A program made the position numbers and the translations under genes. A stretch of DNA of 32,000 nt from Parasynechococcus marenigrum WH 8102 (lineage in GTDB: Bacteria; Cyanobacteriota; Cyanobacteriia; PCC-6307; Cyanobiaceae): positions 1,110,001-1,142,000 of the forward strand of contig NC_005070.1 of NCBI RefSeq assembly GCF_000195975.1, in the 5' to 3' direction. The notes beneath the pieces were generated by a model. The model did not search any database. It saw only the letters and a list, made by a program, of their open reading frames with translations, and was not told the DNA's origin. This document shows positions 1 through 32,000 of the stretch, in pieces; position 1 is the stretch's first letter, and every line of letters starts with the position of its first letter.

Positions 1-2
1 GG

Positions 3-701
3 CGCATGAGCCGCCTTCTGCTTCAGCATCTGCAAGCGAAAGGAGCCTCCGGGGTGGTGTTGCTCAACCGCACTGTTCAACGTGCTGAGTTGCTGGCGGC
101 GGACTTCCCAGACCTACCCGTGCAGTGTCGCCCCCTCACAGACCTCGACCAGTGTCTGAGCACTTGTTCTCTGGTGTTCACCAGCACGGCTGCAGACGAT
201 CCGATCATCGATGCAGCGAGGCTTGAACCTCTTAATCGACGCAGCAAACTGCGTCTGATCGACATCGGTGTGCCGCGCAACATTGCTGCCGATGCTGCCG
301 CTGTGGACGGCGTGGAATCCCACGATGTGGATGATCTTCAGGAGGTTGTGGCCCGCAACCAGGAGGCTCGTCAGGCCATGGCCCGCGAAGCCGAGCAGCT
401 CCTGCAGCAGGAGGCTCAGCAGTTTCTGGAATGGTGGGACAGCCTCGAAGCCGTTCCCACCATCAACCGCCTGCGCTCGTCGATGGAGACCATCCGCGTT
501 GAGGAACTGCAGAAGGCTCTCAGCAGGATGGGACCGGACTTCTCCGCGCGGGAGCGCAAGGTGGTCGAAGCCCTCAGCAAGGGCATCATCAACAAAATCC
601 TGCATACCCCGGTCACCTCGCTGCGTGCACCTCAAGGCAGACAGGAGCGTCAGCAGGCCCTGCGCACGGTTGAGCGGTTGTTTTCACTGGGGGATGACTG
701 A
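3..701 (+). CDS. hemA: glutamyl-tRNA reductase, C-terminal part (5' end lies outside the window)
   Basis: The ORF is open to the window edge. NADPH-binding and dimerisation-domain sequence is typical of HemA (GASGVVLLNRT, IDIGVPRNI, NKILHTPV). Confidence 0.9.
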   Translation, partial: RMSRLLLQHLQAKGASGVVLLNRTVQRAELLAADFPDLPVQCRPLTDLDQCLSTCSLVFTSTAADDPIIDAARLEPLNRRSKLRLIDIGVPRNIAADAAAVDGVESHDVDDLQEVVARNQEARQAMAREAEQLLQQEAQQFLEWWDSLEAVPTINRLRSSMETIRVEELQKALSRMGPDFSARERKVVEALSKGIINKILHTPVTSLRAPQGRQERQQALRTVERLFSLGDD

Positions 702-820
702 GTTTCAGCAGCCAGTCCCGTCTTGATTCGCACCAATCTCGTCGGATCTGCAGGGGGGGACGTTCGAACCAGGTGAAACTCCGGTAAGTTCTTGCGGCAA
801 CACCGATCTGGGGTTACGGC

Positions 821-2116
821 ATGAAGCGGGTTTTGGCCATCATTCTCGGCGGCGGTGCCGGGACTCGTCTCTACCCGCTCACCAAGATGCGCGCCAAGCC
901 GGCCGTCCCCTTGGCCGGTAAGTATCGACTGATTGATATCCCCATCAGCAACTGCATCAACTCGAACATCAACAAGATGTACGTGATGACGCAGTTCAAC
1001 AGTGCGTCTCTCAATCGTCACCTCAGCCAGACGTTCAACCTGAGCGCATCCTTCGGTCAGGGATTCGTCGAGGTGCTTGCTGCCCAGCAGACGCCTGACA
1101 GTCCATCCTGGTTTGAAGGCACTGCCGACGCTGTGCGGAAGTACCAGTGGCTGTTCCAGGAATGGGATGTCGATGAATACCTGATCCTGTCCGGTGACCA
1201 GCTGTACCGGATGGATTACAGCCTGTTCGTTGAACATCACCGCAGCACTGGTGCTGACCTCACCGTTGCAGCCCTTCCTGTGGACCCGAAACAGGCCGAG
1301 GCGTTCGGCTTGATGCGCACGGATGGTGACGGAGACATCAAGGAGTTCCGCGAAAAGCCCAAGGGTGATTCTTTGCTTGAGATGGCGGTTGACACCAGCC
1401 GATTTGGACTCAGTGCGAATTCGGCCAAGGAGCGTCCCTACCTGGCGTCGATGGGGATTTATGTCTTCAGCAGAGACACTCTGTTCGACCTGCTCGATTC
1501 CAATCCTGGTTATAAGGACTTCGGCAAGGAAGTCATTCCTGAGGCCCTCAAGCGTGGCGACAAGCTGAAGAGCTATGTCTTTGACGATTATTGGGAAGAT
1601 ATCGGAACGATCGGAGCGTTCTACGAGGCCAACCTGGCGCTCACCCAGCAACCCACACCCCCCTTCAGCTTCTACGACGAGAAGTTCCCGATCTACACTC
1701 GTCCCCGCTATTTACCCCCGAGCAAACTGGTTGATGCTCAGATCACCAATTCGATCGTTGGCGAAGGCTCAATTTTGAAGTCATGCAGCATTCATCACTG
1801 CGTTTTGGGTGTTCGCAGTCGCATTGAAACCGATGTGGTGCTGCAAGACACCTTGGTGATGGGCGCTGACTTCTTTGAATCCAGTGATGAGCGTGCCGTG
1901 CTTCGCGAGCGTGGTGGTATTCCGGTCGGGGTGGGCCAAGGTACGACTGTGAAGCGCGCCATCCTCGATAAAAACGCTCGCATCGGATCCAACGTCACCA
2001 TCGTCAACAAGGATCACGTCGAGGAAGCTGATCGTTCCGATCAGGGCTTCTATATTCGTAATGGCATTGTTGTTGTTGTCAAGAACGCCACCATCCAGGA
2101 CGGAACTGTGATCTGA
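821..2116 (+). CDS. glgC: glucose-1-phosphate adenylyltransferase
   Basis: 431 aa, full length. N-terminal [14 protein letters not shown] and KPAVP motifs and a left-handed beta-helix C-terminus. Confidence 0.95.
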
Positions 2117-2214
2117 GGGATCCATCCCTCATTCCTGACAGAAGCTGTCGGAAATACAGCCGGATCTGGCTTTGCTGCTCACACTGACGTCAGTCGTCAG
2201 TGGTCCCAAAGGCC

Positions 2215-3633
2215 ATGTCCCAGTCGCACTTCGGTTTAATCGGTCTCGGCGTGATGGGGGAGAACCTCGTCCTCAATGCCGAGCGCAATGGGTTCTCGAG
2301 CGTTGTCTACAACCGCACCTACGCCAAGACTGAGGAGTTCCTCAACGGTCGCGGTCAAGGGCGGAACATTCAGGGGGCGACGGATCTGCAGGATTTCGTT
2401 GGCAAGCTGGAACGTCCTCGCCGGATCCTGATGATGGTCAAGGCAGGTCCAGCTGTGGATGCTGTCGTTGACCAGATCTCCCCATATCTCGAGGAAGGCG
2501 ATCTGCTAATCGATGGTGGCAACTCGGATTATCACGACACCGAGCGCCGGGTGAAGGAGCTCGAGAGCAAGAGCTTCGGCTTCATCGGCATGGGTGTGTC
2601 CGGTGGTGCTAAGGGGGCTCTGGAGGGCCCCAGCATGATGCCCGGCGGCACCAAAGCCTCCTACGACGCCATTGAGAGCCTGGTGAACAAGATGGCGGCT
2701 CAGGTGGATGACGGCCCCTGCGTCACTTACATCGGTCCCGGTGGATCTGGCCACCTTGTGAAGACCGTCCACAACGGCATTGAGTACGGCATCGAGCAGA
2801 TCCTGGCGGAGGGCTATGACCTGATGAAGCGGGTCAAGGGCATGAACGGGGAGCAGATGGCCGATGTGCTTGCCCAGTGGAATGCCACTGAGGAGCTCTC
2901 CTCCTATCTGGTGGAGATTACAGAGGTTTGCCTGCGCACGAAGGATCCTGAAGACGGCGCAGATCTCGTCGAGAAAATCATGGATCAGGCTGGCCAGAAG
3001 GGCACCGGTCTGTGGACCGTGGTCACCGCCCTGCAGATGGGTGCATCCGTTCCCACCATCTACGCATCACTCAATGGTCGGGTGATGAGTTCCCTCAAGC
3101 CTGAGCGGGTGGCAGCCGAATCCATCCTCAAAGGACCAGTCATCAAGGATTTCGACCTCGGCACCCCCGACGACGCCATGGCTCCCCTGATGGATGCCAC
3201 GGTGCTCAGCTGCATCGCCAGCTATGCCCAGGGCATGGAACTGCTGCGCATCGCCTCCCGGGATCTGGACTACAGCTTGCAGATGCCCTCCATCGCCCAG
3301 ATCTGGAAAGGCGGCTGCATCATCCGTGCCCGCCTGCTCCAGCGGATTCAGGATGCCTTCGCTGCCAATCCTGATCTGACCAACCTGATGTTGGATCCCT
3401 GGTTTGCCGATCAGATCAACCGGCGTCTGCCCGGTTTGGCCAAGGTGGTGGCCGGCGCCGCTGAATCCGGCATTCCCGTGCCCTGCTTCAGCAGCACCCT
3501 GGACTACATCAACAGCTACCGCACCGGTCGCCTTCCTCAGAACCTGGTGCAGGCCATGCGCGACTGCTTCGGGTCCCACACGTACCAGAGGGTGGACAAA
3601 GAGGGCGCCTTCCACACCGAGTGGCTCGGCTGA
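2215..3633 (+). CDS. gnd: 6-phosphogluconate dehydrogenase (decarboxylating)
   Basis: GLIGLGVMGENL Rossmann N-terminus and a conserved Gnd core. The ATG at 2215 is preferred over the GTG at 2200. Confidence 0.95.
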   Translation: MSQSHFGLIGLGVMGENLVLNAERNGFSSVVYNRTYAKTEEFLNGRGQGRNIQGATDLQDFVGKLERPRRILMMVKAGPAVDAVVDQISPYLEEGDLLIDGGNSDYHDTERRVKELESKSFGFIGMGVSGGAKGALEGPSMMPGGTKASYDAIESLVNKMAAQVDDGPCVTYIGPGGSGHLVKTVHNGIEYGIEQILAEGYDLMKRVKGMNGEQMADVLAQWNATEELSSYLVEITEVCLRTKDPEDGADLVEKIMDQAGQKGTGLWTVVTALQMGASVPTIYASLNGRVMSSLKPERVAAESILKGPVIKDFDLGTPDDAMAPLMDATVLSCIASYAQGMELLRIASRDLDYSLQMPSIAQIWKGGCIIRARLLQRIQDAFAANPDLTNLMLDPWFADQINRRLPGLAKVVAGAAESGIPVPCFSSTLDYINSYRTGRLPQNLVQAMRDCFGSHTYQRVDKEGAFHTEWLG

Positions 3634-3644
3634 GCGCAACGCTG

Positions 3645-4358
3645 ATGACCTACTACCGCATCGAGCGGGCAAGTGATGCTGAGTCGCTTGCCCGCATGGC
3701 ATCGGACACCATTGCAGCCCAGATCAGCCTGGTGCTTGATCAAAGCGATTGCTGCAGCATCGCACTCTCCGGTGGCAGTACCCCTGCCAGGGCCTATTCC
3801 TTTCTTGGTCAGGACCATCTTCCCTGGGACCGTGTCGATGTGTTCCTCGGTGATGAACGCTGGGTCGCTGCCGATGATGACTCCAGCAATGCCCGAATGC
3901 TGCGTCGCACCCTGCTGGCGGATGGGCCTGGACGAGCCGCCCGTTTCCACGCCGTTCCCACCGTGGAGTTGGCGGATGCCGAGTCCAGCGCAGCGGCTTT
4001 TGGCGACCTTGTTGCTCAACACTGTCCCGGGGAGCCGCCAGTGTTTGATCTGATGCTGCTCGGACTTGGCGATGATGGTCACACCGCCTCGCTGTTTCCG
4101 GGAACCGAAGCACCAACGATCACGGATCGCTGGGCGACAGTTGGCCGGGGGAAGGGTTTGGACCGCATCACACTCACGGCGCCGGTGCTGAGTGCTGCCC
4201 GGCAGGTGATCTTTCTGGTAAGTGGAGCGGGCAAGCAGGAGGCCCTGAGGCGGCTGGTGGATCCCTCTGAATCCTCCGAACGCACCCCCGCCCGCCTGGT
4301 GCAGCCTGCTAGTGATGTTCTGATCCTTGCCGATCAGGATGCAACCGCCAGCCTCTGA
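3645..4358 (+). CDS. pgl: 6-phosphogluconolactonase
   Basis: SIALSGGSTP and LLGLGDDGHTASLFP motifs of the Pgl/DevB family. It lies directly downstream of gnd. The ATG at 3645 is in frame with the ORF that opens at 3621. Confidence 0.85.
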   Translation: MTYYRIERASDAESLARMASDTIAAQISLVLDQSDCCSIALSGGSTPARAYSFLGQDHLPWDRVDVFLGDERWVAADDDSSNARMLRRTLLADGPGRAARFHAVPTVELADAESSAAAFGDLVAQHCPGEPPVFDLMLLGLGDDGHTASLFPGTEAPTITDRWATVGRGKGLDRITLTAPVLSAARQVIFLVSGAGKQEALRRLVDPSESSERTPARLVQPASDVLILADQDATASL

Positions 4359-4899
4359 GCAGATCATCGTCCAGGGCAGCGGTTTCGCTGACTGGACCAG
4401 TCTCAACGACACGATCATGGGGGGAAGCAGCCGTGCCGGCTGCCGCGTCACCCCAGAGGGCCTGTTGTTGGAGGGGGAGTTGATCGAGGCCGGTGGTGGC
4501 TTCGTCAGCTGCCGATCACCGCGTTTGCAGCCCCCTCTGGATCTCTCACCGTTTTCTGCTCTGCAGCTGGAGGTGGAGGGGGAGGGTCGAACGCTCAAGA
4601 TCGCTCTGGGCTGCCGTGATGGTGCCCTTGGGCTCACCGAATTGATTCCCGGAGGTCTGCGCTGGGTGATCGATGTGCCCACCCAGGCTGAGGGAGTCAC
4701 CCGTGTGCGCATTCCCTTTGCGGATCTGCGCCCCACTGTCCGCGCCAAGCCCGTCGGATTACCGCTGCGGTTTGATTCGGTAGGAGTCACCCGGATTCAG
4801 GTGCTGCACTCCAAATTTGGTGATGCCGGCGAACTCAATCCGGGATTTCGAGCCGGCATGATCCGCCTGCTGATCCGCTCGATCCGAGCCCTGCCCTGA
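4339..4899 (+). CDS. CIA30 (complex I intermediate-associated protein 30) domain protein
   Basis: The N-terminal W..LNDTIMGGSS motif is typical of CIA30-domain proteins. The ATG at 4339 overlaps the pgl 3' end by 20 nt. Confidence 0.7.
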   Translation: MQPPASEQIIVQGSGFADWTSLNDTIMGGSSRAGCRVTPEGLLLEGELIEAGGGFVSCRSPRLQPPLDLSPFSALQLEVEGEGRTLKIALGCRDGALGLTELIPGGLRWVIDVPTQAEGVTRVRIPFADLRPTVRAKPVGLPLRFDSVGVTRIQVLHSKFGDAGELNPGFRAGMIRLLIRSIRALP

Positions 4900-4903
4900 G
4901 TTC

Positions 4904-5269
4904 ATGGATCTGTTGGTTCTCATTGCCAAGGCGGCGGATGTCTGCCGCAAACCCTTGAGTCATGCGGTGGTGTCGATCGATCCCTCAGCGCCGTCGCAGC
5001 TGGATGACCTCAATGTGCGCATCGAGTGCCGCGACGTCGACGGCATCCGTCACCCCCAGCACGACCTAGATCTGGAGATCTATCGCAGCGGGCGGGAGAT
5101 CAACCTGATGCTCAGCTGGTCAGATCAGCCTGAACGGCCGATGCTCTGGCATGGCCGTCATCCCGTCTGGATGGATGGATCCTTAGGCCAACGCACTGCA
5201 GCACCTGAGGATGCTGCGCCGCTGGAGGCACTGGGACGGCGGCTGCGGTCCCTTTTGCATCACGACTGA
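4904..5269 (+). CDS. hypothetical protein
   Basis: 121-aa ORF that starts 5 nt after the CIA30 stop, with core-like codon usage. No motif recognised. Confidence 0.55.
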   Translation: MDLLVLIAKAADVCRKPLSHAVVSIDPSAPSQLDDLNVRIECRDVDGIRHPQHDLDLEIYRSGREINLMLSWSDQPERPMLWHGRHPVWMDGSLGQRTAAPEDAAPLEALGRRLRSLLHHD

Positions 5270-5270
5270 C

Positions 5271-6944
5271 TCAGTCGGGCTGGTCGGTGACCGCTCCACG
5301 GCTTGAACTGGACACCAGACGGGCGTACTTGCCCAGAATCCCAGTGCGATAACGGGGTTCCGGCTTGCTCCAGGCTGCCCGGCGTCGCGTGAGTTCCGCC
5401 TCATCCACGTTGAGTTGCAGCAGCAACTGGTCGGCATCCACGGTGATGCTGTCGCCTCCCTGCACCAGGCCGATGGTTCCGCCGACAGCGGCTTCGGGGG
5501 CAACGTGACCGACCACCAGGCCATAGGTGCCGCCGCTGAAGCGGCCATCGGTGATCAGAGCCACCCTGTCTCCCAGGCCTTGCCCGACGATGGCGGAGGT
5601 AGGGGCCAGCATTTCGCGCATGCCCGGACCTCCCACGGGCCCCTCATTGCGCACCACCACCACATCGCCGGCCTTGATCCGTTGATCCAGGATGGCGGCG
5701 AGGCAGTCTTCCTCGCTCTCAAATACCCGGGCGGGGCCGGTGAGCACTGGTGTCTTGACGCCGCTGATCTTGGCCACACTGCCCTCACTGGCCAGGTTGC
5801 CCTTGAGGATGGCCAGGTGGCCTTTGCCGTAAAGGGGATTGCTCAGTGGACGGATCACGTCTTGATCGGCCGGTGGCACGGAGGGCACATCCGCCAGCAC
5901 CTCACGCAGGCTTTTGCCCTCAACGGTGCGGCAATCGCCATGCAGCAGCCCGGCATCGAGCAGCAGTCTCATCACCTGGGGGATACCGCCAGCGTTGTGG
6001 AGATCCACCGTCACGTAGCGGCCGCTCGGCTTGAGGTCACAGATCACCGGCACGCGCTGACGGATCCGCTCGAAGTCGTCGATGCTGAGGGAGACCCCAG
6101 CCGTACGGGCGATCGCCAGCAGGTGCAGCACGGCGTTGGTGGATCCACCCACCGCCATGATCACGCTGATGGCGTTCTCGAATGCATCGTTGGTGAGCAG
6201 ATCCAAGGGTCGAATGTTGGCCTTCACCGCGTCCAACAACACCTCTGCTGAACGAGCGGCATTGTCGGCCTTCTCTTCGTCTTCTGCCGCCATCGTTGAG
6301 CTGTAGGGCAGGCTCAACCCCATCGTTTCGATGGCTGCACTCATCGTGTTGGCGGTGAACATGCCGCCGCAGCTGCCGGCTCCTGGGCAAGCGTTCTTTT
6401 CGACAGCGGTGAGCTGGTCTTCGTCGATGTTGCCGCTGGTGAGCTGACCAACTGCCTCAAAGGCGCTGACCACGGTGAGATCACAGCCGCCGAGTTTCCC
6501 CGGCTTGATCGTGCCGCCGTAAACGAACACAGCCGGAATGTTCATCCGCGCCATGGCCAACATGGCGCCGGGCATGTTCTTGTCGCAGCCGCCCACCGCC
6601 AGCACGCCATCCATGCTCTGGCCATTGCAGGCGGTTTCAATCGCATCGGCGATCACCTCACGGCTTACCAGGGAGTACTTCATCCCTTCGGTGCCCATGG
6701 AGATGCCATCACTCACCGTGATGGTTCCGAACATCTGTGGCATGCCGCCGGCCTGACGGGCAGCCTCTTCAGCGCGCCGGGACAGGTCGTTCAACCCGAC
6801 ATTGCAGGGTGTGATCGTGCTGTAGCCGTTGGCGATCCCGAGAATCGGCTTGCCGAAGTCCTCATCTCCGAATCCCACCGCACGGAGCATGGCGCGGTTG
6901 GGGGAACGCTGGATCCCCTTTGTGACGGCGTCGGAACGAAGCAT
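5271..6944 (-). CDS. ilvD: dihydroxy-acid dehydratase
   Basis: 557 aa. GGCDKNMPG, the Fe-S ligand region and the C-terminal [12 protein letters not shown] motif. Confidence 0.95.
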
Positions 6945-6991
6945 GGGCCGGAGCTCTGGACCTGTGACGATCCGGCCAACCTACCGAGCGC

Positions 6992-7270
6992 TCAGTCCTC
7001 CGATCCCAGGCGTTCCAGCTGGGCACGTACCCGGGCGATCTCTGCGTTGAGCTTCTCAACCCGCTGTTCCAGCAGTCTGTTTTCATCAGGCTCGAGCACC
7101 TCGGAGCCGTCCTGCATCCGCGGGGCATGCAGCATCGACCGCTGCCGACTGATCCGGCTGCGTCGTTCCGCTTCATTCAACAGCCACCAGGCCAATCCGG
7201 CGGCTCCGATCACGGCGCCTGCCACCAGGGTGGTGAGGGTGCCTGAGCCGGTCTCGTGCTGATGTCCCAT
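6992..7270 (-). CDS. small membrane-anchored coiled-coil protein (hypothetical)
   Basis: 92 aa. One predicted TM helix (LTTLVAGAVIGAAGLAWWLL) followed by a heptad-like C-terminus. Confidence 0.55.
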   Translation of the reverse strand: MGHQHETGSGTLTTLVAGAVIGAAGLAWWLLNEAERRSRISRQRSMLHAPRMQDGSEVLEPDENRLLEQRVEKLNAEIARVRAQLERLGSED

Positions 7271-7294
7271 TCACTCAACCTCCTGCATTGAAAT

Positions 7295-7912
7295 CTAGTC
7301 GCGGCCTGCGGACCTGAACCGCAGCCGTTGCACTGGATCACCGATGCCGGGAACGATGGCTCCGTCAGTGTTCAGGCTTTCATCGATGCAGGCGGTGTGC
7401 AGCGTCAGATCCGGGACGGCCTCCCCCAGCAGCTTCAGACCAGGGCTGGCGCAAAGCGCCGTGATCAGACGGATCCGCCGCCCGTCTACCCCCTGCTTCT
7501 GCAGCTCTTGCATGGCCTTCAGCAGACCCTCTCCATCACTGATCTGGTCGACGAACAGAATCACGCCGGTGTTGGCCGCGATGTCGTTCGGGACGCCATC
7601 AAGACAGAGAGCGGCATCAGGAAGCACATGGCGACCTCCCTGCCAAAGTTCCAGGCCTGCGGGCAGGATCGGCAGGGCCAGCAGAGGGATGCCCGCTTCC
7701 ACCACCGTGGACTCAGCCTCACCTTGTTCCGTTGGGATGCGTTCCTGGCGATGCGGCAACCAGTCCCTCAGGGCTTCGTAGGTGAGCCAGCGGCCCAGTT
7801 CCTGCATGGCCGTTGCGTAGAGGGCTGACGGTGTCTCCCGATGGCGGAGCATCGCCAGCCAGTGGCCGATCAAAGGATGAGGTGGCACCACCACCCGCAG
7901 ACTCATGGCCAT
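7295..7912 (-). CDS. upp: uracil phosphoribosyltransferase family protein
   Basis: The N-terminus (V.PPHPLIGHWL..LR...TP) is Upp-like. The PRPP-loop region is divergent. Confidence 0.8.
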   Translation of the reverse strand: MAMSLRVVVPPHPLIGHWLAMLRHRETPSALYATAMQELGRWLTYEALRDWLPHRQERIPTEQGEAESTVVEAGIPLLALPILPAGLELWQGGRHVLPDAALCLDGVPNDIAANTGVILFVDQISDGEGLLKAMQELQKQGVDGRRIRLITALCASPGLKLLGEAVPDLTLHTACIDESLNTDGAIVPGIGDPVQRLRFRSAGRD

Positions 7913-7967
7913 CTCGCGTCGCTCCGCCGGCAGTTGCCATAACGTGAGCGCTCAAATTACTGGTCCC

Positions 7968-8477
7968 ATGCGCGCCCTTCTCCGTCCTGTCTCCCTGGTG
8001 GCGGCGATCCTGGTGGTGGTCAGCACCTTGCTTTGGACCAACTCTGCCCAGGCGATCACGGCCCCTGAACTGCGGGGACAGCGTGCGGTGCAGGAAATCA
8101 CGGCTGACATGCACGGCCTTGATCTCAAGGAGAAAGAGTTCCTCAAGGCTGATCTACGTGAGGTCAACCTCAGCGATACCGATCTACGTGGGGCCGTGAT
8201 CAACACTTCCCAGCTTCAGGGTGCGGATCTGCGTGGTGCCGACCTGTCCAACGTGGTGGGGTTTGCCAGTCGATTCGACGGTGCTGACCTAAGAGGTGCA
8301 ACGTTCACCAACGCGATGCTGATGCAGAGCCGCTTCGCCGATGCCCGCATTGAGGGTGCTGACTTCACCGATGCGGTCTTGGATCTCCCCCAGCAGAAGT
8401 TGCTTTGCGCAACGGCCGCCGGGGAGCACCCCGTGAGTGGTGTATCGACCCGTGAGAGCCTGGGCTGTCGCCCCTGA
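7968..8477 (+). CDS. pentapeptide-repeat protein with signal peptide (lumenal type)
   Basis: Signal-like N-terminus ending in SAQA, then runs of A(D/N)LxX pentapeptides (ADLREVNLSDTDLRGAVI...). The ATG at 7968 is preferred over 7905. Confidence 0.85.
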   Translation: MRALLRPVSLVAAILVVVSTLLWTNSAQAITAPELRGQRAVQEITADMHGLDLKEKEFLKADLREVNLSDTDLRGAVINTSQLQGADLRGADLSNVVGFASRFDGADLRGATFTNAMLMQSRFADARIEGADFTDAVLDLPQQKLLCATAAGEHPVSGVSTRESLGCRP

Positions 8478-8482
8478 GTTCC

Positions 8483-9619
8483 ATGAGTCGACGTCTACCG
8501 GTCACCGTGATCACCGGTTTCCTTGGTGCCGGTAAAACAACCGTTCTGCGCCATCTGCTCACGCGCAGTGGTCAGCGTCTGGCCGTGATGGTCAATGAAT
8601 TCGGCAGTGTCGGACTGGATGGGGATCTGATTCGCAGTTGCGGTTTCTGCCCCGACGATGAGGTAGACGGCCGTCTCGTGGAGCTCAACAACGGCTGCCT
8701 GTGTTGCACGGTGCAGGACGACTTCCTTCCGACGATGGAACAGCTGCTGGAGCGGGCGGATCAGCTGGATGGAATCGTTGTGGAGACCAGTGGTCTGGCG
8801 TTGCCGCGTCCGTTGCTGCAGGCCCTGGACTGGCCGGCCATTCGCAGCCGTGTGCACGTGAACGGTGTAGTGACTCTGGTGGACGGTGAAGCCCTGGCCA
8901 CAGGTAGCCCCGTTGCGGATCGGGAGGCACTGGAGCAGCAGCGTCGGGATGATCCCAGCCTTGATCACATCACTGCGATCGATGAGTTGTTCCGTGATCA
9001 GCTTCAGGCCGCGGATCTCGTTCTGCTCAGCCGTGCCGATCGGCTGTCGCCATCGCAGCTGGATGCGCTGCAAACCAACCTGAAAGAAAAGACCAGGCCG
9101 GGCACGGCACTACTCCCAGTGGCCCATGGCGCCGTGGACACCTCGGTGGTGCTCGGTTTGGAGCATCACGCCGGCGAGCCAACCGACCATCACAACCACG
9201 ACGACCACCACCACTACGACCACGACCATCACGGCCATGACCATGACCACGATCATCACGATCACAGCCATGTCGCGATGGTGAGTGGCGGTCTTCGTCT
9301 GGAGGGGGAATTTGATCGGGCTGCTCTCGAACAACTGCTGCCCCGAGTGGTGAGTGAGTTTCAGGTGCTGCGGCTGAAAGGACGCGTCTGGCTGCCGGGC
9401 AAGACCCTGCCTTTGCAGCTGCAGATGGTGGGCCCACGGCTCAACAGCTGGTTCGAGGCTGCTCCGACTGCAGCTTGGCGACCCGGCAGTGGAGCGGGCG
9501 TGGATCTGGTGGTGCTGTCTCTGCAGGAGTCAGCCACCGCAACGATCGAGCAGGCGCTTCAGACGCTGCAGGCCACCCCGGCCACCGCCAGCACCGCAGC
9601 CAGGACCCCACGGGGCTGA
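8483..9619 (+). CDS. COG0523/CobW-family metallochaperone GTPase with a His/Asp-rich insert
   Basis: P-loop GFLGAGKTT, CxCC motif (NGCLCCT) and a 30-residue HHNHDDHHHYDHDHHGHDHDHDHHDHSH tract. Confidence 0.85.
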   Translation: MSRRLPVTVITGFLGAGKTTVLRHLLTRSGQRLAVMVNEFGSVGLDGDLIRSCGFCPDDEVDGRLVELNNGCLCCTVQDDFLPTMEQLLERADQLDGIVVETSGLALPRPLLQALDWPAIRSRVHVNGVVTLVDGEALATGSPVADREALEQQRRDDPSLDHITAIDELFRDQLQAADLVLLSRADRLSPSQLDALQTNLKEKTRPGTALLPVAHGAVDTSVVLGLEHHAGEPTDHHNHDDHHHYDHDHHGHDHDHDHHDHSHVAMVSGGLRLEGEFDRAALEQLLPRVVSEFQVLRLKGRVWLPGKTLPLQLQMVGPRLNSWFEAAPTAAWRPGSGAGVDLVVLSLQESATATIEQALQTLQATPATASTAARTPRG

Positions 9620-10401
9620 ATTGGATCCCCTTCGAATCGGCCTGCGATTAGTGCCATCACTGGCGCCGTGCTCATCAGCGTGACGCCAGGGCCGACGGGC
9701 ATGGTTTGAAATACCAATTGCTGCAGGGCGATGCCCAGATTGGTGCCCAGGCCGGTGGCCAGCACAATCCGCAGCGTTAGACCGGATCGAATGCTGAGGT
9801 GCGACCCTCTGGCACGAACGAGTGGCAACAGAGCCAGCCAACCCCCCAGCAGCCTGACCGCAGCGGTCTGGAGCGGCGTCAGGTCGCTGCTGATCAGCAC
9901 CTGTCTCGCCAGAAAGGCGCCACTCAGGCCGCAGAGCACCGCCATCAGACCCAAGGCAAGGCCCTGACGATCCCTGTGCAGCGGCACGTCGCTGTCCGCC
10001 ACAAGCACCACGGCTCCCGCCACCAACAGAGCACCCACCCAGGCCCTTGCGCCGAGTCGCTCCCCCATCAGCATCACGCTGCCGAGGCTGGCCAACACCG
10101 GACCCACCGCTTCCAGCGTGAGGGTTCGGCGGGTACCCAGCCTTCGCAGGGCGGCGAGATAGAAGCTGTCACCGGCGGCGATGCCCACGCCGCCGCTGAG
10201 CAACAACATGGCGATGGCTGCAGCGTTGTCCTGCCATGGCAGCAGCGCCAGCACAGGCAGGAACAACAGAGTCGCCAGTCCGTTTTTCAGGGCATTGAGC
10301 TGCAGGGCGGAACCCTGATCCGACAACGACCGCCACATGCCGCTGGCGGTTGTCCAGGCCAGGGCTGCAGCGAGTGCAGCCATCACGCCGATCATTGGCA
10401 T
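9559..10401 (-). CDS. EamA/DMT-family transporter
   Basis: 280 aa, about 10 hydrophobic helices, Gly/Ala/Leu-rich two-fold repeat. Its start abuts the stop of the upstream SDR gene. Confidence 0.75.
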   Translation of the reverse strand: MPMIGVMAALAAALAWTTASGMWRSLSDQGSALQLNALKNGLATLLFLPVLALLPWQDNAAAIAMLLLSGGVGIAAGDSFYLAALRRLGTRRTLTLEAVGPVLASLGSVMLMGERLGARAWVGALLVAGAVVLVADSDVPLHRDRQGLALGLMAVLCGLSGAFLARQVLISSDLTPLQTAAVRLLGGWLALLPLVRARGSHLSIRSGLTLRIVLATGLGTNLGIALQQLVFQTMPVGPGVTLMSTAPVMALIAGRFEGDPIQPRGVLAAVLAVAGVACSV

Positions 10402-11337
10402 CTAAACAACAAGCTGTTCACTCACCTGCCAGAGCCGCGCTGCCTTGGCCTCATCGGCGGCTTCTGCCGAGGTTTCGGCGCGTTCGAACCGATGACGCCC
10501 AGGAGCAAGCAGCGTGTTGCTCCAGTAGCTGAATCCCGATGGCATGGCGGGATCCAGCACCAACCGCTCCAACAGTTCAGCTGCCCGCTGGGGATGTTCG
10601 GTGAGTCGTAACAGATCACGTGCCACGAAGCCAAACAACGCCTGGCCCAGGGGGTTGGCCTCGCGGCTGTTGCGGAAGAAACCATCACGACCCCGCGGAA
10701 TCACCAGGCCGGGACTCCAGCAGATCACGGGCAACTGCGGATGCCGCTCTGCCAGATGCCTGCCCATCAACAGGTTGCAGAGCTTGCTGTCCTTGTAGGC
10801 CTTGTCCGCATCAAAGGGCCGTTCACCGTTCACCATCTCTGAATGCTTCTTCAGTCCGGAGAGATCGCCGAGGCCGGCGGGGCGTCCCACCCGTCCGCCG
10901 CCACTGGCCGGGTTGTGCACCTCCGACGCTGTGATGACCAGCCTTGGAGCATGGGATCGCAGCAGCAGTGGCAGCAGATCCATCACCAGCCGCTGATGCG
11001 CCAGATGGTTGACGGCGATGGTGAGTTCCAGACCCTGGGCACTCCAGCGCACCTGCCGATGGCCGGCGTATTGCAAACCGGCGTTGAGCAGCAGGCCATC
11101 CAGGGCTTCATCCTTTTCAAGAAGCGCATGTCCGATGGCTTGAACCTGATCAAGGTCGGCCAGATCCGCCAGCAGCACGCGGCTTTCTCCCGTCAGCCAG
11201 CCGAGGGTCTGATCAGCTCGCTGCTGACTGCGGCAGATCACGGTGAGCCGGTGCCCCTGCTGTTGCAGCCGTTCGGCGGCGAGACGGCCGATACCGCTGC
11301 TGGCTCCGGTGATCAGCCAGTGCTGTAGATCAGCCAT
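10402..11337 (-). CDS. short-chain dehydrogenase/reductase (protochlorophyllide-reductase-like subgroup)
   Basis: TGASSGIG cofactor motif and YKDSK catalytic motif. 311 aa. Confidence 0.85.
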   Translation of the reverse strand: MADLQHWLITGASSGIGRLAAERLQQQGHRLTVICRSQQRADQTLGWLTGESRVLLADLADLDQVQAIGHALLEKDEALDGLLLNAGLQYAGHRQVRWSAQGLELTIAVNHLAHQRLVMDLLPLLLRSHAPRLVITASEVHNPASGGGRVGRPAGLGDLSGLKKHSEMVNGERPFDADKAYKDSKLCNLLMGRHLAERHPQLPVICWSPGLVIPRGRDGFFRNSREANPLGQALFGFVARDLLRLTEHPQRAAELLERLVLDPAMPSGFSYWSNTLLAPGRHRFERAETSAEAADEAKAARLWQVSEQLVV

Positions 11338-12142
11338 TGGTGTGGATCTTGAAGACGTACAGCCTCCCGTCCCGCTCGCTCACCACGTACAGGCGATTGC
11401 GGGCAGGGTCGATCGCCACACCTTCCGACTTGCGGATCCGTTTGGGCTTGTTGTCGGCTTCGATCACCAGATCGAGGCGCTGCAGCACCTGATCCTGTTC
11501 CCAGTCGTAGTGGTTCAGGCACTGTCCTTTGTCACTGGTGATCCAGATCGTGTTGCGTTCGGCGTCGTAGCTGAGGCCTGAGAAATCGAGGTTGTCCGGA
11601 CCCACGGTTGGGTGCACAAAGCCATTGGTGGCGTTGAGCAGTCGGGCCTGGAGGATGCTGTTGCCTTCCGCATCAAGCTCGATCAGCAGCCCTGGGCGCC
11701 CTTCCTTCACCACAAACAGATGCCCTGTGCGGGTGTTCACGGTGATCCCTTCCAGCCCTTTGTTGTCCGGTGGATCGGGGAAGAAGCGCTGAATGCTCTC
11801 GTAGTTGGTCATGGCCGCCAAGGGACGACGGCTGAGTTCGCGCCGTGTGGCGATGTCGATGGTGATCAGCGCGTTGGTCTCTTCCTGAACGGCATGGAGT
11901 CGGCTGCCATCGCCATTGATGGCAATCCCTTCCAGATCGTCGATGCCGATGAAAAAGGACTCGGTGATAGACAGGCGACCCTTCAGATCCAGACGGAACA
12001 CCGCCTTGGTGTCATCACTGACGGTGTAAAGGGCGCTGCCGTCGTGGTTCAGGGTCAGGCCGGAGGGTTCGTTCAGTCCAGCCGCCTTGTCGAGAATTCG
12101 GTGTTCGCTGATCAGGCTGAGGCTGAGTGTGGCGTCGGTCAT
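11330..12142 (-). CDS. beta-propeller protein, SdiA-regulated/YjiK-like
   Basis: Recurring blade signatures (EPSGLT, LEGIAINGDG, LEGITVN, FSGLSYD, SEGVAIDP). Overlaps the SDR start by 8 nt. Confidence 0.6.
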   Translation of the reverse strand: MTDATLSLSLISEHRILDKAAGLNEPSGLTLNHDGSALYTVSDDTKAVFRLDLKGRLSITESFFIGIDDLEGIAINGDGSRLHAVQEETNALITIDIATRRELSRRPLAAMTNYESIQRFFPDPPDNKGLEGITVNTRTGHLFVVKEGRPGLLIELDAEGNSILQARLLNATNGFVHPTVGPDNLDFSGLSYDAERNTIWITSDKGQCLNHYDWEQDQVLQRLDLVIEADNKPKRIRKSEGVAIDPARNRLYVVSERDGRLYVFKIHTNG

Positions 12143-12216
12143 GGCAGTGCCCTCGCTGGTCCAAGGATTTCAGGGCGTGGGCTCTGGTGGGGTCTGCTGG
12201 AGCACCAGGGTCGAGA

Positions 12217-12786
12217 ATGAAAGGCTTCTGGCACGGGCAAGCGATGCGACGCCTCGCGGTCTACTGCGGATCCAGATCTGGCCACGCGCCGGAGCATGGT
12301 CAGGTCGCCACGGCATTGGGCCGCGCCATGGCCCGTCGCGGTGTGGGGTTGGTGTATGGCGCCGCCCAGATTGGTCTGATGGGCACGATCGCCGATGCAG
12401 TGCTGGCTGCTGATGGGGAGGTGATCGGCGTGATCCCCGAAGCGTTGATGGATGCCGAGGTTGCTCACCATCAGCTCACGCGCCTGGAGGTCGTTGCCGA
12501 CATGCATGTCCGCAAGGCGCGCATGATCGAATTGGCAGATGCCACGGTCGCGCTGCCGGGGGGGCTTGGAACCCTGGAGGAGTTGTTTGAAGCACTCACC
12601 TGGTTGCAGCTGCGCTTTCACGGCAAACCCTGTGCCTTGCTCAATGTGTCCGGCTACTACGACCATCTTCTCCAGTTCCTGGATGGAGCGGTGGCCGATG
12701 GTTTCGTGGCTGAGGAGCACCGCGGGCTGCTGAAGGTGCATCAGGACCCGGAGCGGCTCCTGGATGAGCTGTTGCAACACCCCTGA
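12217..12786 (+). CDS. LOG-family cytokinin riboside 5'-monophosphate phosphoribohydrolase (TIGR00730 type)
   Basis: VYCGS, GLVYGAAQIGLMG and PGGLGTLEEL motifs. The start could be the ATG at 12217 or at 12244. Confidence 0.85.
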   Translation: MKGFWHGQAMRRLAVYCGSRSGHAPEHGQVATALGRAMARRGVGLVYGAAQIGLMGTIADAVLAADGEVIGVIPEALMDAEVAHHQLTRLEVVADMHVRKARMIELADATVALPGGLGTLEELFEALTWLQLRFHGKPCALLNVSGYYDHLLQFLDGAVADGFVAEEHRGLLKVHQDPERLLDELLQHP

Positions 12787-13481
12787 TGTCACGCACGGTT
12801 CTGATCACCGGTGCCAGCCGCGGTATCGGCCGGTCGGTGGCCGAGCATTTTCTGGCAGAGGGGCATCGTCTCTGCCTGGGTCTGAGGGATCCGGAAGCCG
12901 TGAAGGGAACACTGCTGGACAACGCTCATGTGCTGCCAGTCGCCTACGACGCCAGCCAACCTGAGCAGGCTGCGTCTTTGGTGGATGCTGCAAGTTCCTG
13001 GGCAGGGGGTGTGGACGCGCTGATCCATTGCGCGGGGATTCTGCATCGCACACCACTGTTGTTTGAGGACGGTCAGGACGCGGAGTTGGAGGAGCTGTGG
13101 CAGGTCAACGTGATGGTGCCCTGGTGGTTGACGCGAGCGGCCTGGCCGCATCTCCGCTCCTGTGGTAACGGCCGGATCCAGGTGATGGTTTCAATGAGCG
13201 GTAAACGGGTGAAAGGTCGGATGGCGGGGTACCCCTTGAGCAAGTTCGGCTTGATGGCGTTATGTCAGTCCATGCGGAATGAAGGCTTTGATCACGGCAT
13301 CCGGGTGACGGCGATCTGCCCGAGCTGGGTGAACACCGCCATGGCCCTGTCGGTGAGCTCCGTACCTGCGCAATCCATGACGCAGCCAAGGGATCTCGCC
13401 TGCCTGATGGGACGTCTTCTGGAGCTCCCTGATGCAGCCGTGCCCTTTGAAATCGCGGTGAACTGTGCGCTTGAGACTTGA
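12786..13481 (+). CDS. SDR-family oxidoreductase
   Basis: ITGASRGIG motif. TGATG stop/start overlap with the LOG gene. Confidence 0.85.
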   Translation: MSRTVLITGASRGIGRSVAEHFLAEGHRLCLGLRDPEAVKGTLLDNAHVLPVAYDASQPEQAASLVDAASSWAGGVDALIHCAGILHRTPLLFEDGQDAELEELWQVNVMVPWWLTRAAWPHLRSCGNGRIQVMVSMSGKRVKGRMAGYPLSKFGLMALCQSMRNEGFDHGIRVTAICPSWVNTAMALSVSSVPAQSMTQPRDLACLMGRLLELPDAAVPFEIAVNCALET

Positions 13482-13837
13482 TGGCGGGCTTTGGGTGGCT
13501 GTCCAGAACGGTCACCGGAGTTACCACTCGGGCAGAAGATTCTTCGGCCATGTGCCTGTTCGCTGCACTCGGATTGCTGGCGCCACGCTTGATCCTGGTG
13601 CTGATGTGGCTCTTCAACAGCAGCTTTGTGCTGCAACCGTTCGCGGGCATGGCGGTTCCGAATCCCGTGCTGCCCATCGCTGGTCTGCTGCTGCTGCCCA
13701 CCACCACCCATGGTTTCTGCTGGGCCACGTCCGCCTTCGGTGGCGTGTCGTCCTTCAGCGGAATGCTGGTGGTGGCCATCGGTGTGATCATTGATCTCGG
13801 CCTGATCGGCAATGGCCGCGGTTTGGCCAAGCGCTGA
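13478..13837 (+). CDS. small integral membrane protein (hypothetical)
   Basis: 119 aa, three hydrophobic segments, start overlaps the upstream stop. Confidence 0.5.
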   Translation: MMAGFGWLSRTVTGVTTRAEDSSAMCLFAALGLLAPRLILVLMWLFNSSFVLQPFAGMAVPNPVLPIAGLLLLPTTTHGFCWATSAFGGVSSFSGMLVVAIGVIIDLGLIGNGRGLAKR

Positions 13838-13853
13838 TCCTGATCTGCCCTTG

Positions 13854-14315
13854 ATGACTGAAACCTGCGGCATCTGCCACTTGCACCAGGATCCGCCGAG
13901 TCGCGAGCGGTATGAGATCAGCCGTACTGATCTGTGGGTGCTCCGCCACCATCCGGATCCAGCTCCTCTTCCGGGCTGGTTGCTGTTGGACAGTCTTCGC
14001 CATTGCGGTGGGCCGTTGGCCTTCGAACCCCGAGAGGCTGAATCATGGGGGCTAGCCGTGCGCGATGCCAGTCAGATGGTGCAGCAGATCACCGGCTGTG
14101 ATCGCGTCTATGCCATCGCCTTTGGTGAGGGTGCTCCCCATCTGCACCTCCACCTGATCCCACGATTCGCCGATGATCCAGCCACTAGCGCCTGGTTGGT
14201 GGCAGATCATTACCGGGCAGTGCAGGCCTGCCAGCGAGAAGCATCTCCTGCAGCTCAGGTGCAGGAGATGGTGGAACTGGCTCGTTGCATCAGCGGATCA
14301 CGATCCATCTGCTGA
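13854..14315 (+). CDS. HIT-family hydrolase
   Basis: Histidine triad HLHLHLIPR and an N-terminal CGIC. The ATG at 13854 is preferred. Confidence 0.8.
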   Translation: MTETCGICHLHQDPPSRERYEISRTDLWVLRHHPDPAPLPGWLLLDSLRHCGGPLAFEPREAESWGLAVRDASQMVQQITGCDRVYAIAFGEGAPHLHLHLIPRFADDPATSAWLVADHYRAVQACQREASPAAQVQEMVELARCISGSRSIC

Positions 14316-14328
14316 TTTGACCTGGCGG

Positions 14329-14748
14329 CTACCCACGCTGAAAGCGTTTGCGGGTGTTTTTGGAAACACGAAGGCTGCGCAATCGTCCTAGCGGCCAACC
14401 CAACTGGTGGAGATGGGCCAGCGTGGAGGTTTCGGCATCGAAGCAGCCCTCGCAGTAACTGCTCTGAATGCCGATTTCCTTGAGGGTGAGCAGCAGCAGG
14501 CGCTCCTCCCGGCGGGTGCCGCGCCGGGCTTCCATCAGCTCAAAGCCCCGTTGCTGATGCTCGGTTGTGGAGGCTGAGAGGGTTTCGGTGTAGCCGATCA
14601 GAAGGGTCTGATCGATGGCTCGATAAGCGGTGTAAACGACGCCTTCCGGGTTGGCTTCCAGGGTCTGAACCCGTTCGCTCAGGGCGATCACGGCTTCCAT
14701 GGTCGGGGCCTGCAGGGCCTTTTCAAACAGCTCGATGGAGCTTGTCAT
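14329..14748 (-). CDS. hypothetical protein, partner of the RHH gene
   Basis: 139 aa from the internal ATG at 14748, which lies 2 nt after the RHH stop. The longer 252-aa ORF overlaps the RHH gene out of frame. Confidence 0.55.
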   Translation of the reverse strand: MTSSIELFEKALQAPTMEAVIALSERVQTLEANPEGVVYTAYRAIDQTLLIGYTETLSASTTEHQQRGFELMEARRGTRREERLLLLTLKEIGIQSSYCEGCFDAETSTLAHLHQLGWPLGRLRSLRVSKNTRKRFQRG

Positions 14749-14750
14749 GG

Positions 14751-14987
14751 TCAAAGACCTCCAATGGCCAGTCGTTCGTCGCAGGCTCCCTCGTAAGCAC
14801 GAATCGCTGCCGAAGGGATGGAGCCGTTGCTCTTCAGCTGCCGGATCGAAAGCTCCACGCATTGCAACACGACGCTGGTAAGTTCCCGGCCCTCGCACAG
14901 TGCCCAACTGCGCAGCAACACATGCAGGCTTGGCGGCACGGAGACCGTGAGCTTCACCTGGTTTTCCCGCGTCGCCGCTTTGATCAT
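14751..14987 (-). CDS. ribbon-helix-helix (CopG/Arc-like) DNA-binding protein
   Basis: 78 aa. Strand-helix-helix pattern (KLTVSVPPSLHVLLRSWALCEGRELTSVVLQCVELSIRQL). Confidence 0.55.
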   Translation of the reverse strand: MIKAATRENQVKLTVSVPPSLHVLLRSWALCEGRELTSVVLQCVELSIRQLKSNGSIPSAAIRAYEGACDERLAIGGL

Positions 14988-15199
14988 GGCCAGGGCCTGT
15001 CGAGCAGCTCAAGAGTAGCCTTGAAGGAACTCTAGGGCAACTACAGGGTTGCTGTGCAGTGCATTTGCTGTTGCTAAACGGTTGCAACGGGGCGTCTCTC
15101 CGATTGCTCTGATCGATTGCTCCCCATCCTTTTCGCTGTGAAGACGCATCACAGATTGTTGATCGGCCCTATTGGTTCAGACATTGTGATCAGGATTAC

Positions 15200-15388
15200 A
15201 TGGGCCCTATGAACACACCGACCGGGACGTGGAGTAACAACCAACCTCCAGCCACATTCGAAAAGCTTTGGCGTGGACTAATTCTTGTTGGTGCGATTCA
15301 CCTCGGCGGCATGCTTGTCAACGTTGTGTTTCAGATGCTTGGAAACCACAGCCTGGATGGCATTCCCGCCAAGTTCTTAGGCCTGTAA
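15200..15388 (+). CDS. small membrane protein (hypothetical)
   Basis: 62 aa with one TM helix, in the low-GC tract. Confidence 0.3.
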   Translation: MGPMNTPTGTWSNNQPPATFEKLWRGLILVGAIHLGGMLVNVVFQMLGNHSLDGIPAKFLGL

Positions 15389-15473
15389 TTGAGCAGAATT
15401 TATTTTAAGTATGACGATCACAGGTGTTCCCAGCACAGGATCACCTTTGATTTCTTGAACTCATCCGTAGCGA

Positions 15474-15791
15474 TCATGACATTTTCGCAAACAACTTTTT
15501 GTGGTAATCAACGACGTCCTGGCAGCCGATCACCGGCGTGAATTCCATCTCAATTCCAAACTGAGCACGCCAGGGCGCAAAGTGCTCAAAGATCTGCGCG
15601 TCGCTCTCAGCTTTAAACAGTAAGGTCACACGACCGGCGCCGGGAGCATGGACGCGAAAGAGCATTTCAAATCCGTCAGCGTTATCGGCTTGAGCCATTT
15701 CGCCTGAGTCCCAGAGCTCACAGAAACTTTTGTAGGCAGCCAATTGGCTTTCAATATCAGGAAAGATGCAGTCTGCTAGGTACATTTGCAT
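15474..15791 (-). CDS. small alpha/beta protein, DUF3303-like (tentative)
   Basis: 105-aa clean ORF. The C-terminal pattern (W..F.IEMEFTPVI...DVV) recalls DUF3303, from memory. Confidence 0.55.
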   Translation of the reverse strand: MQMYLADCIFPDIESQLAAYKSFCELWDSGEMAQADNADGFEMLFRVHAPGAGRVTLLFKAESDAQIFEHFAPWRAQFGIEMEFTPVIGCQDVVDYHKKLFAKMS

Positions 15792-16132
15792 TGTCGGGGT
15801 GAGCGAGGGTCAATCAAGTGCTATCAACGCTTGTGTTTCTTGTCCTCTTCTGCATCCTTTCGGGCGTTGTACGATTATTTCTCGATGACCATCCGATCAG
15901 AGTTGTGCCTGAGCTCTGCGGATCCCTCTGTCTGATGAATGACAGAGTGACTGAGTTGTTGTGGGAATCATTGTGAGTTGTTTTTTTGAAAGACGGATTG
16001 GACTTGGATTTGACGGCTCCACGTCTCTATTGATGCTCTTGTTAAAAATAGATTGATCGGGTGCGTTGCCAGCAGTGCTCCCTCAGTCGGACGAATTTCC
16101 AGCCAGAATTGATGCAACAATCTTCTTCTCGC

Positions 16133-16327
16133 ATGCGGTTGTTGCTAGTCGCGGTGATGTCCATAACAGCCCTTGCTGTTGTGCTGATTGCTAGGGCCAG
16201 TGGTTCCCAGGACTACACAACGCATATTGGACTGCGGGTGCCACCTTCTGAAGCGCGCTGCGTCAAGACAGGCGAGCTCAGCACTGACGACGACAAACGG
16301 CTGAGTATTTTCCAGTGCCCTGTTTGA
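16133..16327 (+). CDS. small secreted or membrane protein (hypothetical)
   Basis: Signal/TM-like MRLLLVAVMSITALAVVLIA. The ORF opens at GTG 16061, so the start is uncertain. Confidence 0.3.
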   Translation: MRLLLVAVMSITALAVVLIARASGSQDYTTHIGLRVPPSEARCVKTGELSTDDDKRLSIFQCPV

Positions 16328-17217
16328 TCAGGAGTCTTGAGCCAGCTGAAGGCAAGGTGAGGAACAGGGTTTGCACGAGCCAGCATTGAGACGTTTGAAC
16401 AACTAGGCTTACTGCTTTGTTGGTGAGCAATGATTCCAGAGCCGCACGAGCTTTTCGATATCGACAAGGGTGCCGACAAGTTGTTCTTCATTGGTACCAC
16501 CTGGATCGTATTGTTTCTATTTTTGCTCTAAAAGGCATAGTCCACTATCACTCATGGTGTTTGAAAATAGTCCGCTAGGGAAAGGTTTACGCAGAGAAAG
16601 ATTCTCCTCTTGCAAGCTTTTGTATCGAGTTAATGTCGCTTGATCCGCTATAGGCCTTAGTGAACCATGTGCAGATCTTGCTGATAACCGCTGTTCTACC
16701 AGGCAGCTTGGAAAATTGGAAAAATTGCGTCAAATCTACCAAGTAGTACGTAAAATTCAGATACGATATCGAAATTACTCGATTTGAAGTCGTTTTCTTG
16801 ATGTATTAGTTTTGTTTTATCGCATGACATTTTCACAAGAACCTGTTGGTGCTGCAAATTACTCAAGCTTAAACATCATCGACCTCAATAAATAAGCTGT
16901 GCCCGTAATTAGTCAGATTCAGTTAATCACTTCCAGGGCGTTGGCAGTGGGTTTGTCTATTGCTCATTTGTATTGAGAGGCTCATAACTTCTGATAAACT
17001 CACCATTGCTGTTTTTAATTTTGCCTGCATCCCACGACTGAGGGATTGATTTGGATAGGGGTCTCCCTCAAATGGGTGAACTCGTCATGCAGCCAAAGCA
17101 AAACAGGACAGATTCAGCGGTCAATGCACAAACAATGATGTGGAGCCGCCGATTAAGACTCGATCAACTAAAAATTGATAGGTCCTGCCGCCAACTGGAC
17201 AGGCTTCATTCTGTTTT

Positions 17218-17280
<63 letters not shown>

Positions 17281-17320
17281 CTTTTTCATCACTAAACCAT
17301 TGTAAATACTGGATTCTTGC

Positions 17321-17360
17321 GTGCCCTAAATCGTGAGTGCTCTAAAACGTGCCCTAAATC
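17321..17360 (+). promoter_or_regulatory. three tandem 12-bp repeats GTGC(C/T)CTAAA(T/A)C, candidate arm-type recombinase or Xis sites
   Basis: Exact GTGCCCTAAATC at 17321 and 17349, with variant GTGCTCTAAAAC at 17337. They lie 40-80 bp inside attL. Confidence 0.4.
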
Positions 17361-17401
17361 CAGCTGGAGCTTTTCTCGAAGGTTGCACGGAGCCGCCAGC
17401 C

Positions 17402-17411
17402 GTACTAGTAC
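17402..17411. promoter_or_regulatory. 10-bp perfect palindrome GTACTAGTAC (copy 1), candidate operator
   Basis: It lies 22 nt upstream of the start at 17433. The identical decamer recurs at 21286. Confidence 0.35.
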
Positions 17412-17432
17412 TGGTGTATTGGGAAGAGGAAT

Positions 17433-17681
17433 GTGTCGGTTGATCATGCGAGCGCCGTTGCAGCGCCAAAGTCGGATCCCGTCTTTCTGCACGTCAAAGC
17501 AGGCATGACCGTGATCGTCACTGACACGGATGGGGCCTGGCGGATGGCTGATGTGATTTGGGTCGATGGCGGTGCCAGGAACCCAAAGGTTCCAACGTTG
17601 TTTCAGGTGGCTGACGTCGATACAGGCGTCATCAACTGGATCAACGCTGACTTAGTGACTCACATCGTCCCCAGGGTCTGA
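17433..17681 (+). CDS. DUF3104-like small cyanobacterial protein (tentative)
   Basis: 82 aa. GTG start preceded by GGAAGAGGA. The pattern W.MADVIWVDGGARNP..PTLFQVADVDTG.INWINADLVTHI recalls DUF3104, from memory. Confidence 0.55.
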   Translation: MSVDHASAVAAPKSDPVFLHVKAGMTVIVTDTDGAWRMADVIWVDGGARNPKVPTLFQVADVDTGVINWINADLVTHIVPRV

Positions 17682-17722
17682 TTTGAGTGGATAGGGTCCA
17701 CGGACTCTTAAGTCCACTTCTC

Positions 17723-17899
17723 ATGAACCGGTCCCCAAATTTCGCCTTCATTGGCGGCACCGTGATCATCGCGATCATGGTCATGACTGCCTTCGCCAAT
17801 TTGGCTAACGCTGGCGGCTGCTCTTACAGCAAGTCAGCCGAAGCAACCCCCGAGCAGGTTGAGCAGAAAAAGAGCGAGGAGCCTGGGGTAGAGGCTTGA
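17723..17899 (+). CDS. small secreted protein or lipoprotein candidate
   Basis: 58 aa with a hydrophobic N-terminus ending in ANAGGC. The ORF opens at GTG 17687. Confidence 0.35.
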   Translation: MNRSPNFAFIGGTVIIAIMVMTAFANLANAGGCSYSKSAEATPEQVEQKKSEEPGVEA

Positions 17900-17932
17900 T
17901 CGCTTAGGACAAGCCACAAGCTGTCCTCGCCT

Positions 17933-17951
17933 AACTGGCACAGTGACAGTT
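17933..17951. promoter_or_regulatory. 19-bp near-palindrome AACTGGCAC-A-GTGACAGTT upstream of sRNA copy A
   Basis: One mismatch from the perfect palindrome found at 21734. It overlaps the expected -35 region, and TATGAT at 17960 is a -10 candidate. Confidence 0.4.
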
Positions 17952-17971
17952 GGAACGCTTATGATCCGAAA

Positions 17972-18056
17972 GTGAGGAAAAAATCTCACGGGTTGGAAAC
18001 AAGGACACAACCCCGTGCGGTTTCGGGACCCCTGCCTTTGGCGGGGGTTTCTTTTT
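17972..18056 (+). ncRNA. Yfr2-family-like sRNA, copy A
   Basis: 5' GUGAGGA, then the hairpin CACGGGUU/AACCCCGUG with GGAAACA in its loop, then an intrinsic terminator (CCCCTGCC-TTT-GGCGGGGG plus a T-run). About 85 nt. Confidence 0.55.
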
Positions 18057-18196
18057 GTGTAGGGACGCCGTCGCCTGCCATCGCACACCTATTGTCAGCT
18101 TGTAGCAACAGCTACAAAACGTTCACCCCTCTTTCGGGGGGCGCAGACACTCCAAGCCACGGAACGGGGACTTGGAATTATCTGAGGAACTATCCG

Positions 18197-18364
18197 ATGA
18201 CTGCTCTTCTTTACAGAGGCCGTCCTTACACGACTCCACAAGCCTCACCCAAATCTTGCGTTGAGCTGACCTATCGCCGCGGTCACTACAACACCTGCCG
18301 CGAAGAAGTGGCTCGCAACGTTCATCAGAGCTTGACTTATAGAGGCGCCACCTACAACAAGTAA
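18197..18364 (+). CDS. DUF4278-domain small protein
   Basis: 55 aa with three (L/T)YR(G/R)..Y motifs (LLYRGRPY, LTYRRGHY, LTYRGATY). GAGGA lies 8 nt upstream of the ATG. Confidence 0.65.
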   Translation: MTALLYRGRPYTTPQASPKSCVELTYRRGHYNTCREEVARNVHQSLTYRGATYNK

Positions 18365-18386
18365 TCAAGGCACCGTAAGGACATGG

Positions 18387-18413
18387 CCCCTGCTACGGCG
18401 GGGGTTTCTTTTT
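18387..18413 (+). terminator. intrinsic terminator, a duplicate of the sRNA terminator
   Basis: CCCCTGC-loop-GCGGGGG followed by TTTCTTTTT. Near-identical to 18029-18056 and 21829-21856. Confidence 0.6.
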
Positions 18414-18504
18414 GACATCCGTTGCCCACAGGGTTAGTGAATCAAAATTTTGCCTGGGGCTCGCAAAAGCCGCTCATGGCACCATCCCTAGTGCTCTAGG
18501 GCAC

Positions 18505-18534
18505 AAAAAAACCCGGTGTGACTTGCACAACGGG
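18505..18534 (-). terminator. minus-strand intrinsic terminator inside repeat copy A
   Basis: The minus strand reads CCCGTTGTG-loop-CACACCGGG followed by T7. The only difference between copies falls in the loop. Confidence 0.5.
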
Positions 18535-18737
18535 CTGGGTGATGGGGGAAATCTAAATATGGCTTAGCCGCCAAGTACTGACCAGTCCCACATATGGTGT
18601 CACCCATTACTGGTCAGAACTTCGATACACAATTAAGGAGTTCCACGGGGCACAAATGATGTGGCACAAATGAGTCCAATGCGGCTAGTTTTGTCGGGTC
18701 CGGCCGGGTGATGGGGATCAGCCGAAAGGATTGAAGG

Positions 18738-18766
18738 CCTCGGGGATCTCTCCGGGGTTTCTTTTT
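18738..18766 (+). terminator. plus-strand intrinsic terminator at the end of repeat copy A
   Basis: CCTCGG-8 nt loop-CCGGGG followed by TTTCTTTTT. The difference between copies falls in the loop. Confidence 0.5.
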
Positions 18767-19311
18767 GGCCGCCTCAGTCGCCGCTCTGTCCTGGTTCGGA
18801 AGTGCTGACCGTAGGTATTTGTACTGCTAGCCATAAGCCCGCGAGTGCTTATGTTTCGACCAATCAGCTGCTTGTAGGCCCCCTTTCGACGGCTCTTGGC
18901 CTTGCGCCTGTCGCCTTGGAAACGCCGATCCATGACTGACCGCACTCTCAGCATCGCCACTGCACTGCGTGAAGCACAGCTGCAGTATCTTGAGGCTTCT
19001 CTTGCATCAAAGTCAGATTCCAAGCCTCAGCCCCTGGCTCAAGCTCCCAAAGACAATGACGAACTAGACGCGACTGGTCGTTAACGGTTGCTCTTCAGTC
19101 TTGATCAGCACGTCATTTTGAGACAACCCGGCTCCTCGAGATTGTCTCTGGTGGCTTTTGTTGGGGCGATTGTCTCAATAGCCCTGGGCGTCTTGCTCGC
19201 CTGGTTCACTTCCAGAATGACTGTCTGGTTTTTCAGTCCTGACCGGTATCGGCGTTAGGGCTTTTCAGAAATTTGAATCCTCATCACTCATATCTGCAAC
19301 GCCATCGGGCA

Positions 19312-19509
19312 CTACATGTCGATCGCTCTGCCCAACTCCAGTGGGTATCCCAAGGCAGCCCCTTCTATTTGTTGGGCTGACTCACAGCCGTTGACCAAAT
19401 CAATGATGTGGGACCACGGAACCGCGAGGAAAACGATGTTTGCCCCGAGCGATGCGATTACGTATAACAAAGCTCGCAACGGCACATACCTTTGAGTCAA
19501 ATACTCCAT
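19312..19509 (-). CDS. small membrane protein (hypothetical)
   Basis: 65 aa from the ATG at 19509 with one TM helix (ALLYVIASLGANIVFLAV). A frame-disrupted homolog lies at about 22280-22371. Confidence 0.35.
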   Translation of the reverse strand: MEYLTQRYVPLRALLYVIASLGANIVFLAVPWSHIIDLVNGCESAQQIEGAALGYPLELGRAIDM

Positions 19510-19851
19510 GTGTTTTAAGACATCTAAAGATCGCAGAAAGCTCTCCCTGGTAATCGCTCGTGCCAAGGAGGCTTTATCTGCCAGCTGCCGGGTCGCTCTC
19601 CCGGTGCTGCCTGGACAGTTACGCGTTCAAGCGTTGTCTGCATGGACCCCAAATATGGGGGCAAGCGAGGGAGATGGCAGTGTCTTTTTCTACAGGTTTT
19701 AGTTTCCGGAAAATCATCCGTGAAACTCTATTCAATGGTATCACGGACTACTGACGAGACGCCCTCCCTGCTCCCACCTGGAACCGTTTAGCACTGGTTT
19801 CAGCCGTCGATCACATTGGGCGCCCCACCTCGATCTGTTGTTGGGGGTGAC

Positions 19852-20037
19852 CTAATTGATCAGCTTTTCGTCGATACCGTGTTCGCGAGCGCATTCGACT
19901 TTGTCGCTCGTATCACTCACGCACTGCCCATAATCCTTCCATTGCTCTTGGCTTGGTCCGCAAGATGCCAAGAAAATGCCGGTTGCAGTTCCTACAGCTA
20001 CTAAAAGACGACGCTTAGAGGTAATGGTGGTACTCAT
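19852..20037 (-). CDS. small lipoprotein candidate
   Basis: 61 aa with a signal peptide and lipobox-like FLASC. Confidence 0.45.
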   Translation of the reverse strand: MSTTITSKRRLLVAVGTATGIFLASCGPSQEQWKDYGQCVSDTSDKVECAREHGIDEKLIN

Positions 20038-20128
20038 CGTGTCGGGACCTCGGTCGACCTCAGTTGTATTGATCTGACGTTATCGAGAACAAAACTTCTA
20101 TCAACATGTCTGTGGTCTTAAACGTCGA

Positions 20129-20344
20129 TCATGATTGACGTTCCAGATTTAGCAGCCTGCGCCTTGCTTGAGCGTCCTCTTGCTTAGCCTCTTCTGCCTC
20201 GGCGCGTAGAAAACGCTTCCTTTGAGCGGATTCATAGCCACTCATGTCTGGCTGCTTCTCCTCGGCTTGTTTGGGCTTTGGCTTGGGAACTGGCTCGGGC
20301 TTATCCAAACCCATCAAAAGTGGGTGGATTCCTCTACGACTCAT
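20129..20344 (-). CDS. small charged protein, SAQRKRF-motif family, copy 1
   Basis: 71 aa. The N-terminus MSRRGIHPLLMGLDKP and the motif GYESAQRKRFLRAEA are shared with the ORF at 22740-22898. Confidence 0.5.
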   Translation of the reverse strand: MSRRGIHPLLMGLDKPEPVPKPKPKQAEEKQPDMSGYESAQRKRFLRAEAEEAKQEDAQARRRLLNLERQS

Positions 20345-20727
20345 TTGTTTGATTTGCTACGTGGTTGTCGCGACGTGATCTTCCTGACCCAATCGGACCA
20401 GTAGATCATGTTGAATCCAAATTTGATTCGTGGTGTTGATGAAGACATTTGAAGACAACTGTCGACAGCTTTGCGTTTGGGGCTCGGTTGATGGCTTCGC
20501 TCTGCTCTCTCTGGTACTGGTCCACCACTGTTTTTGGAGGATCTTGAACGCTTCGGATGTATCCGAGAGGCGTCTGACCCTTCCCGCGGTCTTCTAGGTT
20601 GAGTGGGATAAGACTCTCCGCTAGCCGTAGCCACTACTGTCTTGATCGACCTGGCGACCTAAGTCAAAACCCTCTAAAAAACCTATACAGGTTCGGTGTA
20701 GCAATAGCTCTTCCCAAGTGGGACACC

Positions 20728-20877
20728 ATGACTGACGAGAGTCAGGCAATGGTCAAGAAGGTCGGCCTCATCGGTGGTGGAGGCCTCCTCCTGCTTGCCT
20801 TCAGCAAGATGCTTTTACCGCTGGCCCTGCTCGGCGGAGGTAGCTACGTCGCCTGGCGTTCCCTCAACAATAAGTAG
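20728..20877 (+). CDS. small membrane protein (hypothetical)
   Basis: 49 aa with a Gly/Leu-rich TM segment. Confidence 0.35.
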   Translation: MTDESQAMVKKVGLIGGGGLLLLAFSKMLLPLALLGGGSYVAWRSLNNK

Positions 20878-20882
20878 GGGGC

Positions 20883-21029
20883 ATGGAAGACAGCACCAAT
20901 AAGGCCAGACGAAGACTCTTCATCTGGGCCATCAGCATCAATGTCGTCGCTTGGGGCGGCTACTTGTTTTTGACCAAGGTCATGGGATTTGACTACGAGC
21001 TGATGAGACAGGCCAGGCTGGACGGCTAA
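20883..21029 (+). CDS. small membrane protein (hypothetical)
   Basis: 48 aa (MEDSTNKARRRLFIWAISINVVAWGGYLFL...). AGGGGG precedes the ATG. The ORF is below the length cutoff of the ORF track. Confidence 0.3.
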   Translation: MEDSTNKARRRLFIWAISINVVAWGGYLFLTKVMGFDYELMRQARLDG

Positions 21030-21285
21030 GGATTAGAACACGTCGGGCCTGACGCTGATTACCTTTTAGGGTCTTTGAGTAGGGATCAGCAGCTGCCAGC
21101 CCTTCCCCTTTGCTGGGGGTTGATTTCGTAAACACCCTGATGTGCCCGAATCATCGACCGATTGCTTAGAAGGCAGTTGCTCTGTCAGTGGTGCCATTGC
21201 TTTTGAGGTGTTTTTTCGTGCTTGCACGGAAGATTGATCTCATCCCTGCCCGTAGTTCTCGGTAGTTGCACAAAGCCACCTTCCT

Positions 21286-21295
21286 GTACTAGTAC
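21286..21295. promoter_or_regulatory. 10-bp perfect palindrome GTACTAGTAC (copy 2) plus the adjacent partial copy GTACTAGC
   Basis: 17 nt upstream of the ATG at 21312. Identical to 17402-17411. Confidence 0.35.
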
Positions 21296-21311
21296 TTGCG
21301 TACTAGCGGCC

Positions 21312-21515
21312 ATGGCGATGGAGGAGTGGGATTTTGTTGACGATCGCGACCTGCAGGGCTGGAAGGGTGGTGTCGTTTGCATTACATGCCAGCACTTCGC
21401 CTATGGCGTGGATCGTCACTGCCACACGTTGCTGGCCTGCAACCTCAGGCGACGCCAGCTGGCGCAAGATGATCACCTAAAAAAGCGCTGCAAGCTTTGG
21501 GCTCCTACGTCTTGA
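21312..21515 (+). CDS. small Cys/His-rich protein (possible zinc-binding)
   Basis: 67 aa from the ATG at 21312, with C-x2-C, H-C-H and C residues. A decayed 3' paralog lies at 23044-23121. Confidence 0.45.
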   Translation: MAMEEWDFVDDRDLQGWKGGVVCITCQHFAYGVDRHCHTLLACNLRRRQLAQDDHLKKRCKLWAPTS

Positions 21516-21533
21516 GATCAATCTTTTGTGTCC

Positions 21534-21577
21534 GTGAGAGTGGCGCAGTTTGGTAGGGCGCTTGCTTTGGGAGTAAG
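21534..21577 (+). pseudogene. tRNA-Pro(UGG)-like 5' fragment (acceptor 5' strand, D arm, anticodon arm; no T arm)
   Basis: GTGAGAG-TG-GCGC-AGTTTGGTA-GGGC-G-CTTGC-TTTGGGA-GTAAG. The downstream sequence lacks a T arm or an acceptor 3' strand. Confidence 0.4.
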
Positions 21578-21733
21578 CCGTGAAACCAGCCAAAGCCCCT
21601 CTGGCACCTTGAAAATCTTCTTCCCAGTTATTGAGACTGGAGACACTTGGAGACAAACCTCTCCGAGGCAAGAAAATTGCTTGCCTATGAAGCAAGCGCG
21701 CTCTTCGGGACAGGCGGCAAAGCGTCTACTCGA

Positions 21734-21752
21734 AACTGGCACAGTGCCAGTT
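21734..21752. promoter_or_regulatory. 19-bp perfect palindrome AACTGGCAC-A-GTGCCAGTT upstream of sRNA copy B
   Basis: The 9-bp arms are exact. It occupies the same position relative to the sRNA as 17933-17951. Confidence 0.45.
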
Positions 21753-21772
21753 GGTAGAAGTAGGTTATGGAA

Positions 21773-21856
21773 GTGAGGAAAAATCTAACGGGTTGGAAAC
21801 AAGGACACAACCCCGTGAGGTTTCGGAGCCCCTGCCTTTGGCGGGGGTTTCTTTTT
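21773..21856 (+). ncRNA. Yfr2-family-like sRNA, copy B
   Basis: It has the same GUGAGGA 5' end, GGAAACA loop hairpin and terminator as copy A, with few substitutions. Confidence 0.55.
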
Positions 21857-22226
21857 GAACTCAGTTATCCACAAGGTCAGTGGATCCAAACCTTGCCTGG
21901 GGCTCGCAAAAGCCGCTCATGGCACCATCCCTAGTGCTTTAGGGCACAAAAAAACCCGGTGTGACTCGCACAACGGGCTGGGTGATGGGGGAAACCTAAA
22001 TATGGCTTAGCCGCCAAGTACTGACCAGCCCCACATATGGTGCCACCTATTACTGGTCAGAGCTTCAATACACAATTAAGGAGTTCCACAGGGCACAAAT
22101 GATGTGGCACAAATGAGTCCAATGCGGCTAGTTTTGTCGGGTCCGGCCGGGTGATGGGGATCAGCCGAAAGGATTGATGACCTCGGGGATCACTCCGGGG
22201 TTTCTTTTTGGCCGCCTCAGTCGCCG
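21857..22226. repeat. structured noncoding repeat, copy B
   Basis: Collinear with 18414-18783. It contains the equivalent minus-strand (21948-21977) and plus-strand (22181-22209) terminators. Confidence 0.8.
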
Positions 22227-22739
22227 ATGTCGTTCCAGGCAGCCCCTTCTACAGGCAGTGCTTACAAGCCAGCTACCTGATCAAGGAAAGGACTGCAGAG
22301 ACCGCGAGAAGAGCTTGCTCTTCCCGAGCGATGCGGTGTCTGCACACACAAGCTCCTCCTGATACGGAGCCATGCGTCGTATGCACTGACTCTTTTCAGC
22401 ATTCCGTTGCACAGAACGGTGTCCCCCGCGATCGCTCACGCGGGAGACAGGGGGTTCTGCCAGCTCTCAGATCGCTCTACTGAGGCCGTCGCGTGTGGAA
22501 GAACTCCCCATGTCCGCGCCCAACAAATATGGGGTCAAGCAGCGTGTTCGGCAACACGTCTTTTGGTCATTTTTTGATTCCAGAAAATTTTCCGTGAAGG
22601 CCTGTGAATCTGGTAATCGGCAACACCGACAGCAGGACGCTCATCCTCCAAATCACACTTCACGACTGACTTCTCATAAGGTCGGATGATGTGGGTCATC
22701 AGCTATGGCCAACCGTTAGACGTCGATCACGTCGGTCGT

Positions 22740-22898
22740 TCAGCCAGCCTCCCTGACCTCGTCATCATCTGCCTCGGCACGAAGGAAACGCTTGCGTTGG
22801 GCTGACTCATAACCAGTCAGCTCGGTTTCCTTTTTCTCGGTTTTGCGAGCAGGCTTATCAAGCCCCATCAGGAGGGGGTGGATTCCTCTTCGGCTCAT
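22740..22898 (-). CDS. small charged protein, SAQRKRF-motif family, copy 2
   Basis: 52 aa (MSRRGIHPLLMGLDKPARKTEKKETELTGYESAQRKRFLRAEADDDEVREAG). Below the ORF-track cutoff, translated by hand. Confidence 0.45.
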   Translation of the reverse strand: MSRRGIHPLLMGLDKPARKTEKKETELTGYESAQRKRFLRAEADDDEVREAG

Positions 22899-23043
22899 TG
22901 GTCTGGACCTTTATTTGGATCTCGCGTCGTGGTCTCTCGGCCCATTCGCGTGTGGCACTCTCGCGAAAAAACGTCCATACCGCGATCGGCGACACAAAAC
23001 GATCAAACGTCGATCACGTTGGGCGTTCCACCGAAGGCTCTGA

Positions 23044-23121
23044 GGCCAGCTGGCCCAGGGCGACCACCTCAAGAGGAGATGCAAGCTCTGGGCACCAACG
23101 TGGCGTGCTGAAGCTATCTAG
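23044..23121 (+). pseudogene. 3' remnant of a paralog of the Cys/His-rich gene at 21312-21515
   Basis: About 79% nucleotide identity to 21453-21509. It encodes QLAQGDHLKRRCKLWAPT versus QLAQDDHLKKRCKLWAPT and is preceded by an in-frame TGA. Confidence 0.4.
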
Positions 23122-23125
23122 TCAG

Positions 23126-23320
23126 TCAGGCCTGAGCTTCCAGCAGCTCAAGCTCGATTTCACGTCCTTTCAGCCGGTTGAGCATGTCTTGGCTGTGATC
23201 AATGGGCGTTCCGTAGTACTCGAACTCCATCTGGTACTGCGGCAGGACGGAGCGCAGTCCACGGCGTTTCTGCCGAGCCAGATAACGATGAAAGCGGTTG
23301 TATGACCTTGATCGACTCAT
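23126..23320 (-). CDS. small basic protein (hypothetical)
   Basis: 64 aa. A strong GGAGG lies 4 nt upstream of the ATG. Confidence 0.5.
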   Translation of the reverse strand: MSRSRSYNRFHRYLARQKRRGLRSVLPQYQMEFEYYGTPIDHSQDMLNRLKGREIELELLEAQA

Positions 23321-23436
23321 GGCACCTCCTTCAGTTGTAAGTCAGTTGTAAAGCTCCTTTAGGGGTGTGGACTGTGTTGGAACGAACCATCTGGAAAACT
23401 TCAGCACGAAGAAAAACCGCTGAACGCTTTGGTCTC

Positions 23437-23661
23437 CTACGTCCCAGTCGGCCATGGGTTGGGCTCCTGAGGCTGGTTGAGCCGCAACCGCTCTCCCAAA
23501 ACGGGATTTCCCGTAGTGGAACTATGCAGAAATGCATAGTTCAGCCGTTCCTGTTCTTGGCGGATGTAGCGCTTGCGTTGGGCTGAGCAGAGCGCATCGG
23601 CCTCCTCAAGGTCGACGTGCCAACCAGCGGCTAGTCGATGGTCGGCTTCTTCATGCGTCAT
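23437..23661 (-). CDS. hypothetical protein with an SAQRKRY motif
   Basis: 74 aa. CSAQRKRYIRQEQERL resembles the motif of the proteins at 20129 and 22740. Confidence 0.4.
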   Translation of the reverse strand: MTHEEADHRLAAGWHVDLEEADALCSAQRKRYIRQEQERLNYAFLHSSTTGNPVLGERLRLNQPQEPNPWPTGT

Positions 23662-23803
23662 GAACCTCCACCGGCATCGGCACTCGGCCCTGCTGACCGT
23701 TGATGGCCTCTTGCTTCGACTGCAGCAGCTGCTCAGCTAGTTGCTCTGGTGTTGGCGTATTGGCAGCACGCTCAGCAGCTTCAGCCTTTCGGTTCTCGTT
23801 GAT

Positions 23804-24142
23804 CTAGTTGATGGCACGTTCCATCGCTTCCTGACGCATCTGCTCATGCAGCTGTGGCCGCCGAATCTTCAACTCGCGATCCAGGTCAACCGACAGCGCT
23901 TCACCAGCCTCCATGGCGGCTTTCAACGCCAAGCTCAAAGGACCACCCAGCAAGATTTCCGCTTGCTGAGCCACCGCAGGGTTTAGTGCGCGGTAGTTGG
24001 AGCGCCACGACATTGCGCGTGGATCGTCCCAGGTCCATGGATTGACGTCACTTGGGATTTGCTGCGGATTGAGGCCAGACATTTCGGCAGCGCGAATCAG
24101 CTCACGCAGCTCGAACTCAACGGTGTTGTGGGTGGTGGTCAT
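23804..24142 (-). CDS. hypothetical protein (ends at a TAG followed by a 50-codon in-frame extension)
   Basis: 112-aa ORF. The same frame stays open from 23803 down to 23654. Confidence 0.5.
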   Translation of the reverse strand: MTTTHNTVEFELRELIRAAEMSGLNPQQIPSDVNPWTWDDPRAMSWRSNYRALNPAVAQQAEILLGGPLSLALKAAMEAGEALSVDLDRELKIRRPQLHEQMRQEAMERAIN

Positions 24143-24160
24143 TGCTTTGAGAAGGCAGGG

Positions 24161-24577
24161 TTAAACATCGACTGCCTTTCCGTCTTCGATGGCTTGAAGC
24201 GTCCTGCGAATCTCTTGCAGCTGCTTCCGTTGCTCAGCTTCCAAGACGTTCTCGCGTAGAATCTTGAAGCTTTCGCTGATGGCCTGGGTTCTGGCGTAAG
24301 CCTTGACCTTGGGATCCAGCGCAATCTTGATCAACTCGTCAGCCAGCCTTGGCGCGGCTGAAGTCAGAAGGTTGTTGGCGACGTTGATGTTCTCGCGTAC
24401 CAGCGATTCGATGAACTCTTCAGCCCTGCTGTCTCGATACCACTTGCGAAGACATGGTGCTTTGACCCCAACAGCAGCTGCCGCATCTGCCCAAGTCGAG
24501 CCATTGGCGCAGAGCGTCAGCCCCTTGATGATGTGCGGCGGGATTGAGTCGTAGCGGTTGATTTCGGTATAACTCAT
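24161..24577 (-). CDS. HTH protein with terminase-small-subunit-like layout (tentative)
   Basis: 138 aa. N-terminal HTH-like GSTWADAAAAVGVKAPCLRKW, then a helical or coiled C-terminus. ATGA overlap with the upstream gene. Confidence 0.55.
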   Translation of the reverse strand: MSYTEINRYDSIPPHIIKGLTLCANGSTWADAAAAVGVKAPCLRKWYRDSRAEEFIESLVRENINVANNLLTSAAPRLADELIKIALDPKVKAYARTQAISESFKILRENVLEAEQRKQLQEIRRTLQAIEDGKAVDV

Positions 24578-24834
24578 GACGCTCCAGGGTGAAATCCACC
24601 AGCAATAAGTTGTTTACGCTTTCTTAACCTTGCTGTGGTGCTGAGGTTAGGAGCCCTGCGGTCCCTAAGTTCTTCTGGATAAATGCCATCTATCATCCAG
24701 TGCTGATATGCCAGTCGCGCAAATTCGTCTGCATCACGCTTATTTCTGCTGAACCACTGCTTTGCCATACGATTGCAACGTGACATGACGATCCATTCGT
24801 CCGTTGTCAGGTTCCAAGTCATCATCAAAGGCAT
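24574..24834 (-). CDS. hypothetical protein, first gene of the minus-strand small-gene operon
   Basis: 86-aa ORF with an AT-rich region upstream. Confidence 0.45.
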   Translation of the reverse strand: MPLMMTWNLTTDEWIVMSRCNRMAKQWFSRNKRDADEFARLAYQHWMIDGIYPEELRDRRAPNLSTTARLRKRKQLIAGGFHPGAS

Positions 24835-24874
24835 CTTTCTTCAATACTAACGAATAGTTTTTTCCATGCGGCTG

Positions 24875-24883
24875 TGCTACAAT
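24875..24883 (+). promoter_or_regulatory. extended -10 promoter candidate TGcTACAAT
   Basis: Lies in the AT-rich divergent intergenic region. It would give a leader of about 255 nt for the recombinase gene. Confidence 0.25.
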
Positions 24884-25144
24884 AGTGATTAAGATAGTTC
24901 AGAATTGTTGCTGTTTCAGAGGGTTCCCTGACTCCTGTTATAAGCAACAGAAAAAATGAACCCTGCCCCCTTAGTAGTCAGCAATACTGATAGCAATAAT
25001 AGTTATCTAAGCAGCGATAAGCATAAGAAATAATCACTGAAGATGCCGGAACGTTGGTGATAGCCAAACAGGAACATCGCGTAAAATACTAATAAGACGC
25101 TGTGGCAAACCAGCACTGCGTTCTTAGCTATTACAACTAAACAA

Positions 25145-25720
25145 ATGAAGTCCAATCGCCACGGTCAGAGTCGTGTGCTGGACACGAACCAGCTCGACCT
25201 GCTCATCTCAAATCTTTCTGATCAATACCACCAGCTGGTGGCTGAAGTGTGTCGCCGCACTGGCTGCCGCGTTGGTGAAGCAACGCAACTGACCTGGGGC
25301 ATGGTTTCGGAATCTGCCATCACGTTCCAGCGCGGTATTACCAAAGGCAAGCTGGCCTCAAGGTCTGTGCCGGTTACGCCAGTGTTGTGGGAAGCCCTGC
25401 GCGCCTGGAGAGATGTCTGGGTAGTGCGGCAGGGTCGTGATCCTGTGGCTGGTGATTACCTCGTACCAGGACAATTTGCTGGTTCGTGTCTCAGTACGCG
25501 AAGCTTTATGGATGCTCTTGAAAAGGCGGCTGCTGAATCGGGCCTAGAAGGCGTCTCAAGCCACAGTTTCCGGCGTTCGGCACTAACTAGTGCTCACAGT
25601 GCTGGAGTGCCTCTGAGGGTGCTTATGGCCCTGTCTGGGCATAAATCCATGTCAGCCCTGCAGCGTTACTTAGAGGTGACGCCGGCTCAACGTGTTGCTG
25701 CCGCTGCTGCCTTTGCATAG
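25145..25720 (+). CDS. small tyrosine recombinase, catalytic domain only
   Basis: 191 aa with the full R-K-HxxR-H-Y set (TGCRVGEA, TKGK, HSFRRS, GHKS, LQRY) and no N-terminal core-binding domain. Confidence 0.8.
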   Translation: MKSNRHGQSRVLDTNQLDLLISNLSDQYHQLVAEVCRRTGCRVGEATQLTWGMVSESAITFQRGITKGKLASRSVPVTPVLWEALRAWRDVWVVRQGRDPVAGDYLVPGQFAGSCLSTRSFMDALEKAAAESGLEGVSSHSFRRSALTSAHSAGVPLRVLMALSGHKSMSALQRYLEVTPAQRVAAAAAFA

Positions 25721-25731
25721 GGCCTTTACCT

Positions 25732-25753
25732 AACTACACAAATAGGTGTAGTT
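25732..25753. other. perfect 8-bp inverted repeat AACTACAC-N6-GTGTAGTT just after the recombinase stop
   Basis: Read directly from the sequence. No U-tract follows it. Confidence 0.4.
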
Positions 25754-25819
25754 GCGTGACGCTTTCAGTTGCCAATTGCTCTCGTTTTTTAGCTTCGACG
25801 TAATTAATTCTCTGGCCCA

Positions 25820-25984
25820 ATGTCTTTTGTATCTTCTCGCCAACAAAAGGTCACGAATGCCCTCCTCGAGCATTTAGCGCGTGAGGCTGAAATTGAAACC
25901 AACAGACGACGATTGGAAATCATGGAAATGCGGCGGCTGCAATCTTGGCAATTCAAGGCAGAGGCTTCTGGCTCTGGCTCGTGA
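25820..25984 (+). CDS. small helical protein (hypothetical)
   Basis: 54 aa, translated by hand. It ends 5 nt before the convergent ORF at 25990. Confidence 0.3.
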   Translation: MSFVSSRQQKVTNALLEHLAREAEIETNRRRLEIMEMRRLQSWQFKAEASGSGS

Positions 25985-25989
25985 CTGCT

Positions 25990-26220
25990 TCAGTGCAATG
26001 GGCAGAGCTTGCCGATGGGTTTGCCGGTGTCACCGGCTGGCCTTTTGCCATCGACATGGATGACGATCCAGGGCTCGTAAGTAGCGACACCATCAGGTGG
26101 TTCAGGAACTTGCTCGCCTTCGAAGACGCCAGTGACAAGCCATAGCGGCGGCTGCGTTTTCGCCAAGTGTATGTCCTGCGCTTTGCGCAACAGTCGAGCC
26201 AGCTCGCGTGAGTTGTCCAT
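25990..26220 (-). CDS. hypothetical protein
   Basis: 76 aa. A GGGGG stretch lies 9-13 nt upstream of the ATG. Confidence 0.4.
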   Translation of the reverse strand: MDNSRELARLLRKAQDIHLAKTQPPLWLVTGVFEGEQVPEPPDGVATYEPWIVIHVDGKRPAGDTGKPIGKLCPLH

Positions 26221-26513
26221 TCGTTAACCCCCGTTGAGAGCAATTACTAACGGTCTACCGTTTTCCATTGACGCTCGCTTGCAGAGGCGCATCATTCAGC
26301 CATGACAGGCTTGGTTTGCGGCATCACTGCTCTTTGGATGCACTGGTGGTGGTGCTGCAGAACGACGAACTCCCCTGCGCTCAAGAGAAGCTGGCCGTAT
26401 CCGCGCCAGTGGAAAGCTGCGGCTGATTTGTATGAAAGGCCCTGCCGGCGGCATCGCCACCTCAAAGCACGAACCAGGCTGAGTTATCGCAGCCTGCGCA
26501 CTCCATCAGCGGC

Positions 26514-26804
26514 CTAAGTATTTCTCTCAGCTCGTTGGCGAAGCTTGTTCAGTTGATTGTTGAGGCGGAACTTCAGTTGACGAAGGTTTTCGAGGTTGGC
26601 GCGGTATTCGCCGGCGCTCCAGTGCTGTGGATGCGCAACTCGTATTTCCAGCTCTCGTAAGCGTGAGCGATCAGATTGCATTGCGCGCATCAAGAGGGAA
26701 TACCAGCGTGTCGTCGACTGATCAGCGGTGGCATGGTTATTTTTCCCTATGGAGATACGCGGCTTCGACAACGTGAATTTCTTGAGGTTGCCACCCTCTG
26801 CCAC
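26514..26804 (-). CDS. hypothetical coiled-coil protein (start uncertain)
   Basis: The GTG start lies inside the left iteron array. An alternative ATG at 26690 gives 58 aa. Confidence 0.3.
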   Translation of the reverse strand: MAEGGNLKKFTLSKPRISIGKNNHATADQSTTRWYSLLMRAMQSDRSRLRELEIRVAHPQHWSAGEYRANLENLRQLKFRLNNQLNKLRQRAERNT

Positions 26805-26839
26805 CTACTTGTCACCACTTTGCCACCTCAAATGCCACC
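26789..26839 (-). repeat. left iteron array: five TG(C/T)CACC repeats with spacings of 10, 11, 11 and 12 bp
   Basis: Repeat starts at 26789, 26799, 26810, 26821 and 26833. The inner 21 nt are the exact reverse complement of 27026-27046. Confidence 0.8.
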
Positions 26840-27025
26840 CATATATCCCAGTCGTATCAATCGATTTGCGGGATAGCTGATCCGAATTTGGGGGGCCCCC
26901 AGTGTGTTGCACAAACCGGCGGCTTAATACTCAACAGTGATCGCACCAGCCTTGAAATATATGTGGGGGGGTATCAATTCTGTATCTCTACTGCTTCTAA
27001 TCCGTCTCTACCACTGTGATTTGGG

Positions 27026-27077
27026 GGTGGCATTTGAGGTGGCAAACCGGTGGCAAACGGGTGGCAAGTGGGTGGCA
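27026..27077 (+). repeat. right iteron array: five GGTGGCA repeats with spacings of 12, 11, 11 and 11 bp
   Basis: Repeat starts at 27026, 27038, 27049, 27060 and 27071. The array ends 3 nt before the stop of the 769-aa gene. Confidence 0.8.
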
Positions 27078-27080
27078 CGT

Positions 27081-29390
27081 CTAACGAACCACCCGGATTG
27101 ACAAGCCGCCATCAAACACTTGGACTAAGCCACGGCTTTGCAGCATCAGCGCCATTTGCTTTAGTACGGCAAGTGTTGGTCGATCCTTACTGCTCCAGCT
27201 TTTGCGGATTGAACTAAGTGCAACACCTCGACCTGGCGCTTTGCCTTGCTTCTTACGAGCTTTCTCCAGCAGCTTGTCGGCGAGCTCAAGCATCGGATTC
27301 CTGGCACGTTCGTGAAGCTCAACTGCCCTGGTTTTGCCGGCCATCACCAAGTTGGCGGCCAGCTGGAGCGAACGCTCGGAAACAACCGTGGCGGGTTGCA
27401 CCATGCCACGCTCCACCAGTTCTTCTTGACCGGTGGCAATACGGATGAAATGGATTGCCGCCGCTACTCGCAGCACCTGCCCAGGTCCCTTCGCCCACAG
27501 TGCTTCAACCTCTTCACTGCAAGCCTGCAGCGATAAATTCTCAAGCTGGTTGAACAAGCTGGTGAAGAGTTGCTCTGCAACTGCTGACAGCACGTAGGCA
27601 TGGTTCCCGTCTTGGAGGGCAGCCAAATAGAGATTGCCAAGAACAGCTGAAAGTTTCTCGGTGTTTACGTCACCGTCCACCAGCTGACGACGTGAACGAG
27701 GTAGGTGAACAAACAACGGCCTGGAGTTGAAGCCATTGGCGTTACCCGCCTCTAGTTGATCCAAAAATACCTTGGGTTGGATGCCGCCGATCACCCCCAA
27801 CTTCCCCGCACGAACCTCGCGGGATTTCTTGGCATCGGCAAAGACGTCGTTGCTGTAGGCACCGTCGTAGCTCGACAGCCAGAACTCAACATCACCCACA
27901 CCAGCACCACCCTCATCAGCCATCTGCTTAAGCCAGCCGTTTAACTCATCACGCACCAGCAGCCCTGGTACGTCTTCGCCATGGATCGCAAAATCTGCAC
28001 GGATCCCTTGGGTCGATGGCGCGGTGTAGATCAAATTGCGTTTTCGAAAAGCCGGTAGGTCTTCACCATCAGCAGCAGCGGTTTTGCGTCGTTGCTGCTC
28101 ACGTTCGTTCCAGCCATCAATGAACGCGATGGGCTTTGCCATTGGGCCGTTAATCAGCCATTGAAGCAACACAGATTTGGCCGTGCCACTGCTGCCGATG
28201 TGGAACACCCACACCGTGGGGATTTCCTCCATCGACCGACCACGGATGCGAACCTGAGGCGGCAACATCGCGGCGACGCCGGCCATCAACGTCATCACGA
28301 TGGCCTCATCACTGAACTTCAAGCCATCCCGCAGAACGCGGAACATCGGTAGCCAGTCGGCTGGAACGTAATCCGCCAAATGGATTTGGGGTGGCTCGCC
28401 ACGAAGCAGCAGGTCATCAAGTGCATCAGCAATATCCTGTTGACGCTCCAGCGACTCTCGATATTGCTCCGCAAACTTTGCAAGACCAAAGCCGTTTGAT
28501 CTAGTCCCGTATTGATTGACTAGCAACTGCACTTCATCTGCACTTGCACCCTGTTGTATTGCCTCTTTAATCTTGGTGTGTGCATCGTTTTCGTGCTGTT
28601 CGAGCGTCTCTATTGCTGACTTCCCCTTTGGCGTCGTTAGGCCATGACGTGCTAATTCCACTCTGGCCAGGTATTCATCAACTAGCTCATCAATATTACG
28701 GCGATTAAACGGCTTGATAATGTTTGCCCACTCTTCTGCAGAGCAGTTAATAGGTTTTTCCCACTGATCCTTTGGAAGCAGGAATAAATTAGCATTTTCG
28801 TGCTTTCCTCCCTTTCTAAGCTTTTTAGCAGTCCTTAAATTACGAACAAGTCCATGGCAAATACCTGGTTCACCGTCTGGATAGATGTGATGCTGTAGCT
28901 CCTCGCTCAGCAAAGTAAGCTCATAAAAGCGTGACCGCCACGTATTTGCCTCTACAAATTCGAATTGCATCAAAAGATCAATGGCTAGTGTGGCGAGGTC
29001 TCCACCACGTCGAAGAGAAAAACGATCATATTGCTGCCAACCTTGCTTAAGTAGATCAATGCAGTCACTTATCCATTGATCAACATCAATAGATAAATTC
29101 CTGGCATTGTCGCACTTAGCCTGGATTTTGTCGAGCGCAGACTGTGATGCCCACCACCGTTTATCTAAGACATCCCACAGCCAACAGGCCATTGGATGAA
29201 GTGGTGTGTAGTTTGGCTCTGGTTCACGATCGTCGTGGCCAAGCCATACGTCAAACAGATCACTTGCATAGTCCCAATGCTTAACGTTCCAGCCATAAGT
29301 CTCTTTGAGCTTCTTAAGCCGTTCAATCTCGGCATAGATAGGAGAATCGTCCTCAGGTGCTGAAGACTGCTGGACTGGTGCGTGCGCCAC
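27081..29390 (-). CDS. DUF3987-type P-loop NTPase (helicase-like replication protein) with an unassigned ~350-aa N-terminal region
   Basis: 769 aa. Walker A-like GSSGTAKS, Walker B-like LLVRDELNGW, plus GGIQP and NGFNSRPLFV motifs in the order recalled for DUF3987. Confidence 0.8.
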   Translation of the reverse strand: MAHAPVQQSSAPEDDSPIYAEIERLKKLKETYGWNVKHWDYASDLFDVWLGHDDREPEPNYTPLHPMACWLWDVLDKRWWASQSALDKIQAKCDNARNLSIDVDQWISDCIDLLKQGWQQYDRFSLRRGGDLATLAIDLLMQFEFVEANTWRSRFYELTLLSEELQHHIYPDGEPGICHGLVRNLRTAKKLRKGGKHENANLFLLPKDQWEKPINCSAEEWANIIKPFNRRNIDELVDEYLARVELARHGLTTPKGKSAIETLEQHENDAHTKIKEAIQQGASADEVQLLVNQYGTRSNGFGLAKFAEQYRESLERQQDIADALDDLLLRGEPPQIHLADYVPADWLPMFRVLRDGLKFSDEAIVMTLMAGVAAMLPPQVRIRGRSMEEIPTVWVFHIGSSGTAKSVLLQWLINGPMAKPIAFIDGWNEREQQRRKTAAADGEDLPAFRKRNLIYTAPSTQGIRADFAIHGEDVPGLLVRDELNGWLKQMADEGGAGVGDVEFWLSSYDGAYSNDVFADAKKSREVRAGKLGVIGGIQPKVFLDQLEAGNANGFNSRPLFVHLPRSRRQLVDGDVNTEKLSAVLGNLYLAALQDGNHAYVLSAVAEQLFTSLFNQLENLSLQACSEEVEALWAKGPGQVLRVAAAIHFIRIATGQEELVERGMVQPATVVSERSLQLAANLVMAGKTRAVELHERARNPMLELADKLLEKARKKQGKAPGRGVALSSIRKSWSSKDRPTLAVLKQMALMLQSRGLVQVFDGGLSIRVVR

Positions 29391-29472
29391 GGTAAACTCC
29401 GGGTGTGGACGGAAAAATGCTGGCGAGCTTTGCGTTCAAAGAGAGGGCCACCGTTCCAGCGGTGGCCTTCTT

Positions 29473-29670
29473 TTATGAGCAGTGTTCCGAGAAACCCTGC
29501 GCTGTTGCCCACTGCTCCAGGGCAAAACGAAGAACTGTCGAGTCACTGACACCCTCAACGAGTGCAGTGGTCTTCACGAAAGAAACAATCGGCTCTGGAA
29601 ACCGCGCGTGTAGCGCAGAAGTCATTGGCCCTTGATGTTTCTCCCGCTTGGCAAATGCCTGGATCGACAT
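29473..29670 (-). CDS. RHH-like small DNA-binding protein (tentative)
   Basis: 65 aa. The strand-helix-helix pattern ALHARFPEPIVSFVKTTALVEGVSDSTVLRFALEQW. Confidence 0.4.
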   Translation of the reverse strand: MSIQAFAKREKHQGPMTSALHARFPEPIVSFVKTTALVEGVSDSTVLRFALEQWATAQGFSEHCS

Positions 29671-29825
29671 GTCTTTAAGAGCAGAAAACTCTGTTACACT
29701 TATTCTATCAGCTGTGGCTTAATTAGACCCGCTTAAGTATTCACTACTGTGCTTCATTAGTTGGCTCCTCTTTCGATATCAGTAACAGCATCTTTGTGGT
29801 GATAAAGCCAGTCAGTTCGCCGACC

Positions 29826-30038
29826 TCACTTCACCGGCTTGATGCTGCTGGATCGAAACTGCCCTGCCAGCCTCCACTTCGTGAGAGTCTCGCTTGTGAC
29901 GCCTAGCCTTCTCGCAAGCTCACGCGGCGGCAACCACGCACTTGCTGTGGTTGGCGAACGATCCAGCAGCAGATTGATGTCATGACGCATTTGCCGCACT
30001 TCTGCGGTCAACGACGCCAACAATGAGGTTTCAGACAT
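29826..30038 (-). CDS. excisionase/AlpA-like HTH protein
   Basis: The HTH sequence LPPRELARRLGVTSETLTKWRLAG, located immediately downstream of the integrase gene on the same strand. The ORF also has a GTG at 30047. Confidence 0.6.
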   Translation of the reverse strand: MSETSLLASLTAEVRQMRHDINLLLDRSPTTASAWLPPRELARRLGVTSETLTKWRLAGQFRSSSIKPVK

Positions 30039-30191
30039 GAGGAACACCCAAGAGGAACTAGTCGTTAGTTCGCAAAGGCGCTGACGCCCGGGGCCTTGGA
30101 TGAACCTCTCACTGCCATAAGACGGCTTGCAAATTCAGTTTAACCCGTTTCTACTGTTCGCGCATGGGTGCTCCTCAGGCTTGTTAGTGGT

Positions 30192-31334
30192 TTAGAGATT
30201 TTCAGCAGCTCTCAGGATGTCTCTCTTCTGCATCGCAGCTGCATAGGTCCGCATGTGGATGCTGATGTCGTGCCCTGCTGCTTTGGCTGCCACTCCATCA
30301 CCAAGCTGGCTTTTCAGGATGGAGCGGATGCACCACGAATGTCTCAGGTTGCTGTTTTCGAGTTTCACCGTTCCACACCATCGGCTCTGAAGCCACTTGT
30401 TCATGCGATCGACGTGCCCTTTTGTTTTGTTGCTGTCGTAGGCGACAGGGTCAAGAAACTCATTTGGCCTCTCAACTGTGCAGATTTCGAGGGGTTCAAT
30501 CCACTCTTTCGGCAACGCCAGGGCTTCTCGTTGCTCTGGTGGTGCGTTTTTTTGCTTGATACCCAGGACTGATGCAGTCGCACCAGTTTCTGATGGCACC
30601 AAGCTGAACACCTCTGACACCCGACATCCGTAGACCAGCAGGGCTGCGAAGCACCAGCCATAAATGCTGGAATGACGGTTGTTCAACGCAAACTCAAACA
30701 GCTCTTCGTCTAACGGAAGCTTCGGCACCCTGGTTAGATACTTCGTATGGACCTTGTCGAGTTCTTTAGTTGGCAGCTCGGCAAACTTTGCCAATGCCTT
30801 GGCTTTCTGGCAGAACTCGTGGCGCGCCTTGCTCGCTGCTGGTAGTGACTTGGCAACCGCAACAAGTGCCTCAATCGTCAGCAGATCAGACGTGTCAGGA
30901 TTTTTCTTGAACGATGCCTCGATTCGATCCCACGTTCGCTTCGCTTGAGACTTCTGGGCCGTAGTGCTGACGTCCCGCTTTTCGTACCAGTCGGCTTTGA
31001 ACCTCGCTGTCCATGCACCAATGGTCTGGCTTTCAGATGGCTCCTCTGGCGCTTGGGTCGTTTCGCCCGATTGAAGCCAGCCGTCCCAGCTGAAGGTGCC
31101 GAGCTTTCTGTCAGTCGAAAGCTTGATCGCCAAAGTCTTGGCGCGATTCAGCCCTGCCTTGGTCGCATCACAACCGGTTGGGACGTCGTATTGAACCTCG
31201 TGGTTGCTCCCATCTTTGTGCGGCAAGACGGCTCTGAGGCAAAGCTTGTTGCGCCGTTGCCGGATTGAGACGCCAGCTTTTTCGGCCTTAAGACCTTGGT
31301 TGACGGCTTTGACGAGATCGCCAACTTCAGACAA
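30192..31334 (-). CDS. int: tyrosine integrase
   Basis: 380 aa. Catalytic Arg in YGCRVSEV, then LRHSWCIRS and AGHDISIHMRTY. It lies next to the tRNA target. Confidence 0.9.
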   Translation of the reverse strand: MSEVGDLVKAVNQGLKAEKAGVSIRQRRNKLCLRAVLPHKDGSNHEVQYDVPTGCDATKAGLNRAKTLAIKLSTDRKLGTFSWDGWLQSGETTQAPEEPSESQTIGAWTARFKADWYEKRDVSTTAQKSQAKRTWDRIEASFKKNPDTSDLLTIEALVAVAKSLPAASKARHEFCQKAKALAKFAELPTKELDKVHTKYLTRVPKLPLDEELFEFALNNRHSSIYGWCFAALLVYGCRVSEVFSLVPSETGATASVLGIKQKNAPPEQREALALPKEWIEPLEICTVERPNEFLDPVAYDSNKTKGHVDRMNKWLQSRWCGTVKLENSNLRHSWCIRSILKSQLGDGVAAKAAGHDISIHMRTYAAAMQKRDILRAAENL

Positions 31335-31452
31335 CGAAGCGCGCCCGAAAAGCTACCCCGTTTGCACCGTTGCACAAGGTTCTGGCCAGAGCTGCGATAG
31401 CGGCTGTGTCGGCGGTGCTTCATGCGGCACTTCGCGAGATCCCCTGCAGCGC

Positions 31453-31478
31453 AATAAAAAACCCCGTCAACGACGGGG
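31453..31478 (-). terminator. intrinsic terminator downstream of tRNA-Ser, on island-side DNA
   Basis: The minus strand reads CCCCGTC-GTT-GACGGGG followed by TTTTTTATT. Confidence 0.6.
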
Positions 31479-31503
31479 CTTTGAAGCGGTGGTGACTATC
31501 TGA

Positions 31504-31566
31504 AACGGAGAGGGTGGGATTCGAACCCACGGTGCCCGTGAAGACACGCTGGTTTTCAAGACCAGA
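31504..31566 (-). repeat. attR: repeat copy inside the intact tRNA-Ser
   Basis: 62/63 identical to 17218-17280. Confidence 0.9.
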
Positions 31567-31592
31567 GCCATAAACCACTCGACCACCTCTCC
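31506..31592 (-). tRNA. tRNA-Ser (anticodon UGA), 87 nt, CCA not encoded
   Basis: Acceptor GGAGAGG/CCTCTCC, anticodon arm CTGGT-CTTGAAA-ACCAG, long variable arm, T arm GTGGG-TTCGAAT-CCCAC, discriminator G. Confidence 0.9.
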
Positions 31593-31652
31593 AGGGTGTC
31601 AGCGCCTGAGCGATCAGACGCTGTTCAACTTTAAGTCAGCCGGATGCGACGA

Positions 31653-32000
31653 TCAGCTTTCCGGTTTGGCCAAGGGAAGCAGGCACTTGTCGGAATCACA
31701 GCCGGCCGGTCCGGCTTCCTTCAGTTCTCCGCTGTCGTAGCGCTGCAGTGCCTCGAAGAAATCGCTGCTGATGCGGCGTTGGATCACTTCGGATTGCAGC
31801 CGTTCGTAGGTGGCCGCATCGATGGGCTCAAACGGAAGGCGGGGGAAGGTGGCATTGGCATCAAACCGGGCCAGCAGTGCTGCGGAGATGTAGCCCTCGC
31901 CGTTGTCCATTGCCTTGTGCAGCGCTTCCGCCAGGGGCTCGATTTCGTGATCGCGGAATTCGATCGTGGCGGAGGTGTTGTGAGCGGTGTAGTGCGTCTG
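31653..32000 (-). CDS. hypothetical protein, C-terminal part (5' end lies outside the window)
   Basis: The frame is open from the window edge (QTHYTAHNTSATIEFRDHEIEPLAEALHKAMDNGEGY...). GC is core-like. No family recognised. Confidence 0.55.
   Translation of the reverse strand, partial: QTHYTAHNTSATIEFRDHEIEPLAEALHKAMDNGEGYISAALLARFDANATFPRLPFEPIDAATYERLQSEVIQRRISSDFFEALQRYDSGELKEAGPAGCDSDKCLLPLAKPES

What the first reader, a model, noticed from the sequence alone, without database searches (positions are those of the whole stretch)
17972..18056. The mobile element carries two Yfr2-family-like sRNA genes with a GUGAGGA 5' end
Copies at 17972-18056 and 21773-21856 share a 5' GUGAGGA, a hairpin presenting GGAAACA in its loop, and a strong intrinsic terminator. 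As I recall, these are the hallmarks of the cyanobacterial Yfr2 family, whose 5' region is complementary to the conserved Yfr1 motif. Island-borne copies could change host sRNA dosage and titrate Yfr1, which would make this regulatory cargo rather than protein cargo.
Basis: partly seen in the sequence, partly recalled or inferred. Interest (0 to 1): 0.7.

Follow-up and report, generated by a model that had tools for sequence, protein, structure and literature searches.

The report
Known Yfr2 sRNA genes on island
The two small-RNA genes are real members of the cyanobacterial Yfr2 family, but they were published in 2005 as yfr2 and yfr3 of Synechococcus WH8102; what this check adds is that both sit inside an apparently intact integrative element inserted in a serine tRNA gene.

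Summary
Positions 17972-18056 and 21773-21856 (+) hold two copies that are about 95% identical. Each has a single-stranded 5' GUGAGGA(A)n, a hairpin with a UGGAAACAAGGA loop, and a 12-bp terminator with a U tail. Both pass the Rfam Cyano-1 model (RF01701, the Yfr2 motif) at 48.4 and 48.3 bits against a gathering score of 41.

The window is Synechococcus WH8102, and window coordinate + 1,110,000 equals the genome coordinate. Axmann et al. 2005 list yfr2 at 1127972..1128056 and yfr3 at 1131773..1131856, which are these same loci. Yfr2 antagonism of Yfr1 (2019) and island-borne Yfr2 in Prochlorococcus MED4 (2008) are also published. The finding is therefore correct but already known.

New context found here:
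- Both genes lie inside a ~14.3-kb tycheposon-like element. It is bounded by 63-bp tRNA-Ser(TGA) repeats and carries a tyrosine recombinase, a DUF3987 protein and an excisionase-like gene.
- The cargo region is RNA-rich: two Cyano-2 RNAs, a glutamine-II riboswitch with a DUF4278 peptide, and a duplicated unknown ~350-nt unit.
- The same Yfr2 subtype, with the same palindromic promoter, occurs in two other element-associated contexts. It is absent from about 55 other related loci.
- Complementarity to Yfr1 is only 7 nt.

Expression and mobility were not tested.

The parts
17219..17281 (-). attL: displaced 3' 63 nt of tRNA-Ser(TGA), forming the distal boundary of the integrative element
   Evidence: Direct repeat of 31505-31567 with 62/63 identity (D3).
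17433..17681 (+). Small cargo ORF, DUF3104 (82 aa)
   Evidence: Pfam PF11302, E 3.5e-23.
17933..17953 (+). Palindrome AACTGGCACAGTGACAGTTGG overlapping the -35 position of the yfr2 promoter. A TATGAT -10 box follows at 17960-17965.
   Evidence: Conserved at identical spacing in yfr3, L029 and L072. None expected by chance.
17972..18056 (+). yfr2 sRNA gene (Yfr2 family, Rfam Cyano-1), 85 nt
   Evidence: RF01701 at 48.4 bits against a gathering score of 41. Fold and terminator. Published as WH8102 yfr2 at 1127972..1128056 (PMC1242208).
18117..18176 (+). Glutamine-II riboswitch aptamer (Downstream-peptide motif)
   Evidence: RF01704 at 62.9 bits against a gathering score of 33.
18197..18364 (+). 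DUF4278 small peptide gene (55 aa) controlled by the riboswitch. A terminator follows at 18385-18406.
   Evidence: Pfam PF14105, E 2.5e-8. Terminator.
18407..18765 (+). Copy A of an unknown ~350-nt unit ('D1'), ending in a terminator at 18735-18760
   Evidence: 93-95% identical to 21852-22207 (D1). No Rfam match.
19409..19611 (-). Cyano-2 RNA, copy A
   Evidence: RF01702 at 180 bits.
21533..21600 (+). Degenerate 5' half of tRNA-Pro(UGG), an att-like scar about 130 nt upstream of the yfr3 promoter
   Evidence: Alignment with related elements L019, L024, L029 and L059. ARAGORN finds no intact tRNA there.
21734..21754 (+). Palindrome AACTGGCACAGTGCCAGTTGG (perfect 9+1+9) in the yfr3 promoter. A TAGGTT -10 box follows at 21761-21766.
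21773..21856 (+). yfr3 sRNA gene (Yfr2 family, Rfam Cyano-1), 84 nt
   Evidence: RF01701 at 48.3 bits. Fold and terminator. Published as WH8102 yfr3 at 1131773..1131856.
21852..22207 (+). Copy B of the unknown 'D1' unit, ending in a terminator at 22179-22202
22288..22490 (-). Cyano-2 RNA, copy B
   Evidence: RF01702 at 187.4 bits.
24161..24577 (-). 138-aa HTH protein conserved in the element family. In relatives this gene and an adjacent ~87-aa gene (window counterpart 24574-24834) lie immediately upstream of a large terminase gene.
   Evidence: Weak HTH_23 hit. 82-83% nucleotide identity to L065 and L066. Relatives' gene order.
25145..25720 (+). Short (191 aa) tyrosine-recombinase-domain protein, a conserved core gene of the element family
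   Evidence: Pfam Phage_integrase, E 3e-21. PHROG 1 integrase. Present in L059-L066.
27081..29390 (-). DUF3987 protein (769 aa as an ORF), a candidate replication or helicase module
   Evidence: Pfam PF13148, E 2e-26. Weak PHROG DNA helicase hit. 100% identical to the WH8102 protein P0001.
29826..30047 (-). 73-aa HTH protein, a candidate excisionase or regulator
   Evidence: Weak HTH hit. Its position is between the integrase and the DUF3987 gene. Weak homologue in L072.
30192..31334 (-). Tyrosine recombinase (integrase) facing inward, next to the tRNA
   Evidence: 26% identity (E 2e-22) to the L063 integrase, which carries Pfam XisAC_N and XisAC_2nd. GCR...LRH..R...GH...Y motifs are read in the translation.
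31505..31593 (-). Intact tRNA-Ser(TGA). Its 3' 63 nt form attR. nrdJ follows at 31653-32000.
   Evidence: ARAGORN, Rfam, nrdJ homologues.

Best explanation
These are the two previously published Yfr2-family sRNA genes (yfr2 and yfr3) of Synechococcus WH8102.

Shown here:
- Each is a self-contained ~85-nt unit. It has a TAnnnT -10 box, a 19-21-nt palindrome in place of a -35 box, an unpaired 5' GUGAGGAAAAA, a hairpin displaying UGGAAACAAGGA, and an intrinsic terminator.
- Both lie in the cargo part of a ~14.3-kb integrative element (17282-31504) inserted into the 3' end of tRNA-Ser(TGA).
- The element has an inward-facing tyrosine recombinase, an excisionase-like gene and a DUF3987 protein, so it is tycheposon-like.
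- The two genes belong to a duplicated cassette: Yfr2, then an unknown ~350-nt unit, then a Cyano-2 RNA and a small ORF on the opposite strand.

Inferred from published work on Prochlorococcus MED4:
- The unpaired 5' motif pairs with the UCCUCAC core of the conserved Yfr1/Yfr10 motif and so relieves Yfr1/Yfr10 repression of their targets.
- The loop motif provides a second, independent interaction surface.
- Transcription is probably activator-dependent through the palindrome. This may involve the GntR/PlmA-type regulator that controls other Yfr2 genes under nitrogen starvation and high light.

Inferred from comparison:
- The Yfr2 module reached the element as DNA adjacent to a tRNA-Pro att site. 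It moves, or is lost, together with the element.
For: Identity:
- Rfam RF01701 hits are above the gathering score.
- Two compensatory pair changes occur in hairpin 1 among the homologues.
- The coordinates are identical to yfr2 and yfr3 in PMC1242208 Table 2.
- The DUF3987 protein is 100% identical to a WH8102 protein.

Element:
- G+C shift and tRNA-Ser.
- 63-bp att repeat with one mismatch.
- Integrase homology to an XisAC-type recombinase.
- DUF3987 and the second recombinase.
- Relatives of the element sit next to tRNA-Ala, tRNA-Leu and tRNA-Ser-like att sequences.

Promoter:
- The palindrome and the -10 box are conserved at fixed spacing in four sequences.
- No canonical sigma-70 promoter is found.

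Yfr1 pairing:
- Cofolding pairs GUGAGGA with UCCUCAC while both RNAs keep their hairpins. ddG is -12.6 kcal/mol, and 0 of 500 shuffles of the 5' 12 nt reach that value.
- The Yfr1 motif ACUCCUCACAC is invariant in 31 cyanobacteria, including WH8102 (PMC2190773).
- Yfr2 counteracts Yfr1 in reporter and pull-down assays (PMC6778093).

Mobility of the module:
- The same Yfr2 subtype occurs in element contig L029, whose DUF3987 protein is only 41% identical. L029 nevertheless shares 78-83% nucleotide segments with the window around yfr3.
- It also occurs in L072, at the same nrdJ-tRNA-Ser hotspot, beside a tRNA-Pro fragment.
Against: - Expression in WH8102 was never tested in the papers read ('NT' in PMC1242208), and I cannot test it here.
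- Complementarity to Yfr1 is 7 nt. The family consensus gives 13 bp and ddG -21.5 kcal/mol, so titration may be weaker than in MED4.
- The palindrome starts at about -39, not at -55 to -57. Its centre is CACAGTG, not the GTGACAC-like centre described for CGRE1, so control by the GntR regulator is unproven.
- Yfr2 is not general cargo of this element family. No Cyano-1 hit was found in about 45 other DUF3987 loci or in 11 loci that encode homologues of the neighbouring 65-aa protein.
- Present-day mobility of the element is inferred from its intact parts only.
Confidence: 0.78

Rival explanations
1. 'Actuaton' or leader function. The main role of the strong Yfr2 promoters would be to drive downstream transcripts by terminator read-through. 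Those transcripts are the glutamine-II riboswitch with its DUF4278 peptide after yfr2, and the ~350-nt D1 unit after both copies. Trans-acting regulation would be secondary.
For: - The riboswitch starts 60 nt after the yfr2 terminator, and D1 starts at the yfr3 terminator.
- No separate promoter was detected for these downstream units.
- Yfr2c of Synechocystis is a published actuaton (PMC6596454).
Against: - The terminators are strong: 12 bp with 8 G-C pairs, followed by U5.
- The downstream neighbour differs between the copies and in L029 and L072. The sRNA unit itself is conserved with compensatory changes.
- This reading does not exclude a trans-acting function.
Confidence: 0.2
2. The copies are passively carried, decaying passengers. 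They would be host DNA picked up next to an att site, with no current regulatory role in WH8102.
For: - They lie beside a tRNA-Pro att scar inside a mosaic, duplicated cargo region.
- Pairing with Yfr1 is short, at 7 nt.
- No expression data exist for them.
Against: - Both copies keep the promoter palindrome, the -10 box, the 5' motif, the loop motif and the terminator.
- The homologues in L029 and L072 differ at about 20% of positions, yet they keep all of these features and show compensatory stem changes.
- Both copies score above the curated Rfam threshold.
Confidence: 0.07
3. The RNAs serve the element rather than the host. For example, they could couple host nitrogen or light stress signalling to element induction, or act on the co-carried Cyano-2 and D1 RNAs.
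For: - Yfr2, D1 and Cyano-2 are duplicated together as a cassette.
- The Yfr2 5' end has a 10-bp match to Cyano-2 copy A, with E -14.7 kcal/mol and z -4.4.
- Tycheposon hallmark genes respond to stress (10.1101/2020.12.28.424599).
Against: - The match is absent from Cyano-2 copy B (z -0.8), and it lies in a paired region of the Cyano-2 model.
- No significant pairing was found with D1 or with the riboswitch mRNA.
- Most related elements lack Yfr2.
Confidence: 0.05

Closest known systems
Yfr2 sRNA family (Yfr2-5 of Prochlorococcus MED4; Rfam RF01701 Cyano-1)
   Same: - It passes the covariance model.
- It has an unpaired 5' GUGAGGA, GGAAACA in the loop of the 5' hairpin, and a Rho-independent terminator.
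- Its length of 84-85 nt is in the range of other family members (65-95 nt).
- It is multi-copy and sits at a non-syntenic locus.
- These two loci are themselves the published WH8102 yfr2 and yfr3.
   Different: - The 5' motif is followed by an A-tract (GUGAGGAAAAA) instead of the consensus GUGUGAGGAGU. Complementarity to Yfr1 is therefore 7 nt rather than 11 nt.
- The conserved promoter palindrome sits at about -39 to -19. The described position of CGRE1 is -56 to -36.
Island-associated ncRNAs of Prochlorococcus MED4 (Steglich et al. 2008, PMC2518516)
   Same: Yfr2 and Yfr3 of MED4 lie in genomic islands 1 and 2. In that paper ncRNAs are concentrated in hypervariable, horizontally acquired regions.
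   Different: Here the island is a discrete element with intact att repeats, an integrase and a replication-type gene. In the papers read, this element structure had not been pointed out for the WH8102 loci.
Tycheposons (Hackl et al., bioRxiv 10.1101/2020.12.28.424599)
   Same: - It is inserted at a tRNA and flanked by a full and a partial tRNA.
- An inward-facing tyrosine recombinase sits at one end, with an excisionase-like gene and a helicase or primase-type gene next to it.
- Cargo lies at the distal end.
- Relatives carry terminase genes, making them PICI-like.
   Different: - The host is Synechococcus.
- The recombinase resembles XisA/XisC-type enzymes. Whether it belongs to the tycheposon-specific recombinase lineage was not tested.
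- The cargo is dominated by small RNAs and small ORFs rather than nutrient-acquisition operons. The tycheposon preprint does not mention sRNA cargo.
Prophage- and island-encoded sRNAs in enterobacteria (for example DicF, cited in PMC7368042)
   Same: A horizontally acquired element carries trans-acting sRNA genes that plug into host regulatory networks.
   Different: Here the sRNA belongs to a family that is otherwise near-universal in the host phylum. Its best-documented partner is another sRNA (Yfr1/Yfr10), so it acts as an anti-sRNA.

Membership tests
Yfr2 sRNA family (Rfam RF01701 Cyano-1) | The covariance-model score reaches the curated gathering threshold. | tested here: met
   48.4 and 48.3 bits against a gathering score of 41, full-length model matches.
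Yfr2 sRNA family (Rfam RF01701 Cyano-1) | An unpaired 5' motif is complementary to the core of the Yfr1/Yfr10 motif ACUCCUCACAC. | tested here: met
   GUGAGGA is unpaired in the MFE and centroid structures. It pairs with UCCUCAC in the cofold, with ddG -12.6 kcal/mol. Only 7 of the 11 motif positions are complementary; the family consensus pairs over 13 bp.
Yfr2 sRNA family (Rfam RF01701 Cyano-1) | The 5' hairpin presents GGAAACA in its loop. | tested here: met
   The 12-nt loop is UGGAAACAAGGA in both copies. This feature is described in PMC1242208.
Yfr2 sRNA family (Rfam RF01701 Cyano-1) | Rho-independent terminator, with a total length in the family's range (MED4 members 89-95 nt; Synechocystis members 65-80 nt). 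| tested here: met
   12-bp stem with 8 G-C pairs, then U5. Lengths are 85 and 84 nt.
Yfr2 sRNA family (Rfam RF01701 Cyano-1) | It accumulates as a discrete abundant transcript from its own promoter. | not testable with these tools
   A conserved -10 box and an upstream palindrome are present. Expression of the WH8102 genes is marked 'NT' in PMC1242208.
Yfr2 sRNA family (Rfam RF01701 Cyano-1) | A CGRE1 operator for the GntR regulator PMM1637 is present. This holds for several but not all family members. | tested here: inconclusive
   A 21-nt element of the form AAC-N13-GTTG is present. Its position (-39) and centre (CACAGTG) differ from the text description of CGRE1. The CGRE1 logo and alignment were not available.
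Tycheposon | It integrates at a tRNA and is flanked by a full-length and a partial tRNA (att repeats). | tested here: met
   tRNA-Ser(TGA) lies at 31505-31593, and its 3' 63 nt are repeated at 17219-17281 with 62/63 identity.
Tycheposon | An inward-facing site-specific integrase sits at one end. | tested here: met
   The ORF at 30192-31334 (-) lies 170 nt from the tRNA and is transcribed into the element. It is homologous to an XisAC-type tyrosine recombinase.
Tycheposon | The integrase belongs to the tycheposon-specific tyrosine recombinase lineage, and the hallmark gene profiles are shared. | not tested
   The authors' profiles and phylogeny are not available in these tools. Pfam and NCBIfam gave no direct hit for this ORF.
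Tycheposon | A small replication module (primase or helicase) lies next to the integrase. | tested here: inconclusive
   The DUF3987 protein is 0.8 kb from the integrase. Only a weak PHROG 'DNA helicase' hit supports a replication role, E 1e-4.
PICI-like phage satellite | It carries packaging or interference genes (terS, terL or capsid). | tested here: not met
   Relatives L062, L063 and L068 carry a large terminase gene. The WH8102 element has none, and the corresponding region holds the sRNA cassettes.

The most novel reading that the evidence does not exclude
Yfr2-family genes may be spread among marine picocyanobacteria as hitch-hikers of tRNA-targeting integrative elements. They would be captured as DNA flanking tRNA-Pro and tRNA-Ser att sites. 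That would explain the family's long-noted variable copy number (1-9) and lack of synteny. In WH8102 the strain's only Yfr2 genes would then sit on an excisable element, so gaining or losing the element would switch the antagonist of the conserved Yfr1/Yfr10 regulators on or off. In that case RNA cassettes (Yfr2, Cyano-2, D1, glutamine riboswitch-peptide) would be a cargo class of tycheposon-like elements.
Probability: 0.2. Interest if true: 0.6.

Novelty: already known. Interest (0 to 1): 0.3.

Why it matters
The sRNA genes and their likely mode of action are already published, so the finding itself adds little.

The context is more useful. A near-universal cyanobacterial anti-sRNA is encoded inside what looks like an intact, excisable tRNA-Ser element. 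Other abundant RNAs sit with it (Cyano-2, a glutamine riboswitch with its peptide, and an unknown 350-nt unit). This offers a concrete and testable explanation for why Yfr2 genes vary in number and position between strains. It also suggests that tycheposon-like elements can move regulatory RNA modules as well as nutrient-acquisition operons.

WH8102 is a standard laboratory strain. Excision assays, deletion of the element, and measurements of the Yfr1 and Yfr10 targetomes with and without it may therefore be practical.

Tried and rejected
1. Yfr2-like sequences in viruses. A pattern scan of IMG/VR (GTGAGGA-N8-22-TGGAAACAAGG) gave 26 hits. All are chance or coding matches without a hairpin or terminator. 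BLAST of the cargo region against GenBank phages and of the Yfr2 unit against plasmids found nothing.
2. Yfr2 as regular cargo of the element family. I fetched about 45 loci encoding DUF3987 relatives from genomes and metagenomes. Only L029 has a Cyano-1 hit. Eleven loci encoding homologues of the neighbouring 65-aa protein have none.
3. A Yfr1- or Yfr10-like gene in the window. The motif ACTCCTCACAC was searched allowing one mismatch and was not found.
4. Identity of the promoter palindrome with CGRE1. The text description only partly fits, and the supplementary alignment is not held. This is left open.
5. Pairing of Yfr2 with the co-carried RNAs. Only one of ten comparisons stood out (Cyano-2 copy A), and it is not reproduced in copy B.
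6. Counting Yfr2 copies in the rest of the WH8102 genome. This was not possible.
7. Reading Gierga et al. 2009 (the Yfr2 family paper). It is not held in the library.
Full report
OBSERVATION

- Both copies begin with GTGAGGA followed by an A-tract.
- They are 95% identical over 79 nt (family D2).
- As RNA, the first 8-9 nt stay unpaired. A hairpin follows with the 12-nt loop UGGAAACAAGGA, then a 12-bp G+C-rich stem and U5. MFE is -37.0 and -35.5 kcal/mol, about 3 sd below shuffles.
- The terminator scan ranks these two stems first in the region.
- The loop 12-mer occurs exactly twice in the window against 0.22 expected.
- Rfam cmscan reports Cyano-1 (RF01701) at 17966-18028 (48.4 bits) and 21767-21827 (48.3 bits). 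The gathering score is 41, and both are full-length model matches.

WHAT THE WINDOW IS, AND PRIOR KNOWLEDGE

The DUF3987 protein encoded at 27081-29390 is 100% identical to a protein of Parasynechococcus marenigrum (Synechococcus) WH 8102. Axmann et al. 2005 (PMC1242208, Table 2) list WH 8102 yfr2 at 1127972..1128056, 'overlapping SYNW1139'. They list yfr3 at 1131773..1131856, between SYNW1140 and SYNW1141. Expression of both is marked not tested. These coordinates equal the finding's coordinates plus 1,110,000. The two genes are therefore the published yfr2 and yfr3 of this strain.

The same paper describes the GGAAACA loop as the family hallmark. PMC8400943 states that the Yfr2 family is characterised by the Cyano-1 motif.

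- The Yfr1 motif ACUCCUCACAC is invariant in 31 cyanobacteria, including WH8102 (PMC2190773).
- In Prochlorococcus MED4, Yfr2 binds Yfr1 and Yfr10 and cancels Yfr1 repression of a target (PMC6778093).
- Yfr2 genes are multi-copy at unconserved loci.
- In MED4, Yfr2 and Yfr3 lie in genomic islands 1 and 2 (PMC2518516).

THE MOBILE ELEMENT

G+C falls from about 62% to about 50% between roughly 15000 and 31500. tRNA-Ser(TGA) lies at 31505-31593 on the minus strand. Its 3' 63 nt, from the anticodon stem to the 3' end, recur at 17219-17281 with one mismatch (D3).

Next to the intact tRNA is a 380-codon ORF (30192-31334, -) that is transcribed into the element.
- It has no direct Pfam or NCBIfam hit.
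- It is homologous (26% identity, E 2e-22) to the integrase of related contig L063, which carries the Pfam XisAC_N and XisAC_2nd families.
- It retains the GCR...LRH..R...GH...Y motifs of tyrosine recombinases, read from the translation.

Inward from the integrase lie four further genes:
- a 73-aa HTH protein (29826-30047);
- the DUF3987 protein, with a weak PHROG helicase hit;
- a 191-aa tyrosine-recombinase-domain protein (25145-25720);
- a 138-aa HTH protein (24161-24577).

This core recurs in the same order in metagenomic relatives. In some relatives a large terminase gene follows (L062, L063, L068). Relatives sit beside tRNA-Ala, tRNA-Leu or a tRNA-Ser-like att sequence.

The architecture matches the definition of tycheposons. 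Membership of the tycheposon-specific recombinase lineage could not be tested, so I call the element tycheposon-like. Both sRNA genes lie inside the att repeats, in the distal cargo part.

THE CARGO REGION

The region 17282-24000 is unusually rich in RNA genes. It contains:
- yfr2;
- a glutamine-II riboswitch (18117-18176), followed by a 55-aa DUF4278 peptide and a terminator;
- two Cyano-2 RNAs on the minus strand (19409-19611 and 22288-22490);
- yfr3.

The annotated ORF SYNW1139 that 'overlaps' yfr2 probably corresponds to the mechanical ORF 17972-18364. That ORF runs through the sRNA and the riboswitch, and only its last 55 codons look real.

Repeat analysis shows a duplicated cassette. It runs: palindrome, Yfr2, a ~350-nt unit ('D1', 93-95% identical between copies and ending in a terminator), then Cyano-2 and an 'MSRRGIHPLLMGLDKP...' small ORF on the opposite strand. 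In copy A the riboswitch-peptide gene is inserted between Yfr2 and D1.

PROMOTER

The consensus scan finds no sigma-70 -35/-10 pair in 17000-23500. Both copies instead share a palindrome and a -10 box at fixed spacing.
- The palindrome AACTGGCAC-A-GTG(A/C)CAGTT is perfect (9+1+9) in yfr3.
- It is followed after 6-7 nt by a TAnnnT hexamer: TATGAT in yfr2 and TAGGTT in yfr3.
- The hexamer ends 6 nt before the G of GUGAGGA.

The same palindrome, spacing and -10 box are present upstream of the two homologues found elsewhere, L029 and L072. The layout suggests an activator-dependent promoter.

The published Yfr2 operator CGRE1 is 21 nt long in Synechococcus, flanked by GTTG with an inverted repeat 13 nt apart. 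It binds the GntR regulator PMM1637. That description partly fits, because the element here has the form AAC-N13-GTTG. However, the position (-39 rather than -55 to -57) and the centre (CACAGTG rather than GTGACAC-like) do not fit. The published alignment was not available. Identity with CGRE1 is therefore left open.

PAIRING WITH Yfr1

No Yfr1 motif occurs in the window. Yfr1 of WH8102 lies elsewhere, at complement 706826..706881.

I cofolded each WH8102 RNA with the published MED4 Yfr1 sequence, which carries the invariant motif.
- GUGAGGA pairs with UCCUCAC while all hairpins are retained.
- ddG is -12.6 kcal/mol.
- None of 500 shuffles of the 5' 12 nt reaches this value (their mean is -4.0).
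- The Rfam consensus forms 13 bp with ddG -21.5 kcal/mol.

All four sequences of this subtype read GUGAGGAAAAA instead of the consensus GUGUGAGGAGU. The UCCU core, whose mutation abolishes Yfr1 and Yfr10 interaction with an mRNA target (ppa), is covered. Titration is nevertheless likely to be weaker than in MED4.

COMPARATIVE EVIDENCE ON CARGO STATUS

Most relatives lack Yfr2.
- Of about 45 loci encoding DUF3987 relatives, only L029 has a Cyano-1 hit, at 54.4 bits.
- L029's DUF3987 protein is only 41% identical to the WH8102 one. Even so, L029 shares 78-83% identical nucleotide segments with window 21318-21452, 21538-21616 and 21734-21857.
- The gene order in L029 is the same as in the window: DUF3987, then Yfr2, then a degenerate 5' half of tRNA-Pro(UGG).
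- That tRNA-Pro fragment (window 21533-21600) also occurs in relatives L019, L024 and L059.

The chromosomal site is an insertion hotspot. The right flank of the island is the class II ribonucleotide reductase gene nrdJ.
- In contig L073, nrdJ is followed by tRNA-Ser(TGA) and tRNA-Pro(TGG) in tandem, and then by a different island.
- In the 173-kb contig L072, nrdJ is followed by a tRNA-Ser truncated where the WH8102 att core begins, at the anticodon stem-loop.
- L072 then has an excisionase-like remnant, psaE, and a Yfr2 gene whose transcribed sequence is identical to that of L029. This Yfr2 scores 56.1 bits.
- Nine nucleotides after that Yfr2 terminator comes a partial tRNA-Pro fragment, then about 130 nt homologous to window 21545-21682, and then a 38% G+C island.

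This Yfr2 subtype is thus found three times, each time in or beside an element and next to a tRNA-Pro att scar. Across the three distinct sequences that were scored, hairpin 1 shows two compensatory pair changes and 98.7% of cells are paired.

These results support capture of the Yfr2 module as att-flanking DNA and its movement with elements. The sample is small, and most relatives lack it. Loci encoding homologues of the neighbouring 65-aa protein (11 loci) have no Cyano-1 hit. Phage, plasmid and IMG/VR searches were negative.

MECHANISM, WITH SHOWN AND INFERRED STEPS

Shown: gene anatomy, family membership by covariance model, location inside an att-bounded element, conservation of the promoter elements, and feasibility of a 7-bp Yfr1 interaction.

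Inferred from MED4 experiments: the RNAs antagonise Yfr1 and Yfr10 through the 5' motif, and they have further targets through the loop motif.

Inferred from layout: transcription depends on an activator. Read-through into the riboswitch or D1 units (the 'actuaton' alternative) is possible.

Not shown: expression in WH8102, present-day excision of the element, and whether these are the strain's only Yfr2 genes. Axmann 2005 lists only these two, but I could not scan the whole genome.

VERDICT

The observation and its interpretation are correct, but the genes, the family, the Yfr1 antagonism and the island association of Yfr2 are all published. Novelty is therefore 'already known'.

This check adds three things. 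First, the WH8102 island is recognised as an apparently intact tRNA-Ser tycheposon-like element with RNA-dominated cargo. Second, there is a conserved palindromic promoter. Third, there is a small body of evidence that this Yfr2 subtype travels next to tRNA att scars. Interest is 0.3. The most novel reading still open is that Yfr2 genes are disseminated by such elements and are wholly element-borne in WH8102. I give that a probability of about 0.2, and an interest of about 0.6 if true.

Noticed in passing
window 18407-18765 and 21852-22207 (+): A duplicated ~350-nt unit ('D1') is 93-95% identical between its two copies. It directly follows a terminator and ends in its own strong terminator. 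It contains a repeated GGGTGATGGGG motif, has no convincing ORF and has no Rfam match. Its size resembles the 290-328-nt multi-copy Yfr103 described in PMC5069720.
   Followed up: partly
window 19409-19611 and 22288-22490 (-): Two full-length Cyano-2 RNAs (180 and 187 bits) lie inside the element. Each has a CCCCATATTTG(G/T)(G/T)GG near-palindrome centred about 45 nt upstream of the model start (roughly -38 to -53). This fits the text description of the Yfr103 promoter palindrome, so Cyano-2 may be the 5' part of Yfr103. This was not verified.
   Followed up: partly
window 21533-21600 (+); also L019 6710-6730, L024 23-43, L029 8389-8409, L059 14312-14332, L072 12430-12450: A degenerate 5' half of tRNA-Pro(UGG) sits in the middle of the island and recurs in related elements. 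In L073 intact tRNA-Ser(TGA) and tRNA-Pro(TGG) are adjacent, downstream of nrdJ. This suggests that the WH8102 island is a composite of elements that used both tRNAs.
   Followed up: partly
window 18117-18364 (+): A glutamine-II riboswitch followed by a 55-aa DUF4278 peptide gene lies inside the mobile element, 60 nt after the yfr2 terminator. The annotated ORF that overlaps yfr2 (SYNW1139) probably merges the sRNA, the riboswitch and this peptide.
   Followed up: partly
window 15050-17218: A 2.2-kb stretch of low G+C (45-49%) lies outside the att repeat and includes a DUF3303 gene (15474-15791, -). It looks like a remnant of an older insertion at the same hotspot. No further tRNA-Ser fragment was found there.
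   Followed up: partly
L062 7349-8905, L063 8472-10031, L068 9385-10632: Relatives of the element (57-62% identical DUF3987 protein) carry a large terminase subunit. In L062 and L063 it follows the conserved 138-aa and 87-aa genes. The family therefore looks like phage satellites or PICI-like elements. The WH8102 member lacks the terminase and has sRNA cassettes in that region.
   Followed up: partly
L073 1655-4548: Another island at the nrdJ-tRNA-Ser/tRNA-Pro hotspot carries a transaldolase-family gene, an antitoxin, DUF401, a wcaG RNA (RF01761, 92 bits) and tRNA-Gly. This gene set is reminiscent of cyanophage auxiliary genes.
   Followed up: no
L072 10346-10393: tRNA-Ser(TGA) is truncated after the anticodon stem-loop, where the WH8102 att core begins. 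No intact copy lies within 10 kb. This could be a disrupted tRNA, a decayed element junction or an assembly artefact. A psaE gene lies in the same island-like stretch.
   Followed up: no
window 19424-19433 (Cyano-2 copy A) vs Yfr2 5' end: The Yfr2 5' GUGAGGAAAA has a 10-bp complement (UUUUCCUCGC) in Cyano-2 copy A, with E -14.7 kcal/mol and z -4.4 against shuffles. The conserved Cyano-2 segment CUCCUCGCGG resembles the Yfr1 motif core. The match is not reproduced in copy B and lies in a paired region of the model.
   Followed up: partly
L074-L083: A widespread ~6-7-kb marine element is bounded by a 374-aa integrase and a 129-aa integrase fragment, and is full of 55-190-aa ORFs. One of these is a homologue of the 65-aa Cys/His-rich protein at window 21318-21515. 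The element occurs in at least two different flanking contexts, and no tRNA or Rfam RNA was detected in these loci.
   Followed up: no

Follow-up and report, generated by a model that had tools for sequence, protein, structure and literature searches.

Sequence comparison of the window, by which we mean the whole 32-kb stretch of DNA analysed, revealed two copies of one element, copy A at 18412-18783 and copy B at 21855-22226, lying in an integrase-bearing island with a tRNA-Ser repeat at its bounds. The first-pass annotation had reported the element twice, and this was borne out by alignment and by nhmmer, which found exactly two copies in the window. Region 18386-18783 was 93.5% identical to 21828-22226 across 399 nt; between 18451-18783 and 21894-22226 there were 12 substitutions in 333 nt (96.4% identity), matching the earlier estimate of about 96% over the last ~330 bp with 12-13 substitutions. 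The first 37 nt of the element, with 11 differences between the copies, are the least conserved part. The 12 substitutions lay in the loops of the two terminators, in the palindromic boxes outside their key positions, or in spacer with no assigned feature, much as the earlier description (mostly in loops or outside stems) had it, and the C to T change at 18496 in the hairpin CCCTAG-TGCT-CTAGGG indeed gives a G-U pair. Together with Cyano-1 and Cyano-2, each copy forms a larger cassette that has been duplicated, and copy B probably arose by duplication of the entire cassette, in the order Cyano-1, element and convergent Cyano-2. This cassette is a recurrent unit, and the anatomy of such islands is here corrected for annotators. 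The features of the element are as follows, with the coordinates of copy B in brackets.

21855-22226, no strand: second copy, whole element, from sequence comparison and nhmmer
18422-18430 (21865-21873), plus strand: DnaA-box-like motif at the left edge, degenerate in copy A (TTGCCCACA) and perfect in copy B (TTATCCACA)
18479-18494 (21922-21937), no strand: NrdR-like box i, GCACCATCCCTAGTGC, 4 of 6 key positions, just outside the minus-strand terminator
18505-18534 (21948-21977), minus strand: intrinsic terminator of the minus-strand RNA, hairpin 18512-18534 and U7 run (plus-strand A-run 18505-18511)
18505-18622 (21948-22065), minus strand: predicted sRNA RNA-L, ~118 nt, 5′ end placed 7 nt from the -10 and 3′ end at the terminator, with consensus fold
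18537-18547 (21980-21990), minus strand: motif 1, GGGTGATGGGG, reading CCCCAUCACCC on the minus-strand RNA, abutting the terminator and predicted to be unpaired in the consensus fold
18550-18565 (21993-22008), no strand: NrdR-like box 0, AATCTAAATATGGCTT, 6 of 6 key positions
18578-18617 (22021-22060), minus strand: inverted repeat around box ii, CTGACCAG at 18578-85 and CTGGTCAG at 18610-17
18585-18600 (22028-22043, GCCCCACATATGGTGC), no strand: candidate NrdR box ii, GTCCCACATATGGTGT, 6 of 6 key positions, the "CACATATGGTG core" of the first-pass annotation
18627-18642 (22070-22085), no strand: half box iii, ACACAATTAAGGAGTT, 26 bp after box ii and overlapping two -10-like hexamers
18640-18767 (22083-22210), plus strand: predicted sRNA RNA-R, ~127 nt here and ~117 nt in relatives without the duplication, from the consensus fold
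18649-18673 (22092-22116), plus strand: tandem GGCACAAATGA, units 18649-59 and 18663-73, a lineage-specific duplication
18699-18730 (22142-22173), plus strand: hairpin H2 with motif 2 (GGGTGATGGGG, 18706-18716), inner stem UGAU/AUCA and GGGG loop
18736-18766 (22179-22209), plus strand: intrinsic terminator of the plus-strand RNA, from a terminator scan

The homolog search proposed earlier did find further members: 86 unique relatives were recovered from Synechococcus and Prochlorococcus genomes and marine metagenomes, and an nhmmer subfamily profile extended to Prochlorococcus and other Synechococcus members. All 86 have a common layout, in which an outward minus-strand terminator with CCCCAUCACCC immediately before it on that strand is followed by an A/T-rich centre, a plus-strand hairpin with GGGUGAUGGGG and a plus-strand terminator; the outward-facing intrinsic terminators enclose ~260 bp, and GGGUGAUGGGG on the plus strand lies ~160 nt from the CCCCAUCACCC site. 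The genome search pattern demanded both motifs and the metagenome pattern demanded the left terminator, so the invariance of the motifs and of the left terminator is partly built in. No Rfam 15 covariance model (including Cyano-1, Cyano-2, Yfr1, Yfr2, 6S and tmRNA) matched within 18412-18783 or 21855-22226, whether the gathering score or E ≤ 5 was applied, nor over the element in 29 related loci. A full-text literature search for the conserved motif returned only unrelated primer sequences, nothing was found in the supplement of Hou et al. 2016, and the named MED4 ncRNAs (Steglich et al. 2008), compared by coordinates and 13-nt 5′ contexts, gave no convincing match to the family. Judged by these comparisons, the element is a previously uncatalogued noncoding locus of marine Synechococcus and Prochlorococcus, and is not strain-specific.

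The genomic settings of the family are varied. In WH8017 the element lies between a membrane-protein gene and an ORF next to era, a core-genome site, and in one HLII Prochlorococcus between the PTOX and hli genes; together with the tRNA-Ser island in the window, these contexts indicate that the element is autonomous. In many loci Cyano-1, a Yfr2-family gene, is directly upstream. The DnaA-box-like sequence TTWTCCACA occurs once in the window and is present upstream in 47/86 family sequences; it is kept in two loci (L055 and L034) despite unalignable flanks, and HLII Prochlorococcus has TTTTCCACAG at the matching relative place.

Inspection of the reading frames shows the element to be noncoding. 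In copy A the 39-codon ORF on the minus strand (18488-18607) has an ATG start, and in copy B it is reduced to a 28-codon TTG ORF. The earlier statement that no ORF is conserved is not strictly correct, as both copies keep open a plus-strand frame of 51 codons (18412-18567). It begins inside the T-run of the upstream terminator and has no credible start, and the conserved TTATCCACAG is read in different frames by different subgroups; therefore it is not a gene. A tiny ORF at motif 2 was likewise rejected as a gene, as it is not universal.

On the left side, an A-run of at least five with a hairpin (mean -10.2 kcal/mol) is found directly upstream of motif 1 in all 86 unique family sequences, with entirely different hairpin sequences between clades. 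The minus-strand terminator annotated earlier at 18505-18534 is thus upheld, although the consensus terminator scan of the window missed it owing to an internal mismatch. In a strand test based on G-U asymmetry, the left hairpin was not more stable on the minus strand and was on average slightly stabler on the plus strand; its strand is assigned from the universal A-run. The metagenome copies have motif 1 variants AGG, TGG and AAG at the first two positions. The 8-bp inverted repeat described around the core is present, with its outer ~4 pairs alone kept across 25 sequences (67.8% of cells paired); its pair 10/44 occurs as AU, UG and GU, a weak covariation at one pair. The "CACATATGGTG core" that it encloses is best read as a putative NrdR box acting at the DNA level and not as an RNA motif.

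On the right side, the consensus fold of RNA-R consists of a 5′ hairpin, then H2, then the terminator. In this region many G-U pairs are tolerated only on the plus strand, and the reliance of H2 and the right terminator on such pairs assigns both to that strand. The plus-strand terminator, annotated earlier at 18738-18766, was found at 18735-18766; a hairpin with a T-run follows motif 2 in 84/86 family sequences, and the hairpin is stabler on the plus strand in 31/45. The stems of H2 differ by clade (CGGC/GCCG, CGGU/ACCG, GGCCG/CGGUC and UACUG/CAGUA), with the outer pair changed from CG to UA in 6 sequences. The tandem GGCACAAATGA is present at 18649 and 18663 as described, but only the second unit is conserved; the first lies within a 9-14-nt insertion (14 nt here) confined to the lineage of the two window copies and L012, and is missing from most homologs.

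The element had been called highly structured, which is overstated: folding of the whole element gave z-scores of -2.3 for the plus strand and -0.15 for the minus strand. In subfamily alignments of 23-25 sequences no base pair of RNA-L or RNA-R had compensatory double changes, and superfamily-wide one H2 pair had double-sided changes. Covariation support for a structured RNA is weak. A G-quadruplex reading of the G tracts was rejected, as the number of tracts is not conserved.

NrdR is a dATP/ATP-sensing repressor of ribonucleotide reductase (RNR) genes. Its box has 16 bp with key positions C4, A6, A8, T9, T11 and G13 (PMC13584703), and we took two boxes 14-17 or 24-27 bp apart as the spacing of an operator. 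The window contained 15 matches at 6/6 key positions against 5.5 ± 2.2 in shuffles, the key-position pattern having little information content and an A/T-rich centre that resembles a -10 element. Box ii was found at +46 to +51 from motif 1 in 40/44 subfamily sequences, and also in most superfamily clades; C4, A6, A8, T11 and G13 are invariant, and variation is confined to positions not conserved in NrdR boxes. In copy A, half box iii has only C4 and A6 of the key positions. In at least five mutually unalignable clades, box pairs scoring 5-6/6 have linkers of 24, 25 or 27 bp, matching the 24-27 bp linker class that NrdR is reported to bind in vitro. Box i is equivalent to a 6/6 box in WH8017-type loci (ACGCTAGATCTGGTGT, ACACCAGATCTGGTGT). 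The least certain is box 0, which is present in only 17/44 subfamily sequences; the 19 bp between it and box ii do not match any spacing at which NrdR binding is known. Relative to the motifs, the boxes and the -10-like hexamers have other positions in HLII Prochlorococcus and in some clades of Synechococcus.

No RNR gene adjoins the element; nrdJ is ~13 kb away, at the end of the window. In the syntenic genome, the promoter of nrdJ contains a pair of boxes with a canonical 16-bp linker, conserved in four Synechococcus loci. A regex search of 1.2 Mb of fetched loci gave no NrdR protein; a figure legend places nrdR among the genes on either side of phycobilisome clusters in picocyanobacteria. 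Two further candidates were discarded. An NrdR box in the Cyano-2 promoter reaches 6/6 in some copies only, and the conserved CCCCATATTTG there is better taken as a -10 element (CATATT). The other was nrdJ mRNA as a target of RNA-R: the stretch of the nrdJ promoter that is complementary to RNA-R precedes the likely -10 and is thus probably not transcribed.

Half box iii contains two -10-like hexamers, CACAAT on the plus strand (18628-33) and AATTGT on the minus strand (complement of 18629-34), offset by 1 bp; both are weak matches to TATAAT, and a consensus promoter scan requiring two hexamers found no promoter. The sequence RCACWATK is present at +88 to +91 in 42/44 subfamily sequences. These hexamers may form a central symmetric bidirectional promoter giving two divergent RNAs, RNA-R (plus, ~120 nt) and RNA-L (minus, ~118 nt), with starts predicted near 18640 and 18622, a separation of 18 bp. 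NrdR bound to box ii and to the half-box over the -10s (26-bp linker) would switch both promoters off at high dATP, and a need for dNTPs would lead to joint expression of RNA-L, RNA-R and nrdJ.

Pairing between the C-rich, single-stranded tail of RNA-L and the G-rich top of the RNA-R hairpin could extend over 11 nt, and in some clades over as many as 16 nt. Applied to the full-length RNAs, duplexfold was not informative (z = -0.6 to -1.4) and was replaced by the cofold gain measured against shuffles. The minimum-energy dimer used the 11-nt motif, with a gain of -19.1 kcal/mol versus -11.3 ± 3.6 in shuffles, 2/150 of which were as good; cofolding of four distant members gave similar results. 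Either one RNA would titrate the other, or the motif may serve each RNA as a seed on mRNAs. Two RNAs of one promoter neutralising each other is an odd design, which counts against the explanation we favour.

The first-pass annotation had proposed one or two convergent structured RNAs or a protein-binding scaffold. The noncoding character and the terminators on both strands stand, and the element most likely encodes two RNAs and carries protein-binding sites, both as predictions; the transcripts would be divergent and not convergent, as the terminators face outward from the central promoter region. Our best explanation, to which we give about an even chance, is a self-contained locus in which a symmetric bidirectional promoter repressed by NrdR would produce two divergent ~120-nt sRNAs able to pair mutually over 11 nt. 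The broader claim, that a mutually complementary sRNA pair with a symmetric bidirectional promoter and direct NrdR control extends from high-light Prochlorococcus to marine Synechococcus, is put forward only tentatively and may well not hold.

A first alternative, which we consider unlikely, is that the element works at the DNA level only, as an array of NrdR and perhaps DnaA sites that titrates or positions proteins, with the terminators insulating it from neighbouring sRNA genes and GGGTGATGGGG being a degenerate NrdR half-site. The several NrdR-like boxes in each element, the perfect DnaA box at the left edge and the weak RNA covariation would fit, and when the motif is reverse-complemented (CCCCCATCACCC), its first 8 nt are also found in box B of the nrdJ promoter, CCCCCATCTGTGG. 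The 11-16-nt invariant motif is, however, far more conserved than true boxes, which vary at non-key positions; its distances to the boxes are not compatible with NrdR, and the DnaA box is single, with no cluster. Moreover, canonical U-run terminators lie immediately beside both motifs in 84-86 of the 86 members, which argues for selection on transcripts.

An improbable alternative, corresponding to the structured RNA of the first-pass annotation, is one long structured plus-strand RNA of ~350 nt, running from a point shortly past the upstream terminator to the terminator at 18766, with the A-run and hairpin at 18505-34 as an internal stem-loop. It would place both GGGUGAUGGGG motifs on a single RNA, and is favoured by the plus-strand fold (z = -2.27), the slightly greater mean plus-strand stability of the left hairpin and a consensus fold of -49 kcal/mol on the plus strand versus -39 on the minus. 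Against this, the A-run of at least five directly 5′ of the hairpin, kept in 86/86 sequences of AT-rich Prochlorococcus and GC-rich Synechococcus alike, is the signature of an opposite-strand terminator. There is also no conserved promoter upstream, the left end that such an RNA would include is the least conserved (11 differences in 37 nt) and is replaced in L134, L146 and L180, and the plus-strand consensus fold of 18412-18502 is empty.

It is very unlikely that the element is a type I toxin-antitoxin-like pair, in which RNA-R would encode the peptide MSPMRLVLSGPAG (18670-18711) with the UGA inside motif 2 as stop, and RNA-L would be a divergent antitoxin pairing over the end of the ORF. An ATG-started ORF ending at this UGA is present in 60/88 family members, with peptides such as ...RLVLS(S/G)P(A/V)G (Synechococcus) and MTNxLTV... 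(low-light Prochlorococcus) and with some indels of 3 nt, and in divergent type I systems the toxin RNA and its antitoxin have a short stretch of complementarity. Yet 28/88 sequences, including the whole HLII group and WH8017, lack an ATG-started ORF in frame, the peptides of most members have 3-19 aa and are too short for a membrane toxin, the peptide is poorly conserved (MYPAGLFLPHPAG versus MSPMRLVLSGPAG), the start codon shifts between lineages, and open frames so short are expected by chance. No conserved small hydrophobic toxin ORF was found among the 88 sequences, the motif-2 UGA ORF varying in length and sequence.

It is extremely unlikely that the element is the remnant or end of a mobile element such as a MITE or IS, or that the tRNA-Ser island has its attachment site here: the island carries an integrase and is bounded by the tRNA-Ser repeat, there are two copies in the window, and L162 shows recombination between its direct repeats, but neither copy has flanking terminal inverted repeats, target-site duplications or anything else resembling the IS or MITE end considered earlier, the two copies are the only ones in the window and both are inside the larger Cyano-1/Cyano-2 cassette, the family is also at a core-genome site in WH8017, and no match to phage or viral contigs was found in scans (8 chance matches only with the tandem GGCACAAATGA pattern on viral contigs, and none by BLAST against phage genomes).

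Protein regulators are few in Prochlorococcus and marine Synechococcus, and much of the regulation in both depends on small RNAs. To our knowledge, only a handful of sRNA families are common to both (Yfr1, Yfr2, 6S and Yfr103), and this locus adds a candidate family in both genera with a testable regulatory input. NrdR is commonly regarded as an RNR-specific repressor. If the boxes in this noncoding locus are real, the NrdR regulon would be wider, with the element as a non-RNR member and its RNAs as the first sRNA members. dNTP status, as in S phase or during the phage-driven dNTP drain, would then be coupled to regulation after transcription in the phototrophs that are most abundant in the ocean. 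Nucleotide pools would thus act directly on control by RNA, with a bearing on diel cell-cycle timing and phage infection.

The predicted locus can be compared with several known systems. Like the NrdR operators of RNR promoters, it has 16-bp partly palindromic candidate boxes with C4, A6, A8, T9, T11 and G13, of which two would be in helical phase, and overlap with predicted -10 elements, and the nrdJ promoter of the same organism carries a canonical pair. It differs in that its boxes lie inside a noncoding locus with no RNR gene after them, the linkers in the family are 24-27 bp while 15-16 bp predominates in the operators, and the second candidate box in the window copy is a half-box only. 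The symmetric bidirectional promoters that Warman et al. are said to have described in Nat Microbiol in 2021 reportedly combine a 1-bp offset of the -10 hexamers with start sites separated by 18 bp; CACAAT/AATTGT and the predicted starts would have the same geometry, although the match is predicted from sequence and the hexamers are poor ones.

In the divergent type I loci tisB/istR-1, shoB/ohsC and zor/orz, the toxin RNA and the antitoxin share a short complementary stretch. The element resembles them in its two predicted divergent short transcripts, short perfect complementarity and direct repeat in the DNA, but it has no conserved hydrophobic toxin ORF, and the complementarity, which is in the 5′ UTR in those loci, is near the 3′ ends of both RNAs here. 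Yfr6, which we take to be probably a Gln-II riboswitch plus a small ORF, is encoded in the trnS-nrdJ region, like the element's island. Yfr8/Yfr9 and Yfr6/Yfr14 of Prochlorococcus MED4 are overlapping ncRNA pairs in which one partner of each is induced early in phage infection (PMC2518516). They too are opposite-strand pairs in genomic islands, but they overlap by 160-225 nt and are ~250-290 nt long, and their published 5′ end sequences (13-nt contexts only) do not match HLII family members.

A further parallel is the crosstalk of Yfr1 and Yfr2 in picocyanobacteria, in which two sRNAs have complementary conserved single-stranded motifs (PMC6778093). As predicted for RNA-L and RNA-R, these are two cyanobacterial sRNAs of the abundant type with complementary single-stranded motifs, and a Yfr2-family gene, Cyano-1, is found directly upstream of the element in many loci. 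The element differs in that no Rfam Yfr or Cyano model matches it, its motifs are unrelated in sequence, CCCCAUCACCC/GGGUGAUGGGG as against ACUCCUCACAC/GUGAGGA, and its partners are encoded back-to-back in one locus.

The two copies of the element, a noncoding locus of about 370 bp (copy A, 18412-18783; copy B, 21855-22226), align at 93.5% identity over 399 nt by BLAST (18386-18783 versus 21828-22226). From 18451 to 18783 the copies differ by substitution at 12 of 333 nt (96.4% identity), in agreement with the roughly 96% of the first-pass annotation, and the first 37 nt of the element hold 11 differences; a profile search of the window found no third copy. Other features described at first pass were also recovered: the minus-strand ORF of 39 codons, whose ATG is lost in copy B; the CCCTAG/CTAGGG hairpin, where T replaces C at 18496 and a G-U pair results; the terminator on the minus strand, with its hairpin at 18512-34 and its U-run at 18505-11; and the plus-strand terminator, found where it had been placed. 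The 8-bp inverted repeat (18578-85/18610-17) is present, but across the family only its outer four pairs are kept. The tandem GGCACAAATGA is likewise present but is not a family feature, its first unit lying within a 9-14-nt insertion found in one lineage only.

Rfam analysis revealed that the element's neighbourhood is a cluster of picocyanobacterial noncoding genes, and for the element itself, earlier described as of no known class, relaxing the threshold to E ≤ 5 still gave no Rfam match. The whole sRNA cluster is contained in an integrative island (17218-31593), with the following features.

Features of the island around the two element copies (window coordinates)
17218-17299: partial tRNA-Ser repeat, 82 nt, one island boundary
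17966-18028 and 21767-21827: Cyano-1 (Yfr2 family; Rfam), upstream of each element copy
19409-19611 and 22288-22490: Cyano-2 (Rfam), convergent, downstream of each element copy
25145-25720, plus strand: second phage-type integrase, within the island
27081-29390, minus strand: DUF3987 protein, within the island
30192-31334, minus strand: XisAC-like integrase, within the island
31505-31593: tRNA-Ser(UGA), the other island boundary

The unit of Cyano-1, element and convergent Cyano-2 is duplicated as a cassette (17966-19611 and 21767-22490); at copy A a glutamine-II riboswitch and a DUF4278 small ORF (18117-18364) are inserted between Cyano-1 and the element, and about 620 nt ahead of Cyano-2. 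The same order was seen repeatedly among metagenome loci. A conserved CCCCATATTTG with a -10-like CATATT precedes both Cyano-2 genes (19650-19660, 22524-22534) and resembles an NrdR box in some copies only; further upstream in copy B is a palindrome, CGTGTTCGGCAACACG (22543-22558), possibly the one that Hou et al. 2016 mention for the Yfr103 promoter. The cluster also holds two diverged minus-strand copies of a small ORF (MSRRGIHPLLMGLDKP...; 20129-20344 and 22740-22898; 67-74% DNA identity). A 58-nt inverted repeat (26799-26856/27009-27066), 81% complementary and with many GGTGGCA-type repeats, lies just upstream of the DUF3987 gene and may represent an origin or iteron region for the island. 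In the protein-coding part of the window, a 32-nt inverted repeat (11285-11316/12801-12832) is 94% identical and about 1.5 kb apart. The window's GlgC protein has the same sequence as GlgC of genome CP047955.1 (2.47 Mb).

Relatives of the element were found by several searches. When the translated 51-codon frame was compared with predicted proteins, the four matches were spurious ORF calls, but their contigs contain full-length homologs with 82-95% identity. One genome per species was then scanned for pairs of GGGTGATGGGG motifs spaced 140-170 nt; among the 120 matches listed, at least about 42 were in Prochlorococcus or marine Synechococcus and shared the layout, the others listed being unrelated tandem repeats or one Roseateles gene. 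Most of these false matches are due to GGGGTGAT-type heptamers and octamers, which form long tandem arrays in many filamentous and other non-marine cyanobacteria (loci L018, L019, L026, L027, L044, L046 and others). Metagenomes scanned for the left terminator contributed 47 more loci, giving 45 unique full-length copies. The search for further homologs proposed at first pass yielded 86 unique family sequences. A profile built from the close subfamily also detects the Prochlorococcus and other Synechococcus members. As judged by comparison, the layout is common to the family and conserved in both genera. In Synechococcus WH8017 the member occupies a core-genome site, flanked by a membrane-protein gene and by an ORF adjoining era, and in one HLII Prochlorococcus it lies between the PTOX and hli genes; these varied sites indicate that the element is autonomous and independent of the island. 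In the metagenome copy L162 (765-977), what normally follows motif 2 comes straight after the left terminator and motif, everything between having evidently been deleted when the two GGGTGATGGGG direct repeats recombined. Elsewhere the window has a single near-match to the motif, GCGTGATGGGG (2249-2259, plus strand; one mismatch), which lies 50 nt inside the 6-phosphogluconate dehydrogenase gene and is consistent with chance.

An A-run of at least five and a GC-rich hairpin, which read on the minus strand form an intrinsic terminator, directly precede motif 1 in all 86 unique sequences, and a hairpin and T-run follow motif 2 in 84 of 86, an invariance of motifs and left terminator that is partly built in because the search patterns demanded one or the other. 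The hairpin sequences differ completely from clade to clade. Since the two terminators face outward, transcripts ending there must start mid-element and diverge, contrary to the convergent RNAs first suggested. At the left edge of the element, copy B has a perfect DnaA box, TTATCCACA (21865-21873), and the window contains no other; the site is degenerate in copy A (18422-18430) and kept in 47 of 86 relatives, in HLII Prochlorococcus as TTTTCCACAG. One nrdJ promoter region (locus L182, 3982-3990) likewise carries TTTTCCACA.

Mobile and coding readings were both rejected. A MITE or IS end can be dismissed, as there are neither terminal inverted repeats nor target duplications. A tiny ORF ending at a UGA in motif 2 occurs in roughly two-thirds of members; 28 of 88 lack it, and it varies in length and sequence. 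The earlier statement that no ORF is conserved needs qualifying, as a 51-codon plus-strand frame (18412-18567) is open in both copies, but this frame starts in the T-run of the upstream terminator, and the conserved TTATCCACAG is read in different frames by subgroups, so it is not a gene.

For the plus-strand RNA the consensus fold is consistent, G-U pairs being numerous and broken pairs nearly absent. In 31 of 45 sequences the terminator of this RNA gains stability when read on the plus strand; no strand asymmetry was found for the left hairpin. Covariation, the analysis of which was proposed at first pass, is weak, compensatory double changes being absent in the subfamily and rare in H2 across the superfamily. 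In the predicted folds, motif 1 on the minus-strand RNA (CCCCAUCACCC) is unpaired and abuts the terminator, and motif 2 on the plus-strand RNA forms the top of hairpin H2 (stem UGAU/AUCA, loop GGGG). The two predicted RNAs are perfectly complementary over 11 nt, a stretch that reaches as much as 16 nt in certain clades of Synechococcus. The minimum-energy dimer in a joint fold uses exactly this stretch, with a gain of -19.1 kcal/mol; shuffled partners gave -11.3 ± 3.6, and 2 of 150 did as well. Results were similar in four distant members. These models suggest that the two RNAs may pair through the conserved motif. Metagenome copies show G to A at the first two motif-1 positions, which gives U in the minus-strand RNA, so pairing with G could persist; one lineage has T there, and the pair is broken.

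The NrdR box spans 16 bp, is partly palindromic and is conserved at six positions (C4, A6, A8, T9, T11, G13), its synthetic consensus being ACACAACATCTAGTGG (PMC13584703). Published boxes are paired with 15-16 bp between, and in vitro NrdR also binds pairs spaced 24-27 bp apart. Every clade has three to four occurrences of a CAC(C/T)A-N4-T(G/A)GTG motif in each element. Box ii (18585-18600, GTCCCACATATGGTGT), the core noted at first pass, matches all six key positions, which are invariant across the family together with T14 and G15, while positions 5, 7, 10 and 12 vary. Paired boxes scoring 5-6/6 with linkers of 24, 25 or 27 bp were found in clades that cannot be aligned to each other: HLII Prochlorococcus, low-light Prochlorococcus and at least three Synechococcus groups. 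In copy A, box ii is followed 26 bp on by a half-box only (18627-18642), and another 6/6 box (18550-18565) lies 19 bp upstream. The window has 15 six-of-six matches, versus 5.5 ± 2.2 in shuffles.

The window itself ends in the C-terminus of the class II ribonucleotide reductase NrdJ (31653-32000, minus strand, running off the end), adjoining the tRNA-Ser. The full gene and promoter were taken from a syntenic contig with the same island (L183), where, at 18873-18920, NrdR-like boxes ACACTGCCAATGGTGG and CCCCCATCTGTGGCGT are separated by a 16-bp linker and followed by a -10-like TAGGGT. This two-box arrangement is common to four marine Synechococcus loci, and we therefore conclude that the RNR gene of these organisms has a canonical NrdR-type operator. 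The element's boxes fit the general consensus even better. Across the family they agree by comparison with NrdR operators in box sequence and, in the clades with paired boxes, in spacing, and NrdR may bind them. No nrdR was found within the sequence of the compared loci; one published figure legend includes nrdR among picocyanobacterial genes.

The element belongs to a noncoding family of picocyanobacteria that is uncatalogued, although individual transcripts are possibly already listed under strain-specific names. The best-supported reading is of two divergent sRNAs with a central promoter bearing NrdR-type boxes, mutually complementary via the conserved motif. A scan of the element for a two-hexamer promoter consensus found nothing. 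In 42 of 44 subfamily sequences, RCACWATK lies at +88 to +91 from motif 1; it contains a plus-strand CAC(A/T)AT and, offset by 1 bp, a minus-strand (A/C)AT(T/A)GT, with A at position 2 and T at position 6 kept in both -10-like hexamers. By the usual rule of 7 nt from the -10, transcription would start at purines near 18640 (plus) and 18622 (minus), 18 bp apart, giving RNAs of about 127 nt on the plus strand and 118 nt on the minus strand. This predicted geometry is the same as that of the symmetric bidirectional promoters reportedly described by Warman and colleagues in 2021.

Follow-up and report, generated by a model that had tools for sequence, protein, structure and literature searches.

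We identified a 289-bp region, consisting of two inverted arrays of short repeats and the spacer between them, as the probable (about 75%) vegetative iteron origin from which a tycheposon-like integrative element of 14.3 kb would replicate in Synechococcus WH 8102. The region lies within the 32-kb stretch of DNA analysed here (the window, whose numbering is used throughout), immediately downstream of the gene for a 769-aa DUF3987 protein that is presumed to be an initiator-helicase. The original prediction had recognized in these repeats the architecture of an iteron-type origin or, alternatively, of a large repressor-binding locus, and the origin reading is supported by the conserved layout of the region, the winged helix and the MCM-like core modelled in the helicase, the arrays found on related plasmids and the likeness to staphylococcal pathogenicity islands (SaPIs). 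The layout is that described for the SaPI Rep-ori modules.

The element is bounded by 63-nt tRNA-Ser repeats, one of which forms the 3' end (31504-31566) of the tRNA-Ser(TGA) gene used as integration target (31505..31593, minus strand), whereas the other is a partial copy of that gene with one mismatch (17218..17280). A 380-aa presumed site-specific integrase (30192..31334, minus strand) adjoins the tRNA gene and faces inward. Searches of this protein against Pfam (including Phage_integrase) and the PDB, and by BLASTP against the small recombinase of the element, gave no match; its assignment as an integrase follows from its homologues, which bear the source name 'putative phage integrase' and carry the newer Pfam accessions PF27132/PF27551. 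Given the att repeats, the tRNA target and the integrase, an excised circle is expected. The helicase gene (27081-29390) is 0.8 kb from the integrase gene, with a 73-aa HTH protein encoded between them (29826..30047, minus strand; phrog_66 E 0.004, HTH_Tnp_1 E 0.005), a weak candidate for an excisionase or regulator. Downstream of the arrays are a 76-aa small ORF (25990..26220, minus strand), with homologous ORFs in the related loci L002, L005, L029 and L032, and a gene convergent with that of the helicase for a 191-aa Xer-like tyrosine recombinase (25145..25720, plus strand; Pfam Phage_integrase 3e-21, NCBIfam XerC/XerA-like). The latter comprises the catalytic domain only, has syntenic homologues in L001, L005, L006, L007, L012, L015, L029 and L039, and may resolve multimers. 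A 96-aa ORF starting inside the left array (26514-26804) was rejected as a gene, since the stretch that it shares looks like a DNA motif; the protein is not conserved in L002.

The positions of the repeats were determined by exact search. The proximal (right) array (27026..27077, plus strand) consists of five copies of GGTGGCA starting at 27026, 27038, 27049, 27060 and 27071, which read as five copies of TGCCACC on the gene-sense strand; the proposed spacings of 12, 11, 11 and 11 bp were borne out both by this search and by reading of the sequence. The distal (left) array (26789..26839, minus strand) is inverted relative to the proximal one and comprises four copies of TGCCACC, found as minus-strand GGTGGCA at 26789, 26799, 26821 and 26833, and one variant TGTCACC at 26810, in agreement with the mirror-oriented set of five TG(C/T)CACC repeats at 10, 11, 11 and 12 bp described previously. 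Likewise, the inner 21 nt of the two arrays (26819-26839 and 27026-27046) proved to be exact reverse complements, the arrays enclose 186 bp (26840-27025), and the right array, ending at 27077, lies 3 nt from the stop codon of the DUF3987 gene (27081-27083), all as originally noted. In a repeat search, the inverted-repeat arms could be extended to a length of 58 nt, with 81% complementarity. Throughout the 32-kb window, GGTGGCA occurs 21 times against an expectation of 6.9 ± 2.6, and none of 100 shuffled sequences reached 21. An unbiased scan of the window for any 6-mer repeated four or more times at a spacing of 10-13 bp returned these two arrays as its sole matches, and only 1 of 300 first-order Markov simulations contained any array (mean 0.003). 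Taken together, the shuffles, the unbiased scan and the simulations exclude chance as the source of the arrays. Single copies of GGTGGCA are also present at 26727 and 27432, in a number within chance expectation.

The gene next to the arrays (27081..29390, minus strand) encodes a protein with a RefSeq length of 769 aa and a clear Pfam match to DUF3987 (PF13148; 2e-26, 93.5 bits against a gathering cutoff of 27). In the AlphaFold2 model of the protein (pLDDT 82.6), residues 1-330 consist of helices only and resemble no known family, and residues of about 380-690 form an MCM-like AAA+ core with Walker A (G402/K405/S406) and Walker B (D481/E482) residues that are invariant among the homologues. 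Foldseek matched the model to MCM subunits (E down to 6e-7), the SCCmec helicase Cch (5dgk), archaeal ORC2 and ComM. Residues 699-767 are modelled as a winged helix with the topology H-S-H-H-S-S, and all Foldseek matches of the C-terminal domain are winged-helix domains, including those of MCM proteins (TM 0.5-0.62, E ≥ 0.014); both results support the suggestion that the C-terminal ~60 aa are winged-helix-like. The corresponding coding region (aa 699-769; 27084..27296, minus strand) specifies the presumed iteron reader. At the sequence level, neither the N-terminal 340 aa nor the C-terminal 80 aa matched Pfam at a relaxed threshold, and a profile built from 47 homologues retrieved no PDB chain at E ≤ 0.1. 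The assignments agree with published work in which DUF3987 was placed in SF6 as a distant MCM relative with a C-terminal wHTH (PMC4889955) and a PriCT-DUF3987 protein was shown by experiment to be a helicase (PMC11724360). Association with a primase is frequent in the DUF3987 family but not defining. The model of the 769-aa protein contains no primase fold, and profile scans of the neighbouring ORFs revealed no primase in the element, which counts against an origin. The inconsistent direction of unwinding among such helicases also counts against it, as the DUF3987 helicase AgaPH reportedly moves 5'-3' (PMC11724360) whereas MCM and the SaPI Reps move 3'-5' (PMC9371898).

The array-spacer-array layout after the stop codon of the helicase gene is retained in the majority of homologous loci whose sequence reaches far enough downstream, namely in the window and in L001-L011, L015-L018, L021, L029 and L039, whose helicases are 40-85% identical. 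In these loci the proximal array starts 3-7 nt past the stop codon, the spacer is about 180 bp and the inverted distal array lies at about +234 to +290; the unbiased detector found arrays almost nowhere else in the homologous loci. The repeat itself differs by clade around a constant CCAC(C), as TGCCACC, GGCCACC, TTACCACC, TGTCCACC, ATCCAC(C) or GTCCAC, with GCTCCAG in the L012/L020 clade and AACTCCGACATGTC in the more distant L042 (29% identical). A loop of the predicted winged helix (aa 731-737, SWSSKDR in the WH 8102 protein) changes in step with the iteron class, a link that is confounded by phylogeny because every class corresponds in essence to a single clade. In all comparisons, the ATPase core is better conserved than the winged helix (for example, 89 versus 80% and 74 versus 59% identity). 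Two observations among the related loci count against an origin: L019 and L026 have no arrays, and none of the related loci is on a circular (episomal) contig. A tblastn search of phage genomes found no helicase homologue; scans yielded one locus only, of doubtful organism label, among genome contigs and only a weak partial match among viral contigs.

Distant homologues of the helicase are the sole evident replication proteins of two small cyanobacterial plasmids, pOSC7112.05 (7.6 kb) and Microcystis p1 (7.0 kb). Directly after its helicase gene, pOSC7112.05 carries four copies of TGTGCCA, with no other copies in the plasmid; its other nine genes are annotated only as hypothetical proteins, and it has no annotated integrase or terminase. 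In Microcystis p1 about 16 copies of (A)AGGTGAC, in two inverted groups, occupy the same position. Two further plasmid homologues, L037 and L038, have no arrays directly downstream, and this counts against an origin.

The spacer (26840..27025; 186 bp) is the presumed melting or initiation zone and contains several conserved sequence blocks. Its GC content is 0.48, below that of the element (0.53) and that of the host (about 0.62), and two stretches are locally AT-richer (about 26830-26870 and 26950-26990). The palindrome GGGGGCCCCC (26891-26900) and the G7 run (26965-26971) were found where the original prediction had placed them; of the ATATAT tracts that it had reported next to each array, the left one does abut its array (26841-26846), but the right one (26957-26962) is 63 nt away from the proximal array. 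In one conserved motif (26955..26975, minus strand), (T)ACATAYAT comes after a C-run; the motif has the gene-sense sequence CCCCCCCACATATAT, includes a -10-like TAnnnT and lies at +99 to +113 after the stop codon in the window and in L002, L003, L005, L006, L007, L011 and L015. A second conserved block, CACACTGGGGG(N)CCCCCAAAT (26886..26906; alignment columns about 203-225), includes the G6C5 palindrome. The spacer has conserved G/C runs and no plain AT-rich unwinding element, which we count against an origin.

These features suggest a mechanism in which the 769-aa protein would serve as both initiator and replicative helicase. Its C-terminal winged helix would read the heptamer TGCCACC, and the five sites of each array, which lie on roughly one face of the DNA because they are spaced by about 11 bp, would nucleate one helicase ring (presumably a hexamer) on each side. 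As the arrays point in opposite ways, the two rings would form as mirror images on either side of the 186-bp spacer. The DNA would then open, probably within the spacer, host primase and polymerase would take over, and the excised element would be replicated.

The features of the spacer also bear on other readings of the region. Binding of the helicase winged helix, or of another small DNA-binding protein of the element, might serve only regulation, so that the arrays would govern how the small-ORF operon downstream is transcribed or, through handcuffing, set the copy number, with no initiation at the site. The conserved -10-like element after the C-run is directed at the downstream genes, a conserved block AAAAATTC lies just beyond the distal array and a conserved small ORF comes after the arrays; moreover, plasmid iterons often act in both initiation and control. 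However, a sigma-70 promoter and terminator scan of the region found neither, a result that is uninformative for cyanobacterial promoter types, ten sites over 290 bp are unusual for operators, and on plasmids, too, where the downstream genes differ, the arrays remain attached to the end of the helicase gene. We therefore regard a purely regulatory locus as unlikely, and note that operator and origin are not mutually exclusive functions. The conserved blocks of the spacer could alternatively belong to a structured non-coding RNA to which the repeats are incidental, but neither strand of the spacer has a stable fold (z-scores -0.15 and +1.42) and an Rfam scan of 26300-27400 gave no significant match (best E 0.67, outside the region), leaving this explanation hardly credible.

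The gene neighbourhood raises the question of a role in packaging, partition or recombination. A 138-aa HTH protein encoded 2.2 kb away weakly matches a small terminase (phrog_7344, E 0.003) and PICI-like tycheposons carry terS (bioRxiv 10.1101/2020.12.28.424599), as would fit a pac/cos-type site. Yet the arrays adjoin the helicase gene rather than the terS-like gene, and they also occur on pOSC7112.05, where no gene is identified as a terminase. As a partition centromere, the 2 x 5 arrays formally resemble R1 parC with its two sets of five 11-bp repeats, but parC repeats are direct and flank the promoter of an adjacent parMR-type operon; here, the repeats are inverted, no promoter match was found and the element ORFs scanned include no gene for ParA, ParM or ParR. 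For packaging and partition alike, the tracking of the repeat class with the helicase C-terminus argues against the assignment, and we judge it very improbable. A res/dif-like accessory site for multimer resolution would suit the Xer-like recombinase encoded 1.1 kb away, whose gene is syntenic near the arrays in many loci and has a similar counterpart on Microcystis p1. Xer-type core sites, however, have an 11-6-11 arrangement unlike ten 7-bp sites at helical spacing; the recombinase matches the integrase profile in the catalytic domain only and so offers no obvious part with which to recognize the repeats; and pOSC7112.05 has repeats after its helicase gene despite lacking an annotated integrase. 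Recombination is accordingly a most improbable function for the arrays.

An iteron origin remains the preferred reading, and its closest counterpart is found in the SaPIs. SaPI origins combine a self-loading helicase bearing a winged-helix domain with 6-12 iterons immediately downstream of rep, split equally between the two flanks of a central region and oppositely oriented, with one hexamer proposed per side (PMC9371898); the modules of SaPIbov1, SaPI1 and SaPI5 come from Ubeda et al. 2007 and 2012, as summarised in that article. Both systems are integrative elements with an integrase and encode an AAA+ helicase initiator (SF3 or the MCM-like SF6) with a C-terminal winged helix, which in the 769-aa protein is modelled; both have iterons directly past the rep stop codon, in two opposed sets around a centre, for both a single hexamer on either side is proposed, and in both the iterons of different elements appear to change along with the presumed specificity domain. 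No sequence similarity to SaPI Rep was detected, although SaPI Rep structures exist (PMC9371898), and from the lack of a PDB match to the helicase profile we conclude that the WH 8102 module is a SaPI analogue by fold and architecture and not a family member by sequence. It differs further in having heptamers with strict 11-bp phasing in a 5 + 5 arrangement, no primase gene and a cyanobacterial host. The centre is also unlike the AT-rich SaPI centre, being 186 bp, only mildly AT-richer and furnished with conserved C-run motifs and G/C runs.

Other replicons share parts of this design. Classical iteron plasmids (pPS10, RK2, F, R6K) have helically spaced repeats, a winged-helix initiator and an adjacent unwinding region, but their small Rep recruits host DnaA and DnaB and their iterons are direct, in one orientation, whereas here the arrays are inverted and the presumed initiator is a helicase in its own right. 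In the integrative satellite phage P4, the C-terminal winged-helix domain of the multifunctional replication protein alpha reads type I iterons (TGTTCACC-like). The short repeats of P4 ori and crr form two clusters about 4.5 kb apart, compared with 186 bp here, and alpha is a primase with an SF3 helicase that has no sequence relation to the 769-aa protein. The ORF904 protein of archaeal plasmid pRN1 is a primase-polymerase with an SF3 helicase. This multifunctional protein is accompanied by a sequence downstream of its gene that is essential for replication (PMC4234260); the same paper was the only one retrieved by a literature search on iterons in connection with Synechococcus, a helicase and an integrase. 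Cch of SCCmec (PDB 5dgk) is likewise a helicase of a bacterial mobile element with an MCM-like AAA+ core (Foldseek E 1.5e-3), but matches by fold only and belongs to DUF927 (PMC5862659). AgaPH, from an integrase/tRNA-bounded element of Bacteroidota, shares with the 769-aa protein the DUF3987 domain and a small C-terminal domain and differs in its N-terminal PriCT domain and its partner primase-polymerase; the paper describes no origin and does not mention iterons (PMC11724360). The CyRepA plasmid initiators of Synechocystis were rejected as relatives, since they combine DUF3854 with DEXDc and form an unrelated family.

As an element, the island resembles the tycheposons of Hackl et al. (bioRxiv 10.1101/2020.12.28.424599), which integrate at tRNA genes with tRNA-Ser TGA among the listed targets. 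It shares with them the inward integrase beside the tRNA gene, an incomplete tRNA copy at the opposite boundary, a small replication module that adjoins the integrase and possibly a terS. Tycheposon genes are induced by mitomycin C (bioRxiv 10.1101/2020.12.28.424599). That account gives gene modules only, with no mention of iterons and no mapped tycheposon origin; 'origin of replication' is used in it once, for the chromosome (bioRxiv 10.1101/2020.12.28.424599).

Beyond this element, the module may conceivably represent a general origin-initiator cassette, forming a widespread family in tRNA-integrating picocyanobacterial elements and small cyanobacterial plasmids, a generalization that we regard as possible but doubtful. 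Under such a generalization, the MCM-like helicase may load itself, as a pair of opposed rings, onto the phased winged-helix sites and initiation may proceed without an element-encoded primase, the conserved strand-biased C-run/ACATAYAT motifs could represent a novel type of signal for priming or R-loop formation, and incompatibility or specificity groups would be set by differences in the repeats and in the winged-helix loop. If this holds, the cassette could be the first native vector replicon for marine Synechococcus and Prochlorococcus.

Islands of the tycheposon type are regarded as drivers of gene exchange among the marine phototrophs of greatest abundance, and their replication modules have so far been gene lists only. 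An origin delimited to 289 bp, together with the helicase that would act on it, would turn such a list into a concrete, testable replicon, and predicts amplification of the excised island; elements could also be assigned to specificity groups by their repeat sequence. Tools based on replicating vectors are scarce for marine picocyanobacteria, and the origin could underlie autonomously replicating vectors in these organisms. The candidate origin would also extend the principle of the SaPI modules, in which the helicase acts as initiator on iterons past its own gene, to the DUF3987 branch of MCM-like helicases and to another phylum.

Two mirror-oriented arrays of GGTGGCA repeats lie directly downstream of the minus-strand gene (27081-29390) for the 769-aa DUF3987 P-loop protein. 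The right array comprises five plus-strand copies (27026, 27038, 27049, 27060 and 27071; spacing 12, 11, 11 and 11 bp) and is separated by 3 nt from the stop codon; across 186 bp it faces four complementary copies (26789, 26799, 26821 and 26833) and the variant TGTCACC (26810), spaced by 10, 11, 11 and 12 bp. The inner 21 nt of both arrays are exact reverse complements, and the inverted arms reach 58 nt at 81% complementarity. Re-reading of the sequence thus bore out the repeats, spacings, orientation and interval of the original prediction, as well as its G6C5 palindrome, G7 run and 3-nt gap; of the ATATAT tracts it placed beside each array, the second (26957-26962) is in fact 63 nt off the right array. 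GGTGGCA is enriched in the window (21 copies versus 6.9 ± 2.6 expected), and a motif-blind scan of the 32 kb for any 6-mer with at least four copies at 10-13 bp spacing returned these two arrays only; the same scan detected any array in just 1 of 300 simulated sequences. The 96-aa minus-strand ORF starting within the left array (26514-26804) showed no protein-level conservation in the closest relative, L002, which shares with it only a short DNA block, AAAAATTCnnnTTnTCGAAGCCG. The stretch from the arrays to a conserved 76-aa gene is ~470 bp longer in the window than in L002.

The DNA downstream of each helicase gene was then compared among homologous loci drawn from metagenomic data, a single MAG and additional contigs. 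The same layout was found in the window and in L001-L011, L015-L018, L021, L029 and L039 (40-85% protein identity): a proximal array of ~4-5 repeats at 11-12 bp spacing begins 3-7 nt past the stop, followed by a spacer of ~180 bp and, in inverted orientation, a second array at roughly +234 to +290. Such arrays were detected almost nowhere else in these loci by the motif-blind detector, and L019 and L026 had none downstream of the helicase gene. The repeat core CCAC(C) is kept and its 5' flank varies by clade, giving TGCCACC (the window and L002), GGCCACC (L001), TTACCACC (L004), TGTCCACC (many loci), ATCCAC(C) and GTCCAC; L042, 29% identical, carries AACTCCGACATGTC with its first copy 4 nt past the stop. 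GCTCCAG/CTGGAGC repeats replace the CCAC(C) type in the L012/L020 clade, which may represent a specificity switch. There (L012-L014 and L020), a terminator-like hairpin and then more loosely spaced GCTCCAG/CTGGAGC copies in place of xCCACC occupy 100-480 nt past the stop, and the conserved C-run motif is retained. L001 (CALRWB020000012.1), from a MAG labelled Chitinophaga pinensis, holds a 62%-identical module ~1 kb from tRNA-Ala(GGC); its organism label or binning looks doubtful.

Alignment of the post-stop DNA indicates that the spacer, only mildly AT-rich (GC 0.48), is not filler. Conserved blocks comprise a C-run followed by (T)ACATAYAT at ~+110 past the stop (26955-26975), CACACTGGGGG(N)CCCCCAAAT at ~+180 (26886-26906), one or two copies of CTGGAGC, and AAAAATTC immediately beyond the distal array, with C-runs biased to the gene-sense strand. 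The strand-biased motifs (C-run plus ACATAYAT, and CACACTGGGGGnCCCCCAAAT) keep a constant distance to the arrays in related loci. Candidate roles for these blocks are an unwinding or priming site, the promoter of the downstream small ORFs, or sites for a second protein; Rfam and RNA folding gave no supporting evidence for a structured RNA in the region.

Pfam recognized DUF3987 alone (aa 430-682) in the 769-aa protein, and an AlphaFold model built from 47 homologues (pLDDT 82.6) resolved it into a wholly helical N-terminal third, which has no family match and no fold resembling a primase; a P-loop core whose Walker A (G402, K405, S406) and Walker B (D481, E482) residues are invariant; and a predicted C-terminal winged helix (aa 699-767, H-S-H-H-S-S). 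Foldseek matched the whole model in the PDB to MCM subunits (E down to 6e-7), the SCCmec Cch helicase, archaeal ORC2 and ComM, and matched the C-terminal 80 aa, modelled alone (pLDDT 84), to winged-helix domains only, including those of Mcm4, Mcm5 and Mcm7. The modelled fold agrees with the literature, in which DUF3987 counts as an SF6 family, a distant relative of MCM that carries a C-terminal wHTH (PMC4889955), and one member has experimentally proven helicase activity (PMC11724360). Because homologues align across the extra 66 N-terminal residues that distinguish RefSeq WP_148228779.1 (769 aa) from GenBank CAE07660.1 (703 aa), the GTG start at 29390 is favoured. The winged-helix loop (aa 731-737) changes along with the repeat (SWSSKD/G, GWSSRD, GWSSHT, GWPHRS and CWEHSS), and the winged helix always diverges more than the ATPase core, as a cognate reader-site pair predicts; in these sequences the loop-repeat correlation is confounded by descent, each class being essentially one clade.

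This layout is the documented one of SaPI origins, where 6-12 iterons lie directly downstream of rep, split equally between the two flanks of an AT-rich centre and oppositely oriented; SaPI Reps are self-loading SF3 or MCM-like SF6 helicases whose C-terminal WHD recognizes iterons of 5-6 nt, with one hexamer proposed per side (PMC9371898). In contrast to SaPIs, the 769-aa protein lacks sequence homology to SaPI Rep, the repeats are heptamers with strict 11-bp phasing, the centre is longer and only mildly AT-rich, and the element has no primase gene. On the strength of the shared layout, we propose that the 769-aa protein would use its winged-helix domains to recognize the five phased sites in each array; a pair of rings in mirror orientation would form, the spacer would be opened, and host enzymes would prime and then extend.

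The gene-then-repeats arrangement also occurs on replicons that need an origin. The distant homologues found by tblastn (22-30% identity) were confined to plasmids, all cyanobacterial apart from one of Parabacteroides, with none in phages. The DUF3987 gene is the sole evident replication gene of pOSC7112.05 (7.6 kb) and is directly followed by four TGTGCCA, the plasmid's only copies. On Microcystis aeruginosa NIES-2549 plasmid p1 (L035, 7.0 kb; region observed, 1-658), the annotated CDS (658-2613) ends early, yet its frame stays open for ~430 nt through a winged-helix-like segment and into the repeats, ~16 (A)AGGTGAC in two inverted groups, pointing to a frameshift or annotation error. On Nostoc pCENA543c, a cluster of repeats occurs 280-445 nt downstream, and two further plasmids have no repeats directly downstream of the homologue.

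In the window, which belongs to Synechococcus (Parasynechococcus marenigrum) WH 8102, GC falls from ~0.62 to ~0.52 over 15.1-31.5 kb. Sequence comparison places the limits of a 14.3-kb element at tRNA-Ser(TGA) (31505-31593) and a 63-nt direct repeat of its 3' part (17218-17280 and 31504-31566, one mismatch); the low GC extending 2 kb outside the repeat (15.1-17.2 kb) suggests older island remnants. From the tRNA, the order is a 380-aa protein, a small HTH protein, the DUF3987 protein and the arrays. The 380-aa protein (30192-31334, minus strand), adjoining the tRNA, is a putative integrase by the names of its homologues ('putative phage integrase', with the newer accessions PF27132/PF27551); neither the Phage_integrase model in the Pfam copy used nor a PDB sequence search matched it. 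The tRNA target, inward-facing integrase and small replication module adjoining it agree with the published definition of tycheposons, for which tRNA-Ser TGA is a listed target; that preprint nowhere mentions iterons or an element origin (bioRxiv 10.1101/2020.12.28.424599). The element also contains a duplication (17907-18696 and 21708-22139; segments of 76, 79 and 300 nt, 71-95% identity, ~3.4-3.8 kb apart) and a 138-aa HTH_23 protein (24161-24577, minus strand) weakly matching a small terminase (phrog_7344, E 0.003); if that match is real, the element would be PICI-like, a phage-satellite type of tycheposon. A 191-aa Xer-like tyrosine recombinase (25145-25720, plus strand) has the catalytic domain only; ~190-aa counterparts are syntenic in L001, L005, L006, L007, L012, L015, L029 and L039, convergent with the helicase gene 0.5-1.4 kb past the distal array, and Microcystis p1 has one as well (4678-5226). 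By this synteny it is a conserved gene, not the remnant that 'partial' integrase implies, and it may be the multimer-resolution enzyme of a replicative form.

The arrays may be purely regulatory, a role that could coexist with origin function. Packaging, centromere and recombination sites are disfavoured, as the repeats are inverted and come after the helicase gene even where the surrounding genes are very different; moreover, no partition genes appeared among the ORFs scanned, arguing against a centromere, and the short recombinase has no evident repeat-reading domain, arguing against a recombination site. The comparative and structural evidence supports the replication origin originally predicted, and we put at roughly 0.75 the probability that the arrays and spacer form the iteron origin of the element. 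The principle of a helicase that serves as initiator beside its iteron origin is known and would not surprise a specialist; new here is its probable occurrence in a marine cyanobacterium, with a DUF3987 helicase encoded by a tycheposon-like island. The result gives these elements a defined origin that can be tested, and picocyanobacterial genetics possibly a native replicon.
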